NCBI GenBank assembly: GCA_000708835.1
Contig: DF236965.1
Coordinates: 248,001-312,000 of the forward strand
Direction: 5' to 3'
Source of the DNA: Klebsormidium nitens
Taxonomy: Eukaryota; Plantae; Klebsormidiophyceae
Length of the DNA: 64,000 nucleotides
In this document: piece by piece, positions 1 through 64,000 of the stretch
How the letters are laid out: the number at the start of each line of letters is the position of its first letter
How positions within the stretch are numbered: position 1 is the first letter of the stretch
The notes under the pieces: generated by a model
Seen by the model: the letters and a program-made list of their open reading frames with translations, nothing else
Told to the model about the DNA's origin: nothing
Databases searched by the model: none
Translations under genes and position numbers: made by a program

Positions 1-143
1 GACGAAAGCGCGAGCTAACCCGACAAAGCCACCTAGCACACCAAGGAGCGGGTGCTTTCGTCCCTATCTTCTGAACGCCTTGGAGCCAGTGCCCACGGGG
101 CCCACTCCTCCTGTCTCACTGAGCAAGTGTACAGCGCGCCTGT

Positions 144-3100
144 CTAGCTTATCCGTCGTTCTAGGACGTCTAGCGCGGCCCGGTAGACACGCTCCAAGCC
201 CCCCGTCCCCCCCAGCGTGGTAAACACCCGCGCCAGCGCCTGGAGCTCCTCCATGCTCCCCTTGTCAAACAAGCTCCGCAATAGCCGCTCGTCTCTACCG
301 AGCCCCACAGCCGCCCCCGCATCCCCCCCGGGCCGGCTGGTGACCTCGTTCAACCCCTGCCGGCGGAGCCAATACTCGCGGCACGTGTGATGGGGGTCTA
401 GCGCCTCCACCAGGCGAATGATGGCCGGGTCTGTCAGGCCAAACATGTCGACACCCGAGACATCGGCGACCGCAAGGGGGAGCGCTTTGTGGACTGCCGC
501 CGGGAAGACGTGGTCCTGGCGTAACTGGCGGAGGCCGTTGTTTACGAGCGCCTGGATCTCCGCCCAGCACTCGTCGGGGCTGGCGCCCACGAACGGCGTC
601 TGCGGGCGGTCCTCCGCAATGACCTGCACACAGAATCTCGTCAATTGACTTGCGCAAATAAATCATGACTTGCGCAAATAAATCATGTAAACTAAACAAA
701 CGGTCTTGTACTCAAACGTCAATCTCCGGACAGCGACTTGTTGACGAAGCGCCTGCGAGTAGGCCCCAAAGTCACCTTTACAACCTCCACGCGGTTCGGG
801 AATCTTGACGACATTCCAGTCACTCTCTCTGTCGAGCTCTGGTAAAAGGGGAGAACGGTGGAAAACTTTGTACTTCAAATTGCACCCAACTCTGCACGAC
901 TAAGCACATTCTGAACAGGGGACCCCTCAACCAAGCGCGGTAAAAGGCAAGAGCCACGTGCCCCAGGTGACTGCGGCTGAAGTCAGGAACTGAAAGGTTG
1001 TGACGACAGTGAACTAACAATCGAAGCAATAGCGCCTCGGTATTCAGGGCGGCTGCAAATCTGGACTGGATCGAAGAGCGTTACAACAGACGTGTACTCA
1101 ACAAGGGTGGAGAAAGGACTCGATTTTTGGGTTGCCTTTACTTGAACATGGATAAACAAACGGGCGGCAAAAGCAGCCAGTGATTCAATTACTCGGTCAT
1201 TCTGAATGCATTCGACGGCTTTTGAAAAGGAAGATGCAACCCAAAAAGTCCCTCGTATGTGGAGCCAGGCCAACAGACTTGCATGCACTACAGGATCCAT
1301 GTGTCCGTTCGAGCCGTCAGCAAACCGGTTGCACTTGAAGATCCGGCGAAGAGAATGGAGGAAAAAGAGCTAAAGTATCCTCCAACGCAGCGTGCAAGAG
1401 ATGCAAGGAGGCTGGATCCTGTGAACCTCAACACAGGGACTACACAGAGACTTTGCTTTTGCTTATAGGAATCTTGATTCGAATCAGGGGCCGCACCTTG
1501 AAAACGGGGAGGGGCTGCACAGTTGCGTCCCAGTGCTCCATAATCTCCTGGAAGAAGAGGCACTTTCGCGTCACATCGCGCGTGCTGTAAAAGCTGACGG
1601 CGCTGCGGTAACCCCCCGGATAGATGCTCCGCTCATCCCACCAACCCGCCCGCGAAACCAGACGCCCTAGGTTTACCAGTTCTACATCCACCGCAACCCG
1701 CCCGCTGCTCACGGTACGCCCAACATCTCCGGGGGGGTTGCGCGGGGGGTCTAGTGGCCGCGCTACCGCCCCCCCATTGGGGGTGGATTGGTCAAAGATG
1801 GTCCTGCCAAACAGGCGGGGGGGTTCTGGAGACGGGTTTGCAGGCGGCCGGTACGGGTCAGGGAAGGAGGTCATGGGGCGCACGCTGGGGGGCTCGTCGG
1901 GGGGCGGCCGACCAGGGGGGGGCGGAGTCCTCTTTTGCTTTGCACGCACTTTGCTGCCTGAGCGAGCCTGATCGCCTGCAGTGCAAACGAGACGGATCAA
2001 AAGGGGACCCTGAGAGATGGTTGAAGCAGACGCGGTCTGCTCTCTTTGTCGTCCTCGCTGATACAAGAAACATGCAGGGTGTGAAGGTGACCTCGATACA
2101 GCGAAAAGATCAAGACAGGGAGGGTGGCAGATGATCAGCAGAAGACAAGGCAGGCTGTGCATCTCGGCAGAGTCCTGAAAGTACCGTAACACCTGGCATC
2201 TTCAAAGCCCTTGCAAGCCCCTCATCAAGCACCAGGGCTGCGACGGTGGTTGCAAGCATGAAACTCCTCAGGCCGAAACTGAATAACAGAGGCTCCTCTA
2301 CTTGTTACAACCAGCTAAGATGAGCCGGAGGATATTACCCTCTTAGGACAACAACAAACTAACTGGGGTTGGCACGTCAGTTAAACGCCTAACATTCCAT
2401 TTGCGGTGGCTGCTGCAGATGTGGGACGACTGCACGAGCTCAACTCTCCAGTGCACCCCCCCATTGATTGGACAATAAGTACCCTCGTTCCATTATGCTC
2501 ACCAGTAAGCGTGTCCCCCTTGCCAAGCGCGCCCTCCTCAAAGTTGCTCTGCCGGCGCCCGAGGCCGTTGTCCTCCAATATCTTCCCCAGCGGGATGCGC
2601 GCCCCGCCCTGCGCCTCGGGCATGATTGCGCGGATGCTCGTGCGCCACTTCTTGCTGCGGCTGCCCGCGTGCAGCTCAAACTCGTTGGGGCTCATCTCGG
2701 GCCGCTCGCCAGGTGGCAGCGCGCCGCATGTTGCGCAGTGGCACCGGAAAACGCACCGGTTGTGCACCAACAGCATTTCTGCTTGCATCTGGGGGGAAGA
2801 ACATCCGGGCCCTCACTCAGCATTCATACTAATGCAGCACTTGAGAAGCGCCTGCTGAGGGATTTGCGCCGATTGAAACAAGAGGGAAAGTAGCCAATCG
2901 GAGCAGCCATGATTAAACCTCGACTAGCAGTCACAGACTTCACATCAAGACCCGCAATTCTGGGCGCTGCAGAGCACCACGCTGCTTAAAGCACAGCTCT
3001 CTGATGAGCAGCAAGCAAACTGGGGCTGAAGCAAAGGTGGGGCTGAAAGGGCTGCATTTGGTCCCATTTGTGCAAGACAAGACAATTGAAGGCCCCCAGA

Positions 3101-4666
3101 GCTATGGGAAGGAACTGGAGAATTGCAACGCCGAAGTGGACCTCTAACATGAGTCTCCGCCGTGCTAGAAACCTGCTCGTTGTTGGGACTAAATGCACAG
3201 GTACGGCCTGCGCTTTTTCTGACCTTGCAAGTGAGCTCCCCGGTCGATTGTTTCTATACCCCAAAGCTTGCCGGGCAAATTGAGCAGAAGCGATAGGACT
3301 TGATGCAACATTCCGTTAGCTCCTATCAAACGTCAGTGTCAAATAAGATACAGCGGAAGCTCACCCCATTACACTCCACGTTCCACTTTTTCTGCACCTC
3401 CGCCTTGTCCTTTGCATCCCCAGGCGCCTCCTCACCCTTCGCCCCTTCCCCCTTTGCTTCTTCCTCCCCTCTCTCGTTAGCATCCTGCTCCATGGGGTCC
3501 GCCGATTCAGCGCCTCCACTCCCCTCCTTCTCTCCCCCGCCCTCTGCATTCTGGGAGAGGGACTCCTTGTCAGGGGGGTCGTCTTGCCCACTAGAGTTGG
3601 CCTCGGGCGCCCCCCCTCGCAACCTGCCGACCCGCTCATCACTGGCGGCCATGATGCATCCACCCCAAAGAAGTGCGTCTCCGCAAGCCCGCTGCTCGAC
3701 GGGGCCAACGAGCAAGTCTCCGCTCGAATCCTGGCCACCACAGGCCTGCTGCTTTGCAAGCATCAGACAGCCTTTCTCCTAGTGCTGGCGCCTGAGTGGT
3801 CTCTATGAGGTGCGAGTACCTGAGCCAAACACCACGGGTGTACTGTAAGGACCGATTAGGAATGGCTGACTCTTGGGTGCCATGTACCAGGCTGTCAAAA
3901 AGAAGCTCAGCAGGAAACAGCAACTGCTTCCTGGGATCATAATTGAGCAGCAGATCAATGGGTATCTGCTATCATTGTATCAATCATGCAGGAGCACCAG
4001 AGGAGCAGATTACGGGGTAAAAGCGGAGGCGATCCGTGGACTGATCCCTGTCATACAAACCACTCCAGAAGCAAAATCTGGCGTTACGAGCATCCGATGC
4101 CCTTGCGTGTGCAAGTATCAGCCAACCTTGGGGCCCAGACATTATGGAGATTGAATCCAATACATGTACCCCCCATTGATGCTCTAAGCAACACATGTTT
4201 GAGGAATTGCTCATTATGAACCATATAGGAGCTGGAAATTGTTCTGGCAACGAAACCTTGCAACTGGACTGAGATAGGGCTTGGAACAGAACCCTTTTCC
4301 ATTTGCTGCAAGGATGTTGACACACAGGTGATTGCCTGGACTTGTCAAAGAAAGAAAGCCCGGCAACTCTGGCAAGAAAGCTGCACCCTGAGCAACCTAC
4401 CTTCTGAGGACGAAGAAGCGCTCTCCTGCTGCCAGCAACTGCTCCTACCTAGTCTGTTTAATAGTGTCATCTGACAGCTCCTTCCGTCTTTCTTGCCAGC
4501 TCCTCCCATGCTCAGCTTCCTTGGCAAGGCGACGCCATGCAGCTTCAAGTTCAACTTCTGATTCCGAGTGCGTACGGTAATATTTCCGTTCGACCCAGAA
4601 GCCAGCTGGGTCAGGTTGCAGGTCAGGCCAGGCCAGGTCAGCCTCGAGAATTTGCATCTTCGACAT
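144..4666 (-). CDS. Multi-exon SAND + FYRN + FYRC domain chromatin-associated protein; 5' exons uncertain
   Basis: Phase-consistent exons: 3365-3745, 2503-2788 (VECNG|MQAEM..FRCHC..MSPNEFELHAGSRSKKWRTSIR, SAND-like), 2193-2237, 1497-1975 (LVNLGRLV..GWWDERSIYPGGYRSAVSFYS, FYRN-like) and 144-623 (FVGASPDECWAEI..SGVDMFGLTDPAIIRLVEAL, FYRC-like; stop at 144-146). The putative first exon is 4449-4666; exons between 3745 and 4449 are unresolved. Confidence 0.75.
646..687. repeat. Perfect 20-bp tandem duplication (TGACTTGCGCAAATAAATCA x2) near a 3' splice site
   Basis: Copies at 646-665 and 666-685, about 20 nt into the intron from the acceptor at 624. Confidence 0.95.
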
Positions 4667-4792
4667 TCTAAAAAGCTTATATTTCAGACTATATACCAGA
4701 CGTAGTCCATCGTCGAAGACGGTGTTTTCAACGGGGCGGAATGGGCGAGCTGAAACCGTTCCATGCAAGCGTTGCATAGGGCCTTGGACCAT

Positions 4793-6240
4793 GGTACGGT
4801 ACGCAGGTACGTGCGGGTACACTGTGCACATGGTTTATGGTACCGTGTACCTACCTAGTTCCGGTACCTACAGGCTACAAGTTACAACCTATACGCCAAG
4901 GTATCTTCGAGCGGGACTCTAACGATGCAGGTACGGTATCGTGCGCCTGAAGGTACCGTTCGAGCCGCTGCGCAGTGCCGCAGCATTACCGGTAACTCTT
5001 GTGTGACCTAACGGGCGTGTGACCTAAGATACGTGTTACCCGGGCACTTAAACTAAAAAACCTAACGCAAATAATCACCCGCTCCGCACCCCAACCCACC
5101 CTAACCACCTTACCAACCCCACCCGTCCCCCGGGTGCCTATCTTAGGTCACACGGCTCTTAGGTCACACGAGAGTGATCGGAGTGGTGCCTGCATGGAAG
5201 TTGAAGGCACTCTGCAGTGGGACTCACTGCTGCTCAAGAGTACCGTACAATTGACGGTACCTACCAGCGTTTCCCGTATTCAACGGTATTGTCAACTCAG
5301 AACTGGTCGTGCGAAGATCTTCCGTGCATGGCTTTCAATCAATCATCTGTCGTCGGCAGTGGGCACTCAGAACTCAGGCCGATTCGAGAGGACTCGGGAT
5401 TCGGGCGGATCCGAGTCGTCGTCATTGATGACTCGCGTCTCGAAGTTCGGTACGTACCAATGCACAAGCTGGCATGCTAGTTTAAGTGGTCCGTTCTCAG
5501 GCGGTAGCTACCTGCCCTGGGGACGCCGTACCGTACAAAAAGGTACTACTCCCTGCCTAGAAGTTAGAACCTGGGTAGTAGGTACGGTACCTACCGCGGC
5601 TACCGATATTTGACTTGAACTTGGGAAAACTCTACGTAGGTACGTGGCCGGTACGGTACCTACGGCGGCCTGGAGGCTGGTGCCAAATTGCCAATGTCCA
5701 AAGGCAGATACCGTCGGCCCTCGCGCCCGCAAGTGGGGTCGGGAATCGGGCCGGTTCCAGGAGAACAGTGGTTCCACGTGTACCGGTCGGCGGTAGGTTT
5801 TGATTTAGGTAGGTAAATACGGTACATTGAGGCTTGCGTACCTACTGTAGAGCTTACCGTATCGTCGGTAGGTACCGATCCAGTCCTGGGTACGTCCACG
5901 TGAGCTTCCCGTGAGCTTGGAGGCATATGTCTCAAAAGGTAGGCGCTCGAGAGGACGGAGGGTTAGTCTGGTGGTTTAAGGATAGGCTCAGTTCGAAGCG
6001 CGTGACATTGTTTGGTCAACGTTTAACTACCTAGGTTAGTCACGTAGATACTATAGCACCGGGCGGCCGAGGGCCGTCACGGTCGGCTGACTCAAGAGAC
6101 GGCGGCCGCCGGCGGCACCTATTGCAGGCACCAACCTAATACTACAGTACCGAGGTACCTACTACCGGTACCAACCTTGTTCAGCCAGTACATACTATGT
6201 ACAGCGGCCTTCGAGGGACAGGTTTGATGCATGTACGAGG
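4793..6240. other. GTAC / GTAGGTAC-rich intergenic island upstream of the SAND-FYR gene
   Basis: About 30 GTAC by manual count. Ten exact GTAGGTAC/GTACCTAC copies at 4847, 4864, 5257, 5578, 5587, 5636, 5656, 5838, 5868 and 6155. Confidence 0.85.
4995..5175. repeat. 181-bp element with 37-bp imperfect terminal inverted repeats (MITE-like or cruciform)
   Basis: Arms at 4995-5031 and 5139-5175; each arm contains GTGTGACCTAA twice. The spacer is C/A-rich. No clear target-site duplication. Confidence 0.8.
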
Positions 6241-7515
6241 GTGCGCTCATGCAGCACAATCCGCACGAGACTACTACCTACCTATGTAGTATGCTGACGT
6301 GAGGAGGGGACAAGTTTCGTGAGAGTCGAAACTTGTCACTTCGAGCCTGTATGCAATGTGCATGATGGCTCACGTGTGATACGTAGTCTGACGTCGTGAC
6401 GAACATTGAACATTGGATTCTATACATACTGAAAAGTAGGATGGGCTGAGGAGGGTCAAGCTTCTTTGTACAGATGAGGATCAACTATATAACACTCTTT
6501 ACGAAAGTACTTGATAATACTCCCACCTGCAATACTGCAACTTTAACTAGCATGTTTGGTTTATTTTGACCAACTTAGAACCACTAGCTTCTGCGCTTCA
6601 GCATGCAAGCTATCGGCCATATTGATCAAAAACATGCTCAGATTGGCCATCAGCTTTCAACCGCCCATGATGATGATTAGCTCCATCTAATCAAAAGCAT
6701 GGCGCAAATCGACATATCACACCCATGCATGTAGTGATCTGTACATTCTCTTGGTAGTACGGAGTCCAAGCTCCATAACTGGCGGACTGAAGCAATGAAT
6801 TGCACGGTCACCACAACATAAGTGGGCATGGTTGCTCAAGCCGCCATGTTTCTCAGATCCAAGGAAAGTTTTGTCGAACTTTACTACGAATAGTGAAAGG
6901 ACAACGTCATGTGAAAGTCGAACATGACATGATGCTATCAAACTGACTTCTCTCTGCACTTGTGATACAAAGTCGAACGTGCAATAGATTTTCCAGTTGA
7001 ATGAATCTGCGAAGAACTCATATGCATGCCTGGTGATAAGACTCTAGTCTTGATTGACAACGGGCAAAGGTCAATCCTTACCTGAAGAAGCACATACAAG
7101 CAATGAAAGGACCAACATTGGACGTCTTAGCTTCGATAGTCTACACCGACATGGACCTAGCCTAGCCAGCAACAATGATCTCAAGATTCAGCCCCTGGTC
7201 AAAACAATCAGAATGCGTCTTTCTGACGTTTCTATTTCACCTCTGGGCTACCAGAAACAGTCTATCGATTCTTTGACGGTCTGAAGCATGATCATGCTTG
7301 GCCGTCCCCGTTCTATTCCAGTCTTTACACTCGTCAGCAGCGCACCCAAACTTCAAACCACCGCCATACACCGACTGCAAAGCCAGCACCCGCTCTGAAC
7401 CTGCTGTATGTACCAACCTCGAGCATAATACCGTGACACCCTCTACTTTATACGCCAATATACAAGCACTCTCAGACAGAAAGGTTTTTTGGATCTTCTC
7501 AAGACCTGCTCAGGC

Positions 7516-10500
7516 TCAGTAACTGGGTATGGTGAAGTTCCGGCCCAGCAGCCCCTTGACATTGTGCACCCAGTCCTTCATGGCCAGAAACTCAAACACG
7601 TGCAGGCCGTCCCGGCCGCGCAGCTTCTCCTGCAGTGACGTCACGTTCTGGAAGAGCCGCGAGTTGTCCTCCGCCAAGCGCGAGTTGTCCTTCACGTAAG
7701 CCGCCAGCCGCATGCTCATCTCCTCCACCTCGTTCACCTTCACGGCACAACGGGTCCTCAAGAAGCTTGAGATTAGGCCGACAGACAGCGGACATGCGAA
7801 CGACACGACCCGGATCCAGAAGTGAACTTACACCTTGAACCTCCACACTCCTGGCGGCCCCGCCGGCCCGTCTTCCGCCTGACACGTGCTGCCTGGTCGG
7901 CCCTGCACTCTGACTGCTTCAACAACGTTAGTCTCAGGTTAGTATCGCTAGACCTAGGACGCGGACCGACCTGGACTGACTTGGACGACCGGTTATTTGG
8001 ACGACCGCTTACACGCACTTATGACGCGATAAACTCACCTTCTGCTCCATAGCTTGCCGGAGCTGCTTGTGCTCCAGCGTCGTGTCCGCGAGCATCTGGG
8101 ACAGCTTGCCGTTCTGCAGCATCTGCTCGTTCAGGGCCTGGCGGAGCGACACCGCCGTCGCCTCGGAGAAGGTCAGATCCTTGCAGCAGGAACCCACCCT
8201 GGGGATACGAAAACAGCCCCATCAGCAATATAAGCGGTTCTTTCTGAAAGTTAGAGGCGAGCAATCTTTCCAAACAGTACCGAAGCTGTTGAGCGTGGTA
8301 GTCTTGAGGGTGGTAGGAGCCGAACCGACGGCGCCAAGGTACAGGCCACGTCAGCAGTTGTCGAGGGGCCCAGAACGCGGTTTCTCAAGAGCAATTTTCG
8401 CGTTCTAAGATAGGAGATAGCTGAGAAGAGAATTCCGAAGCTCTTACCGACGGTCCAGGAAAGAGGCACCACAAGCTGGCAAGGCAGTAAGAAGGCGCCT
8501 AAAACTCGTCGGAAGCTCGGACTTTAAACTTGTTGGCATCTTTGAAACTCCCAACTTTTGAAGGTGACAACTGAGTCAAAAGAATCAGACGTTGGAGCTC
8601 CATTTAACCTCTATAGAGCTGTGAGTCGCCGAGAGTCAGAACCAGAGGCGGCAGGAGCAAGAGAGTGGCGGTTCGCCAGCACATCGATCGAAGCACGAAC
8701 CCAGTGTTTACGACGAGCGTCCGACCGGTCGTTCCTGGCCTCACCTGACCGGGGAGATGATCGACAGGAAGTTGAGCGCCAGCAGCAGCAGCAGCGCCGC
8801 CCCGAGGGCCAGCTTCGTGTGGTCGTCCTTCCTCCCGCGGGGGCGGCGCGTCTCTCCAGCGGCCGCCACGTCACCTGCCACGTCATCATCGGCGACCCCC
8901 TTGGTCTCCCGCGCAGCCCCTGAGACGCCGGCGGCATTCGCCAGGCTGCTCACTGCCGCCCGGGAGTTGGCCACCAGGGTGGTGCCCGCGGCTGAGAGGC
9001 GCTCGGTGATGGGTGCCTCCGGGCTGTGCTCGAGGCTGCGCACGAAGTCGGTGAAGTACTGCGACTTGAACTTGCGCAGGCGGGTCACGTTCTCCTCGAG
9101 CACCATGCTGCGGAGGAGGGAGCGGTCGCCCTTGGGGTGGCGGTGGAACGCGATGCGCTCGCTGTGGGCCGAGGCCTGCCGCTTCACCTTGACCTTGAGA
9201 GGGAAAAGGCGCACGATCAATTTCTGATTAGGGAAAGCGTGGTGCTGACGAGAAGCTGAAAGGGGCCGCATAAAACCGTTCAATGGGTCCATTTCGATAC
9301 GCAGAAGTGGACCCGCAAGGCTCAATAAAGGGGAGGCCGCGTGAACGAACTCTAGAAAAAGAAATACTTTACAGCTGGGCGAATTGCTTTTTCAAGGAGG
9401 GATGCAGTCCTGCCACGGAACTCAGCGCTCGTGGGCAGATAACATGAGTCGAACTGCGACGAGATGATGCTTCCTGAAACAGAAAGCTGATTTCATGCTA
9501 TTACCTCCTGTGTTTGCACCTTCCTTCCTATTGAGACGGGTAACGAAAGAATTATAACAAAGGCCCTGCAGGTCCTTACCTGGCGTTTGGCGCTGATCGC
9601 TCCATCATCGTCGCTGGACACGACCGAGAAGGCCTTCTCGAGCTCCTTCGTAAGCGCCGGAAAGGAGAAGGTGGTGATGCCCTTGTCCTCAAGATCCAGG
9701 GTCACGTGCTGCCGAAACTCCTGCTCCTCGGCCTCGCTCATCGAGTCGCCCTGACAAGACGGAAAAGATGCCGTGTAAGGCCACCTAAAATCTAAATTTT
9801 TCGACACGATGGACGAAACAAAAACTGCATTTGCGACTTCGCCCTTCCATGAAAGAAAGCCAAGTCCCTCAAAAAGGAAAAACACGTTCAGAACTCGTCG
9901 AAGGTTCACTTGCTCGGATAAGTGGACGGGAGGCCCGGGCGGAGGGGTGTAATGAACCACTTGGAAACGCGTTTGACGGTCTCGTGGTCATTATAAGCTT
10001 GAGTACATCAAAGTACGTCAGAAGCGGACGTTCGAAGCTCAGGAAGGACTGCAAATCTCTATGCATCCGTCAATCTTGCGTAAGACATATACCGAAAACT
10101 TCGGGAAAGGTCATTCGGCTCCATGCAGGGAAAAGATTGTCAAGAGAGGTAATTGACACCACGTCTGTTGCAAAATTCCATAAATCGAGGTCTGTGGTCC
10201 TAACCCTCACGACCGCTCTCCCGTATGAGCAAGCAGAGCCTTCAAAGCAACGTTTGTCAAGCAAAATTTACTGCCAACAACTCAGAAACCTGCCACAGTA
10301 CAGGCCAAATAGTACGAGAAGCGTGCCTGGCTAACCTTTGCAATGACTGGAACCAGCGGCGCCACCTTCCCGATTGCTGCCATGATCTCCAGGTCCACAG
10401 GCTTGATGGCGTGAGGGTTGACAAAGTACAGGACGCAGGAAACACGCTCGTCCTCGGGGCTCTCGCGCATGTAGGTCGTCCACTTCATGTAGAAGATACG

Positions 10501-13500
10501 GTTCTGCTCTGCGATGTAGTCCGTCGCAGCCTTGATCCTGTGGCAGGCGAACTAAGAGTCAGTATGCTTGAGACTTCCGGGGCTCTCTTCTCAGTACACA
10601 GCAGACTGCAGGAAGCAGACGGAGTAAAATTCTTCTTAGGTATGCAAGAAAGTCGCTATGGCACTTATATCCACGTCCCACTATCAAGAGCGGCCTTGGA
10701 ACAGCGCCTTGACTGAACAGGCTACAACTACTTCATTAGCAGTCACCAAGAATACCCAAGGAGGGGGCCCAGTGAGCACAGTGGAGCTGACAATGTGTAA
10801 TACCAGAGAAAGCAGACCATTCATGAAACGTCAACACCCACTGTCTGACGAAATAGGCTGGACTTTTGCAGATGCACTTGCCTCTTCTGCACATCGAAGT
10901 CATCTCCTGCCCCTGGCATATCAACCACCTTGTAGTGGACGCGCATCTTGCCGTTCCGTGAGAGGGTTGAGAACGTGAATGAGCCATCCGCTTCAGCGGT
11001 TGCTTGGCTGGCGTCTGGCTGGGAACCACTGCCTCCAGTAGTGCCAATTGTCAGAGCGTCAACAATGTCTTGGATGATGGTAGGCATGCCCAGGCCAAAT
11101 GCATCAGCAACCTGCAGAAAGCAAGCACTGAGGTTTCTGTGACCACGTTCCCACAGCAAGGACAGGTGCTGCATCCTTTCACTTTGCTCTGCGGGTCACA
11201 TTTTCTAGCAGACAGTTCATGTAGGCCTTTGGAAACTGAATACCGTGGAGAAAGAACATGTCTGGAATAGAGTAGAATATTCTGGATGGTTTGCTTCATC
11301 AGTAACCGCTCAATAACTGACTTGCAACGTACCATGATCTTGTGCCACACGTGCTGGACGTCATCAGAGGCTTCTTCCTTCTTGGCATCGTCCACTTCAA
11401 CTGCCTTCTTCACGCCGCTCTTGGCAGTCTCGCTATACTTCCTCTGCTCATCCTTGACCTTCTCAGTTCTGCTGGCCTCTTGTTGTGGTGGGGTGGGGGG
11501 TGCAAAGGACTCTCCTGCAGGACAAGCGGAGCCAAGCGGTTGTTTATGCGCAGTGCTCCTTGTGTGCAGCTCTGAAAAGCGTTAACCATTGTCTATTGTA
11601 GATTGAAATCCAGAGAAAGTAACCAACTCTGAAAACTGAGAACGTACCATTGTCTACCGTAAAGTGGATCTCTGAGAAGTAAAGAGTTGCCGCCTGATTT
11701 GACAATCAAAATTGTGATAATAGGTCTCTCTGTCATCACTCTTGTTGGGCCTGCTTCACACAACCTGTCCTCAAGATATCTGAGCACGCTCACATAAGAT
11801 GAGGCACAAGAAGGATAAAATTGCGGTCACCTGCTGGGCTCAACGCTGTCTTCGTTGTCGATGTTGGACTTGGAGCAGTCTCTGCAGCGGCTCCATCAAG
11901 GAGAAGCCACGAGCGCTGCATGGCGTCCGGATCTGAGTTGCGCGATGGGGTTTGTGAGGCAGCCAGCTTCTGTTGATCTGACGTGTCGTGCGCCATGCTC
12001 TCTGCGCGCCAAAAGACTATCAATGGTGAGCGGCGTGAGTCAAAACACCACTGTCAGGATAACTCTCTGAACAAAGCCCCAGACAAACAATCAAGACAGT
12101 AGGTCAATTCCGCAACATCCTGGAATCATCTTCCTACACGCTTACTTTTCAGCTTATGTTCTGACCTCCAACTTCATTTCAAATTTGGATTGTCCCCCTG
12201 GCACTGCCCCATTCCCTCTTGCAGCAAGTGCCCAAACACAAATTAACAAACCCAACAGGTCCCAGGAAGCACTTGCCAACAAGGCACCAGTTCCAACCTC
12301 TTGCGTTTGACCCCACTAAACTGCAGCTGAAGTTTGTCCCAAACAAGCAATCGTTTTGTTGTGACAGATACTTGCAACAATATATCAACTGGTCTGATAG
12401 AAAACGGAGCTGAACTGAACAGATTGTGGCAAAGCCACCTACATATGCATAACCCTTCATTTGCATCACGACAAGCTGCAGATATCTCAGAAAGATAGGC
12501 CATGTAGATTAGAGATACAGGTTCCACAGCGACCATTGCCATGTAAACAACAGTTTAGACTTCAACAACATTTACGGAAGTGCCAAAACCCAATTTATAT
12601 CCATGAACCTGGAAATGCTCACATGGGCAATTGCAAGACAATTGCAAAGGGCACAATGAAAAAGGTGCCCAAATGCTGCTTTAAAATTTTCCAGCATTCC
12701 CAATCAGAGCACCTTTTGCGGAAGACCTCACCAACTCAGCAGAGCTTGACAGGACAGCTACTGATTGGACAAAGTAATTGATGATCCTTTCCAGTCCTTG
12801 GACAACACTGTATCTCCAATCGCACATTGTTTAGTCAGCAAGTCACCCATTGCTCACGCCATGGACCTCTGAAAAAGAAACCTTCACCAACAGAATGCAG
12901 CGGGGCCCACCGGCTTGCAAAAGAAAGCAAAGCAGAAGCGAGGCCTGCCAAATCCAGCTAAAATCAGACAGAATAACACCTCATCTGCCCTTCTTCATCT
13001 AGCATTGTCTGCAGATTACTAACAACACCAACCTATACTCTGAAAACTTGGCCCCTGCAACAACTGCTTACCTGTCTTGACGGCACCAAGGGTTGATGAT
13101 GCAGGGGATGAAGGAGCTCCGCCTTCTGTGAACCCTCTGGAAACGGAAATGCAGGAGCGAAAGTGAAACTGAAGCGGCAACACTTGAGAGCTGCGCAGCT
13201 CTGAGAACAGTTTAAGTCTCCAAATGCCTGATTGAGGCGCCCTGCTTCTCACATCCAAGCTGAGTCTGCACAGAACTCAGGGGACCCCAAGCTCATTTTA
13301 GAAAGTTGGCCAAGGTTGGCTGCCGCGCGGCCCCAGCCGCGGACGCGCGGCGGGTCCAATCGCACGCAGGTGCGCGGTTTAGGGAAGGTATGGGCTTCAC
13401 GGACTTCAAATGCAGTCGTCCGGCGGCGCACCGTAAAACCGGAACGGAACGGCAATCGCAGGCGGCACCCAGCAGTGCTCAGCGCCCGCAGGCTGCAGTA

Positions 13501-13509
13501 CACACACAT
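7516..13509 (-). CDS. Septin-family GTPase-fold protein with degenerate P-loop, C-terminal TM helix and coiled coil (~713 aa, 10 exons)
   Basis: Phase-consistent exons: 13253-13509, 13072-13136, 11831-12001, 11333-11571, 10882-11111, 10336-10537, 9580-9750, 8750-9193, 8039-8179, 7516-7737. Septin motifs: KIMVADAFGLGMPT (G1 position), VVDMPG (G3), RVSCVLYFVNPHAIKPVDLEIM, PVIAK|GD (G4), and H.KGDRSLLRSM (septin-unique-element-like). Confidence 0.85.
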
Positions 13510-14257
13510 GCTCGAGTTGACCTCGTGAGACGTGTATATGGAGCCAGTATAAGTTCGGTGCAAACTGAAAGCTTGTTGGCTAGTTCCAGCCTATAAAATT
13601 GGAACAGGCTAAAAAGCTTGGACAGAAGCTCAACTGATCAATCACTCCAAAATATCTCGAAGACATTAACCGGTCAGTAGTACCAAATGCCGGCGATCTT
13701 TTGCCGCCTCAACGCAGCAGAATCTGCGAGATGCTCGACGGAGCATGATGCAGCGCTTCTCTGCAGCATTAGCCGGTCAGAGATGTCGAGCGGGTTCAGC
13801 CACTCGTAAAGTTAACGTCGAAGCCGCAAAGCCGGCTCAGAGAGCGGTCGAAGAATGACTCAGTATTACGTGTCTCAGTGTCGAGCATTCGAGCATTAGC
13901 GCTCGAAGGCGTCGAGCATGGGATTGCAGGCAACACGCATCCTATCAGAAACCATCAGCGAAGGACTCTGCATCCTCGAATGTGCGTTCTGACACTAAGC
14001 GCAAAATCGCACCATGCATTTGATCTTCGGGCTTGATGATCGAACCAGATTGAATCCCACCGCAACTGCAGAGCACACACAGAGGCACTGTCGAGCAAAG
14101 CTCGCCAAGCCAATCAAAGCGCCACCCAAGCATCCTGCAAGCTGCCACGGTCGACCGATCGCGCCGCTCACAGCAAAGGACCTCTCCTTTCGCCATCTTC
14201 AAAGCGCACACGACGCGCGCGCGCATTTTAACCCCACTTCCCCGAAGAGCAGCAGTC
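13510..14257. promoter_or_regulatory. Probable bidirectional promoter between the septin (-) and HSP20 (+) genes, with repeated TCGAGCAT motif
   Basis: Divergent start codons at 13509 and 14258. TCGAGCAT at 13881, 13889 and 13912; reverse copies at 13508 and 13731. Confidence 0.55.
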
Positions 14258-17200
14258 ATGGCGCTCAGCACGTTCACCGGCCGCGACCCTTTCTCCGACC
14301 CCTTCTCCGACTTCGTCGGCCCGCTCGGTGTGACCGACCCCTTCTTCACTGGCTGGGGCGGCCGCGGGCTCGGGGACTTCTTCGGGGGAGGGGGGCGGGG
14401 CGGGAACTCCGGCCGCGACCTGAGCGATGACGACAGGAGGCGGCTGCGCGAGCGGGCGGCCATCCTGAAGACGGATGTCGACTGGGTGAGGGGGGGAGGC
14501 CTTTGGATTGTGGATGGGGGACATGATCAGCTTTTAGAAAGGATATAAGGACAGCGAATCTTAGGAGGACGTACGACTGGTTGCACAGTGGAGAGAGGGG
14601 GAATGGCAACGTTTTGTCGGCTTTCGAAGGAATTAGGTCCCCAGCTTCCGCAAGCCGCAAGCATGCAAGAGCATGCAAAGTTTCTCTTCGAAGAATTGAA
14701 GAATTGCCTGCGGGTTGGTGCAGTGCATCCGCTGGTATTCACATATGAGAATGCGGTTTCTGCATTTTTCCGAAATGCTCGCGCATCCGTGGCTGCTGCG
14801 TTTCCACGTTCCTCGTGCTAGAAACCTTACGCTTCCTCCGTTCTGGACGCAGGTGGAGTACCCCGACCGCCACGTCTTCTTCATCGACTTGCCCGGTCAG
14901 TGATACTTGCTACCTTCTTGATAGATTCTGGGGCTCCCCTGCTTCCAAAATGTGTACATACGGCCGCATTGCTGACATGCATGCATTGATCTTTATGGCA
15001 CTGGTCTTAGTGGGACGCTCGAATCTGATGAGACAAGCGACTTCTGGACACAGCCAATCTGCTATTCAATCCGTTTCCCCTGCCATTTGATTTGCTGCTC
15101 CTCGCTAAGGTGATCCTCGTTGAAGGAGGGACCACCTCCAGAATGCCTGCCTTTATGCACCTCTCAATTGCTTACTCTTTCAATATGATCTGAGACCCAT
15201 TTCATCACATCCGCTTTTTCTGGCTAGAAGATAATCCACAATGCACAAGAACACTGAGAAATCACGGTCTGCACTCAGTATTTCTCGCATTCTCGACGGC
15301 TTGAATCAAGCCCCAGTTTTCGCCCAAAATGGCCTTAACACACAGTATGCCTCAGCCAGAGTCTGTGGATTCTTTACAAACTTTTATCCCTCTCCCTTTT
15401 GGGTATGCGCTTACCCTGCATTGATCGCTGATTCCGCTGTGTCTTTTGCTGATCGCGACGCGCATCATTTCAAATACTCTTGCAAGCCCTCTTCGGGCCT
15501 GCCCGACTCATTCTAAACAATGACCGTTGCTTTGTCTCGAGTGGTGTTCAAAGCTGCGTGCTCTATGACCATCTTCTGAACCGTTGTGCGCTTCGGCGGT
15601 CCACATATTGGACTCACGAAACCTGCAGAATTGTTTTCGAGATGTTGATTTGATTTGCCTTCGCAGAACGTCTCCTGTGTATAATGCACATTTCTCGTTT
15701 CCTGAGATAGACTCAGCTTTGGGACTTTCGAATCACTCTGCAGGCGTGCCCAAGTAAAACGACTTCCTTTTTCCTCCTAGCTCTTCTCACAGGTATCCTC
15801 GATACCTTCTCGTGTTCTGGGACAGACAGATTTGCAACTCATTCGCCTGATCATACGTTCGATAGGTCGGGTAGATGCAGACATTATATGCATTTCTCCA
15901 CAGAAGATCAAAGTTGTTTCCCCAAATGACACCGAAATTTCCACGACATACTCGATTTTAACTGTTTTTGCTGCCCGCCCAAACACTTCGAACGTCGAAG
16001 ATCACTCAGTCCACAGGTATAACGTCGTAATTCCTGGCGTACCAAGAGTACATACAATTTCTATATAATTTGTGCAGGCGTGCCCAAGGACAACATCAAG
16101 GTGCAGCTGGAGGAGGGCCGCACGCTGGCCATCCGGGCGGAGCGCGACACGACGCCCCCCGGCCAGGACTTCACGCTGCACCGCGCGGAGCGGGGCGACT
16201 ACTTCTTCCGCCGCTTCAGGTACGCGCTTCCGCCGGAAACCCCAAGCGCTTTGTTCCATTCTGATATCAGGCGACTCCTTCCGTCGCTTCAGGTACGCCC
16301 TTCCGGCGGAAGAAGGATAAAGAAATTCGTGCCGTGCCGATATCAGGCGACATGTTCCGCCGCTTCAGGTCCCCAGCGAAAACGTAATGTATGCTTTGCA
16401 AAGTCATTAACAGCCGTGACTGGAGCTCAACCCGTTACCCAAACTTTTGAGATGCCTTACGATCACTTCATGTGGCCCCATTGCGCCGCCGGATTTATCG
16501 TTCTCAGTATGCTCGTGTCTGAAGCCGCAGCCAACCTGGTCGGCTTCAAGCCGCATTTGAGGAGGTCAGCATACCGTTGAAAGACCATTTTCTTCTTGTG
16601 ATTTGACTCCGTCTGTGTCTGTGCGCGCGATTAGGTGGCCTCTTCCGTTTCCGATACAATGTCTCGTATGCTTTGGTGGAGCTTAGGCCCCAGCGAATCT
16701 CTTTCCGCACCAACCCCCAAACTGCAGCATCTGATCTGAGAAGGTTTTGAAAAGACTATTTTGATTAGCAGCCTTCAAAGGTCCTCCTATCGAATAATCC
16801 GTCCCTAACTTGCCTGAAGTTAGCGGTTTATTCGTTCCCTTCACTTGCTGCTCTATCTACGACGGCCTTCCTGACCAGATACAAGCATTCCTGGCTACTG
16901 GTAGAATCAGCCAAATGGGCACTCCTCTTCCCCAGCTCACGCTGGTTTCGGCCGCCTGTAACCGTTTTTAGCAAACAAGTCCCACAATGTCGTTTGTCAA
17001 AATGGGCCGAGTCCGCTCACCTTTCTTCCGCCCAGTCGCGGAGTTCGTAAGGCACACCAATGCCGGATCTGCCCTTTTCAGTTACCTTGAAAACTGAAAC
17101 GACCACGACAAAACCGCAACTTTCGCTTTGCAGGCTCCCCGCAAACGTGGACACGTCCAAGATCGAGGCCAAGTTCCGGAACGGCGTGCTGGAGGTGACG

Positions 17201-17260
17201 GTGCCCAAGAAGGAGGAGGCTATCAAGCACGAGACCAAGGACATCCCGGTCGCGACTTAG
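14258..17260 (+). CDS. HSP20: Small heat-shock protein (HSP20 / alpha-crystallin domain), 179 aa, 4 exons
   Basis: Exons 14258-14485, 14853-14895, 16078-16219 and 17134-17260 sum to 540 nt in frame. Protein: TDVDW|VEYPDRHVFFIDLPG|VPKDNIKVQLEEGRTLAIRAER..RAERGDYFFRRFR|LPANVDTSKIEAKFRNGVLEVTVPK. Confidence 0.95.
16192..16375 (+). repeat. Tandem degenerate copies of the HSP20 exon-3 end plus donor site (3 units, ~73-76 bp period)
   Basis: TTCCGYCGCTTCAG|GT at the true donor (16219) and again at about 16292 and 16368. Confidence 0.9.
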
Positions 17261-19024
17261 GGTTTCAAGAAGAATCTAGGATTTGCGGAGTAATGATTCT
17301 GCCTTTTGCCGTGTAGGGTTTCTGCGGAGCTATGTAGACGAAAGGCCGGAGGAAAGGACAGTTCTTGTCTCCTATTCCAGCCGAAATGGAGGCCTCGATA
17401 AGAGCCAGGGGGCAGGTATGGACGTACTCGGGAGCCCCGTACCGGGCAGCGATGGCTGCAGAAGCCTTAGAAGATTTCAAAAGGGACAGGGAAGCGAGAA
17501 AGCGAGCGCGGAGTGACCTTTAGAAAGCTCCGTTGGGCGCTTTGGTCGGATCAGCTGGAGCTTCGACAGTGCAAACGGTTCGACAACCTCGCTGTACAAA
17601 GAGGTCAACGTGAGGAAGAATGAAGTAAAAGATTCTTGTATGGGCATCTTTGCCAGAAGATTCAACTGCATTGCACATAAGCCGTCATATTTCGCTCACA
17701 TGAATCTGCAGCTAGACACGCCCGCAGAGCCGAGGTCTCATTAAAGGATTCGTAGAAGATATCGAAGGGACCACCAAGTCAGGTGATGTATCAGTCACGG
17801 TCTGTGCTTGGGCCTGACAAGACTTCAGGCTTGCAACCTCCATATGCGCATCAGACTCCGCACTGCGGCCTTACGGAGCTGATTCTGGCCTCTGAATCAA
17901 CTTTGCACGTTCCACCACAAGACCGCACGGTATCCTTACATGCGTGTGTTGCAACCTTGTCGTCAAACACAGCTTTTCTCAGTTGAAACGCGCTGTAGAA
18001 TTCTGAACACACTTGTGTGTCAAAATATGAACGCGCGGCGCCTCGCACTGTCGAATTATCGCGCACAATCCGATCACATCGCCTTCTTTGGGAGGCGTCT
18101 CACGAAGTAGAGGAAGAGTGCGCTCGAGACAAACTCTACTTGTTACGCCTATCAACAGCTGCCTCAGCCTTCCATTCGAACTTAGGCAGCCTACTGTAAA
18201 CGTCAATTTGCTAGTACACTGCCAATGCGCGGCCCGCATACTAGACCGTCACGCCAGCGGGACGTCGACGCGTGGACGGACCACTTCGATGCCAAATTCT
18301 AAATGCGACATGTATCCATCCATTCGGCGTTGTGAGGCGGCTCGTAAGCTTCGGCCCAATTGTAAGAAAATCCCATATATCAGGATATATGAATCATTAC
18401 CTACGGTCTCTTAAAATGAGCGGCGCGCCGCAACAAAAACTCAGTACGTGAGTGCATGAGCACATGAGTGCATCGCGATCTGGCAGACGGTGGGCCAGAC
18501 TCCTAATTGCTAACAAGTTTATGCAATGAAAAATAGGGCCATGCAACTGAGCCCGGACCACATCCATGCACTGCATATAGCTAGAACTGTTCATTGCTCT
18601 ATGCATGATAGTGAAGCGCGCAAAGCCAGCAGTCATTCGGCCGACAGAAAAACTGATTTTTACAAGGACTGTAAGAAATTTCAGTATCAATGTCGACCGG
18701 GTGGCATGCAATGCGAATTGCTTAAGATACAATCATTTGATATTCATTGCCAGAAGCTTGTGCATGTGTGTCCTGCACACGACATGCAAAACCGGAATTC
18801 TTAACTTCTGTAAATTGATACTAGGAGATCAACACATTGTTCCTATTTTTTTCGGGGATTGTACACGAGTCTATGGGAAGTTTCACTCACTCAAGGTCTA
18901 TGCGAACGGGCAACATGTAGTGAAGGGGGCGGTCTGCTGGCGCCAGTTGTATAAGTTACTCAGCAGCACGATGTTCCAAGCAGCTTTGCTCTCATATTTT
19001 ACTGCACATTTGGCACCGCCCAGA

Positions 19025-22000
19025 TCATGCTTGGTCGCCCTTCTTTTTCCGCTGAATCTTCCCCTTGGTCATGGCCTTGATCTCGTCCTTTGCTGACTCA
19101 GTCTCCTGCTTCTCCTTCCGGCCGCCAACCGCCCTTGCCAGCTCGGCACTCATGTCGCCCTTCAGCTGTTTGCTCTTCTCCTTCCACTCTTTCTCCCTGT
19201 AAGGTCGGAAACGGAGATCCATCTGGCTATGTCTAATTTTCATGCATAAAGGGCCTTGAAAGTTTGACGTTCACGAAAGAGCGAGTCGCCTTTCAGACCA
19301 AGTGCAGTCAACAGCGCCCACTGGCACACAGGGACTATTTGTTAGAGTACCTACTGCCTTGGTCAAGTAAACGGGTGGGTCAAGGGACACAAGCTGAATG
19401 TGAGCTAGAATCTTGGATGAGATTTCAATTGCATATCTGCCTGGCTCTATAGCACATCCTCAATTTGATTTGCCCACGGGCCGGTTTTGAGTAAGCAACT
19501 CAGTTTAGCAGGACCTCACACAAGCAATTTTATTTTCAAAGCGCACTCACTTCCGGATCTTGAGGATCGCCGCAAACTTCTTCTTGGCCTCCTCCTCCGC
19601 TTTCTCCACGTCATCCAGCCGGCAGATGTCGAACGCGGAAATCGATCTCGCGTGCTTGGCCTGCGGGGACAACAGAGGAGGTTGATAGCTTGTAAAAGGC
19701 TGATAGAACATGTCATGTTGGGATCCGAGATCAACAAGGCTTGGCGTGAATGCCGTATTCGACTGTTGCAAGCTGCGGGCAAAAGAAGCCGGGAATACGA
19801 CGAGAGACGGGCAAGAGGAACATAGATTGACGGTGCAGCGCGGTGCTAGAAAGTGCCGGAGCGGACTCGGAATTACGGATCGACAAGTCGGTTGCGAACT
19901 TCAGCTTCCAGACGATAAGAAGCAAGGTCTATGCGGAAAGTTGCGGCGTTCGGATATCAGTAAGCAGGATTTGGACATTTGGGCGCAGCATTTGGAAATC
20001 AGAAAGCCGGATGTGGGCGGAACACACCCTTCGGACATCAGAAAGCTACATGCGTCGCTGGTAAGGAGTGTTCGGACGCCAAAGAGCCGGATTCGGGCAG
20101 TGGAAAGCCGCATTCGGACGCCAGAAAGCTGGGTTCGGACGGTGGTACGCAGCGTTCGGACGCTCACCAGCTCGTCCGGCTGCATGAGGTCGAGGCAGTT
20201 CTCCTCCCACACGAGCATGAGGTCGTAGCAGAGCTGCGGCTGCAGTGCGTACTTCTGGATCAGCTTCGGGTACTTCTCCACCATGCGCCCCAGCTCGTCG
20301 TCGTCTGCAAACCGGGTTAGAAATGGTTTAGAAATGGGTTTGACACGTTTGTAGACGGCTACTTTTGTCAGGATTAGGATTTTCAGTCACTAGGATTCAG
20401 CTTCGGGTACTTCTCCACCATGCGCCCCAGCTCGTCGTCGTCTGCACACCGGGTTAAAAAAGCTTAGTTATGACTTTGACACGTTTGTAGACGGGCTACT
20501 TTTTTCAAGGTAAGGGTTTTCAGTCTCTAGAATTCAGCTTCGGGTACTTCTCATGCCCCCCAGCTCGTCGTCATCTGTAAACCGGGTTAAAAAGGTTAAA
20601 TAAGGGTTCCACATGTTGGTAGACGGGCTACTTTTTTCGAGGTTAGGGTTTTCAGTCTTTAGGATTCGCTTCGGGTACTTCTCCACCATGCGCCCCAGCT
20701 CGTCGTCGTCTGCAAACCGGGTAATCGAAGGGTTGAGATGGGTTAACATGTCTGTTTTGGGCTATCGTTGGGATACTCTAGGTCCCCAGTGGTTATAAAA
20801 GACTTCTCGCGAACTTCTGCATGAGCTTCGGGTACTTCTCGCAACAAAAAGCCTAAAACCTGGTTCGGGTTAAGCAGGGTCTGAAAGAGATTGTTTATTT
20901 GTACATGGGAAATCCCCTGGGGGAGCAAAGGGTCTCGACAATTGGGTTCCTGTACGGCAAAAGAAGGCAAGGGAAGACATCTCGAATGCACTCTGGCTGG
21001 TTTACACCTTCCTCCAAAGGGGGCTGTTCGCCCAACTCCGTCAACCACTTGCCATCAAGCTTTTCTCCCCAACGGCAGACCTTGTAATCATTTTGTCAGG
21101 TTTGAGAGGATCCCTCACCGTCCTCAAAGGCCTCCATGAAGTTGGTCTTGGCGGCGGTCCGGTTGGCCGTGCTGATGTCAGCGCCGTCGAGCACCAGCTC
21201 CAGGCCCTTGATGAGTGGCACCATCTTGCCCTCTTCGGACTTGACCATCTTGCCGGCGGGGACGGCAGGGGCGGCAGGAACTGGGGGAGCCGCACCGCCT
21301 GAGCAAAGAAAACAACGAACGTTTGCTTTAGCATGAGGTTATTTCGTTTCAGAATCCTTGTAGGTTTTGTATGGTTGCCTGTTTTGATTAAATTGGAGGT
21401 AGCAGACGTGGGCACCCTCTCATCCCCGCATGCTTTTGAATTCGCGTCGAAGGAGTTGCGCTGCCTTCCCGAACTTCGTAAGTCAGAAGGCCGGGAGCTA
21501 CGAGGGTCATAGATGCGAGGATGGAAAGTAGGCTTACGTCAGACGGGCCGTCACTCGCGCTGAAAGAGAAGCGCTGCCCTTCCAGAACTTCGGAAACCAA
21601 AGCGCCGGAAGCTACGAGCGTCACAGATAGGAAAGAAAAGGCCAGCCCATTTAGGATACTTCATTACTGGTGCTGCATCCATCCCAATCTCCAAGAACAA
21701 GCGCCACTTTTATCAACGTTGACAACCCACCTGAAGCAGGGGGGGGGGCGGGCCGCAAAGCCGGCCTCACTCCCCCGGGGGCCGGGGGCGGGGGAGGGCC
21801 CCCCGGTCTAGGAGGGCCGGGAGGGGGGGGAGGTCGAGGCGGGCCGCCAAGCTTTCCGCCAGGGGGGGGAGGAGGAGGTGGAGGGCCGCCACCTACTCTC
21901 CCCCCCGGAGGGGGAGGCGGCGGTGGAGGACCCCCTCCCACCAGGAGGGGGGGGCGGCGGTGGAGGGCCGCCAGCCCGAGGAGGCGGGGGGGGAGGGGGC

Positions 22001-25000
22001 GGCCCCGAACCCGAGCGGGGAGGGGGGGGAGGAGGAGGAGGGGCGGCGCCTGCGGGAGTGAACAGGAGAGGGTTGATTTGAAGGAGCGGCAGAACTAAGA
22101 GACGCATTTCCCAACGGGAATGGCCGAAGGCTAAAACGCGGCAAGTCAGCGAGACCCTGCGTTTAGGCCACAGCAAGTGACGTATTTGACAGCCAGCAAG
22201 GGAGAGCATTCCGCCGAACCAAAGCGGAAGTGCAGAAGACTGGCTTGTTCTGAGACAGCTTGAGAGTACAGGAGAATCGCACTCATACCTTTGTTCTCCT
22301 GCCAACTAACGTGATTCATTTCAAGTCGCCCTTGGTTTGCCGACATATTCGAATGGAATTCTGTCAAAATGGAAGTCATGGACGAAGCACAGCGACTGGG
22401 TTGGATACCCACCGTTGGGAGCCGCAGGGGGGGGTAGGGGCGGCGCCAGTGCCGGCGCGCTCGCTGCGGCCGGGGGGGCCGAGACAGGGTACGGCATCTG
22501 GGGATACTGGGGGGGGGGCATGACCATGGGAGGCTGTCCGGGTGCACCGGGCATGTACCCCGGGTACATCATCTGCCCGTTACCCACCCCGGGGGGGGGC
22601 ATTTGGTACACGATCTGGGGCGACGCGGCCCCCCCCTGAGGGGCCCCTTGCACGTAAATCACGTTCTCGCCCCCTTTCTGGGGGGATCCCCCGGGGGGGC
22701 CGTTCACGTACACGATCTGAACCGTCCGTTCGCCCGCGGGACCGTCGGAGCCGTCGGATAAAGCCCCCGAGGAGGAGCGGCTCATGCGGCGGAGCAGTTT
22801 TGGAGACGGCGCGTCACCCTCCTGGCGGAGGGCGACTGACGTCACCTTTGGGTTGCCCATGGGCTCGAAGAAGGAAGTGGCGAAGAGCGCGCCCGGATTA
22901 GTCTCCAGCTTCTGCTTGAACGCGCGCGCCTCGACATCCGGCTCGCGCTTCTTGTCGGGACCGCGCGAGAACTCGGCACGCCCGGCAATGAATGCCACCT
23001 GGGAGGGCAAGCTGACGTGTTAACAGCGTGACCCTACTGGGCCTTTCCTCTCTCGAGGTCGTTGCTTCTTCCTTCTCGGAAGCGACTCTTGCAAGGTCCA
23101 GCTTTGCTTCTGTAACAGCAAACTCTCGATATCAAACACAATGAATACAGAAGAGTAGTCGCTTGACTGGCTTTCCATGTCGTGCCAAAAACAGAAACTG
23201 AGCCCTAACTTAGTCGACTCAACCAGCCAAATGGCTTGGCCATTCTATATCAACCTTGAAGTAGGGTTCAGGAAGCGAGCCAGAGTTGCTCAGATCCGCA
23301 CTTTAAAATCCGCACAAAATCAGCGGGTCCCTAAAATCGTAACCCTGAAAATGCAGAAAACTTCCTCACCTGGAAGTCTACGAGCACGCTACCAGCCCGC
23401 TTGCGCAGTATGTTGACGCAGCGCGTGTCGACGCGCGCGGACGCGGCAACGCTCCTGCGGAACACGCCCTCCGCCTCGTCGCTGAACTCCGACAGCTTCG
23501 CGCGCGGGAACGCCACCGTGGCCTCGACGAACGCAGCGCCGGCTACAAGAAGGATGACGTCAGCGTCAGACTTTGTCACTGTCAGCGCAAGGACGATGAC
23601 GCCAGCTTTCGCCGGAAACAATGTCAGTGCGACGTCGAAATTTCAATGTTCAGCACAACCGTTGGTACAGACAGCCCACTTGAGGGACCCCCGAACTCAC
23701 GATCTACTGCCAAAAAACCCGCCAATGAGCCATCCGCCAATTATAGGGAAGCTTCTCTACGAGGGCGACATGTTTTCAGACCCGGTACGAATAAAACTAA
23801 GAGCCAGGGATTGTGGACCCACCCCGCTCGTCCTCGCCGTCCGAGGTGCCGTCCGCGGAATCGGACGTCCACCAGGTGGCCGGGAAGCGCACTTGCAGAA
23901 AGTGCTTGAGCGTCGTGGTGTAGTCGAACGTGTCGTTGATCGACGTCACCGGCAGCTTCCAGCACCCGAACGACTTGCAGTTCTGCGGCACCAGCCGCTC
24001 CAGCAGCGACGCGATCTGCGTACATGGAAAATTGCACCCAGTCAGGTAACCTGGATAAAAGGCAGATTGGATAGTTTTGCATCTTCGTGGGTGCGCTAAA
24101 TGCTCGGGCAACTGTTGCAATATTTTCAACACTTGTCTAAAACGCCCAAACCGTTTCGAGCATCTGTAGCAGCAAAAGCCGCAACCTAGGCGACAAGCGA
24201 GGCGATTGCTCGACGCATCTTTAGTAGCGTGACTATCAGTGCACAAATGTGATCGTGGGAGCTGTTTCATTATGATACAAAGCTGAGCGCTCTTGGCAAG
24301 TAACATCTTAGGTCCTCCGCTCGGATGCCTCCAAAGCCTGTATTTTTCTGAGAGAGATTTGTCCCACACGTTTTAAGAATGACTGCTTTCCGCTCCCGTT
24401 AAGAAGTGACTTCGTTGATTTTGAATCTATTCTCACGTCAGTGCTTTGCGAAGCGGTTCAAAACAGTACACGCACCTCGGGTCCCCTCTTCTTGTCGGCA
24501 CAAAGCAGCGCCAGCACTTCGGACGCCCGGGTCCGGATGATGGGCGCGATGTCCGCATCCACGATCATGTCCGAGAGGCGCGAAATGACGCCCAGGTTCA
24601 CAGCCAGCTCCACGGCCTTGGAGCTGCCGGAATAGACAGAGGAGCAGCTTGAAGTCATTGAATTTCAACCGACGGAAACACTTTAAATTCGTTGGAACAT
24701 GTCCAAATACGGGGTTGGCCCTGCTGAAATTACCAGTTTTGATAAAGTAGGACCGTCCCAAATCCCAAGTTGAAATGTTGACATTTTCCGGGGTTGGAAG
24801 CCTGCAGAAGGCGACCCAGTTGAACGCCACGAAATGGACACAGAACAATCAGATCGAGGTGCAAAATTATCCAGACGGCGAAAGCGTCTGTTCCCTAGAT
24901 TCACGCAGATTTGTCTACATCTTCACAGCATCCTCAGGAAGAGTCATCAAGCAGTGGAATCTCTACCTGATCCTCATCAGCCGCTGCAGCAGGATGAGGC

Positions 25001-28000
25001 AACACAGTCGCGGGTCGGTCCCCGCGTTCCCGGAGTTTAGGGACGACACGTTGAGCTGGAGGAACGAGCTGAGGGTGTAAATCAGCTCCTCCGTGGCCAT
25101 GAAGTCCGCCATCTCTGCAGAGAAACCAGAAAACGAAGATATTCACACCAGGCGCTGAAAAGGTGTGCTGCGTAGAGATGCAGGCCGTCGCACGGCTTTG
25201 CTTCAAGACGGCAGAAGTGCTCGGATTGGTCCCGGCATCGGCCAACTTCGACTCGTAGAGTGTGTTCTTTTCACATTATTCTTTCCGAAGGAGGATACTA
25301 ACACCTTAACGCAAACGTTGGACGCAAGATGACTGCAGAGGAAATGTGCGGTCTGCAAAGGATGGGATGGCCTGGGCCCGTACCTGGGTTGCTGGCTATA
25401 CAGTGGAAGAGCAGCATGGCTGCTTGGGACAGGCCTCGGTGATCTTCCCCGGTTCCTCCACTGCGATACAAACGATCGAAAGAGTTTGGTAAGGAACGCA
25501 ATCCACAAGCTACTGAATTCTTAATCTCCGCAGAAAGACACTGACTCCTGCGGCTTCGATGAAGTCAGTTTCGTGGCACTTTCGCCGCTTGACGAACCTC
25601 GAGTGCCGAAGACAGAGCTTGTCAAACTCTCGGTTGCACGCGCAAAAGAATCGCCATCCAGAATCAAGATACAAGAAAGATACTGAATTTCGCTTTGATT
25701 CTCTCACCTGATGAAGTCGTAAACAGCGAGGAAGATGTCGAGCGTGGACTGCGACGAGACCGATTGTGGCCGCTTGGTGAAAAAGAGAAGCAGGCCCAGC
25801 AGGAGCCGCCTGGAAACAAGGAGTGCAGGCTATTTGTCAGCGTACTACGGAATCTGAATAAACCTGCACACCTCAGTTTCAACTGCTTGACCTTCATGAC
25901 AACAAGTGGTAGGGGAACCTTCACATCGGCTTTTCTTTTGGTGCGACAGTCCAGAGTCGCACTGCGAGATTGCGCTGCGTTTGGCTTTCACACTGCGTCC
26001 GGCGTTCTCAACTCAGCTCTTGAGGTTGTCCAGATGCTGAAGCGTCCACTTAAAATGAAAAAGCCGTCCAGAACCAATGCAAATCAGTCCCCGAGCTTCG
26101 TCCTATGTCTCTGCACCGCCGTCCAAAACCGTCCGAACGCCGTTCGAGCCCGTCCAAACGACGTCCATATCACAGCAACAGGATCTGCCCGCCCTCTCAC
26201 CTTTTATCGTCGAATTCGAAGACCCCTTCGCCCGAGCCGTCCGTCGGGGCCGCAAGCGCCGTATACTTGCGCAGCTCCCGCACGAACTGCTCTTCCACCG
26301 CTTTCTCAACCCCGTGTTCTGGGTCACGTAACAACTGGTCCAGGTAGAACCCGCCCAGGTACATCTCCCGGACGTAGCCCGGCGCGCGGGCGTCCGCAAA
26401 AACGGGCTTTCGGACCTCGATCGTTTCGGGCTGCACGATGGCGAGGCACCAGCGCAGGAAGAGGGGACGCTCCCGAGCGAGAGACCTGTGATAAAATTGA
26501 GGGTTTTGGAATCAAAGCATTGCAGGGTAGGGGTATGTTCATTTACGTGACTTCACAATGTGACGAACTGGACATGCAGGAAGCATAGATTGCAAGAACA
26601 TGTAAGCGGCATTTAAGGAGCAAGAGGAGCAAGAGATGTGATTCAGGCCCTGATACTAGATTGGACGAGGATGAAGCTTCGTTCGGACAGTAGCAAATTC
26701 TTATCACTCTCCCTGTGTCTGGGGCAGGGACCCGAGCTTTGGAACTTCTATCGAAACCTCACCTTTTCACAGCCTCGTCTGGTAAAAAACGACACAAAAC
26801 ACCGATCCCCCCCCATCCTGTCAAGTACCGCAAACCCTGACCCAAACTTTAACCCAAAATAGATCCGGCCTCACCAGGTGGGCATCTTTCCGGCGCGCTC
26901 CTCCACAATCGTCTGCACCTTGTCCGCCTCGTCCTTGAGCACTGACGTCACCATCTCCCGCGTCTTCTTGTTCCACACTAGGGTCACCGCGCTCGCGTCC
27001 TCGTCAAACGCGCGGCACGCGGCCTCGGGATCTCGTGCGAGCAGCTTCAGGATCGCGGCGGGGAGCACGATTGCGAGCGTTTTCAGCAGGGCGGGGTCCT
27101 CCCGGCCCTCGTGATGCTCTGTGAACGCCAGAAGAAAGTGTCAGGGTTTTCGTTGTTTCAGGGCGAGGGGAAAAGCGGGGAGACTGACCGATATTGCTCG
27201 GAATATCGTTGGAACGAAGTCTGCAGCAGTGAGACGGGGTCGAGAGGGCGCTTGAAATCTGACATCGGCGTTTCTTGGATGTCTTCTAGAGTAATTCTCT
27301 AGTGGCCTTCGGAAAAGTCAAAGCGGAAAGATCGAATTCTGTCCGGTTGATCGCCAGGATTGTTTTTTCACCCGGCCTCAAAACGTTGCTAAGGTGCCAT
27401 GGGATCAAGTAGAGAAGCCGACAGAGCAGTAAGGACTTCATCAGCAGGTTCTTCGCAGCAGGACGATACGCCAGGTCTGCCGCACCGGAAGGCTGAGACC
27501 GACCCTTACTTGGTTCCAAGAGGGCCATCAAATCGTGCAGATCCAGCTCCTCTTCCGCGATTGACTCCTCCGCAGCCGCATCAATCCCGTTCGCGTACGA
27601 CCCTCGCCGCGAGCCCATCGACTCTCGCCTAGTCAGAGATTCCCTCCTCAGCGAGTCCCGCCGCCCGAACGATTCCCGTCGGCCAAACGACTCCCTCCGA
27701 TCGCCAAACGATTCCCGCTGACCCAAGGACTCCCTCCGATCGCCAAACGATCCTTGCCTCTCGCCAAACGACTCTCTCACAGGGCTGTCCGCGCGTGAGT
27801 CTTCGCCCTTCTTCGACATCGACATGAACGAGCCGTTCTGTTCCGTCAGCGCCTTTCCGCTGGACGACCGTCGCGAACTGTCGCCGGAATCTCTCTGCGA
27901 CCCGCTCGCGATGCTGTCGCGCCGGTTGTCCTTAGCGACAGCGTCCAATACGAGCGCGCCAAGTGTCGCCGCGGCGGCGAGCCGGACGTCCGACGGCTTT

Positions 28001-31000
28001 CCCGGTTTGTCTGAGCCGTTTGCGGACGGTGACGGGGTCTCAGGTTCGAGTGGGGGAAGAGCGACTTTGCAGAAGACGGACAGGTGGACCAATAACAGGG
28101 CGTTGCTGGTGAAAGTCGTGTTGGCCTCGTATCCGGGGGGGATGTTTTCGCTGCAACAGAACGAGGGCTGGCAGCTTGAGAGAAACGTCTCAGTAGCAAG
28201 TTCAGCTTCCGTTCCCACAGTGAACGCTTCCGACAAATGACGGACCGGAAACTCCAGCTTCAGAGGGACCGCAACCTTCTTTTGAATTTGTATGCAGAGT
28301 AATCAATGGAACTGCGATTGCTCTCTTAGAAAACCTTCTGTGATCTTGAGATCAGACACTGCGGACCAACAAAATCGGTGCCCGCCAAACTGCAGGTTGT
28401 TTTCGCAGTGGACTTTGCTCACTAGCGTTTCCAATCCAGACGCCACTCTGAACTTTTCTCCTTCAACAGCATCAACTCACCCATACTCTTCAGGAGATTC
28501 TTTCAGGAGATCCTTTTCAGGAGACTTTTGGTACCTTACCTGAGGGAAGTAAAGGCGTGGAGCAGTGCGAGCAATACCGCATCAGCCCCCGCGCTCGCGA
28601 CCGCCCAGAGCAGCTTGCACAGGACGGGGAACAGGGGTGACGACAGCAGGGCGTCACACGAGAGCGGATTTCGGGTTAGGGCCTCGCTGATGCCGGCTAA
28701 CTCAACCAAGACCGGTGGGTGACTGCTCCGGCTGAGGCTCGTCAGGAAAGGGTACCTGAGGATGGGTTAGGATTTGGGTTAGGACCCGAATGGGTTAGGC
28801 CAAGCTGCTGGTAGTGAGAGTGAAGACTGGACCGAAAACATATGCAAGGTCCGGATGCATCAAAAGAACATGGCTTTGACCTGGACACGAATGTGACCCT
28901 TTCTTTGGGTGATGATCCCCGTTTGCAAGTTTCACAGAAGCGCAGCTCAGCTGGCAGCAAGGCCTGTCGTCCTCTAGTGGGTCTCGGCCAAGAAAAAGCA
29001 ATGATAGGGTTTGGTCAAAATGATTTAGCATGACGGCATGCAAGAACAACATTATGTCTCCCCCAGTAAGAAGAGAGTATGACAACAGATACTAGTCCTG
29101 ACGGCATACTCTGCGTCGAAGTGCACGGCAAGCAAACCGAGCGGTTTGAGCTAGATTTGCACCTGATGGTTTGCAGCAGCTCCTCGTTCTCGTTGTTGAT
29201 TGCGTGCCAAACGCACTCCTTCAGCGCCTTCATCACGATCAGATAGTTGTCCAGGTCACTCTCGAGAGCTGCAAACGGACGGATAATGCCTTTTTACACC
29301 GAGCAACAAGGAGCTTCAATTAGTGCTTCCTCAGCAAGTCACCGGAGCCAAATGGCTCGTCGTGTCGACGGCGTTAGCTGCAGCAAACTGGTTTGCTCGT
29401 CGAACCCAAGAGATGCAAGACTGTAGAGCATAGCTGCAAAAAGTCAAATCACTCACGCGAGCTGAGAGATTCTTTTCCGCCTCTATTGACCATCCCGGGT
29501 GGATTCCCTCTAGCTACTCGCAGTCATCAACATCAAACGCGAATGCAAAAACGATACTTGAAATTCTACAGTAGCTGTAATCAAGCAATACTCGAAAACA
29601 AATCGACCAATATAAGAATACGGAAGTAATAAAGGAAATCAACGAACGATGGTAGGACTTCTCAGCCAGAACAACAGGTCTCAGCCTACAAGGGTCAGTA
29701 TCGTCCAAAAGTTTGGGGTTCTGATGCCAACCCAGAACCGCCAATATTCCAAGATTTCAAGAAATTGCTTCTGACCGAATGTTTCATCACTCACAGCTGC
29801 CGTTCGACTGTTTAACTTCCCCTGCGAGCACGGACTGGCTGCGCGCCTCGAGCCAGTCTTGGATGGCAACGCAGAAGCCGGCACCTTCTGGGAGATCGTA
29901 ATCCTCCCACCCCCCCGTCGCGTAGCCCTTAATGTACACCCCCCGAATCGTGATCTGGTTCTTAAGGCACTCGTACTTGAAGCTCGTCATCCAGTCGAGC
30001 TCGTCGACCTTCAATGGAACTGCAGGCGGGACGAGATAGGAGTCCAGAGTGAATGACTGACTTCAACAATGACCTCAAAATGAGAAGACGAGATGCTTCA
30101 AAAGTGGACTCGGTGGGACAGGGAATCTGAGCAGAACAGAGGCAGGCGACACGAAGCAGAATTCAGGAAGTAAGAACCACAATCACAAACAGTAGACGAG
30201 AAGATGAGAAGAGAAAGCAGCATGTTAAACAAGTGATTGGGGCCATTTAGGCTGCCCTCTAAAGATTGGGACCTGGAATGAATCCTTGAAGTCAAACGAG
30301 GCTCCAGAGAGCCCTGCAAAGACTTTCTTACCTCCTGTAAAGATGGCGGTGTTGTGGTCTTTCAACCGCTCCACGACCCGCCTTCTCAGCTCCGCCCGAA
30401 CCGGGGCCGTCCACATAGCCTGCGTGGAGCAAGCAGGAAACTTAGCGCTTTGTACGGGATGGCCTATCTGAGCCACGTCTCCAGGACGCTTCTGGGCAAA
30501 GTATCTGGGCCGCTCAGGAGAAAAGGAGCGCGGTAGCATTGCTTCCGACCGGGCAGTTTACGGCCGTATCACTGCTCAAAAGACCGGAGTCCTTTGAGGA
30601 CACAATCAGCAGATTGCAGAGGAGGTGCCGCCGAGAGTGACAACAGATTGCAGAGGGGAAATGCCGCAATCAGAGGACCTTTCAGCGTCTCAAAAGGTCG
30701 ACAGGGCAAAAACAGGCAGTTTACGTTCAAATCATGCGTCCAACAGGCATGTCAAATCCAGGCCGTTTGTTTGACTCCGAAACTCACCCCCGGCCGCTCG
30801 ATGTTTGTGACCGCCATGGCCGCAAACCGCTCGGGGCCATGCTCCGGGTCCTCCAGCGCCTGCAGCAGCGGCTCGGGGAGGATGTTCCCGAGCAGTCCCC
30901 GCGCGACCAGCTGCCGCGTGTTCGGCATCGGGCCCCCCGCGTTTTTGAGCGTGCGGTGAAGGGTGCGCAGAACGGCCGCCGCGGAGCTTAGGATGAGGGT

Positions 31001-34000
31001 TGACGCGGACGGGAGCACGGCGGCCGCGGTCTCGGGGGAGGTGGTGCCGGAGGGGACGGTGAGAAGGAGCAGGGGGAGGTACCACGCCTGGGGGGAGGTT
31101 TGGGTGTTGGTGTTTTGAGACATGAAAGTTTCCCCGTTTGTTACTGTCTGTCAAGTGTTCTACTCGCTTGCGTCCGTCTTTCAGAAAGTTAAATAAGTCC
31201 ATAGTTGCTTCAGTGAGAATGCCGTTGGCGAGGCGTGTGCCCGTGGTAGGGTTTAGATTCAGCTAGAAGGCTGCTCATATTGCACCTCGAAGATTCGAAG
31301 CCAAAATATCGTTCTACCCTATACAACGCGAACGCAGAGGAAAGAACGAACTCGGCACTGATCTTTCGAGGAAAAGTTGAGACTCAGTCGGTAGCAATAA
31401 GTACAGCACTTCAAGATGATGAAAGCCTTGACGAATTTGGCTCCTCCCCTTCTTCTCTCGCAAGAGTACCCAGCCTTGTCGTTGTGATCAACTGCAGGCT
31501 TTTGAGCATGTCAGCTAATTCCCCACTCCATTTTCCTTTAGCGAACGCTCACCTGCGACAGCGTAAACTCGCAGGAGGCCTCGTCCCCTGCGAAGTGGTT
31601 GAGACAGTCTAGCGCGATGGAGTGCACGGGGCTGCGCTCGACCTCCGCACCGTCGCCCACTGTGCAGCACAGGGCCCACCAGTACCCCTTGCGCCACCGC
31701 TGATCGTCGCCCAGTAACCGACGGCCCTCCCTGCGAAATCAAGGATTACTTAGGGGGTAAGGTGGGTGCAGATGCGGAGTGCGTAATCTCTGGTCCTTTT
31801 TAGTTGGGTAGAGGGGCTTATCGTCACTGGGCTCGAGGATTTGAAAGCGTACCCGCATTTTGACCAGTCGAACCGGTTCGGAGTTGTCTCTGTGCCCCTT
31901 TGGAGCCGCTTCGGACATCGTTGCATTCTTAAGTGCCGTTAGCCCTGGCTGCCAGGCTCAGCACAGGCAAGAGCAACATGCTTGTAGACTAAACTGACCT
32001 CAACGCCCAGTCAAGTCACAGCCTGCTGCTTTCAATCGAGCGATCAAACCGACGCCAAAGCAGTTTCGAATTCAGTCTGCGTTTGTTTCACCCCGTCATG
32101 AATCGGTAACCTTCTTCCAAATAGATAACACCAATCTTTCAAGACTAGCAGGTTACCAAATTTACCGGAGTAAAAAGTGTCAAATACCTGGAAGAAGCTG
32201 CCAGCTCCGCGATGCCGAACGCGCTCGCTAGCGCAGTTTCGAACATGATGTTGCCCGTCGGACGTGGCAGTTCGTCGTCCGTGACAGTCCGCGGTCCGAT
32301 TGCCAGCACCGTAATGGCGAAGTTGAGAGCAGCCGAGGAGACCTCCATTAGGTCCCTGCCAAGAATTGGACGAAGGGTGGCGTTCAGATTCCGGGAATTC
32401 TCAGATGTGAGAATCGCTTAGCTCGAGATCTGTTACCATCTACGAGCCATTGCATGACAAGAAAAGGGACAGCCTGATCTTTTCATGTTTCTCAAACGCA
32501 ACAGGCTCCCCTCGGAAACCACTACTCCTTGCTAAAAAGTCCGCATATGTTTCGAAAGGGACATGCAAACCACCTCGCAAGCAGTCCAGAAATTTACAGA
32601 AGCAATTTCGCCGGTTCATCTCCTTAGATGTCTTTCCTTCCCTAGTGGACAAACTGCCCAGTTCTCTCGTTGGTCCAGACACAGTCAACGCTTGGTTAGC
32701 AAACCCCGCACCTGTCATTGGTAGCAGAAACCCTGCGCAAGATCCAGAGCGCCCGGTGGAGAACCTCCAGCACCGAGGCTGGCGCGTCCGCTTTCTCCAC
32801 GTTGCAGATGCGCACGGCAGGCTTGGCTGCGCCAATCACGATCGCTTCCGTGTCGTGGGGGAGGATCACTTGGGGGTACCGCTGCAGTACGTGCTCCTGT
32901 AGGGGGACGAAAACGTAGAGATAAGTGCAAATGGTGCGACAAGTTTGACGAAGAATGACGGAGGATCCGATGAAGGTTGGGAAAACAGAAGGTATGCAGC
33001 TACGAAGGAAAGAGAATGAGTCTTTCACGCAGGAACAGAAGCAACCTCGTAGCCAAGGGAGTAAAACGAGGCGAGTGAGAGTTCTCTGCTGCGTCAGATT
33101 TGGCTAACAAAAGGAGGAAGAGTGACAGTCAGCACAAAAAAAACCGCCTTCGAGGTTACCCTCTGCTGAGGTGTCAGTCACAATTGCTCACAGGAAACGT
33201 TTCCCTTTTCTCGGACAGATACGAACACCAGTAATGTCGAGTAGCCTCTGGACTCATGAGTGTCTTTGGGTCACTCGACTTGGCAGCCATGCCACGTGGC
33301 ACTCACCAGGGCCTTGAGCAGCAGCAGCACGCGCGGCACCTGGTCGCGCCACGTGGGGCCCTCCTGGCCGTCCGTATTCTTGGGCACCAGCCGCAGCTCC
33401 TCCATGATGCTGTTCGCAAACGGCGTCGCATCCAGGATCTCATAAGTCGCCCCCTTGGCGAAGTCCAGCAGGTTATGAAGATATAAGGGGGCGCAGTACA
33501 CCTTGTTCTCGAGCTCGTGGTGCTCGAGCGGCGCACGCCCGCGCGTGCTCCGGAAGGGAAGCAACGGGTTTTCGGCCCGCTGGCCCGCATACGGGGTTAG
33601 GATCTCGGTTAAGTGCGCGGTTAGCCGCTCTTTCATGCTGGGTTGCCAGACGACTTCCGGGGTATCGAGCGTCTGATGCAGCGCTGCCGCAAACGGCTCG
33701 GGGCCTTCTTTTATCAGCAACCCAATCAAGCCCGACGGTAGGTAGAGTCGCAGGATCGAGTCTTGCCACGGTAACGTGCTCAACGACGTCTTCCGATCGG
33801 ACCCCGTAACGTGTTTCAAAGCGTCGGGGCTCTGCGCGAGGTGCGTCAGCGCGAGGAACCGCGCGATCGACTGGCGGTCGTAATCGGTGACGTCACCCGC
33901 AAGCGTCTTCCAGAGCAGAATCTCGAACACGCCCGACCGGTGGAGCTGGGTTAGAGCACGCCGGTCAGCGGTAACCACAAGGGTTAGGACGTCCAAGATG

Positions 34001-37000
34001 CGTCCGAACACTGGGGTCTTGGCGCGAAGGAGGAGGGAGACGAGAAGAGACGCACAGGGTTCTTGGGAAAGGGATACGATAGCGGCAGGGGGAGGGAACT
34101 GATCAGCACGGTTGCCGGACAGCCTGCAGCAACAGAAAGAAGACTCATGAGCGTCAGAACAAGAAACCTAGCTGAAAAAGCAAAGCCATAAATTGCAGAA
34201 GACAAACATGGCTTAAAGTCTTCATCTAGAACTATTCACCTCAGATAAGCTCACAAAGATTGCACAAACCCTCGCGCCTCCTGATTTGGCGATTCCTCAT
34301 AGCACACGTGTGACCCAGAGCGAGAATAAGCGTCTGTTCTGGAGCAATTGCTTTGGAGAATCGCTAGCTGACGTCACCTGATCATGGCCTCGGCCAGGTC
34401 GAGGCACGTGCCGAGGCAGACCGACTCCGGGACGGTGTCGTCCCGCCAGGACACGTCCTTGGGGTCGCGTCCGCCGTCGGATGAGCCTTTTGTCGGCGTG
34501 CTGCCACGTGGCACGATGCGGCCGTCCTCCGTGAGGTCGGCGCCGTCGCTCACAGGCGGTGCATCAAGCTTCGAGCGGCCGGTGTAGGCGTCGCACTCCA
34601 GGAGCGTCTTGTCGGTGCACATCTGAGGAATCGTAAAATCTCGGTATTCAAGGTTCAGGCTTCGCAGATCGAGTCTGGAAATGTGACGAACGGTGGCCGC
34701 TAAAATAATTCTCAGGTGGTGGAGAGATACATCCGAGCATTCCCTAACGGAAACCAGAGCTTCAGTAAACCAAGACTTGGGTCAGGACGAGCCAACGACT
34801 GAAAAGCCGTGAATCACCAGCGTTCTTCCGTGTTGGACTCTGCAACCCCGTTTGAAACATATCTGGCCGAGACTTCAACATGCGCCCCAGGTGAAGCTTC
34901 TCAGCCTTCCACTCCCAAAACCAGACCGACCCCAAAACCTGCACCAGGTTCAACCAGCTCAAGCAGCGATACCGGCCATCCCTAAAAGACGAGGCGAATC
35001 GCTCCTCACGTTGTGGAGGCAGTGCGCCATCATGGGCGCGAGCACAGAGGGGCCCCCCGCGCGCACGACCTGGAGCACATTCTCGCGCCCGCCCAGCTCC
35101 ATGGCCGTAAGCAGGAAGAGCAGCAGCTGGTACTTGAGCGACTGCTGGTCGTGCGTGGCCGCCACTTGCAGCATCAGCACCACGATCTGAAAGAAAAAAA
35201 AGGATTGAAATGGTTGCTGGGGAGGAAAGATTTGTGTTGAAAACGCATCCCAGATCTGCTGAAAAGTCCCCTTTGCAGCCGCTTGGAAACGTCACGTGCA
35301 TGGGCGTTGCAGCGGCATGTAGGAAAGTTTGCGCTTCCATGTGTTAAAAAGCACTTTGCAAGCAAGAACGCACAAAGCTCTCGGCCAGCGCTCGAATGTG
35401 GACCGAGCGCAGACCAGCGTGCAAAACGAATAATCGCTGAAGTTGTAAAGCCAGGAGCCGGCAGTCAGTCCAAAGCCTTGCCAACGCTAGAATCTTTCCT
35501 GTGCAGATTAATCACCCTCCGACCACCCTGGCAGAGCCTCGAAATCCTGGGAGTGACTTCTACAATCCTATGAACTAAAGACCGGACATGAAACAGCTTG
35601 CAGGGTTATCCAATCCGTCTTCCAGTAACGAGGTAGACCAGCGCTCGCTATCTGTGCTCACCTCAATCACGTTAAGGCCCTGGACCGCATGCCCCAGGTC
35701 CTTATGGTGCCGTTTGAACACCCATGCCAGCGCATGCATCCCCAACCGCAGGTCGATCTCCGTGACGCTGCGAGTGGGCCCCTGGAGCGGCGCCAGGGGG
35801 GTGAAGCCCAGGATGATGGTTTGGAACAGCGACGAGAAGAAGGTGACCGCGTCGCGCAGCTGCAAAGGGGAGCCTTTGTCAGCACATGGTTTCGAAGGGT
35901 CGTAAAACCAGCTGTCCTTGAGCAACTCTCGTAGAGATCGCCTGGCAGTCTCCAAATGGGTTGCTCTGAAAGTTCGACGACAGCTCCGCACAACAAGATT
36001 CCCGTTTCCGTGCGTTGTATTATTCTGCACGTTCGCATCAACAGCGTTCTCACGGAGTCATGGTCTGGCCCTTGGAAATCACCCTTCACCTTGGGGGCAG
36101 ATAAGAAGGCGTGCATGAGATCGGAACCTGAACTCAACCGTCGACAGAAGAGATTGGAAGCCGCACGTACCTACCAAAATTTTTCCATCGGCCCATGTTA
36201 GAGTGCTTGGCCGGAATCGCTCGGCGCACACGATTGAACCAAGTGCTTTCAGATTCAACCCAGCAACGAATGAAAGCGATCACAAGCGCACCTTCCAGGG
36301 ATCCCCCAGCAGGCCCGCGTTGGGGTGCTCCGGCAGATCGACGAGCAGCTCCAGGTGGATGCCCTCGATGATGGTGCCATGGTTCTCCGACGCGTCGCTG
36401 TACGGCAGATACACCTCCCCAATGTTGTAAATCACACTCTGGTCGTTGCCCGCTGCAGCGTCGAACGCCTCAACCTGGCCCGCCAGAAACTGCAAGGAGC
36501 GCTCGGAGTTTCAAGTCGCTATAGAATCTGGTTCGTTTCTTCCATTCCCTTGATAGATCTGGGGTATAAAGAGGTGTTATCAAGGTCGTTGAAAGCGCTT
36601 TCATTGCAGGGCTCTGCGCATGCATCCACTTGGCTCGCCTAAGACAGCTCATATGGTGCAGCATTTCTTATTTCAGGGCTTTAAAGCAAAGGGTTGAGGT
36701 TTTTCGAAGCGGCGACCAAAGGATGTACGCTTAAAATGTTCCTCTGAAAAGATGGTCCACAGCAGCTTAACCCACCACTTAGAGAACGCTTTCGCTTGGC
36801 AACCACTATCCTTAGTCTTGAGATTCCAACTTGCAAACGCTGCATGATAGCAACGTGCTTACAACATGCTTGTGACGGTCAAAATAATTGTGACCGCTCA
36901 CCAGTTGCAGCTCCTTCCGTTTCAGGTCGTTCCACACGAGCGTCGGCAGCGCGACTTCCTCCTTCCTCAGCACCTCCAGGATCTCCAGCCACGCCGTCAG

Positions 37001-40000
37001 CTGCACCGTGCGCATGTCCTGCATGGTGCGCTGGAGGGGCGTTAGGGGTTTAGAATACAGGGGAGCAAAAGGGAGAGTCAAGGAAAGGAGGAGTTTGGGA
37101 CCTCGAAAGCCAGATCCAGGTCAGATGTTCGTGTCGAGAAACGGTGGAAGTTAGAAGACAGCCTTGAAGTGCGAACAGCATGAATGACCCTTCTACTTAG
37201 GACGGTTAATATACTGAATATAGAAGTAGAAGCGAGAAGGCCGTTTAAACTGGATCAACAATGTTACGGTTGGTGCTGACGACATCGTCTGATAGGGCGA
37301 TGTGACTTTGGGGTTAAGCTAGTGGCAAGGTCATTCGCTCGGGTAGCTCAGGTAGATACGTTGACCACGAAAGGCTGCCCTCATAACGTGGATATAGATG
37401 ACGATGCAAAAACCGCTTCAGAGCCAAGGAAATGCACACGCAACAGACCCTCGCGTTTGCACAAGGCTTGACGGCGTAGAAACTTACAAAGTAGGTTCGA
37501 CTACAAAACGGTAGGTTTTCTGAAAACCAAAGCCGAATTTAGACGAGTAAGTCAGGCCCGAGCGCGCATAAGGCCAAACTTTGATCCATGAGAACCTTGG
37601 CGGCGTAAAACCCACTGGAATCAAGCTGGCTCAAGTACGAAAAAGGTTGGGGTAAACCGGAACTAGAGTGGAGAGTTACAGATGTAAGCACGCACCAGGC
37701 CCGACTTGGCATTGGCGAGGACTTTTGCAGCCATGAAAATCTGAAACTGAGTCGATTAAGTAGGCCTAAGAACGAAAACTTACGGAAAGGTCTGGTAGAT
37801 AAAACTCAAACCTAAACCTAGTCAAGGGTTACGAATAACCGAGCACGCACCAGGCCCGACTTTGCATTGGCGAGGACCTTGGCGGCGTGGCAGTAGAAGA
37901 CGCCCTTGGGCAGGACGGCCTCGATCATCTTGCGCGTGTCGGTGCTGCCCTCCATGAGCAGGAACACCAGGTTGCCGCTCAGCAGGCGCATCATCTCGTT
38001 CTTGTGGAACAGCGCGACCTTCAGGTGCAGCAGCACCACGCACCGTGCGAGGGCCACTTTCTGTAAGAGAAGTGGGAGAGTGTGAGACGATTTCGGATGC
38101 GAAAGCGTCTCGAGTTTCTTGTGAACGAGCGTTTCTTTTGCTCTTCTGGAGAGAAAGCGTGAGAACGAAGCAGAGATTGGATGAAGACCAGGTTGCCCCT
38201 CAGGAGCGCATCATCTCGTTCTTGTGGAACAGCGCGACCTTCAAGTGAAAGAGCACCACGCACCGCGCAAGGGCGACTTTCTGTGAAGAAATAGGGAGGG
38301 TGTGAGGCTTTCGGATACGGAAACATTGCGAGGCTTTTTGGGCGTTGCAAGAGCGTCCTTCTTGTTGTTTGAGGAGGGGAAAGAGAAAGAGGTAGAGATT
38401 GGACACCAGACTTGCCCTCAACAAGCGTAACGTCCCGTTCTTGTGGAACAGCGCAACATTCGAGCGGAGGAACACAACGCACCGCACAAAAGCAGTCTGG
38501 AGAAGAGGCGAAGGGTTACTGACTGGATATCGGCAGACGTTAACGGGCTCCCTCTCTTTGCGAGTTGAAGGCGAAGGAACAAGTCTCGAAGGGACAATGG
38601 ACGGGATCGGAGACGGCAGAAAAGAAGTAAAATAAAGGGTTGCTTAAGTGTTGCGAGACTTGAGTAGAAGATACAACCATCAAGGGGAAACCGACTGACT
38701 TTCACGGGACCAAGGAGCAGAGGGCCTCCGATTCCGCAAACAAGATGTGCTTAGGAGTCCGCTTCTGACCCGCATCAAAAAGCCGGTACTTGACTACGTC
38801 AGTCTGACTTGCAGTGATAAACGAAACAAAGTTGCTGGCTTGGAAAGGCCACAATTAAGTAATTCAGTAGCTCCCACGATAAACGGCGGTGCTTACCTGG
38901 ATGTGGCTGGTAACGGGCGGCGAGGCCTTGATGAGCAGGCTGCGCATGAGGACCGTGTTGCACCGGAACACCACCGTGCTGCGCGTGCGGCAAATGGCCG
39001 ACAGCACGTCCGCGGCGCCCATCAGCGCGCTCTCCAGCGACTGCGGACAGGATCCGGACAAGTTACGGACCAGCTCGGACACGCTTCGGACGAGTCTCCG
39101 TTTCCGGGCAGAATCGCATTCACTTATCCATTAGTTTCTGACACACTATAACAAGAGAATCCGGCTTGTCAATTATTCTTGTAGAGTCGGGGATTGTTTG
39201 ACACCAAGAGCGAGGGAGCGCATCGTTACGAAACACCGTGCCCGTAGAGAAGAGTCACGCAATGGGAGCTAAAAACGCAGGGCTTCAAGCTCCGTGAAAG
39301 TGCTGCCATAGCACTTCACACTACAGGGAGTTGAATTGTGGGATTGTGGCCGACCGAGGAAAGGGAAGGGCAAGAGCTTTTCGGTTTGCTCTGAAGACGA
39401 GTAGTTTTCGGTTTTGATTATGGCACGCACCCTGAACCAGGCGACCTCCTTCTCGTTGTCCTGCGCCGTGTGCGACGTGAGTGCGAGCACCAGGATCTCC
39501 AGGTAGGCCATGACCTGCAGGGCGTTCTGGCCCAGAAATGCGTGCGTGTGCAGCATCGCCACCAGCTGCTGCAGGCTCTCGGGGGTCAGCACGGACAGCT
39601 TGTTCAGGTTCTCCTGCAAACAAAGGGGCGAGGTTTTAGGTTTGCTATTTGGTCGAGTTCGGCAGTCTAGACTTTGCTGAAAACTTTAGGGTAAATGTAT
39701 CTAAAGGGCCACATGGAACGCCTTTAGACCACATGGAACGCCAAAATGAACATGATGGGTAGATATCCCTTCTTGGGGGTCAGCATCGACAGCTTGTTCG
39801 AGTTCTCCTGCAAATGGAGGGGCGGGGTTTCAGGATTGAATGGTTATCAATTTTAGGACTTTAGGGTTTGAAATCTAGGGGAGGTGAATTTCCATAAAGA
39901 GGGAACGCAAAACGGATAATGAAGGGCAAGAGGCTCTCGAAGGTCAGCACCGGCAGCTCGTTCAGGTTTCCCGGAAACAGGAGGAGACAGATCTAAAGGT

Positions 40001-43000
40001 AGTTCAGAGTGCAAGATGTGGGAAAGAACGATTAAGAGTTGAGATTGGTTCTTTCAGATCTCGTGCAGCAAATCAGATGAATGTCAGAATTTACACGGGG
40101 CAACGAGAGAACTCTGAATCTCAAGGTCCGGAACGGTACCGCACGGTATCGTCTCCAGAATTTACAACGAGGACTGCTTGCTTAAGGCGCACTGTTGAGC
40201 ATCAGATCGCCAGTGTTGAGTCGAGTTGCCTTCAGAAATGTCACACGAGCGCGTCATGAGCCGGCTCTCGTTTGAGCTGAGTTGAAAGTCACCTTCGAGC
40301 TTCAACGGACCTCCACGCACCAACGAGAGGAAACATTGCCATGACGCAGCACATAACCAGGGCGATCCACGTTTCAACGAGCAAGGAGTCCTTGTATGAC
40401 AGCTGAAGTATACGACAGCTGAAGGCGCACCATAGGCCGACCGACTAGCACGATAAGCGCTCACCTTCGCTTGCCACGCGCTGTCCATAGGCCCCGGGTT
40501 TGGCGACGCATACTTCGCCGCGGCGCGGATCGCTTGCGAGGCGACGTAGGTGATCATGGGGTTCTCACTGCGGATGCATTTGAAGAGAACGGCGCTGAGG
40601 CCGGGCACGTCTTTGACGCCCTCGAAGCACTTGCGGGAGGAGAGCAGGCGCTGGATCATGACGCAGCAGGGGACGATGTAGAGAGCCGCGATGTCGGTCT
40701 TGGCTGCAAAGATTGACAGAATCGAAGTTCAGAGAATGAGAACGGGAAGCTCGGAACAATGGAGCAAGAAGGAAACCTCATCTCGAGAAAAGTTGAGAGG
40801 TTACGTTTGCTTCCAGATGACGTTCTGTCAGATCCTGTGGGGCAGAATAGCTGCTCAATGCACAGGGCTACGCTGTCGGACTTGTCTGCGATCGAGCGCG
40901 AGTTTATGACGTCATGTGACGTCCAGGCTGAACATTCTGGGCGACCACCACAGCCTGGGCACCAAGACCATCTCCATGAGGGCGCTCCACCACGGCGGCG
41001 TCCCCGCGTACAACGTGCACAACCTGTACGGCTCTGCGGAAGGCCGCGCTACACACCTCGCCCTCCGGGGCGCCCATCGTCCCTTCGCTTAGAAGAAACG
41101 GTGAATCTTCATTTCTGATGCACCTTGTGATCTTGCATTCAAAACAAGAAAAGCGAACTTTCTCCACGCCGAAAATCCAAGACAACCACAACGACCGTGC
41201 AAAGAAATCATGAACGGCCACGAAAATCACAGCTGACGTGACGTCATACGGTCACTCACAAATGACGTCCTTGAGGAAGTCGCAGACAATGCCGAGCATC
41301 TTTGGGTCCATGCACTGCACCTCCCCTGCGGGCACGTTGCAGATGTACTGCTTCACCACCGGCTGCCACGCGGCAGGGTTGCGCCCCGCAGTGTGAATGG
41401 CCACCAGCTGACTCAGCAAAGACGCCTCGTACTCGTACTGCAAGGAAGGGAACACTTGTTAGTTTTGCCAAGACATGTAGCGGTGTGATTGGCCACCAGC
41501 TGGCTGAGCAGGGACGCCTCGTACTCGAATTGTGAGGAAAATAGCAGATTTCAATGTTGAGTGTAACGAGTACCAATGTGAATGGGCACCGGCTGGCTTA
41601 GCAGGGACGCCTCGTACTGTGAAGAAAATACAATCAGTAGTGTTAGAGTGACCTGTAGCGGTGTGAACGGGCACCAGCTGGCTTAGCAGGAACGCCTCGT
41701 ACTCGTACTGTGAGGAAGAATTAAGTGGCGTTAAACGGACATGCAGCGGAGTACCAACTTGCCAAGCAAGGATGCCTCGCACTGTGAGACCAAAAGCGAC
41801 TGGTTACGTCTAATGACGTAGCGGTGTGAATGGGCACCAGCTGGCTCAGTGGAAGGACCGCGAATCTCAGTAAGGGGGCCACTCTGGCAGGCATAAGAAA
41901 CCCCGGAATAGTGGAATGAGCACAAGCTGACTGAGAAACGGACGCCCCAACCATACTGCAAGAAAAGTTGGAAGAAACTCGTTTCGCCTTCTCCATCAAG
42001 CAAAAACGTGTTGGGTTTTATGTAAAGACCTTCGAGCCAGCTCGAGACTGCTGAAGCGGCTGATAAGATAGATTCTTCCTCCTCACGTGTTTCCGAACCT
42101 TAGAAGCGAACCTTCGCACCCAAAGAGTTGATTCAAACCAAAGAGTTGACACTCAAGCCATCGCCGATCCTTGCAGTCTGACTATATGTGAAGTGCAATG
42201 CAAACCTGCACTTACCAGCGACATAAGCAGGGGCCGGTCCGGCAGGCAGTGCCCGAAGAGGGGCTCCATTCGGAAGCTGAAGTGCGAGCCCTTGATAATG
42301 CTGATGCTCTCCGCCACGCTCGCCAGAAACGCATCTCGCTGCTCGAGATAGTAGTGCGTCGGGCGCCAGTTCTTGTACTCAATCACGATCTCGCGCTCGT
42401 TGGCGGGGACCATCACGACGCCCAAAATGTCGACCAGGCTGCGTTTGGGGGGTAGATAGAGGGAAAATAAGCAGAGGACAACAGACTGCCTCGAGATGGA
42501 ATGCTTCAGATGAAAATGCGTTTACTACTGGAAGGGCGCCACAATCACGCTCATCACGGCTTTTGAAGAGCGAGAAAAGCTGCTTGAATTTTATGAGAGC
42601 GTATCTCATCAATCTGCACTGATCATTGCCTTTAACAAAAGGGTGGCATTTCGCCTTTTTTTGTTTGTGCGCACCAAGCCTATCCCCTTTCTCTACCTTG
42701 CCTTTTCCTTCGAAAACGAATAAAAGATCACGGGTTGCGAAACAAACGAGGGACTCCAGGGTGGGCAAGAACGTAGCGGGGAGGGGTGAGGCGCAGGAGA
42801 ACAGAAAATGGTTGTTGTGCATCGCCCGACAGTGCCCGGCAGGGTACAAGAAACATTCGTCGCCATGTAAGACTCTAGAACCAGGAAGCGAGTAAGCGAC
42901 CTAGCTTGCACATCCGTGATCCGCAGAAGATTAGTCCAGAGAGTCCTCCTCCGAGCTGCGAAAGCCATCTCGTTGTGAAGCGAAAAGAACAGAGGGGCCG

Positions 43001-46000
43001 CCAGGCACGAACGCAGTGTCGTTCACGCCGATCACGTGAGCGACGCTCTGGGCAATTCACGCGATTCAACGGAAGCTGCAAAGAGGGTCAGAAAGTGCAT
43101 CACCAGTCCCGCGCTCAAAGCTGTAGGATCATGGGCTTTCCAGTTATCCCACCTGTGCGCCCCAATGATGTCCTCCCCGTCTTGCTCCACGAGGTAATCT
43201 ACAGTCAGCAGCAGGCTGCGCGGCCGGGCCAGGCTTGCGTTCCCCTCCGACAGTTTCATCACCCCGAACTCGTACAGCACAGGCCGTTGCTTCTGCAGAC
43301 GATAGACCAGTCGGCTGAGTATTCACTTCAACACTTTCCAAGTTGCAATCGGCAGACCGTACCCAGCCGATCGTTGTTCCGGTCAACCACGAACCATGGC
43401 GCTGTCGTCACGATCAACAAAGGCTGTGATCACGAAGTCTAGATTTCGGATCAAAGTCTCGCAAAGCAACCAAAAAAAAGCTACCAGTAATTGACCCATT
43501 TCCCTCGCTCTTAGCAAGGGAAAACATCGGACAAATCAGGGACTCCAAAAGCAGATATCGAAGCCAGTCGTCACGCTTTGATAGGATAAGGGCCATAAAT
43601 GTTCCCCAGCAAACAATACACGCCTTTAGAAAGCTCTCATATCGCTTTCAGGAGAGACTTGTGTTCCAAAGAGGTTTCTTTTCATTCAGTTCTTATGAAA
43701 GCAAGCTGTCTCAACCACAACGACCCGACTCGGCCGCGCGTCGCTTACAAGCTCCTTGTGGCGGGCGGCAATGGCGTCGTCCATGGCTGCTGCCGTGATC
43801 TTCTCCACGTCCAGTGACTTGTCCAGGTAACTCTGCAGAGACAGACATGGTTGTGTAAACCTCCGCACGTTCCAAGACTGAAACTTGAGCAAAGCGAGGT
43901 CTTGAGGGCTTCTCTGAGTCGACTGCCGTGCAAAGACAAAAAGGATGTCAAAAACATGCCCGTGGCGGGCAACTTCCACCAAGGTTTTTGTAAACGTCGG
44001 CCTCGGTGAATCTCTCTGTGAGGTTTCCCCGGATGACTCGCAAAACGATGCCACTAAACCGAGAAGGAAAACCACGAAACGCTGAAACTCTAGTTCTCTA
44101 AGTGTGGTAGCTGGCGAGAGATTGGTGTTAGAGGCTTCCTGAATGGACCGAGAAGTGGCAAAGGGACGTAAGATTCGTAGTTCCATTCTTCGATTCATTC
44201 CTGATGGAAGGAGGAGCGGCAGGAGTCTGCAGCTCGCCTTGCGCTTCTTCCGGACGGCTTCTTGAAATGACGCCAAAATACCGAGAAGGACAATTTTGAA
44301 TGACCAAAAAACTTCGGATTTGAATGGCGAGAGAGTTACAACTCGCCTTGAGGTTCTTCTGGATGGCCTGCACGAAGGGCGCGGCGTCGCGCAACAGCAG
44401 CTGGACCACGCGCGATTTGAGGTGCAGCAGCACGGCGCGCCCATCGTCATACAACACCTGGATGCGCTCAATGTCCGCCAGGTTGATCGTCTTCAGCGGG
44501 TTCACCTGCGAAAATGATTTTGTGGTTGAGAGAACGCGAAGCAATCTTTGAATCGTAAAAGCCCGCGTGTTGTGCCAAGTAACGCTGCGCTGATCGTGGT
44601 AAGCAGATTTGTATGCGAGGGCGCAATTGTAACGACCTCCTGATACAAGTTCACCTGCGGAGATGCTTTATGAGGAAGGGTACGTAAATCGGGATTCCCT
44701 TGGTGGAACTCAGCTTGTTAAGGGGAACGCTGAAAGAGTCAGAGCTGATTCTCCTAAGCGATTTCATTGCCACAACGCAGGAGGGACAGTACGTCACAGA
44801 TTCCACGTGTCAGTTTGGAGGACCGGAGCACTTCGAACCATTCTCTTTCCACCCATATGTAAGCTCCGACGCTGCACAAAGCTTCCGGAGCTTGTACAGT
44901 TAACAACCTCGAACAACGCCTTCTCTGCCATTGCAACCCCGCGTTAATCCAACGCCCCTTTCAGACATTTTCATTGATACGAAGTAGCATGAAGCAGCCA
45001 CCGAAAGCGGGCGGATGAACGAGGGCTGGCCTGTGAGCGCTTCCTGATATTCGGTTGTGAAGTGCTTTTGGAACGCACCGACTGTCATGGCGAGCAATCA
45101 AGTGGGAGCCAGTGCTGTCTATCCCCACAATGACAACAGCGGTCTCCCAGGAAAAGCAACTCTTTGCAGGCATGGAAGACCTTACAGCACAGGGATCGGT
45201 CTCTCAGCGGCTCACAATACCCTTCCCTAATCTGGGTACCCGCTCCTAATCGGTAGTCACAAACGGACCAAGCCTGTTTCCCTCAACTCTGTGTCCTCTC
45301 CCACAGAAGGATCACGTCCCTGGCCTCTGAAAAGTTTCCTACTGCAGAAGGCTTCTCCTTGCACTCTCACACAGCACAGGACCACAAGCAGATCTGACTC
45401 AGTCATGATGACCTGAATGTTCCAGGCCCCTGGCGAGGCTCCACTTTCTTTCCAACCCTTGAGCTGCTCAACATAGCTCTCTTCCTCCCAAACCCTCGTC
45501 GTAGTTAAGCTGATTCAAACTCCATTTCTCAATCTCAAAGGAGATCCGTAAGAAAGATCTACGGGCCTTCACTGACTCCAGTATTTCCAACGTACCAAAC
45601 AGACTAAAACCCACAAGCCAGACCATCTGCTTTTCCGCTCCACTTTTGAAATGCTGGCGCGGTGGCACAGAGGCAGTCCGTGCGCTTCGAGGCCTCCACA
45701 CTTCTTGAGTAGCATGAGCGTCAGAGTTATAACAAACCGGTCGTCCCCAGAGGCTTCTTAATGCAGCATTGTCTGACCCACAGAACCTTAATAAAAAAGT
45801 GGACAGTACAAGTGCCTGCTCAGCCATTGAAACTGCCCCTTCGTCTCCTTTACTTACGAACATCTTGGGCTGGTGCAAAAGTCGGATATGATGAGATCTC
45901 CAACGATTACTGCACTGTCCCTACCTTTAAAGCTCTATCTCAATGCATTACTCTAGCTCAGTTACAGCTTCTCCCCTTTTGCCTAAGCCGGGGGAATCAC

Positions 46001-48145
46001 TCTCACAACTGCCTCCTTTGGACCGTTTCAACGAGTCGACATTTCGCAAGTCAATGTAACGGGAGCATCTAATGGAGTTGTAGGTGAGATCTCAGGGTCA
46101 CGCCTTCATCAAGCTGGTTGTGCTATCTCCTCACATCCATGAAAGCCCTCTCCTGACAGACCCTGGCGCCAATAAACCCTAAAACCCAAAACCTCAACCC
46201 CCCTTATGCGCACAATCGAGGACCTTTCAGGCTTGCTCACCACTCTGATGTGCTTCTTCAGAGGAAGGGCTTCCCGTGTGATTCACAAAGCTGCCGGTGA
46301 CGTTCAACTGTTTCGTGGAACAGAGGTCAGGATGTCGAGCCGCATAACCCTAACCCTAAATAGTGGAATCCTAAAATAGGTCTGCTCACCTTGAGGCGCT
46401 CCTGCATCTTCCCCACGTTGACCATCTTTGCAATTGAAGTACACCGCACGCGCAGCACCGTGTCCACGAAATCGCCCTGCTGATTGCTGTGCTTCTTCAA
46501 ATGGAAGTCGGTGCCTGTGAGAACCATCAGCGGATGCTCGGGTCAAGAACCGAGTTACTGAAATGTGGGGACCCTCAAAGAATGAAAAAAGTGCATAAGC
46601 TGAGATGCCCACCACCTCGATGCGTGTATCTTTGGCGGGGGATCAACTGGAACAGAACGGGGCAGTATGAAAAGAAGTGACCCAGGAATGCAGATCTTTA
46701 AGCCAAGACTTTGAAAGCTGTGGCATAGATTGAAACAAGCAGAGAATTAGTGGAAAGCGACTTCTTGGCTGTGACTCCTCCGTCAAGAATCAGAGGTACC
46801 CTTCCCACATCCGCATCAAACACATTTTGTCCTCATTAAGGGGCTTAAGGGCGTCGTCATTGACTTAAGCTATCAAAACAAGAACCAATTCTAAGGTGCC
46901 TGAAGTTCATCCCACGCGCATCAATTAGTCGGCTAGATGCTTTTGGGGACAAGCCCGTGACTTGGAACTCTGCCCAATCGATGCATTTGAAAGACACCTG
47001 CGTGGATTGATTATTCAGCAGGCCAGCTATGAGCGGTCAGGCTGGACTCAATGCCATGCCCATTTTTGGAATATATCAAGAAGGACACCAGTGGTCAGAC
47101 GGAGGGAAAATGGCACTGATTTGAGCTCGACTTTGGGTGCCTGAATTTCAAAGAAAAATGAAGAAGTCTCGCGGCGATCCTGATTAAGAAACATGGGTGG
47201 TGAAAATCGTGTAAATATGCGAATGGAGCTCCTCTACTTAGATCTTTACTAAGGGAAATGAACCCTAAGACTGCATACCGACCATCATCGCCAACGGCAG
47301 AGAACGTTCAAGATTGGCGCTGCAAGGAGCAACCAGCCCACGCTCTCTTCGTTAAATCATGGTGCCCGTATACGACTATACAGATTCGCAGCTTTCTTTC
47401 ATTGATCCGGAACTTTAAGCACTTCTTGCAGCTCTTTTGTTCGCACTATCACAAGCTGCAGGTTTGTTAGCAGGGTGCGCTCTTCATTGTGGAGTAAGAT
47501 CAAGCTCCAGTAGGAGTCCTCAGGAGCTCAAGTCCTCAGATACTCCTCGAATAGCGGCTGAGTGATCGCCGCTATTTGATTTTCAAGGACATCAGAACTC
47601 AATATCTAGGGCGTCCAGCTTCTGAAAGCAGCAAGCCCACCTTTACAAGCCGATAAGTGCAGCTTCACAAAACCGCAGCTGATTCGCCCTCTTCAATGTC
47701 CAATCAAAGCAGCAGTTTCCCTTAATGTTGCACAATTATGCAGATGATTTCCACGCATTGTCAGGCTTGCGCAAAAGCCTATCCACTTACAATTCACCAC
47801 CAACTTCAATCAAGTCAGAACATCAGAATGCCACCCACCTATCCCGTTCAAATCATCGAGCTTGTTGAACAGCGCCGTCAGCAGAGCGGACCGCGCATCA
47901 CAGGCGAACTGAAATGTTTGGCGCCCCCGCCCGCCTACGTCATCCACGTCGAAGGAGAACTCGTACTTGTCCTCTCGGGACACAACAATATTCGTGATCT
48001 TCTCGTAAGCAATCTCCAGTCCCACCGGGTTCGCCCCCTGCCCCAAAATACTCAGAGAGATGCCATACTCAAGAATGCGAAGCAGCTTTGTGCTGTTCTT
48101 CGCCGGCCGCCCAGGCGGCCGCACAAAGAAGAGCTGGTAGTCCAT
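19025..48145 (-). CDS. RME8: RME-8/DNAJC13/GRV2-like endosomal protein, divergent; lacks J and GYF_2 domains, has SEA-like and polyproline C-terminal extension (~2,900 aa, 40 exons)
   Basis: Exons: 47839-48145, 46390-46514, 44347-44505, 43749-43832, 43153-43292, 42216-42438, 41260-41437, 40465-40703, 39431-39613, 38897-39040, 37851-38060, 36902-37030, 36292-36489, 35662-35859, 35010-35186, 34378-34622, 33307-34123, 32712-32896, 32188-32355, 31553-31730, 30788-31087, 30332-30419, 29795-30019, 29163-29268, 28540-28722, 27510-28150, 26875-27118, 26201-26485, 25708-25809, 25384-25460, 24967-25114, 24476-24623, 23823-24015, 23370-23542, 22413-22998, 21731-22049, 21119-21298, 20168-20304, 19551-19660, 19025-19196. 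All phases fit except one +1 shift in the polyproline exon. Collinear RME-8-like motifs include RDAFLAS, LVWNDLKRKEL, SILRLYLPSGL, DTPEVVWQPSM, LENKVYCAPLYL, AMWTAPVRAEL, LVWNKKTRE and MYLGGFYL. Confidence 0.85.
19945..20165 (+). repeat. Intronic TTCGGACG short-period repeat cluster next to a donor site
   Basis: Exact TTCGGACG at 20071, 20113, 20134 and 20155; near copies at 19949 and 20030. Confidence 0.85.
20255..20845 (-). repeat. Tandem ~135-bp units each copying the acceptor plus first ~45 nt of exon 20168-20304
   Basis: Acceptor AG at 20305 (true), 20442, 20575 and 20710; a partial fifth copy at about 20822-20841. Confidence 0.95.
21464..21643. repeat. Degenerate intronic tandem duplication (~113-bp period)
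   Basis: CCTTCCMGAACTTCG..GCCGGRAGCTACGAGSGTCAYAGAT at about 21464-21534 and 21577-21643. Confidence 0.75.
21731..22049 (-). repeat. Polyproline/glycine coding repeat (FH1-like), with apparent 1-nt frameshift at the C5 run 21931-21935
   Basis: Repeated GGPPPPPPPPGG units. The exon is 319 nt, one base more than the flanking phases allow. Confidence 0.85.
27560..27930 (-). repeat. Coding RRxS repeat array inside an RME-8-like exon
   Basis: DNRRDS..SSRRSS..DRRESLGQRESFGDRRESFGRRESFGRRDSLRRESLTRRESMGSRRGSY contains nine R-R-x-S motifs. Confidence 0.9.
37690..38500 (-). repeat. Echo copies flanking exon 37851-38060 (one donor-side, two acceptor-side)
   Basis: Donor echo at 37690-37735. Acceptor echoes with AG at 38281 and 38497 (true AG at 38061), spacing about 216-220 bp. 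Confidence 0.9.
39584..39985 (-). repeat. Two echo copies of the acceptor plus start of exon 39431-39613
   Basis: GTCAGCA..CAGCTYGTTC..GTTYYCC units at about 39584 (true), 39779 and 39943. Confidence 0.85.
41390..41860 (-). repeat. Four echo copies of the acceptor plus start of exon 41260-41437
   Basis: GTGTGA..GG.CACCAGCTG.CT.AGCAG..ACGCCTCGTACT units at about 41480, 41578, 41657 and 41821. Confidence 0.9.
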
Positions 48146-48579
48146 CCTGGTTGTTTGCGCCGACGGCTATCACTTCAGAATGCAGCTCATGATGCGCTGC
48201 GCACTTTACAAAGAAGGACTGCAGCTGCTGTGCAAAGCGAAGCGTCGGTCTTCGCCGGAGTTACAGATCTTTGAGTCACTGCAGATCAATCAAAGGCCAA
48301 GACCCAGAGGCCGAAATGCTCCGCATGCGGCAGCCATTGCTAGTTCCAAAATCAACCCATGACCAATTCAATCAATGATAATTATGATTGTGCAAGAACG
48401 AAGCCATGAATCATGATCGAAAAACTTGCAGCACCTACAGTAGCAGTCTGCTAGCCAAACGTGCTGAGTAGAGCCGCTGGCGCCGGTGTCAGAGCTCCAA
48501 TCTTCTTCCGTCTTGTTAGGAAGGGCTAATTCCGGGTTTAGCTGGTGCAGATCGTGAAAGCAGCGCGTAACGCTACCGG

Positions 48580-48900
48580 TTACTAGTACTAAAGCGTATT
48601 ACAGAGGATATCGAAGGTTCCGACCGTTTTGCCTTCGATGGCTCGCCCGGAATGTACGCTTCTCCATCCATGAAGTTGCCACGTTGGCACGTTCTAATGG
48701 CATGATGAACACCAATGAATGCGCGCGCATCAGTTCGGTGTTACCGATCGCCCGACTCGGACTCCACCGCGTTGCTGATCAGGTCGTAGCTGTACCTAAC
48801 TCAACTCCTGTACCTAGGTACCTAATGTACCAATGTATACGGTACTTCTTTTATAAGGCCGTAATATCGTAATACAGGGTAGGTAGGTACGGTGGCACAG
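48580..48900. other. Second GTAC-rich cluster, upstream of the RME-8-like start codon
   Basis: GTACCTA at 48792, 48810 and 48818; GTAGGTAC at 48883; six GTAC within about 48790-48890. Confidence 0.8.
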
Positions 48901-50118
48901 TCAAATAGGTATACGAACCTGCAGAGCCTGAGGTCCGGCTCAGGTTCGAATACCTTTCTTTCGAAGTTGGCAGCCCAACATTCAACACTTCACAGCTTCC
49001 AGCTGAACGCTTGGGACCAGGTATTTTTGCTTACTAAGAGTGACTGGAGGCCTAACATGATGACTGGAGGCAATGAGTTGCTCGAAATCAAAAGCGACTT
49101 TCTCGAGGAAACGGCAGTCTCCCGATAGTGATTGCAATGTAAGCGAAAGGAGCTAGCAGACGTAATAGTAGGATACGAAGAGACGTATTATTGTGGGGAG
49201 ACGTCTTATAACGTTTGCTTGCAGACACTTGAAAACGCGGCCTATGGTCAGATCGACCGACTTCTTTAGACGCGTGTACACTGCAAGATGTGGTCATGTG
49301 AACTTTCACAAACGACAGACAGCCTGAATGAGCCCATTAGTCATGGGTGCACACTGCAAATGTTTAAGTAACCTCGTTCGACCAGATCAACACGTTGCCA
49401 CGACTAATACAACACTGGTAGCAAACTTTCCCCATGCATAAAAAGATAGGCAGGTAGCCGATATTGGATCGCATGACAGATGCTAAGTAGCATGGGATAA
49501 GAGGGTCCTTTAAAATGTACAGAATAGCAAGGATCGATTGAAGCATGATCATATTCGACTTTGATGCAGCATGTGTGCAGTCTGCAAATCAAGAATCCAA
49601 TTCAATCATTCACCATGAAAGTGAGGACCACTCAACGCACTAACCTCGGAACTCCGAGACATGTGTCGGGTGCCTTCCTTTCAATCAGAGCTGCCAATCA
49701 GTGCACATTTACATGGTCGCCGCTGCAAGTTGAGCATAGCCATCTCACCACCTCAAACGTCGGTGTTAACAAACGGTTCGTCCCCTTCACGGACAGATCA
49801 AAGCATGTAGCTGACATGTTATATGACATGTTCGGTTCTTTTCTTCCAAATTACAATGCACCTCGTAAAGTCCTGGCACGTGTGTCACTTTTGTAACAAG
49901 TCGAAGCTACTCTTCGAGCATGAAAAGTTGCGCAACATTTTATGAATTAACGTTGCTTGTTGCCTCGATGCTGAGTTGATTGCATAACACCAACCACACC
50001 ATGGATAAACTCCTGCGCCACATCCCGTGGTTGGCTTTCGAACCATACGAGGACTACCTACCCAATTTAGCCAGGGCAAGTAGCAAGCGAGTTCACAAGC
50101 TCACTTACCTCTTCTGAT

Positions 50119-53100
50119 CTACTTTTTGCTTGTCGGCACTTTTCGTGGCCGGAACAACAGCGACGGATTTTCCGTCTCCGCTTCAACTGACGGAGACAAT
50201 TTCGGGGATCCCTTCAAGGTCGCCCCCTCCCGAGCTGAAATTATCTCCGGGAGACCCTTTCCTACGCCCGGATCCAACTTACTCGTACCGCCTCCGGGCT
50301 CTATACCCGGATTACCATTCTCACCGCTCAACTTTTGCGGACTTAGTCCGCTGCCCATCTGCCCGCCTTCGTCCGTTCCGCGTCCGGAGGCTTCGCCGGG
50401 CGCCTCAGGGAACGCCGTCCTCACGGGCACCGGGCTCGCGCGCGCGTCCCGCTTCTTGTCGCTGTGCGCCTTGCGCAGCGGCGCCGACGGCCCGGGTATC
50501 TCGAAGTCGTACACTTCCGGGGGTGACGTGTCCGGACGCACGTGGTGGTGTCCGTTCCCGGGGTGGTGTCCGTTTTCTGGGTGGTGTCCGTGGTGGTGGT
50601 CTGGTTCGTGGCTCTGGCCGTCGGGCAGCCGCGGAGAGCTGGGCTTGGAGCCGACCAGCCGTGCGGTTTGCGGGTTGGACTCGGAGATGGACTCCATCGA
50701 AGAGCGCCGGCGAACCATGTCGGGTCCCTCGAACGACCGCCGCTTAGAGTCTGCCGATCGCAAAACACGCGTCAGTCGAAGTACTTCGCATGCAATTGAT
50801 CAACAAGAGCTGAGATGGGCATCAACAAGATTGTAAGTTTAGGTGCCAATGTGCGATGATCCATCATGAGAGTCTGCAAGAATATTGAACGACGATGGAG
50901 CCCAGGTAGGCGACCGTCGACCAGTAATAAGAACCTCCTCGTTCCAATTTAGGTGGCTTTCTGAGAGCTCGGATCTAGTAAGGTTCCTGCATCAAATGAA
51001 TGTCAACAGAGAACGACACCAAGTGACTTCGGCATGACATCGAGGCGTACTGGAATTTCAGTTGCCAGTTCCGTATTGCTGCAAAAGTCGAAAGGTGTTC
51101 TAAAGGTTGATCCTTATCGGGCCTATCATAATCCTCAATCAGAAGCAAACCCGGCGGCTTCGGAGCTGGTCGTTATCGTTTCTAGCTGAAACATTTTCTT
51201 CTTTCTGCCCAAACCTCTTATGCACTGCGCCATTGGGTACGAATACGCACACCATAAAACTTTGGTCTTAACACTTAATAAGCAAGGAACCGTATCGAAT
51301 CGGTAACCTCGATCTGCTCGTTGCCCTTGGTTCCATGGGCTTGAGCTTCAATAAAACTTCGTTTCGGTTTAAGCGCTTTCGTCGTAGATTACCACATGTA
51401 GGCTGATGACTGGGGCCTTTCGAAAGCGTCAGGGGTCAAGAATACAACCAGGGTTCGGACGGCAACTCACTGAGCCTGTCCAGCATGGAGTCGGACGTCT
51501 CCGGGCTGGCGAGCCACTCGACAAGCAGGGTTGGATGGAAGTAGCCAAGGGCCGGCTCGTCCTCAGCGAGGATGCACCGCTCGGGCACCTCCGGGGGGTT
51601 CTCGACTGCGGTGAAAAGGAGGGGGGGGGATCGGAAAGAGCACAGATAGAACGCAGTTTTTGCTCGTTCTCTTGAAAGGACGTGTGAAAACGAAGCTTCT
51701 TCAACAGTCTGCCTAAGCTGCAGAGCCGCTGAAGACTCGGTGGTGGTCCTGACCGCAAGGATAGGGTTCGACTACAAGTAGGACTGGACTCGTCAGTCCT
51801 AGCACAACATTGTTCCGGGGATCTGCCCTGTCCAAAAACCCACGCAAAATTCACATGAACGGCATCCGCTCCGTTCACGACGATTCTCCTGCCGTACAAC
51901 TCAAAAACAAACCGCCCACTCACTTAGGTCGTCGAGGGAAGTGCTGACGTCAGCGAACGTCAGCGTCCGCAGCTCGTCCAGCAGCTCCTCGCCCTTGGCG
52001 TCCGCCAGTCCGCAGCCGAGCAGGTCGATGCGGCCCTGCTTGGGGCTGGCCAGCGAGTTGAGCGCGGCGCCCGCGTCGAAGCTCAAGAAATTGTGCCGGT
52101 TGCCGTCCAGGCACGCGGAGACGCGCACCCAGAATTGTTGCACGTCCTGCCAGAGCAAGTTTTGAAATTTGGCTTCTCAATCTGCAGGTTTGCTTTCGGC
52201 TCCGCCTCAGAGGTTGGGAGTATTTGACTAGTGCCTTGAGGCACGCGGAGACGTGCGCTGAAAATTGGGGAACGGCCTATCAGGGGTGCGGAGGAACTTG
52301 TATCTTGCTTCCCGCTCTGAGGTCTGCTTTTGGCGGCTTTTCTGTCTAGGCACGTGGAGACGCGCACCCAAAAGTGTTGCAGTTTCGGAACAAATTGTGA
52401 GAGTTTGCAGCTTGAAGGTTCTGCTTCTGGCAAATTCGAGATCTCGAAACTGACATTTCGGAGCTTGTGACTTTGCGGCAGTTGCCGGTCGGTCGCGCAA
52501 AGAAGGGCACCCAAGTCGGGTTCGAAGCTTTGGGTTTCCGATTGTTGTTTAGGGCTTGAGTCTAGCAGGTTTGAGATCCGTACCAAAGGCTTTGCATAGG
52601 TTTGAGATGCAGGATTCAGTCACCCCGCTCACACACAGACGCTGACTACACTCCAGCAGCTCCTTGTGAGACCTTCATTCAATCCAGGTTGAAGCAAGGA
52701 CTACTGTATCGGAAATACTTGATGGGCGGCAGCGACGCTTTTTGCGCCAGGTAATTTTCACATGAAACAGAGACACCGTTTCGAATGCAGAACCTTCCAG
52801 CTGATCCGAAACAGAAAAATCTCCGAGAATCAGTATGGCAGAAGGTCCGCTTACCGGCTTGATGAGGCTGGCGAGCGATGTGTGCCCTCCTCGAACGAGA
52901 CCAATAGCGCCCTTCTGCAAGACGGTAGAGGTAGGTAAGATAGCCGTTTGCTATTTGCAATCATTTCAGGTTTCGGGCCTGAGGCCACCTTTTTTGAAAT
53001 CTTATGCAGAGGCTGGGTGATAAAGCATGCATAAGAGATGGCCCAGACCTTGCTAAGCGCACAGGTTTTCAGCACAGAGAGCCTAGTTGGCGTCGACCGG

Positions 53101-56100
53101 GAAAAGCTGGGGGTTTGAGGAGCCGCCAGCCTGGCAGCTGAACCTGTGTTATGTCCTTGAGTTCAGCCTGGTGCTCGGAACAAGAGCGACGCACTGGTCT
53201 TAAGTGCCACGTGTGCTGTTTTGGATTGCATCCAAAGTCTCCACAGTTTTCGTTAAACGCCGACCCTTAGGAGCGGATAACTTTAAATTGGATTCAGCAT
53301 TTCGAACGTAGATCAAGAAACAATATTCCTGCAAGAGTATGCGACATATCCTCCGCGATGCAATGAATGACGTCACCACTGACTTTGGTGTTGTGGGAGA
53401 CAAGGGCGACGCCCTCGATGCTGCTGCCCTCCAGCCGCCGGTTCATGGCGGTGGTGATGTCATCCAGGGTCCACGTGGCCCAATCAAACTCGATCGCGTC
53501 TACGTCGTCCAGGGTGGCCGCCGCGAGCAGCGCCGCGTTCTTCACACGGGAGCTGATCAGAACGGCCCGCCTGCACGTGACGTCACCAGAGCTTGAGAGA
53601 GCTTGTCAAATGTTATTTATGCGCCTAGCAAACAAAGCAACCTTTTTCTCAATCTTTTCAAGTATATTGGGGCAGAATGCATTGCGCTGAAGGATTGGGT
53701 TCACCAGTCGGTGTTCCAATGCAGCGGTTGCTCGTCAGGCAGCTGTTCAAACGTGGGGCCTGCTGCTGTAAAGAAAGACGGTTCGGGGGCCTCGCATACT
53801 GCTGCAGGCGCTGTGCAAACGAGCTTCGTAACCGGAGCTGTGCCTTCCGTCCCCCTTGATTCGACCACCAAAACAGCTTACTATAATATCACTCCCAAGG
53901 AGGAGCGGGATACAACTGGGGAATGAGACAACAAGACTTACGTCCCATGCTTCAAAGAACCCATCGATTCTTTTCCTTCAGACGTTTCGCTCCAACTCCA
54001 TCTACCTGAAGTGACCGTGTATAGGAACGAGCTTTTCCCCTCAAAGCCAAAGGCAGAAGGCTTGGCCGATAGTAGAGCAGTATCTGAGACGTTGACCAGG
54101 CTCCATAGATACATTCGACAGCCCCACCTGTAGTGGCGCGGCACGCGCTGCGCCCCGGTGGGCCCTTCCTCCGGCCACCGCCAGTCGGCCTCCGAGACAG
54201 GTGGCCTGATTTGGGACAACGTCCCGCCCGCGTTTTCCGCCACCATCTCATCTTTCTCCGCCAACTCCAGGGAAACCGGTTTCGGCGCCCTGCGACTAGG
54301 AACATTCTCCAAAGGTCGGCGTTTCGTCCACTTCTTGTTCTTCGGGGACGGCGCCCCGATCTGGTCGCCCTCTTCGGACCGGACGGACCCCGGGAGGAGC
54401 TGCTCGTCTGGCTCGGCCTCGGCGACCAATGGCGGCCCGTCTTCCGCTTCGCTCGAGCGCCGCTTGGCGCGCTCGTCGGCGCCGGAACCGAAGCCAGCTC
54501 TAGAAAAGAGAAAGTGTATGTGGTCAGAAGGATGGTGATATGGTAACAGCGTTCTTCTGGGTGCACAGGCAATCTGCCAGAGGCTGTTGGGGCGTTGTTG
54601 AATGGATGAGCAGGGTGAGAATTTGTGCGGTTCTGCGACTTACATTCCCAGAATCAGCTTGCTTGATCTGCAAGGTCAAATTAAACCGCGGGCATACCTC
54701 TTTACCTCTATAGAAAATACCTTCCTCCTCACCAAAGACTTCATGATGCCCCTCCTCATGATCGTACAAATAGTGCAAACGAAACCTGAGCGTAGATTTG
54801 AACTCATCAACTCACCGCCGTGGCGCTTGCGCCGGCTTCCCGACCTCCGTGCTCCCGGTTGATCCAGCCCCGGGCCTCCGGTCCGCGCCCGCCCCTGACG
54901 ACGCTGCCGACCGGGGCTCTGAACCGGGCACCGAACCCGCACCACTGCTGCCCGGAAAAAGCGCACCGTCGGGCACCGACTCACCCGCTGGGAGCATGCC
55001 CAACGCCTCGGCCATGACGTCACCCTGCAGCGGCTCTCCGTCGTCCAGGGACTCCTCTTTCTCCCCCTGCTCGCACCAGTAACCCTTCCACTGGTCAAGG
55101 CTTAACCCGAACCCGATCAGACCCACTTCCTTGTTCTCTTGGAGGGCGCCGATCTCGCTGAGGACCATTCCGGCCGCGTAGAGTCCGCTCAGTCCGTTCT
55201 TGACGGGTGCGCGGAGGACGTCCGGTTTGGAGCGGACGGACATAGAGACGGCGCTGCGGGCGACGGTGAGCAGGTCCGGCTGGGCCTTTTGCTGCACCGC
55301 GGCGTCCTCCTGGCGCTTGAACCACCTGAGGAAGTCAGGCAGGCGACAGGTCAGAATGTTTTAGGGTTTTAAGGATTTAGGCGAGGGCGAAAATTACGGA
55401 CGATGGTACGTTCTGGGGTGCCAGTTGTCGGAAAAAGTGAGGCGGCGGGTTGGATAGGCGAAAAGGAGGGCGAGAGCAACGGTGTGAGGCTGGAAACGCC
55501 AGAGAAGAGGAGGAGAAAAAAGAGGGAGGAAACAGAGTTCGGCAAGATAGTCCGATTAGTCGGTGAGAAACTGCATGAACTGAAGCCCGAGGGAGATGAG
55601 TGCAAGCTTGTGATGCAAAGTTTTCAAATGTACTGTATCATCAAGAGGTATGTATCTGAACAATTTTGGCCAGATATGGAACCCCCAGAGGCAGCGCACT
55701 GAAGTCGTTTCTGGAGCTGATTACCAAGTCTAGTAGTCATGCTCGCCACAGTCCCTCCGTTGTTAGACTGCAAATCAATTTGACGCACAGCATCGTTTCG
55801 AAGGCACGGATCTTGACGGACACTTGAAATGGCGTTTCTGCGCCTCACTTGACCGCGTCCGCATAGACCTCGAACGCCTCCGTGTCCCGCTCTTGGTCCA
55901 GCAGCGACTGCACCATCCAATGCACCGCGGGCGCCAGCCCCAAATCACTCTCCAGCGCCAGCGCAAACAGTTCCTCCGCTTCTAAGAACCGCCCCTGAGC
56001 CCACTCCACGACTCCCAGCCCGCACGTCGCCTCCGCGCACTCTGGTTCAATCTCCAAAGCCGCCAGGTATTTCTCTCCGGCCGCTTTCACCTTGCCCTCC

Positions 56101-59100
56101 CAAAGAAACAGGTGGGCCAGCTTGCAGACTGAGTAGGGGTGACGGTAGCTGCCCCGAATGTGGTGCCCCGGGCCCGCGGCGCGCTCGAGAGATTTGCGCG
56201 CCTGAAGAAAGTGCGGCAAGGAAACTCAGAGGACATGCTTCTTGAGCTCAGCTCAAGCACTGGCTCCGGAGTGGCGGCCGGGATGGGGTCAAGCGTCTGA
56301 TGAAGAGATTCTCCTCATACGAGAATCTGTAAATTGTAAAGTCCAGCCATGCAGAGTCGGACAGTGCCGCTTTTGACGCCGCTTGCCCTGTCAACTATCA
56401 AAAGAAGCAAGACAGAACGCTGCTCAAGTCGGACTGCATCTTTTTAATGCGGAGAGAGATATTCAAATGGTAGAAACAAAGCACTCCAGCTCCACTCTAA
56501 AGAAAAGGACATTAGTCTTCTTGAAGTTTAGCATTTCTTCTCACCTCCTCAATCCGACCTAGCCGCAAATACGCGATCCCCGCCTGGTACGATGTGTCCG
56601 AAAGATGCTCTTTCGGACAGAGCTCCTGAGCGTCCTCTAGCTCGATACACGCGATATCCGTCTTCTTCATCGCTAAGTGCGCAAGACCCAAATTGTAGAG
56701 GGCCTTGAAATAACTGCGAACAGACGACGGTGGTCAGGACAAGCCGTGAAGGCAAGCACGACGATGGAGAGGGTGTGAAAGACTCCGTCACGAGACAGGG
56801 GGGATTCCGACACAAGAAAAGTGAGCGCGGAAGGGCTCGGAAAAGCCTTTCATATTTTCCGATTTTACAACGAGCAAACGCCTGCCTTTCATCTTATTGC
56901 TGGCAGCAAGGGCCTAGAGAATCTGTAGCTCTGACGTTCGAGCTGATGAAAAGTAAGCTGGTAATACAAGTCCCGGCACGCAGAACCAGACAGGAAGCGA
57001 CATTCAGAGCTGCTTTCTGTCAAACCCTCAGCGGATAGGATGTTGAAGTGGCTGCTCACTTGGGTTCCCTTGTCAGAGCCTTCTCTAGGTACGTTACCGC
57101 CTCAGGCAGGCGGCCTTCGACCAGCTTGACGTGTCCCAAGTTTACGAGCGCCGGCACGAGCTCCGGCTTGATTCTGATTGCCTCTTCAAAATCTGCCGTT
57201 GCTGCCTCCTTGTTCCGCAGCCGTAGCTGGATCAATCTGCAGCGGAAACGACAGCTTGAGAGCCTGAAGTTTGAAAAATTCGTCCCTCCAATTGTGTCCC
57301 GATTCAGCGGGCCATCTGATACTCTTGAGACATCCTGATCAAATCCAACCTGTGCAGGATGCTTGTACGGAGAGCTCGCACTCTGACTGGCTGCCAAAAT
57401 GGTTGTTAATGGAGACGGAGACTTGTTCCGTAGAGAACGGGCAATGTACTCTCCCCCTCTTGGTGCTGTTGAAGCCACTCTTTCTCTCGCAAACAAAGCC
57501 TCAGTCTCTTTCGATGTTCCTGACGTGTTCTGCAGATGTTTACAAAAGAGGCAAGGACGACGGTGCTCCTCTCTGACTGCATCAGAATAACGTGCAGGAC
57601 TCGTATCCGAACCCTTCCAGCAGTTAGAAGGTAGGCTTTCCTCGTTCACAGCAAGCCATTGAGCCGTCTGGACTGCATTGGAAGGCGAACGAAGGGTAGC
57701 GACGCCACCCACCCCCGAGTGTTATAAAAGTGCGCCTCTGGCTCAACCTTGATTGCTCGGTCGACAGCTATTTTGGCCATGTCCATTTCTCCATGGCGGA
57801 ATGCAACCACAGCCTGCATATGCAGGCTCTCGCAATTGTCCGGGTCCCTCTGAACGATCCTCTCCAGTATCACATTTGCTTTGGTCAGCTCGCCAGCCGT
57901 GATCAGGGCCGCAGACGTCACCAGGTCTTCTTTCTCCCGTCGAGGATCAGTTCCCTGTGAGAGCAGATTGTTGGTAAACCGCAAAACCAGCTTTTGGATA
58001 CTGTAAAGTGGTAAGGACGGTTACTTTCTGCATATGAGGGTGAACATCGCGTTCATAAAGGGCGACGAGAAGGAGGGCTACCCAGTTGTCTGTGGCAGCA
58101 CGTTGGTTTGCAGAAGGATCGTACAGATGTGAAGCAACTCGTATTCACGACTTTCACAAGATTCTGTTCAGGAGAACTCTGTTCGTGCAAGTCACTAACA
58201 CGCTGAGTAGTTATAAGGCCCGCAGTATGCAATCTGCCTTCGATAAAATGTCGGGGAAGAATCAGATCTGGGTCAAGCACACCGTCCACCCAACGAAGCT
58301 CTAGACCTTCATAATACAAGGAGGGAGATGGCAGCCAAAGATAAGCAGTTGCTAGATGGTCAAGCGAAATGGTCGGAACGCCCACTGGCTTGCTTACCTG
58401 CTCTCCAAGGGCCCCCGCACACGCTTGGTAGAAGGCGTCCGTGTCTGCATATGTTATCATGTCCCGGTGCCTTCGGTAAAAGTACAGGCCAGAAACCCCA
58501 AGGGTCAGGGCAGAGCACATTGCTGTCAAGGCAATGGCAAGGAGGCCATTCTGCCACTCTGTCTTCCAACCATCTAAGGGGTTTCCTAAATTTGGAGCCC
58601 CAGTATCCGGCGTGCTTTGGAGCAAGTGCCGCTGGTTACTCTTGAGCTCTTCATCCGAACCAATGAAAGGTTGTGTATCACCGAAATGATCCTGAGGTAC
58701 GGAACGAGGTTGAGTACGGGCTGCCTCCCCTACCCATTCGCCTGTAGGCAACACGTCATTATCCAGTCTCCCTGGCTCTGCCAGCTGCATGCTGGAGACT
58801 TGGTCTCTAAAACCCTTAGCAGATGACTCCAAACTGATCTCTTTGGTCTTTCCTTTACCCTGCTCAGCCAGCGCTGCGCTGACTCGTCTTTCTTGACTCC
58901 CCCTTTCGGCCACTTCCAACCCCTGCTTAAGCTCAGACTTGGCTCCATGATCAATCACACCAGGGTCAGATGATTGGATTCTTGAGCTCGTTTGATCCCT
59001 TCCCTCAGCTAATTGTTTCACGCTTATATCTTTTCTGGAATGTATGACGCTTGGATCGTGTTCCGAAGGGCTCCTGTTGTGCTGGAACCCTGAGCAACCA

Positions 59101-59711
59101 GTGGTTGCTGATGCAGAGGTTCCAAGCAGGTGGCAAAACTGTTCGCTGCTTGATTCTCTGACCACGGGGGTGGGCCTCGCCAGATCAACCTCTGGGAGCC
59201 CCACATTGTGTGGGAAAAGGTCTGCATCTGGAACGGAAGATGAGGATCTTATTTACGAGTCACCCAAGGTAAGGTGTTTATTGGCAGCTGCGCCAGCAGC
59301 TTGGAGCTGGTAACATATTCCCAGCAAACCCAGTGCAAAGCTGTTGGTTCACTTAAATCTATAAAGAACAAACGGGCTGTGGTTCACGATCTCATAGAAT
59401 TGTCTAGGACAGGTGTGTTTGACAATCAGCTCAAATTGGTGCTGCAATGATGTGTTACCATTCAAGAAGGCCTATCAGCTAATGTCCATGAGAAAACATT
59501 ACCCAGAGAATAACGATCAGACTGCGAATCGGTTGGAGCCGGTGGCCACATCTCCTGAGGATCAAACATCTGCATCATCTGCTTCCGTAGCCATTTCTCG
59601 ACCCTTACCAGCTTTGTGAGCTCTGCACTCCCAGGCCAATCCCGCCAGGCAGGTCCAAATGAGAATCAACCGTGGGAGCAGCCTGTGACACCTCAGGTTA
59701 TGTCCCTTCAT
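50119..59711 (-). CDS. Predicted type-I membrane protein: signal peptide, low-complexity ectodomain, TM, ~9 TPRs, DUF4347-like domain, low-complexity tail (~1,330 aa, 13 exons)
   Basis: Phase-consistent exons: 59609-59711, 58398-59227, 57713-57954, 57060-57236, 56545-56713, 55849-56201, 54816-55325, 54128-54499, 53384-53570, 52855-52914, 51924-52146, 51471-51605, 50119-50750. TPR motifs include PALVNLGHVKLVEGRLPEAVTYLEKAL and KALYNLGLAHL. DUF4347-like: RAVLISSRV..VALVSH..GAIGL..GRIDLLGCGLA..GEELLDELRTLTFADV. TM: LLAIALTAMCSALTLGVSGLYF, followed by YRRHR. Confidence 0.75.
52109..52385 (-). repeat. Two echo copies of the start of exon 51924-52146 (DUF4347 exon)
   Basis: AGGCACGYGGAGACGYGC.C at about 52109 (true), 52239 and 52348. 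Confidence 0.85.
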
Positions 59712-60562
59712 ATTGCTGGACCTTTCTGGCTTTCCATCAAATCAACAGCTAAAGAGCTTTCTCCGTTGCCCTACTCTGGCCTGCAAGGAGGCACCTGCAG
59801 GGGCCAACAATCTGGAAACCTGGTGATCATTGGAGCTTTCCATCACCTCAAAAACCTTTCGAAGTTCAAATACAGCTGGAGCTTTGACATCACTGGTCAG
59901 CTCGTTCTATCGTTCTATCCTCTGTATGAAGGGCTTCTCCTCCTCTCAGCTACAGCCTCCCCATTATTCTAAGACTGACTAAGGGTGACACTCATAGGGT
60001 CTTGTCAGCAAGCATCAAACCTGAGTCAAAGCACCTTCAACTTGCACCCAACTTGTGCCAGCGTTATCCAACCAAAATTTCCTCTTCCAAACACAAACAA
60101 TTCAGCTTGGGCAGGGATGATGGATAGATGGTGCTAATGGGCAAGAAAGAGCTGGTGTATGGCGCTAGCGATGCTGCGATCGGCATATGGCTTCCGACAT
60201 GAATCAGGAGCTCCGGCACGCCTAGGCTAAGTATAAAAGTGAGCTGCGTTTACCGGGGTAGGTCCTATGTTAGTGAATACGTGATTCAGTGAACACTTCC
60301 GTTGCCAAAACTCCTTTATGGTACCCACTGCCAGCAATTCCCTCGTCTCCTAAGGGGCTTGTCTTCCAATACTGCTCGGAAGCCCCGGGCACCAGGACAA
60401 ACAAACCTTAACCCAAAATCTTAAGCGCCGCACTTTTACCACTTTTTTTCACCCTAACCACCAAACCGTCGAACCCTAACTGTCTCCCGGCCCATGAGAC
60501 AAGTCACAAGCCCCTTTAGAGTCAGTAGTACGACAAGAGAAATCCTTGAGTACATTCGAATT

Positions 60563-63251
60563 TCAACTGCTCGCAGACTTCTCTTGTTGACCTGGATCTG
60601 CAACGAACGGCTTCAAGGCCCTTGATTGAAAGATCATCGACGGTGTGCAAATTAACGAGTACTTCCATTGCATGCGAGCTGCCAAGTCAGCACCAACGCG
60701 GTACCCTGCAAAGGTACCGGGGGTGAGGATCGGCGCCTGCACGGGCTCTTGGTACCGACCGACATGATCACATGGCACCCAAAAGCTCCGTCATTGGCTG
60801 CAACAAGTTGCTCTATATGCCCGCGAAGGCCTGCTCTTTGCATGGCTGCATTGCAGACCCCTAAAACTGTCCCAAAAACTGTTGACATCAGGCTGCAGCC
60901 AGGCTGCAGCCAGCTGCAGCCTTGGTGCGTCGGTGCTTTGTGCAAGTCGATTTAAGCGAAAGGCCGTCCGCATGTCGATCCAGCTCCTTGTCAGCTTGTG
61001 TGCCACAGCACACGAAGATTGATAAATTTGCACAAAGTCTCAACAGCTGCATTTGCTGCATAAGCAGAAGGCTTTTTGGGGGGAAAAGGGATCCGCTCTG
61101 AAACCTCTGCTTGTTGTTATTGTTTCCAGGGAAGCAGCCATGCAGTCGATAGGACTAAGATTGAGAAGTGTGCTGCAGCCAGCTTTTGATCTACACCACC
61201 TCCCCTGCACAGCGCGAGCCTTTCGAATCCTGCCAGACCCAAAACGACCAGGGGTTTCTGATCCAGGCGCGTCTGATGAGAAGGCAAGACAAGCACTCCC
61301 AACATTCTGATCCTGTCTTCCACAAACTTTTCCTTCTGACAGAGGACTTTGTCTGAGCTTCTGTTGGCGCAAAACTTGCTGCAAGGGCAGACGTACTTTT
61401 GAGCAATCTAATGTTGCAGACGGAGGACAGACCACTATTGCATGCTGTCTATAAGAACCCTGAGGTCAGTTAGAGGATGTGGAGTTTGCCTTCCTGAGCA
61501 GATTGTGCATGATTACATGCATACAATTTCTAAGAAGGTTTCGTGAATGCTATTGCGCAGCTGGTGGTTCCAGCTATGTCACTCTGGTTCCAATCGTCCT
61601 GGTTTCGAAAGAATCTTGAGGGAAAGGCAGGTCGAAAAATGTCTCAACTTGTAGATTTGCAACACTTATCTACTTACCAGCACCTTATTGCGTCCTGATA
61701 GATATGGACATTGATAAGTGACCATTCAGTGCACGTTTAGAAATCTGGATGATCAAAGATACTGAACTTTCTCGAAACAGCATTTGTAAGATTCACGCCT
61801 GCTAAATTTTTGTCAAATTCCTCACGTACAACTACATTTGGTTGCTGCATCGCCACTGGCAGCGCTTCGCGTAAATCTTTGTGTCATTGATGTTGCGTTT
61901 ACCACGTAGGATACCCGCCAAGAGGTGTCTCGGAGTAAGAAGTGCAGAATCTGAGAGGGGAGTTATCACACGTCTGACGCGGTTCGAGGCCCTGGACAGA
62001 CGCTATGTTTTCGGGAACAGTTCGACGGGTCTGCGCAGAGAACACCTTTTCATTCATGCAGGTGCAACGAGGATCCACCACCGTGATTCAAATCAGTTCG
62101 GCGACTGACCCTCGTCGATAATTTCATCCTCTGGAATCATTCTCTTCAAACCAATCTGTACGGCATTTGCAGCGCCATTGAACTTCTTTTCCATCCTGCA
62201 GGGCACCGGTGAAGACGTGATGAGACGCGAGGCGGAGGCACTTGGGCAGACCGGGAAGAAGGAGAAAGGGGAAGACCAGTCCTTTGGTCTTTCTGACGAC
62301 GATCAAAAGGCAGCAAGGGAAAGGGGATACGACAAGCCACAGATGTCCCGAGGCCAAAGTGAAAGTGGGGGCCGAACCAGCGATCTCCGGAAGGGTGTGA
62401 GTAGGGGCACAGAGGAGGCGGAGAAGGAAGGCAGTGGGACTGAAGCGTCGATGCGCGAACTGCGGCCGGAAGGGCCGGGGGAGAAACCGGAACTCAAGGA
62501 AGCATAATCAGCCGTGAGCAAGTCGTGACGAGCTTGTTGTCGTTTGTTGAAGGTGGCCTCATGGTTTATCCGGCACAAACCTGCGGTATTGTGAAACGTT
62601 GTACGTAGAATTAGGAGGAGAAACCGTCCTCACATGTCTAATGGTCATCATAGACGAGAAGTCTGTTGTAGTCTTGCGGAATGAGAACCTTTCTTGCGAT
62701 GCATTTTCAGCTGGTCAAGATGTTGAAAAGAGCTGCCTTGGAAGGTCAGTCAAAGTAGTACACGAGCCGTTGAGATGTTTTGACTAGGCAGGTTCTCAAA
62801 CTCTTTACTCGTGATAGTCGTCCCCTACCATCTGAGTACAGTACCTGCGGAGCTCGTGTTGTCCCTCTGAGTCACGTCTCGGCAGTCTGTCATTGTGAAT
62901 TTCATTTGGAGTCTACCCGTCCGGAAGTTTATCAAGTTTCCTGTTCATCTGATTAAGGCAGTAAGGATAGTGTTTGGTTCCCAAATGTACGTCTAATCTA
63001 TGACGTACCAGATGCACGAGGTCACGCACAGCCGTTGTTGCCAGTGCCGCGACCCTTCTGGTAGTTTCGATCTGGGACTCAGTAAGTGAGTTCAGAATCA
63101 TAAAATCTTGGATTCGTGGTGTGGTTGAAGTGACGGTCGATGAGTGCCCTGGCGAAAGGAACTTGTTGTGTCGAAGGCCCCGCTGACCTTCATTCCCATC
63201 TGATGCGTACGTGAACTTTTGCAATCTCTGTGCGCAGAGCTGGAGCGCCAA
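60563..63251 (-). CDS. Possible further multi-exon gene, unresolved
   Basis: Several short minus-strand open stretches bounded by plausible AG/GT sites (about 63010-63230, 61120-61320, 60750-60850 and 60590-60710). No family recognised and no phase-consistent model built. Confidence 0.2.
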
Positions 63252-64000
63252 CGCGATGAAAGTAATCCTTCAGGGGCGTCGATCCTGTTGAATACATGAA
63301 TCCGCTCGTATACATAATTGGGCCTCAGACAGAGTACGTCAGCGGCTACTTCCTGTTATATGCACTGGCATCGACATATGCATCCGAATCTTGCTCGACT
63401 ATTCACGTGACGTGCCAAATTAGCAATCGCACTTATATTACCTAATTGATTAGTTGATTAAGGTGCGCAGCGGTTGCAGCTCGCAACCTTGAGTTAGTGA
63501 GTGATTGAAAGGACTTTAAAAATCAGCTCCACATAAAAAGTTGTTCCTCTAACGATTTTCAGCATAGGTATATTTCCATGCCAGATGAGGCCGAACTTAG
63601 CAGAGCTGCAAACGTTTCTAGCTTCTAAGCCTACTGTCCCGGCCTCAAGAATGAGCTGGGCCTCTCGTAATTGAACAAATCCACGGCATGGTTCGAAATT
63701 TGTGCTAACATTAACGCTTTCAGCTTTGCTGCTACCTATGTACCTCCTATGTATCACTATGCTACTAGCTTGATACTGCAAATTGGGACGATAGGACAAT
63801 GGTTTGATTACTAGCATCTACATGCGGTGATTGGTCTCAACTTCAGTGCCCGGGTACTCGGACCTGTGCGCTCAATCCAATGGTCAACGCGATGTCATCT
63901 ACTCATCGAGGTTCATGATCAACACCGTTCCAGCTTTCCACCTTGATTGACCATGATTCAGCCAATTGCCGACAGCAAACACTCAACAGCAAACACTTGT

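Follow-up and report, generated by a model that had tools for sequence, protein, structure and literature searches.

Here we describe a septin gene on the minus strand (~13300-7516) of a 64,000-nt stretch of Klebsormidium nitens DNA (the window), which is real, expressed and conserved in Klebsormidium and whose product is probably (we put this at roughly 0.6) a membrane-anchored, non-catalytic and likely nucleotide-free septin subunit, comparable to the fungal class I septin pseudoGTPases. The product is GAQ78635 (Klebsormidium nitens/flaccidum), each exon translation being present verbatim in the supplementary FASTA of Delic et al. 2024 (PMC11238149); it is the second septin of Klebsormidium nitens, probably with 593 aa counted from the ATG at 11996. 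Neither the gene nor the idea that it has probably lost activity is new: Delic et al. 2024 (PMC11238149) place GAQ78635 in septin Group 7 as an R-finger-negative member without the switch I Thr, and suggest that it lost GTPase activity and forms a heteromer with GAQ92127. Our additions are therefore limited to four points, namely what has become of the P-loop, how rare that state is, that it is maintained under selection, and an unannotated membrane segment; the text of that study does not comment on the missing P-loop Lys, Ser and Gly, and it offers no orthologues, selection or transcript evidence for this protein. The features of the gene, from its 5' end, are as follows.

13072-13300, minus strand: 5' leader exon, whose upstream ATG (13296-13294) serves as the start in the public model GAQ78635; joint from 13072 to 12001 in 4 of 4 runs
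11831-12001, minus strand: exon A, low-complexity N-terminal extension; translation likely begins here, at the ATG at 11996-11994 (MAHDTS...)
11333-11514, minus strand: exon B, N-terminal extension as far as ...VQHVWHKIM, the strand that precedes the P-loop; joints in transcript contigs
11112-11332, minus strand: intron between HKIM and VADAF, 221 nt, GT-AG; no hidden exon, and one joint only in four runs
10882-11111, minus strand: exon C, carrying the degenerate P-loop, the switch I region and G3
11079-11111, minus strand: P-loop remnant VADAFGLGMPT, against GESGLGKST; Lys to Met at 11087-11085, Ser to Pro at 11084-11082, Gly to Asp
10911-10922, minus strand: G3 motif DMPG (canonical DTPG), invariant in all orthologues and aligned with DTPG in the paralogue and in other septins
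10538-10881, minus strand: GC-AG intron, donor GCAAGT; joint in four runs
10336-10537, minus strand: exon D, septin core with the S2/S3 region, the trans-loop His and the first half of G4
10408-10413, minus strand: His-Ala (His-Arg in R-finger septins) within FVNPHAIKPVD, by alignment to PHRLRP of 5IRR and PHRIKP of GAQ92127
9580-9750, minus strand: exon E, opening with the GD that completes G4 (AKGD), then the alpha4/beta6 region, with FSVVSS against septin FAVVGS
8745-9193, minus strand: exon F, divergent septin-unique region without YPWG, variable acidic linker, hydrophobic segment
8756-8812, minus strand: transmembrane-like segment LALGAALLLLLALNFLSII, with RRPRGRKDDHTK before it and conserved GSCCKD after
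8039-8198, minus strand: exon G, conserved tail beyond the hydrophobic segment; joints in transcripts, 83-96% identity in orthologues
7516-7737, minus strand: exon H, conserved C-terminal tail ending in ...NFTIPSY and a stop codon; 85-93% identity in orthologues

Transcript contigs from four runs, representing four studies and two organism labels, support this structure throughout. All eight junctions of the gene are found in abundant contigs of the four studies without differing letters, including the junction from 11333 to 11111, for which a cDNA check had been proposed and which is present in all four runs with zero differing letters. RNA editing that would bring back the Lys or Ser is rejected on the same evidence. 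The donor of the 10538-10881 intron is GC in one orthologous lineage (L002) as well, and GT in another (L001). At the 5' end, transcript depth across 13071-13250 approaches that of exons and no loose end occurs at 13137, so the annotated intron at 13252-13137 seems unspliced, in which case the upstream ATG opens only a 15-codon uORF; the model of Delic et al. 2024 (PMC11238149) starts 38 aa farther upstream than the one favoured here. Counted from its Met onward, exon A is 83% conserved in L002, and exon B shows 61-75% identity in orthologues, with VQHVWHKIM invariant.

The P-loop can be read directly from the minus strand, where CAC AAG ATC ATG runs into gt... at 11344-11333 and, from 11111, ...cag is followed by GTT GCT GAT GCA TTT GGC CTG GGC ATG CCT ACC ATC ATC; the spliced text is therefore HKIM joined to VADAFGLGMPTII, as the first-pass annotation had given it and as the transcript junction confirms. 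In BLASTP, exon C aligns with the canonical paralogue GAQ92127 (E 3e-10) with VADAFGLGMPT opposite IAGESGLGKST, so that the first Gly has become Asp, the Lys Met and the Ser Pro, at the same three positions that were listed as replaced on first pass. Where the G1 consensus calls for GxxxxGK[ST], GAQ78635 and L002 read DAFGLGMP, L002 agreeing in the whole remnant VADAFGLGMPT, and L001 and L003-5 read DAFGLGMH. Taken alone, exon C has no Pfam match and no relevant PDB match, and its septin nature is visible only against the paralogue. An alternative exon supplying GxxGxGKS/T, the finding that had been named as fatal to this reading, is rejected: the Walker A pattern [GA]xxxxGK[ST] is absent from all six frames throughout 7300-13250, so that no such exon could supply a P-loop, it is likewise missing from every frame at the orthologous loci, and the transcripts contain a single joint.

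This state of the P-loop is rare. Reading through the P-loop lysine column of the published 258-row alignment (254 septins), we found only two rows without Lys or Arg, GAQ78635 and a microsporidian septin, Encephalitozoon cuniculi NP_586501 (GLGTST). The latter is an opisthokont protein of Group 4 that also lacks G3 in that alignment and shares no descent with GAQ78635, which is thus the sole non-opisthokont septin among the 254 to lack a basic residue at this position. The R-finger, and reportedly the catalytic Thr, has also been lost from other septins duplicated within single lineages, namely the Group 6B septins of Gonium pectorale and Ichthyophthirius XP_004027529 (PMC11238149); these differ from GAQ78635 in having a P-loop that is still G..GKST in the published alignment.

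Beyond the P-loop, the septin core is recognizable. Exon D alone matches Pfam Septin (PF00735) at 45.6 bits (cut-off 26.2, E 7e-12, profile positions 86-150) as well as 34 solved septin chains in the PDB, with Chlamydomonas 5IRR at E 6.6e-07, bearing out the septin identity assigned on first pass; Pfam searches with exons A, B, E, F, G and H stayed at noise level (best, ZapB at E 0.14 with exon H). The S2/S3 region with its trans-loop His (YF..P.GH..P.D.E) is present, VLYFVNPHAIKPVDLEIM aligning to CLYFISPTGHSLRPLDLEFM of SEPT3 and to 5IRR. Beside that His, GAQ78635 and L002 have PHA and L001 and L003-5 have PHS, where 5IRR and GAQ92127 have PHR, and the alignment thereby upholds the earlier observation that Ala replaces the arginine finger of the Chlamydomonas septin. 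G3 conforms to DxxG as DMPG, and G4 (xKxD, septin AKAD) is AKGD across the RNA-confirmed exon D/E junction (10341-10336 and 9750-9745); both had been listed as retained, in agreement with minus-strand reading and alignment. The septin-unique YPWG element lacks its W-G, the region reading RQASAHSERIAFHRHPKG in our own alignment and in the published one. In addition, the Thr of TAEADGS, kept in all lineages, lies gaplessly opposite the switch I Thr (PPT) of GAQ92127 in the sequence-based BLASTP alignment, and the published loss of the catalytic Thr may therefore depend on the alignment used.

The search for a canonical paralogue that the first-pass annotation had recommended leads to GAQ92127, which carries GESGLGKST, PHR and YPWG, belongs to the same organism and is the best full-length relative of GAQ78635. 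Chlamydomonas reinhardtii SEP1/CrSEPT (5IRR) and GAQ92127 share the algal septin core with GAQ78635, but both have an intact P-loop (GDSGLGKT and GESGLGKS, respectively), PHR and YPWG, whereas GAQ78635 has none of the three. A word search for orthologues of GAQ92127 in related lineages, using the matching piece, returned one 55%-identical fragment only.

Two further Klebsormidium-like lineages (L002; L001 with L003-5) retain all exons and the broken P-loop of GAQ78635, with GLGMP in L002 as in the window and GLGMH in L001 and L003-5, together with DMPG, AKGD and a non-Arg residue at the finger position. The gene is under purifying selection, with dN/dS of 0.10-0.11 over 978 nt at dS of 0.21 and 0.81 against the two orthologous lineages; the introns are only 46-65% identical to those of the same lineages. 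An exhaustive protein search with exon D recovered orthologues as exon-sized fragments only, without a full-length copy of GAQ78635, and none beyond close relatives, the next best match being the paralogue GAQ92127 (54.8 bits). Metagenome contigs scanned with exon D gave no match.

The C-terminal part of the protein contains the segment LALGAALLLLLALNFLSII, whose 19-residue Kyte-Doolittle mean is 2.55 and in which L001 and L003 exchange hydrophobic residues for hydrophobic ones. It corresponds to the ~20-residue hydrophobic helix after the G domain that is a feature of algal Groups 6A/7, and we predict that it inserts GAQ78635 into a membrane, although the ~128 residues that follow are unusual for a tail anchor and count against anchoring. 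The acidic linker upstream, in exon F, varies by indels among orthologues and is conserved at both ends. In the table of Delic et al. 2024 (PMC11238149), GAQ78635 has no transmembrane or coiled-coil entry, and the conserved tail is unannotated there. A crude heptad-periodicity test for coiled coil in exons G and H was non-significant (observed score reached by 436/500 and 68/500 shuffles, respectively), and recognition of exon H in the ESM Atlas stayed below threshold, its neighbours being generic coiled coil only.

Lacking both the arginine finger and the P-loop Lys and Ser, GAQ78635 is by established GTPase chemistry very unlikely to bind and hydrolyse GTP normally. Our preferred reading is of a septin fold core kept around a dead nucleotide pocket (no P-loop Lys/Ser, first Gly, arginine finger or YPWG), in which GTP hydrolysis is most likely impossible and GTP or GDP would be bound poorly or not at all, making the protein a septin pseudoGTPase of the class I type. 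It still keeps residues that in other septins reach the partner nucleotide across the G interface, namely the trans-loop His and a Ser for the G4-adjacent Thr, and this would favour a non-catalytic subunit as its most likely mode, pairing by way of its G interface with GAQ92127, the canonical septin with an R-finger, and anchored in the membrane by the hydrophobic helix near the C-terminus. Of the first-pass proposal of a nucleotide-impaired or dead septin, the expressed septin without P-loop Lys/Ser and arginine finger now stands on evidence; its role as a scaffold or heteropolymer partner we continue to infer. Both the loss of nucleotide binding and the heteromer with GAQ92127 are predictions from sequence.

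Class I septin pseudoGTPases were defined by Hussain et al. 2023 (PMC10731463), who also describe the cross-interface contacts by the trans-loop His and G4 Thr; the class holds S. pombe Spn7 and, tentatively, S. cerevisiae Spr28, with Spn7 predicted, without experimental confirmation, to bind neither GTP nor GDP. Like these, GAQ78635 is a paralogue with non-conservative P-loop changes that exists beside canonical septins, and by analogy it may, as proposed for class I septins, share a G interface with a partner adapted to it. The substitutions by which class I is recognized are present in its G1 (Lys to Met, Ser to Pro/His, Gly to Asp), with G3 and G4 unsubstituted, whereas G1, G3 and G4 are all altered in Spn7. 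Furthermore, Spn7 is a fungal Group 3 septin whose expression is confined to sporulation, whereas GAQ78635 is a streptophyte-alga Group 7 septin of independent origin, with a transmembrane-like segment and expression in ordinary RNA samples. There is also a likeness to the class II pseudoGTPases (human SEPT6 group, yeast Cdc3; PMC10731463), which are inactive and obligate members of heteromers; these, however, keep GxxGxGK[ST] and bind GTP stably, whereas GAQ78635 lacks the phosphate-binding residues themselves.

Since G3 and G4 are perfectly conserved, unlike in Spn7, some guanine-nucleotide or nucleoside binding could persist. It is conceivable, if rather unlikely, that GDP, GMP or guanosine is still bound through them, perhaps without Mg, so that only catalysis is dead and the subunit is permanently loaded in the manner of class II/III. 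AKGD and DMPG are indeed invariant, exon D is 98.5% identical in orthologues with dN/dS of 0.006-0.018, what remains of the P-loop backbone (VADAFGLGM) shows no change at dS 0.8, and Spn7 itself has been predicted in silico to prefer GMP or guanosine (PMC10731463). Against this, G4 and its neighbours may instead be conserved for contacts across the interface, and the P-loop Lys and Ser/Thr are here Met and Pro or His, the Ser-equivalent position differing between lineages. In all P-loop GTPases, these two residues contact the beta/gamma phosphates and Mg.

The heavily altered elements of the G interface (P-loop, R-finger and YPWG), together with the strong transmembrane-like segment and the conserved, unexplained tail, would also suit a protein with no role in septin filaments, in which a membrane-anchored adaptor offers its septin-like G face to different partners, such as TOC-type GTPases at the chloroplast envelope. 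Chlamydomonas SEP1 has been reported to bind TOC GTPases via related G domains, and TOC GTPases have been proposed to derive from algal septins. We consider such an adaptor improbable, as in Pfam searches to E 1 exon D is matched by Septin but not by AIG1/TOC, and the trans-loop His and S2/S3 region are retained as in assembling septins. Finally, a pseudogene in decay, or a faulty gene model that overlooked the true P-loop exon, might be suspected from a P-loop exon that by itself matches no family or solved structure, but is so improbable as to be rejected, given abundant expression and splicing at eight of eight junctions without differing letters in four studies, a frame intact in three lineages at dN/dS ~0.1, and Walker A in no frame here or at orthologous loci.

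Returning to the non-catalytic, membrane-anchored subunit, we tentatively suggest a more specific version, in which a convergently evolved, nucleotide-free streptophyte-alga subunit, tethered by its transmembrane segment, might cover the G face of GAQ92127 without contributing an arginine finger, thereby holding its partner GTP-bound and fixing the order of subunits. Septin heteromers that include permanently inactive subunits are believed to have arisen on several occasions, with study so far confined to those of fungi and animals. The septins of Klebsormidium number only two, the canonical GAQ92127, which has an arginine finger, and GAQ78635, whose pocket is dead; if our reading is true, GAQ78635 would have arisen by convergence as a membrane-integral counterpart of fungal Spn7 and the animal SEPT6-type subunits at the simplest stage, that of a two-septin system. 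The GAQ78635/GAQ92127 pair would then offer a minimal natural system in which to study what assembly gains from a nucleotide-free subunit, and would also address how homomeric R-finger septins became ordered heteromers.

Across its nucleotide-binding loop, we found GAQ78635, the minus-strand septin gene of the window, to read letter for letter as claimed by the first-pass annotation. By direct reading, the codons CAC AAG ATC ATG end at 11333 before gtacgt, and the P-loop exon opens at 11111 after ttctgcag with GTT GCT GAT GCA TTT GGC CTG GGC ATG CCT ACC ATC ATC, giving a spliced peptide of HKIM followed, across the junction, by VADAFGLGMPTII. The G3 and G4 motifs reported as retained are both present in the spliced reading, as follows (all by direct reading):

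10922-10911, minus strand, G3 motif DMPG
10413-10408, minus strand, His-Ala of FVNPHAIKPVD
next-but-one junction after the P-loop junction, minus strand, G4 motif AKGD, divided by that junction between AK and GD

Transcript contigs of four public runs (four studies, two organism labels; transcriptome-sized contig sets with a word content close to the exonic share) were placed on 7300-13250. Eight joints were identical in all four runs: 13072/12001, 11831/11514, 11333/11111, 10882/10537, 10336/9750, 9580/9193, 8745/8198 and 8039/7737. At a contig depth of hundreds over the gene, zero letters differed from the genome, the contigs of the four runs showed no second path through the 11333-11111 intron, and no editing of the P-loop codons was seen. 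Since the joints agree and no letters differ, the junction is real, follows a single path and joins unedited P-loop codons. Furthermore, a six-frame scan of the whole window for an alternative P-loop exon returned zero matches to [GA]xxxxGK[ST] within 7300-13250.

The public gene model starts at ATG 13296 and removes an intron at 13252-13137 (window 13137-13296, minus strand). This intron seems to be unspliced, as contig depth over 13071-13250 remains exon-level and a loose end at 13137 is absent; left in place, it limits the frame from ATG 13296 to a uORF of 15 codons that stops after ...SAWM. Translation probably begins instead at ATG 11996, from which the coding exons total 593 codons, giving a protein of 593 aa and not 631. 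At the other end of the gene, the last intron (7738-8038, minus strand) is retained in a 353-nt contig (7712-8064) at about the same depth as its spliced counterpart in each of the three runs listing it; read through, ...AMEQK continues into VSLSRHKCV and a stop, and the conserved 73-aa final exon is lost. The intron after the P-loop exon (10538-10881, minus strand) is an RNA-confirmed GC-AG intron with donor GCAAGT; the GC donor is common to the orthologue contig of a closer relative (L002, 5728-6092), and the donor is GTGAGT in that of a more distant one (L001, 5778-6149). Downstream of the gene, 5440-6175 is rich in GGTACCTAC / GGTACGGTACC-like words, both direct and inverted.

The 67-aa septin core exon (exon D, 10336-10537) alone scores 45.6 bits (E 7e-12) against Pfam Septin and matches 34 solved septin chains, among them Chlamydomonas septin 5IRR, whose His-Arg lies opposite the His-Ala of the window, in agreement with the arginine finger that the first-pass annotation ascribed to the Chlamydomonas septin. 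Among 1.84 billion representatives searched exhaustively, the best full-length relative is P0004, which an exact look-up equates with GAQ92127.1 ('putative septin GTPase [Klebsormidium nitens]'), the canonical paralogue in the same organism (119 bits against Pfam Septin; IAGESGLGKST, DTPGWGD, APHRIKPID, GKAD, YPWG). Its ~210 C-terminal residues past the septin domain (~340-550) have zero Pfam matches. BLASTP of the P-loop exon (E 3e-10) and MAFFT alignment set GESGLGKS of GAQ92127 opposite DAFGLGMP of GAQ78635, such that the first Gly is replaced by Asp, Lys by Met and Ser by Pro, in agreement with the original claim; DTPG corresponds to DMPG, PHR to PHA and GKAD to AKGD, and YPWG has no counterpart. 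Where the BLASTP alignment runs ungapped, the Thr of TAEADGS lies opposite that of PPT-LAIDQS in GAQ92127, by its spacing likely the switch I Thr; the further loss of the switch I catalytic Thr from GAQ78635, as stated by Delic et al. (2024, PMC11238149), may therefore depend on how the sequences are aligned. That study, whose supplementary FASTA entry 'K_flaccidum_GAQ78635' contains every exon translation verbatim and so identifies the source as K. nitens (earlier named K. flaccidum), assigns the protein to septin Group 7, describes two K. flaccidum septins, GAQ92127 with and GAQ78635 without an arginine finger, and suggests for duplicates of this sort a loss of GTPase activity and an evolution toward hetero-oligomers. 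We found the text of the paper silent on both the P-loop lysine and nucleotide binding of GAQ78635.

Orthologous contigs, reached from two exon-sized ORFs of the exhaustive search (P0001, P0002; 99% identical to exon D), came from a JGI metagenome (L001), a Logan assembly (L002) and three Logan runs (L003-5; 94-99% DNA identity to L001). By tblastn with separate exon translations, exons B-H (from 11514 to 7516 in the window) are present in both orthologous lineages in the same order with conserved splice sites, and exon A (11831-12001) was found in L002 too. The P-loop reads VADAFGLGMPTII in L002 and VADAFGLGMHTII in L001 and L003-5, DMPG and AKGD are invariant throughout, and the finger position carries Ala or Ser and in no case Arg; the P-loop Met is fixed across the lineages, and the former Ser position varies freely. 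Over 978 aligned coding bases, dN/dS is 0.10 against L002 (dS 0.21) and 0.11 against L001 (dS 0.81), falling to 0.006-0.018 in exon D; two introns are just 46-65% identical between lineages. Together, the orthologue P-loops and dN/dS values indicate that the P-loop lesion is old and stable and that purifying selection acts strongly on the protein carrying it. The exhaustive search returned no orthologue beyond these close relatives, from which GAQ78635 looks like a Klebsormidium-lineage duplicate. Within exon F (8745-9193), L002 carries an extra 312-nt GT-AG intron (7478-7789), absent from the window and L001, with an 8-bp direct repeat, GTGCGCAG, at its flanks; this suggests that the intron was gained recently and that its target site was duplicated. 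To gauge rarity, we counted by eye the whole trimmed alignment of Delic et al. (2024; 254 septins and four YihA outgroups). Nearly all rows covering the P-loop lysine column have Lys, eleven fungal Cdc11-type (Group 3) septins have Arg, one microsporidian septin (E. cuniculi NP_586501) has Thr, and GAQ78635 has Met, the sole non-opisthokont septin of that alignment without a basic residue there.

Past the G domain, an acidic linker that varies between lineages, indels included, leads to RRPRGRKDDHTK and then LALGAALLLLLALNFLSII (Kyte-Doolittle 19-residue mean 2.55), the latter segment showing only hydrophobic-for-hydrophobic substitutions in L001 and L003. An invariant GSCCKD and ~125 well-conserved residues follow (exons G and H, 83-96% identical). 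This tail has no family match except a faint ZapB hit, a crude heptad test lends no support to a coiled coil, and an ESM Atlas look-up was uninformative. Membrane insertion is predicted from the hydrophobic helix, and the basic cluster before it suggests a cytosolic G domain. The feature table of Delic et al. (2024) has zero transmembrane or coiled-coil entries for GAQ78635; 'transmembrane then coiled coil' is recorded there for certain other septins of Groups 6A/7. Supplementary table SupFile8 of that study pairs GAQ78635 with UniProt A0A1Y1ITX3; by exact look-up this is GAQ92127 (K_flaccidum_14574), so the two Klebsormidium accessions seem swapped. This swap may explain the missing transmembrane entry for GAQ78635.

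Throughout the P-loop GTPases, the beta and gamma phosphates and Mg are bound by the Lys and Ser/Thr of GK[ST]. With Met and Pro/His at these places and the arginine finger missing, GAQ78635 almost certainly lacks GTPase activity, and its binding of GTP or GDP is very likely poor or nil. Like S. pombe Spn7, for which the category was proposed, it fits a class I septin pseudoGTPase (Hussain et al., 2023, PMC10731463), its loss of binding being predicted from sequence. In solved septins, a trans-loop His and a G4-adjacent Thr extend over the G interface to the nucleotide of the partner (Hussain et al., 2023); GAQ78635 retains the His and has another small hydroxyl, Ser, for the usual Thr, and we place both in its most constrained exon. 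Retention of these cross-interface residues favours a non-catalytic subunit, which would pair through its G face with canonical GAQ92127 and be held at a membrane, a joint statement to which we give a probability of roughly 0.6. Residual nucleoside or nucleotide binding, which the intact G3 and G4 would allow, is unlikely given the P-loop residues. Pairing with a partner outside the septins, for instance TOC-type GTPases (tied to algal septins in a 2026 preprint), would be compatible with a G face so heavily altered and with the putative membrane segment, and is somewhat less likely still. A pseudogene or mis-modelled gene is excluded by the transcripts and by conservation under selection.

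The literature already covers the gene and its assignment to the septins, the lack of an arginine finger, and the suspected loss of activity and heteromer formation. Our analysis adds transcript proof of the gene model and its conservation in three lineages, the previously unannotated hydrophobic segment and tail, and the uniqueness of GAQ78635 within the non-opisthokont part of the reference set; it also adds the state of the P-loop, which shifts the protein from one that cannot hydrolyse to one that probably cannot bind. GAQ78635 is an independently evolved, probable septin pseudoGTPase of an already recognised type.

What the first reader, a model, noticed from the sequence alone, without database searches (positions are those of the whole stretch)
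33307..33480. RME-8/DNAJC13-like protein with the J domain cleanly absent
Established: RME-8/DNAJC13/GRV2 has a central DnaJ domain (HPD motif) between the LENELFC..YL block and the IILILK..IL block. Seen: here both blocks (LENKVYCAPLYLHNL and VLLLLKAL|EHVL) are joined within one exon by about 35 residues (..IMEELRLVPKNTDGQEGPTWRDQVPR) with no HPD, so the domain cannot be hidden in an intron. Inference: an Hsc70-independent RME-8 paralogue that may act as a scaffold or a competitor of a canonical copy.
Basis: partly seen in the sequence, partly recalled or inferred. Interest (0 to 1): 0.7.

Follow-up and report, generated by a model that had tools for sequence, protein, structure and literature searches.

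The report
RME-8-like trafficking scaffold without J domain
This streptophyte alga carries an intact, selected gene for a giant RME-8/DNAJC13-like endosomal scaffold that lacks the chaperone-recruiting J domain. It belongs to an apparently undescribed J-less family found from streptophyte algae to mosses, ferns and a conifer.

Summary
One minus-strand exon (34123-33307) holds both flanks of the site where canonical RME-8/DNAJC13/GRV2 carries its J domain. An 8-residue loop between two helices takes the domain's place. No J domain is encoded in any frame of the 64-kb window.

This is neither an artefact nor decay. The gene has about 35 exons and runs from 48145 to about 19025. It keeps RME-8_N matches and all four IWN motifs. 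The big exon has dN/dS 0.07 against a close relative.

It belongs to a J-less family seen in Chara, Coleochaete, Closterium, Spirogloea, liverworts, mosses, Selaginella, ferns and Cryptomeria. Closterium NIES-65 has both a J-less and a J-bearing copy, so the family is a paralogue.

- The PI(3)P-binding Trp (human W20) is lost throughout the family.
- The gene probably continues past its apparent stop into a conserved C-terminal module with FH1-like polyproline tracts.

An origin inside the green canonical clade is rejected (AU p 4e-8), but long-branch effects cannot be excluded. I found no paper describing the family.

The scan had no earlier RME-8 note for this genome.

The parts
19025..48145 (-). 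Whole gene as I read it: start ATG at 48145, about 35 exons, stop at 19027-19025. The RME-8-like body ends near 23823 and a C-terminal extension follows.
   Evidence: The window is collinear by tblastn with the Chara, Spirogloea, Ceratopteris, Closterium, Marchantia, Physcomitrium and Cryptomeria members. In-frame stops lie just upstream of the ATG. The terminal ORF is 19025-19243.
47837..48145 (-). Exon 1, the first PH-like fold (PHL1). It begins MDYQLFFVRPPGR. The canonical KHSWRGKYKR PI(3)P motif is not kept: the Trp and Tyr are gone.
   Evidence: The Trp is absent in 10 of 10 J-less members and present in 11 of the 14 canonical sequences compared; the other three have a gap at that column.
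37872..38093 (-). Exon matching Pfam RME-8_N (PF19432), profile positions 592-654, at 27.8 bits against a cut-off of 25.4. Exons 42228-42440 and 39434-39613 give weaker, collinear matches.
36908..36946 (-). IWN1 motif (LPTLVWNDLKRKELQ).
33307..34123 (-). Single 817-nt exon holding the end of ARM2, IWN2 (PEVVWQPSMKERL, from 33660) and both flanks of the missing J domain.
   Evidence: The 825-nt conserved block is continuous. dN/dS is 0.07. The AF2 model has pLDDT 83 and pTM 0.81.
33352..33375 (-). Loop of 8 residues (GQEGPT region) between helix 223-240 and helix 249-262 of the exon model. This is the place where canonical RME-8 has its J domain.
   Evidence: The linker between the two flanking helices is about 8-17 residues in the 15 streptophyte rows of alignment A5.
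32709..32896 (-). Next exon (EHVLQRYPQVILP...), homologous to the canonical post-J ILFRRYP region.
30327..30423 (-). Exon with IWN3 (AMWTAPVRAELRRRV).
26870..27121 (-). Exon with IWN4 (VTLVWNKKTREMV).
23797..24018 (-). Last exon of the RME-8-like body. If it is read through, an in-frame TAG lies at 23799-23797. A donor G|GTGGGT at 23823/23822 lies 24 nt before that stop.
19025..23542 (-). C-terminal extension, in four parts: (1) an alpha/beta domain (23542-23370 and 23010 onward); (2) a Q/P-rich stretch; (3) five or six PPPPPPPPGG-type tracts (about 22049-21730); (4) a conserved roughly 170-aa helical domain with a basic tail KGKIQRKKK (21248-19025). The acceptor AG|CC at 23543/23542 joins in frame with the donor at 23823.
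   Evidence: The extension is shared with Marchantia, Calypogeia, Physcomitrium, Sphagnum, Selaginella and one 9.5-kb transcript-like contig (P0188).

Best explanation
SHOWN. The window holds a complete, intron-rich gene (48145 to about 19025, minus strand). It is a member of a conserved J-domain-less RME-8-like family of streptophytes.

What the protein keeps of RME-8/DNAJC13/GRV2:
- the N-terminal triple PH-like region (RME-8_N);
- all four IWN motifs;
- the ARM-type solenoid, collinear over about 1,970 shared alignment columns.

What it lacks:
- the J domain, which in canonical proteins sits inside ARM3 and is replaced here by a short loop between two solenoid helices;
- the Trp/Tyr of the PI(3)P pocket in PHL1.

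The gene is under strong purifying selection.

INFERRED. Without a J domain it cannot recruit or activate Hsc70. It is therefore a scaffold, not a co-chaperone. It also escapes two J-dependent controls described for canonical RME-8: autoinhibition by J binding to IWN3/IWN4, and Hsc70-dependent release from membranes.

Its IWN/ARM body probably still binds partners. Its membrane or target recruitment must differ from PI(3)P-PHL1 binding.

In this alga, bryophytes and Selaginella the body is probably joined to a C-terminal module with FH1-like polyproline tracts and a conserved helical domain ending in a basic tail. I read the protein as an adaptor that links a trafficking compartment or complex to proline-binding factors (profilin, SH3, WW or EVH1 type). 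It would do this constitutively rather than through an Hsp70 cycle. This last step is speculation.
For: Identity:
- Exon E-values are 3e-50 to 5e-40 against J-less members and about 1e-17 against canonical RME-8.
- Window exons match RME-8_N. Orthologues have RME-8_N only; canonical proteins have RME-8_N plus DnaJ, with or without GYF_2.

J absence:
- Shown: - The model of the exon has pLDDT 83. It shows an IWN2 hairpin plus long helix, and an 8-residue loop at the J site. This fits the published description of IWN folds and of J lying 'within ARM3' (PMC13618431).

Gene integrity and selection:
- Only exons align to the relative's contig.
- dN/dS is 0.07 at dS 0.9.

Family breadth:
- Members occur in Chara, Coleochaete (a transcript), Closterium, Spirogloea, Marchantia, Calypogeia, Sphagnum, Physcomitrium, Ceratodon, Selaginella, Ceratopteris, Adiantum and Cryptomeria.
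- Many members sit on 7-9.5 kb contigs that are almost wholly coding, which means spliced mRNAs.
- The window falls inside this clade at 100/100 support.

Paralogy:
- Closterium NIES-65 has both forms.

Other features:
- W20/Y24 loss.
- IWN1-4 kept.
- Extension.

Functional precedent:
- HPD-to-AAA DNAJC13 binds PI(3)P about 5-fold better, is 3.6-fold more endosomal and acts as a dominant negative (PMC12404652).
- In C. elegans the J domain binds the IWN3/IWN4 region and competes with SNX-1 (PMC9642905).
Against: - The exon joins, including 23823 to 23542, rest on splice signals, reading frame and collinearity with relatives.
- The polyproline exon changes reading frame near 21941. The extension as assembled therefore needs either a 1-nt correction or an odd 49-nt intron.
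- Ferns, the conifer, Chara and Spirogloea end their proteins before the extension. The extension is therefore not needed for the family's core role.
- No partner, localisation or phenotype is known for any member.
- Part of the basic PHL2/PHL3 pocket is kept, but two of the basic positions conserved in canonical proteins (nematode numbering R289, R345) are lost.
- The GYF-like region gives no Pfam hit.
Confidence: 0.75

Rival explanations
1. The J-less form is an ancient paralogue that predates streptophytes. It would be shared with the J-less RME-8-like proteins of oomycetes (Globisporangium/Pythium) and some unidentified eukaryotes, and possibly date to early eukaryote evolution.
For: - In FastTree and in IQ-TREE (LG+C20 PMSF) all 12 J-less rows lie on one side of a branch with 99-100 support, against 26 J-bearing rows from Archaeplastida, a diatom, Amoebidium, Diphylleia and Rhodelphis.
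- The AU test rejects streptophyte J-less plus green canonical as one clade (p 4.4e-8).
- With the other J-less rows removed, the clade still attaches deep rather than at the green canonical group.
- The oomycete form lacks the J domain at the same place and also lacks the PHL1 Trp.
Against: - All J-less lineages have long branches (stems 0.9-2.7), so long-branch attraction is a live risk and the AU test shares that bias.
- Of 12 columns that separate streptophyte J-less from canonical proteins, the oomycete and metagenomic J-less proteins share only 1-2 of the derived states.
- The distribution is patchy, which would need many losses.
Confidence: 0.3
2. The duplication happened in the streptophyte stem (or a green-lineage stem). 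The J domain was then lost and evolution accelerated. The deep placement in the trees is an artefact.
For: - Confirmed members are all streptophytes, and their internal tree follows the species tree.
- The stem branch is very long.
- Few derived states are shared with oomycete J-less proteins.
Against: The AU test rejects the required topology. No chlorophyte member was seen, but none was looked for exhaustively.
Confidence: 0.45
3. This is the alga's only RME-8. A canonical orthologue lost its J domain, and there is no J-bearing partner in the genome.
For: No canonical copy was seen. I could examine only this window, and the scan's notes hold no RME-8/GRV2 entry for this genome.
Against: - Closterium NIES-65 has both forms.
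- The window's gene sits inside the J-less clade, not with the canonical green proteins.
- Canonical GRV2 is general in plants; this last point is from my own knowledge and was not tested here.
Confidence: 0.1
4. Artefact or pseudogene: the J domain is missing through mis-assembly, lies on an unrecognised exon, or the gene is decaying.
For: A frame change lies in the polyproline tract near 21941. No RNA data are available.
Against: - The same junction is present in a second species at 92% protein identity and in 14 other genera, several of them from transcripts.
- dN/dS is 0.07.
- No J signal occurs in any frame of the 64 kb.
- No stops occur in any homologous exon block.
Confidence: 0.02

Closest known systems
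RME-8 / DNAJC13 / GRV2 (KAM2, SGR8), the endosomal J-domain co-chaperone
   Same: The overall architecture and order of parts are the same: a triple PH-like N-terminus (Pfam RME-8_N), ARM-type solenoids and four IWN motifs, the family's signature. About 1,970 alignment columns are shared. The exon around IWN2 is the best conserved part, keeping 28 of 58 canonical-invariant positions.
   Different: - No J domain.
- The PHL1 Trp/Tyr needed for PI(3)P binding are lost.
- A variable loop (Acer 798-905) and 16 columns after the GYF-like region are absent.
- There is no GYF_2 Pfam hit.
- Only about 40% of canonical-invariant positions are kept.
- A C-terminal polyproline-bearing extension has no counterpart in canonical proteins.
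Uncharacterised database entries auto-named 'DnaJ homologue subfamily C GRV2/DNAJC13 N-terminal domain-containing protein'. Examples are Chara braunii GBG63346, Ceratopteris KAH7284661, Marchantia 'DnaJ homolog subfamily C member 13', and the Physcomitrium, Selaginella and Cryptomeria LOC131047061 entries.
   Same: It is the same family. The proteins are collinear end to end, share the same J-less loop and the same PHL1 changes, and the window falls inside their clade at 100/100 support.
   Different: The window's protein is about 40-45% identical to them in the J-site exon and sits on its own long branch. It shares the long C-terminal extension with bryophytes and Selaginella, but not with ferns, the conifer, Chara or Spirogloea.
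Experimental HPD-to-AAA and C-terminal mutants of DNAJC13 / C. elegans RME-8
   Same: These proteins lack J function while the scaffold stays intact. They show what removing J activity does: more membrane binding, loss of autoinhibition and dominant-negative effects on recycling (PMC12404652, PMC9642905).
   Different: Those mutants keep the J fold and the PI(3)P pocket. The natural family has deleted the fold and altered the pocket, so simple competition at PI(3)P endosomes is less likely.
RME-8 homologues with a degenerate J domain (P0082, P0148), and 'J-like' proteins in general
   Same: The HPD motif is lost in an otherwise RME-8-type protein. Norris et al. flagged homologues with mutated J residues or without W20 in a figure, without further comment (PMC9642905).
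   Different: Those proteins keep a recognisable J-like fold, sit inside the canonical clade, and share 0 of 12 signature states of the J-less family.

Membership tests
RME-8/DNAJC13/GRV2 (canonical) | N-terminal RME-8_N region (three PH-like folds, PF19432) | tested here: met
   Window exon 37872-38093 scores 27.8 bits against a cut-off of 25.4. Two further exons hit collinear profile positions. Orthologues score E 1e-15 to 1e-33.
RME-8/DNAJC13/GRV2 (canonical) | Four IWN repeats | tested here: met
   IWN1 lies at 36946-36908, IWN2 starts at 33660, IWN3 starts at 30419 and IWN4 lies near 26981. The Trp of each motif is kept in 7-8 of 8 family members.
RME-8/DNAJC13/GRV2 (canonical) | Central J domain with HPD, inserted in ARM3 | tested here: not met
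   Pfam finds no DnaJ in the exon. The J HMM finds nothing in six frames (best E 0.81). The alignments show a clean gap.
RME-8/DNAJC13/GRV2 (canonical) | PI(3)P pocket residues of PHL1 (human K17, W20, Y24, R26) | tested here: not met
   The Trp is absent in 10 of 10 J-less members and the Tyr is not kept. An Arg stands at the Lys position, and an Arg is kept near R26.
RME-8/DNAJC13/GRV2 (canonical) | GYF-like domain in ARM2 | tested here: inconclusive
   The orthologues give no PF14237 hit. The region does align, with only 16 columns missing after it.
RME-8/DNAJC13/GRV2 (canonical) | Binds and activates Hsc70; binds SNX1 and, in animals, FAM21 | not testable with these tools
   This needs biochemistry.
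J-less RME-8-like family of streptophytes (unnamed) | Short loop in place of the J domain, between the F..S.M..LR helix and the WR..PR..LLL helix | tested here: met
   Shown by alignment A5 and the model.
J-less RME-8-like family of streptophytes (unnamed) | End-to-end collinearity with members and placement inside their clade | tested here: met
   tblastn chains and the exon tree at 100/100 support.
J-less RME-8-like family of streptophytes (unnamed) | C-terminal extension (alpha/beta domain, polyproline tracts, conserved helical domain with basic tail), as in bryophytes and Selaginella | tested here: met
   The window matches Marchantia residues 2275-2938 at 40-81% identity downstream of 23797. 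The splice 23823 to 23542 is in frame. The frame change at about 21941 is unresolved.

The most novel reading that the evidence does not exclude
Eukaryotes have two old kinds of RME-8. One is the known Hsc70-recruiting form. The other is a J-less, PI(3)P-pocket-less scaffold that survives in streptophytes (algae to conifers), oomycetes and a few other lineages. In early streptophytes the J-less form is fused to a polyproline module, so that it could couple endosomal sorting directly to actin or SH3-type machinery in organisms said to lack the WASH complex (that absence is from my own knowledge, not tested here).
Probability: 0.25. Interest if true: 0.8.

Novelty: new variant of a known kind. 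Interest (0 to 1): 0.6.

Why it matters
RME-8/DNAJC13 is defined and studied as a J-domain protein. All current models of its action rest on Hsc70 recruitment: uncoating of ESCRT-0, clathrin and SNX1, autoinhibition through J-IWN contacts, and Hsc70-controlled residence on endosomes.

A family that has kept the whole 2,200-residue scaffold under selection for hundreds of millions of years while discarding the J domain and the PI(3)P Trp shows that the scaffold has a chaperone-independent job.

The family is present in Marchantia and Physcomitrium, where knock-outs and tagging are routine, so the question can be tested directly. No flowering-plant member turned up among the hits I saw. That would explain why Arabidopsis work never met the family.

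Tried and rejected
- Pfam on the exon and on seven large minus-strand ORFs gave nothing. The middle of RME-8 has no Pfam model other than DnaJ.
- PDB sequence searches with the exon, with profile A2 and with the extension gave no real hit. DNAJC13's cryo-EM structure is not in the copy searched.
- Foldseek against the PDB with the exon model returned only weak armadillo-repeat rows (best E 0.08).
- The first word search with Chara's protein was swamped by its candidate cap and returned 4 proteins. An alignment query worked better.
- The ESM Atlas feature searches were uninformative.
- A metagenome scan for canonical green RME-8 found 353 relatives, but none could be tied to this alga or its close relative. 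It says nothing about a canonical copy here.
- P0167, a J-bearing JGI protein, turned out to come from an intron-poor unrelated organism.
- The C-terminal domain was folded (pLDDT 70; core residues 27-105 at about 90). It found no convincing fold match. ATP-cone-like rows at TM 0.27-0.35 are only a lead.
- I considered and rejected a flagellum-linked distribution, because Zygnematophyceae and a conifer have the gene.
All window searches were exon by exon, by reference.
Full report
OBSERVATION. On the minus strand an uninterrupted exon runs from 34123 to 33307. The acceptor AG is at 34125/34124 and the donor GT follows 33307. The exon ends ...RVLLLLKAL, and the next exon starts at 32896 with EHVLQRYPQ behind a cag acceptor.

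The 235-aa exon finds 161 proteins at E up to 1e-3 among 1.84 billion representatives. A close set scores 3e-50 to 5e-40 and aligns through the whole exon. Canonical RME-8 proteins score about 1e-17 and below, and their match stops just before the junction. Alignments A1 and A2 show canonical proteins with a J domain (YHPDKNP) of 55-85 residues between the YPEL..C..YL.NL block and the LLLLKAQ..RYP block. The window has a clean gap there.

Three results argue against a J domain hidden elsewhere:
- A J-domain HMM built from the canonical hits recognises every canonical protein at 1e-16 to 1e-28, but finds nothing in the six-frame translation of the window (best E 0.81).
- Pfam finds no DnaJ in the exon.
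- Nothing conserved lies in the flanking introns.

THE GENE. tblastn of seven family members against the window gives one collinear chain of about 30 exon blocks from 48145 down to 23797. The ATG at 48145 is preceded by in-frame stops, and the product starts MDY... like all relatives.

A JGI metagenome contig from a close relative (L001, 92% protein identity in the big exon) aligns to the window only in exon-sized blocks at 79-92% nucleotide identity. The introns do not align. The block 34126-33302 is continuous, and no block lies between 33302 and 32899. For the big exon, dN is 0.064 and dS 0.90, giving dN/dS 0.07. Protein identity is 242 of 263 residues.

Three N-terminal exons hit Pfam RME-8_N at collinear profile positions, one above the curated cut-off. 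All four IWN motifs are present: IWN1 at 36946-36908, IWN2 starting at 33660, IWN3 starting at 30419 and IWN4 near 26981.

Every search on the window was done exon by exon, by reference.

THE FAMILY. The close hits are J-less throughout:
- Streptophyte algae: Closterium spp., Coleochaete scutata (a Trinity transcript), Spirogloea muscicola and Chara braunii.
- Bryophytes: Marchantia, Calypogeia, Sphagnum, Physcomitrium and Ceratodon.
- Vascular plants: Selaginella, Ceratopteris (two loci), Adiantum and Cryptomeria japonica.

All carry PF19432 only, and none matches my J HMM. About a dozen members lie on Logan contigs of 7.1-9.5 kb that are almost wholly coding. These are spliced mRNAs, so in relatives the J-less product is transcribed as such.

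The linker between the two flanking helices is about 8-17 residues in the 15 streptophyte rows of alignment A5. A tree of the exon region puts the window inside this clade at 100/100 support, on its own long branch. That fits an early-branching streptophyte alga. Other agents of this scan name the genome Klebsormidium nitens; I did not test that name.

Closterium sp. NIES-65 encodes both a J-less member (P0155, CAI5962743) and a canonical J-bearing RME-8 (P0047, CAI5970939) that groups with Acer GRV2. The family is therefore a paralogue, not a replacement.

No flowering-plant member was among the hits. Absence was not tested exhaustively.

WHAT IS KEPT AND WHAT IS LOST. In a joint alignment of 8 J-less and 12 canonical proteins, 1,974 columns are shared. 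The canonical-only blocks are a variable loop (Acer 798-905), 16 columns after the GYF-like region, and the J core. About 40% of canonical-invariant positions are kept. The best-kept region is around IWN2, at 28 of 58 positions.

The AF2 model of the exon (17-row alignment, pLDDT 83, pTM 0.81) shows three things:
- solenoid helices;
- a beta-hairpin followed by a 24-residue helix at IWN2;
- helix 223-240, an 8-residue loop and helix 249-262 at the J site.

This agrees with the cryo-EM description of IWN repeats and of the J domain as an element 'within ARM3' (PMC13618431). Removing J therefore leaves the solenoid intact.

In PHL1 the canonical KHSW.G.YKR motif is replaced by VR.PGR-type sequence. 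That motif holds human K17, W20, Y24 and R26, and single substitutions at K17, W20 or Y24 abolish PI(3)P binding and endosomal localisation (PMC12404652, PMC13618431). The Trp is absent in 10 of 10 J-less members. Several basic residues of PHL2/PHL3 are kept (nematode numbering R181, K245, R256, R314) and two are lost (R289, R345). Mapping these to the published InsP6 pocket is only approximate.

C-TERMINAL EXTENSION (not in the finding). The Marchantia, Calypogeia, Physcomitrium, Sphagnum and Selaginella proteins, and a 2,942-aa ORF on a 9.5-kb transcript-like contig, run 250-700 residues beyond the point where the fern, conifer, Chara and Spirogloea proteins end.

Marchantia residues 2275-2938 match the window downstream of the apparent stop, at 40-81% identity in six blocks from 23528 to 19040. 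A donor G|GTGGGT at 23823/23822, 24 nt before the TAG at 23799-23797, joins in frame to an acceptor at 23543/23542. The join is collinear with Marchantia.

The extension holds four parts:
- an alpha/beta domain;
- a Q/P-rich stretch;
- five or six PPPPPPPPGG-type tracts, like FH1 or WASP-family proline regions;
- a roughly 170-aa conserved domain ending in KGKIQRKKK, with the stop at 19027-19025.

It has no Pfam, NCBIfam or PDB match. Its fold model (core pLDDT about 90) finds nothing convincing.

One problem remains. Within the proline exon the open frame changes by one base near 21941. Either one base is wrong in a G/C run, or a 49-nt GT..AG piece is removed.

ORIGIN. FastTree on 63 proteins places all J-less proteins on one side of a branch with 100 support, away from every J-bearing RME-8. 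IQ-TREE (LG+C20 PMSF) on 38 proteins does the same, with support of 99. The J-less side comprises the streptophyte members, the oomycete Globisporangium/Pythium P0052/K3X1E4, and metagenomic P0086, P0090 and P0111. The J-bearing side includes Acer, Closterium, a diatom, Amoebidium, Diphylleia and Rhodelphis (names).

The AU test rejects streptophyte J-less plus the green canonical group as one clade (lnL difference 62, p 4.4e-8). With the other J-less rows removed, the clade still attaches deep. This favours a duplication older than streptophytes.

Two cautions apply. All J-less stems are long. And of 12 columns that separate streptophyte J-less from canonical proteins, the non-plant J-less proteins share only 1-2 derived states. 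I therefore leave the depth of the duplication open.

Two proteins inside the canonical clade (P0082, P0148) keep a J-like fold without HPD. J function has thus been lost more than once.

HOW IT MOST LIKELY WORKS. The protein cannot activate Hsc70. Published work shows that the J domain docks on the IWN3/IWN4 region and competes with SNX-1 (PMC9642905). It also shows that HPD mutants bind PI(3)P about 5-fold better, sit on endosomes 3.6-fold more and act as dominant negatives (PMC12404652).

A natural J-less form should therefore be a constitutively 'open' scaffold that no Hsc70 cycle removes. Because its PI(3)P Trp is gone, I expect recruitment by another route, and so a role distinct from simple competition with GRV2.

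The polyproline module in this alga, bryophytes and Selaginella suggests coupling to profilin-actin or to SH3/WW/EVH1 proteins. Canonical RME-8 reaches actin through the WASH complex. That plants lack WASH is my own recollection and was not tested here. These functional steps are inference.

NOVELTY. The proteins sit in databases under automatic names. Six of my seven full-text searches looked for a description of a J-less RME-8 paralogue and found none. The broadest survey, by Norris et al. 2022, filed homologues by BLAST coverage and IWN motifs. It only flagged, in a figure, homologues with mutated J residues or no W20.

LIMITS.
- I could not look for a canonical copy in the rest of the genome. 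The scan's notes hold none, and a metagenome scan was uninformative.

Noticed in passing
window 19025-23542 (-): About 650 codons downstream of the apparent stop of the RME-8-like body match the C-terminal extension of the bryophyte and Selaginella members: an alpha/beta domain, polyproline tracts, and a conserved helical domain with a basic tail. They can be spliced in frame (23823 to 23542). The module has no Pfam or PDB relative.
   Followed up: partly
window 21890-21945 (-): Inside the polyproline exon the open frame shifts by one base. One frame carries three PPPPPPPP units and then runs into a stop at 21808. The other frame carries the next three units up to the donor at about 21730. Either a 1-nt error in a G/C run or a 49-nt GT..AG piece would reconcile them.
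   Followed up: no
window 38134-38283 (-): A second, weaker copy of the exon at 38063-37875 lies about 120 nt upstream in the intron (80% to the relative's exon over 102 nt; 38-43% to Marchantia and Physcomitrium residues 592-640). It may be a duplicated or alternative exon, or a relic.
   Followed up: no
proteins P0052/P0170 (Globisporangium/Pythium), P0090, P0086, P0111: RME-8-like proteins outside plants that also lack the J domain at the same site. The oomycete one also lacks the PHL1 Trp. It is open whether they share the plant family's origin.
   Followed up: partly
proteins P0082, P0148: RME-8 homologues inside the canonical clade keep a J-like segment but have lost HPD (FHQAT / LQQEN in its place). 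Their organisms are unknown.
   Followed up: partly
proteins P0159, P0181-P0185, P0196, P0197 (ferns): Fern proteins, several on contigs that are almost wholly coding (spliced transcripts), stop about 15 residues into the first domain of the extension (...VEASLTFPGAKLS). Ferns seem to have truncated the module rather than never having had it.
   Followed up: no
window 1440-2192 (-) and 57056-57712 (-): Other genes are in the window: an ORF with an FYRN domain (E 6e-12) and one with a TPR repeat (E 8e-8).
   Followed up: no
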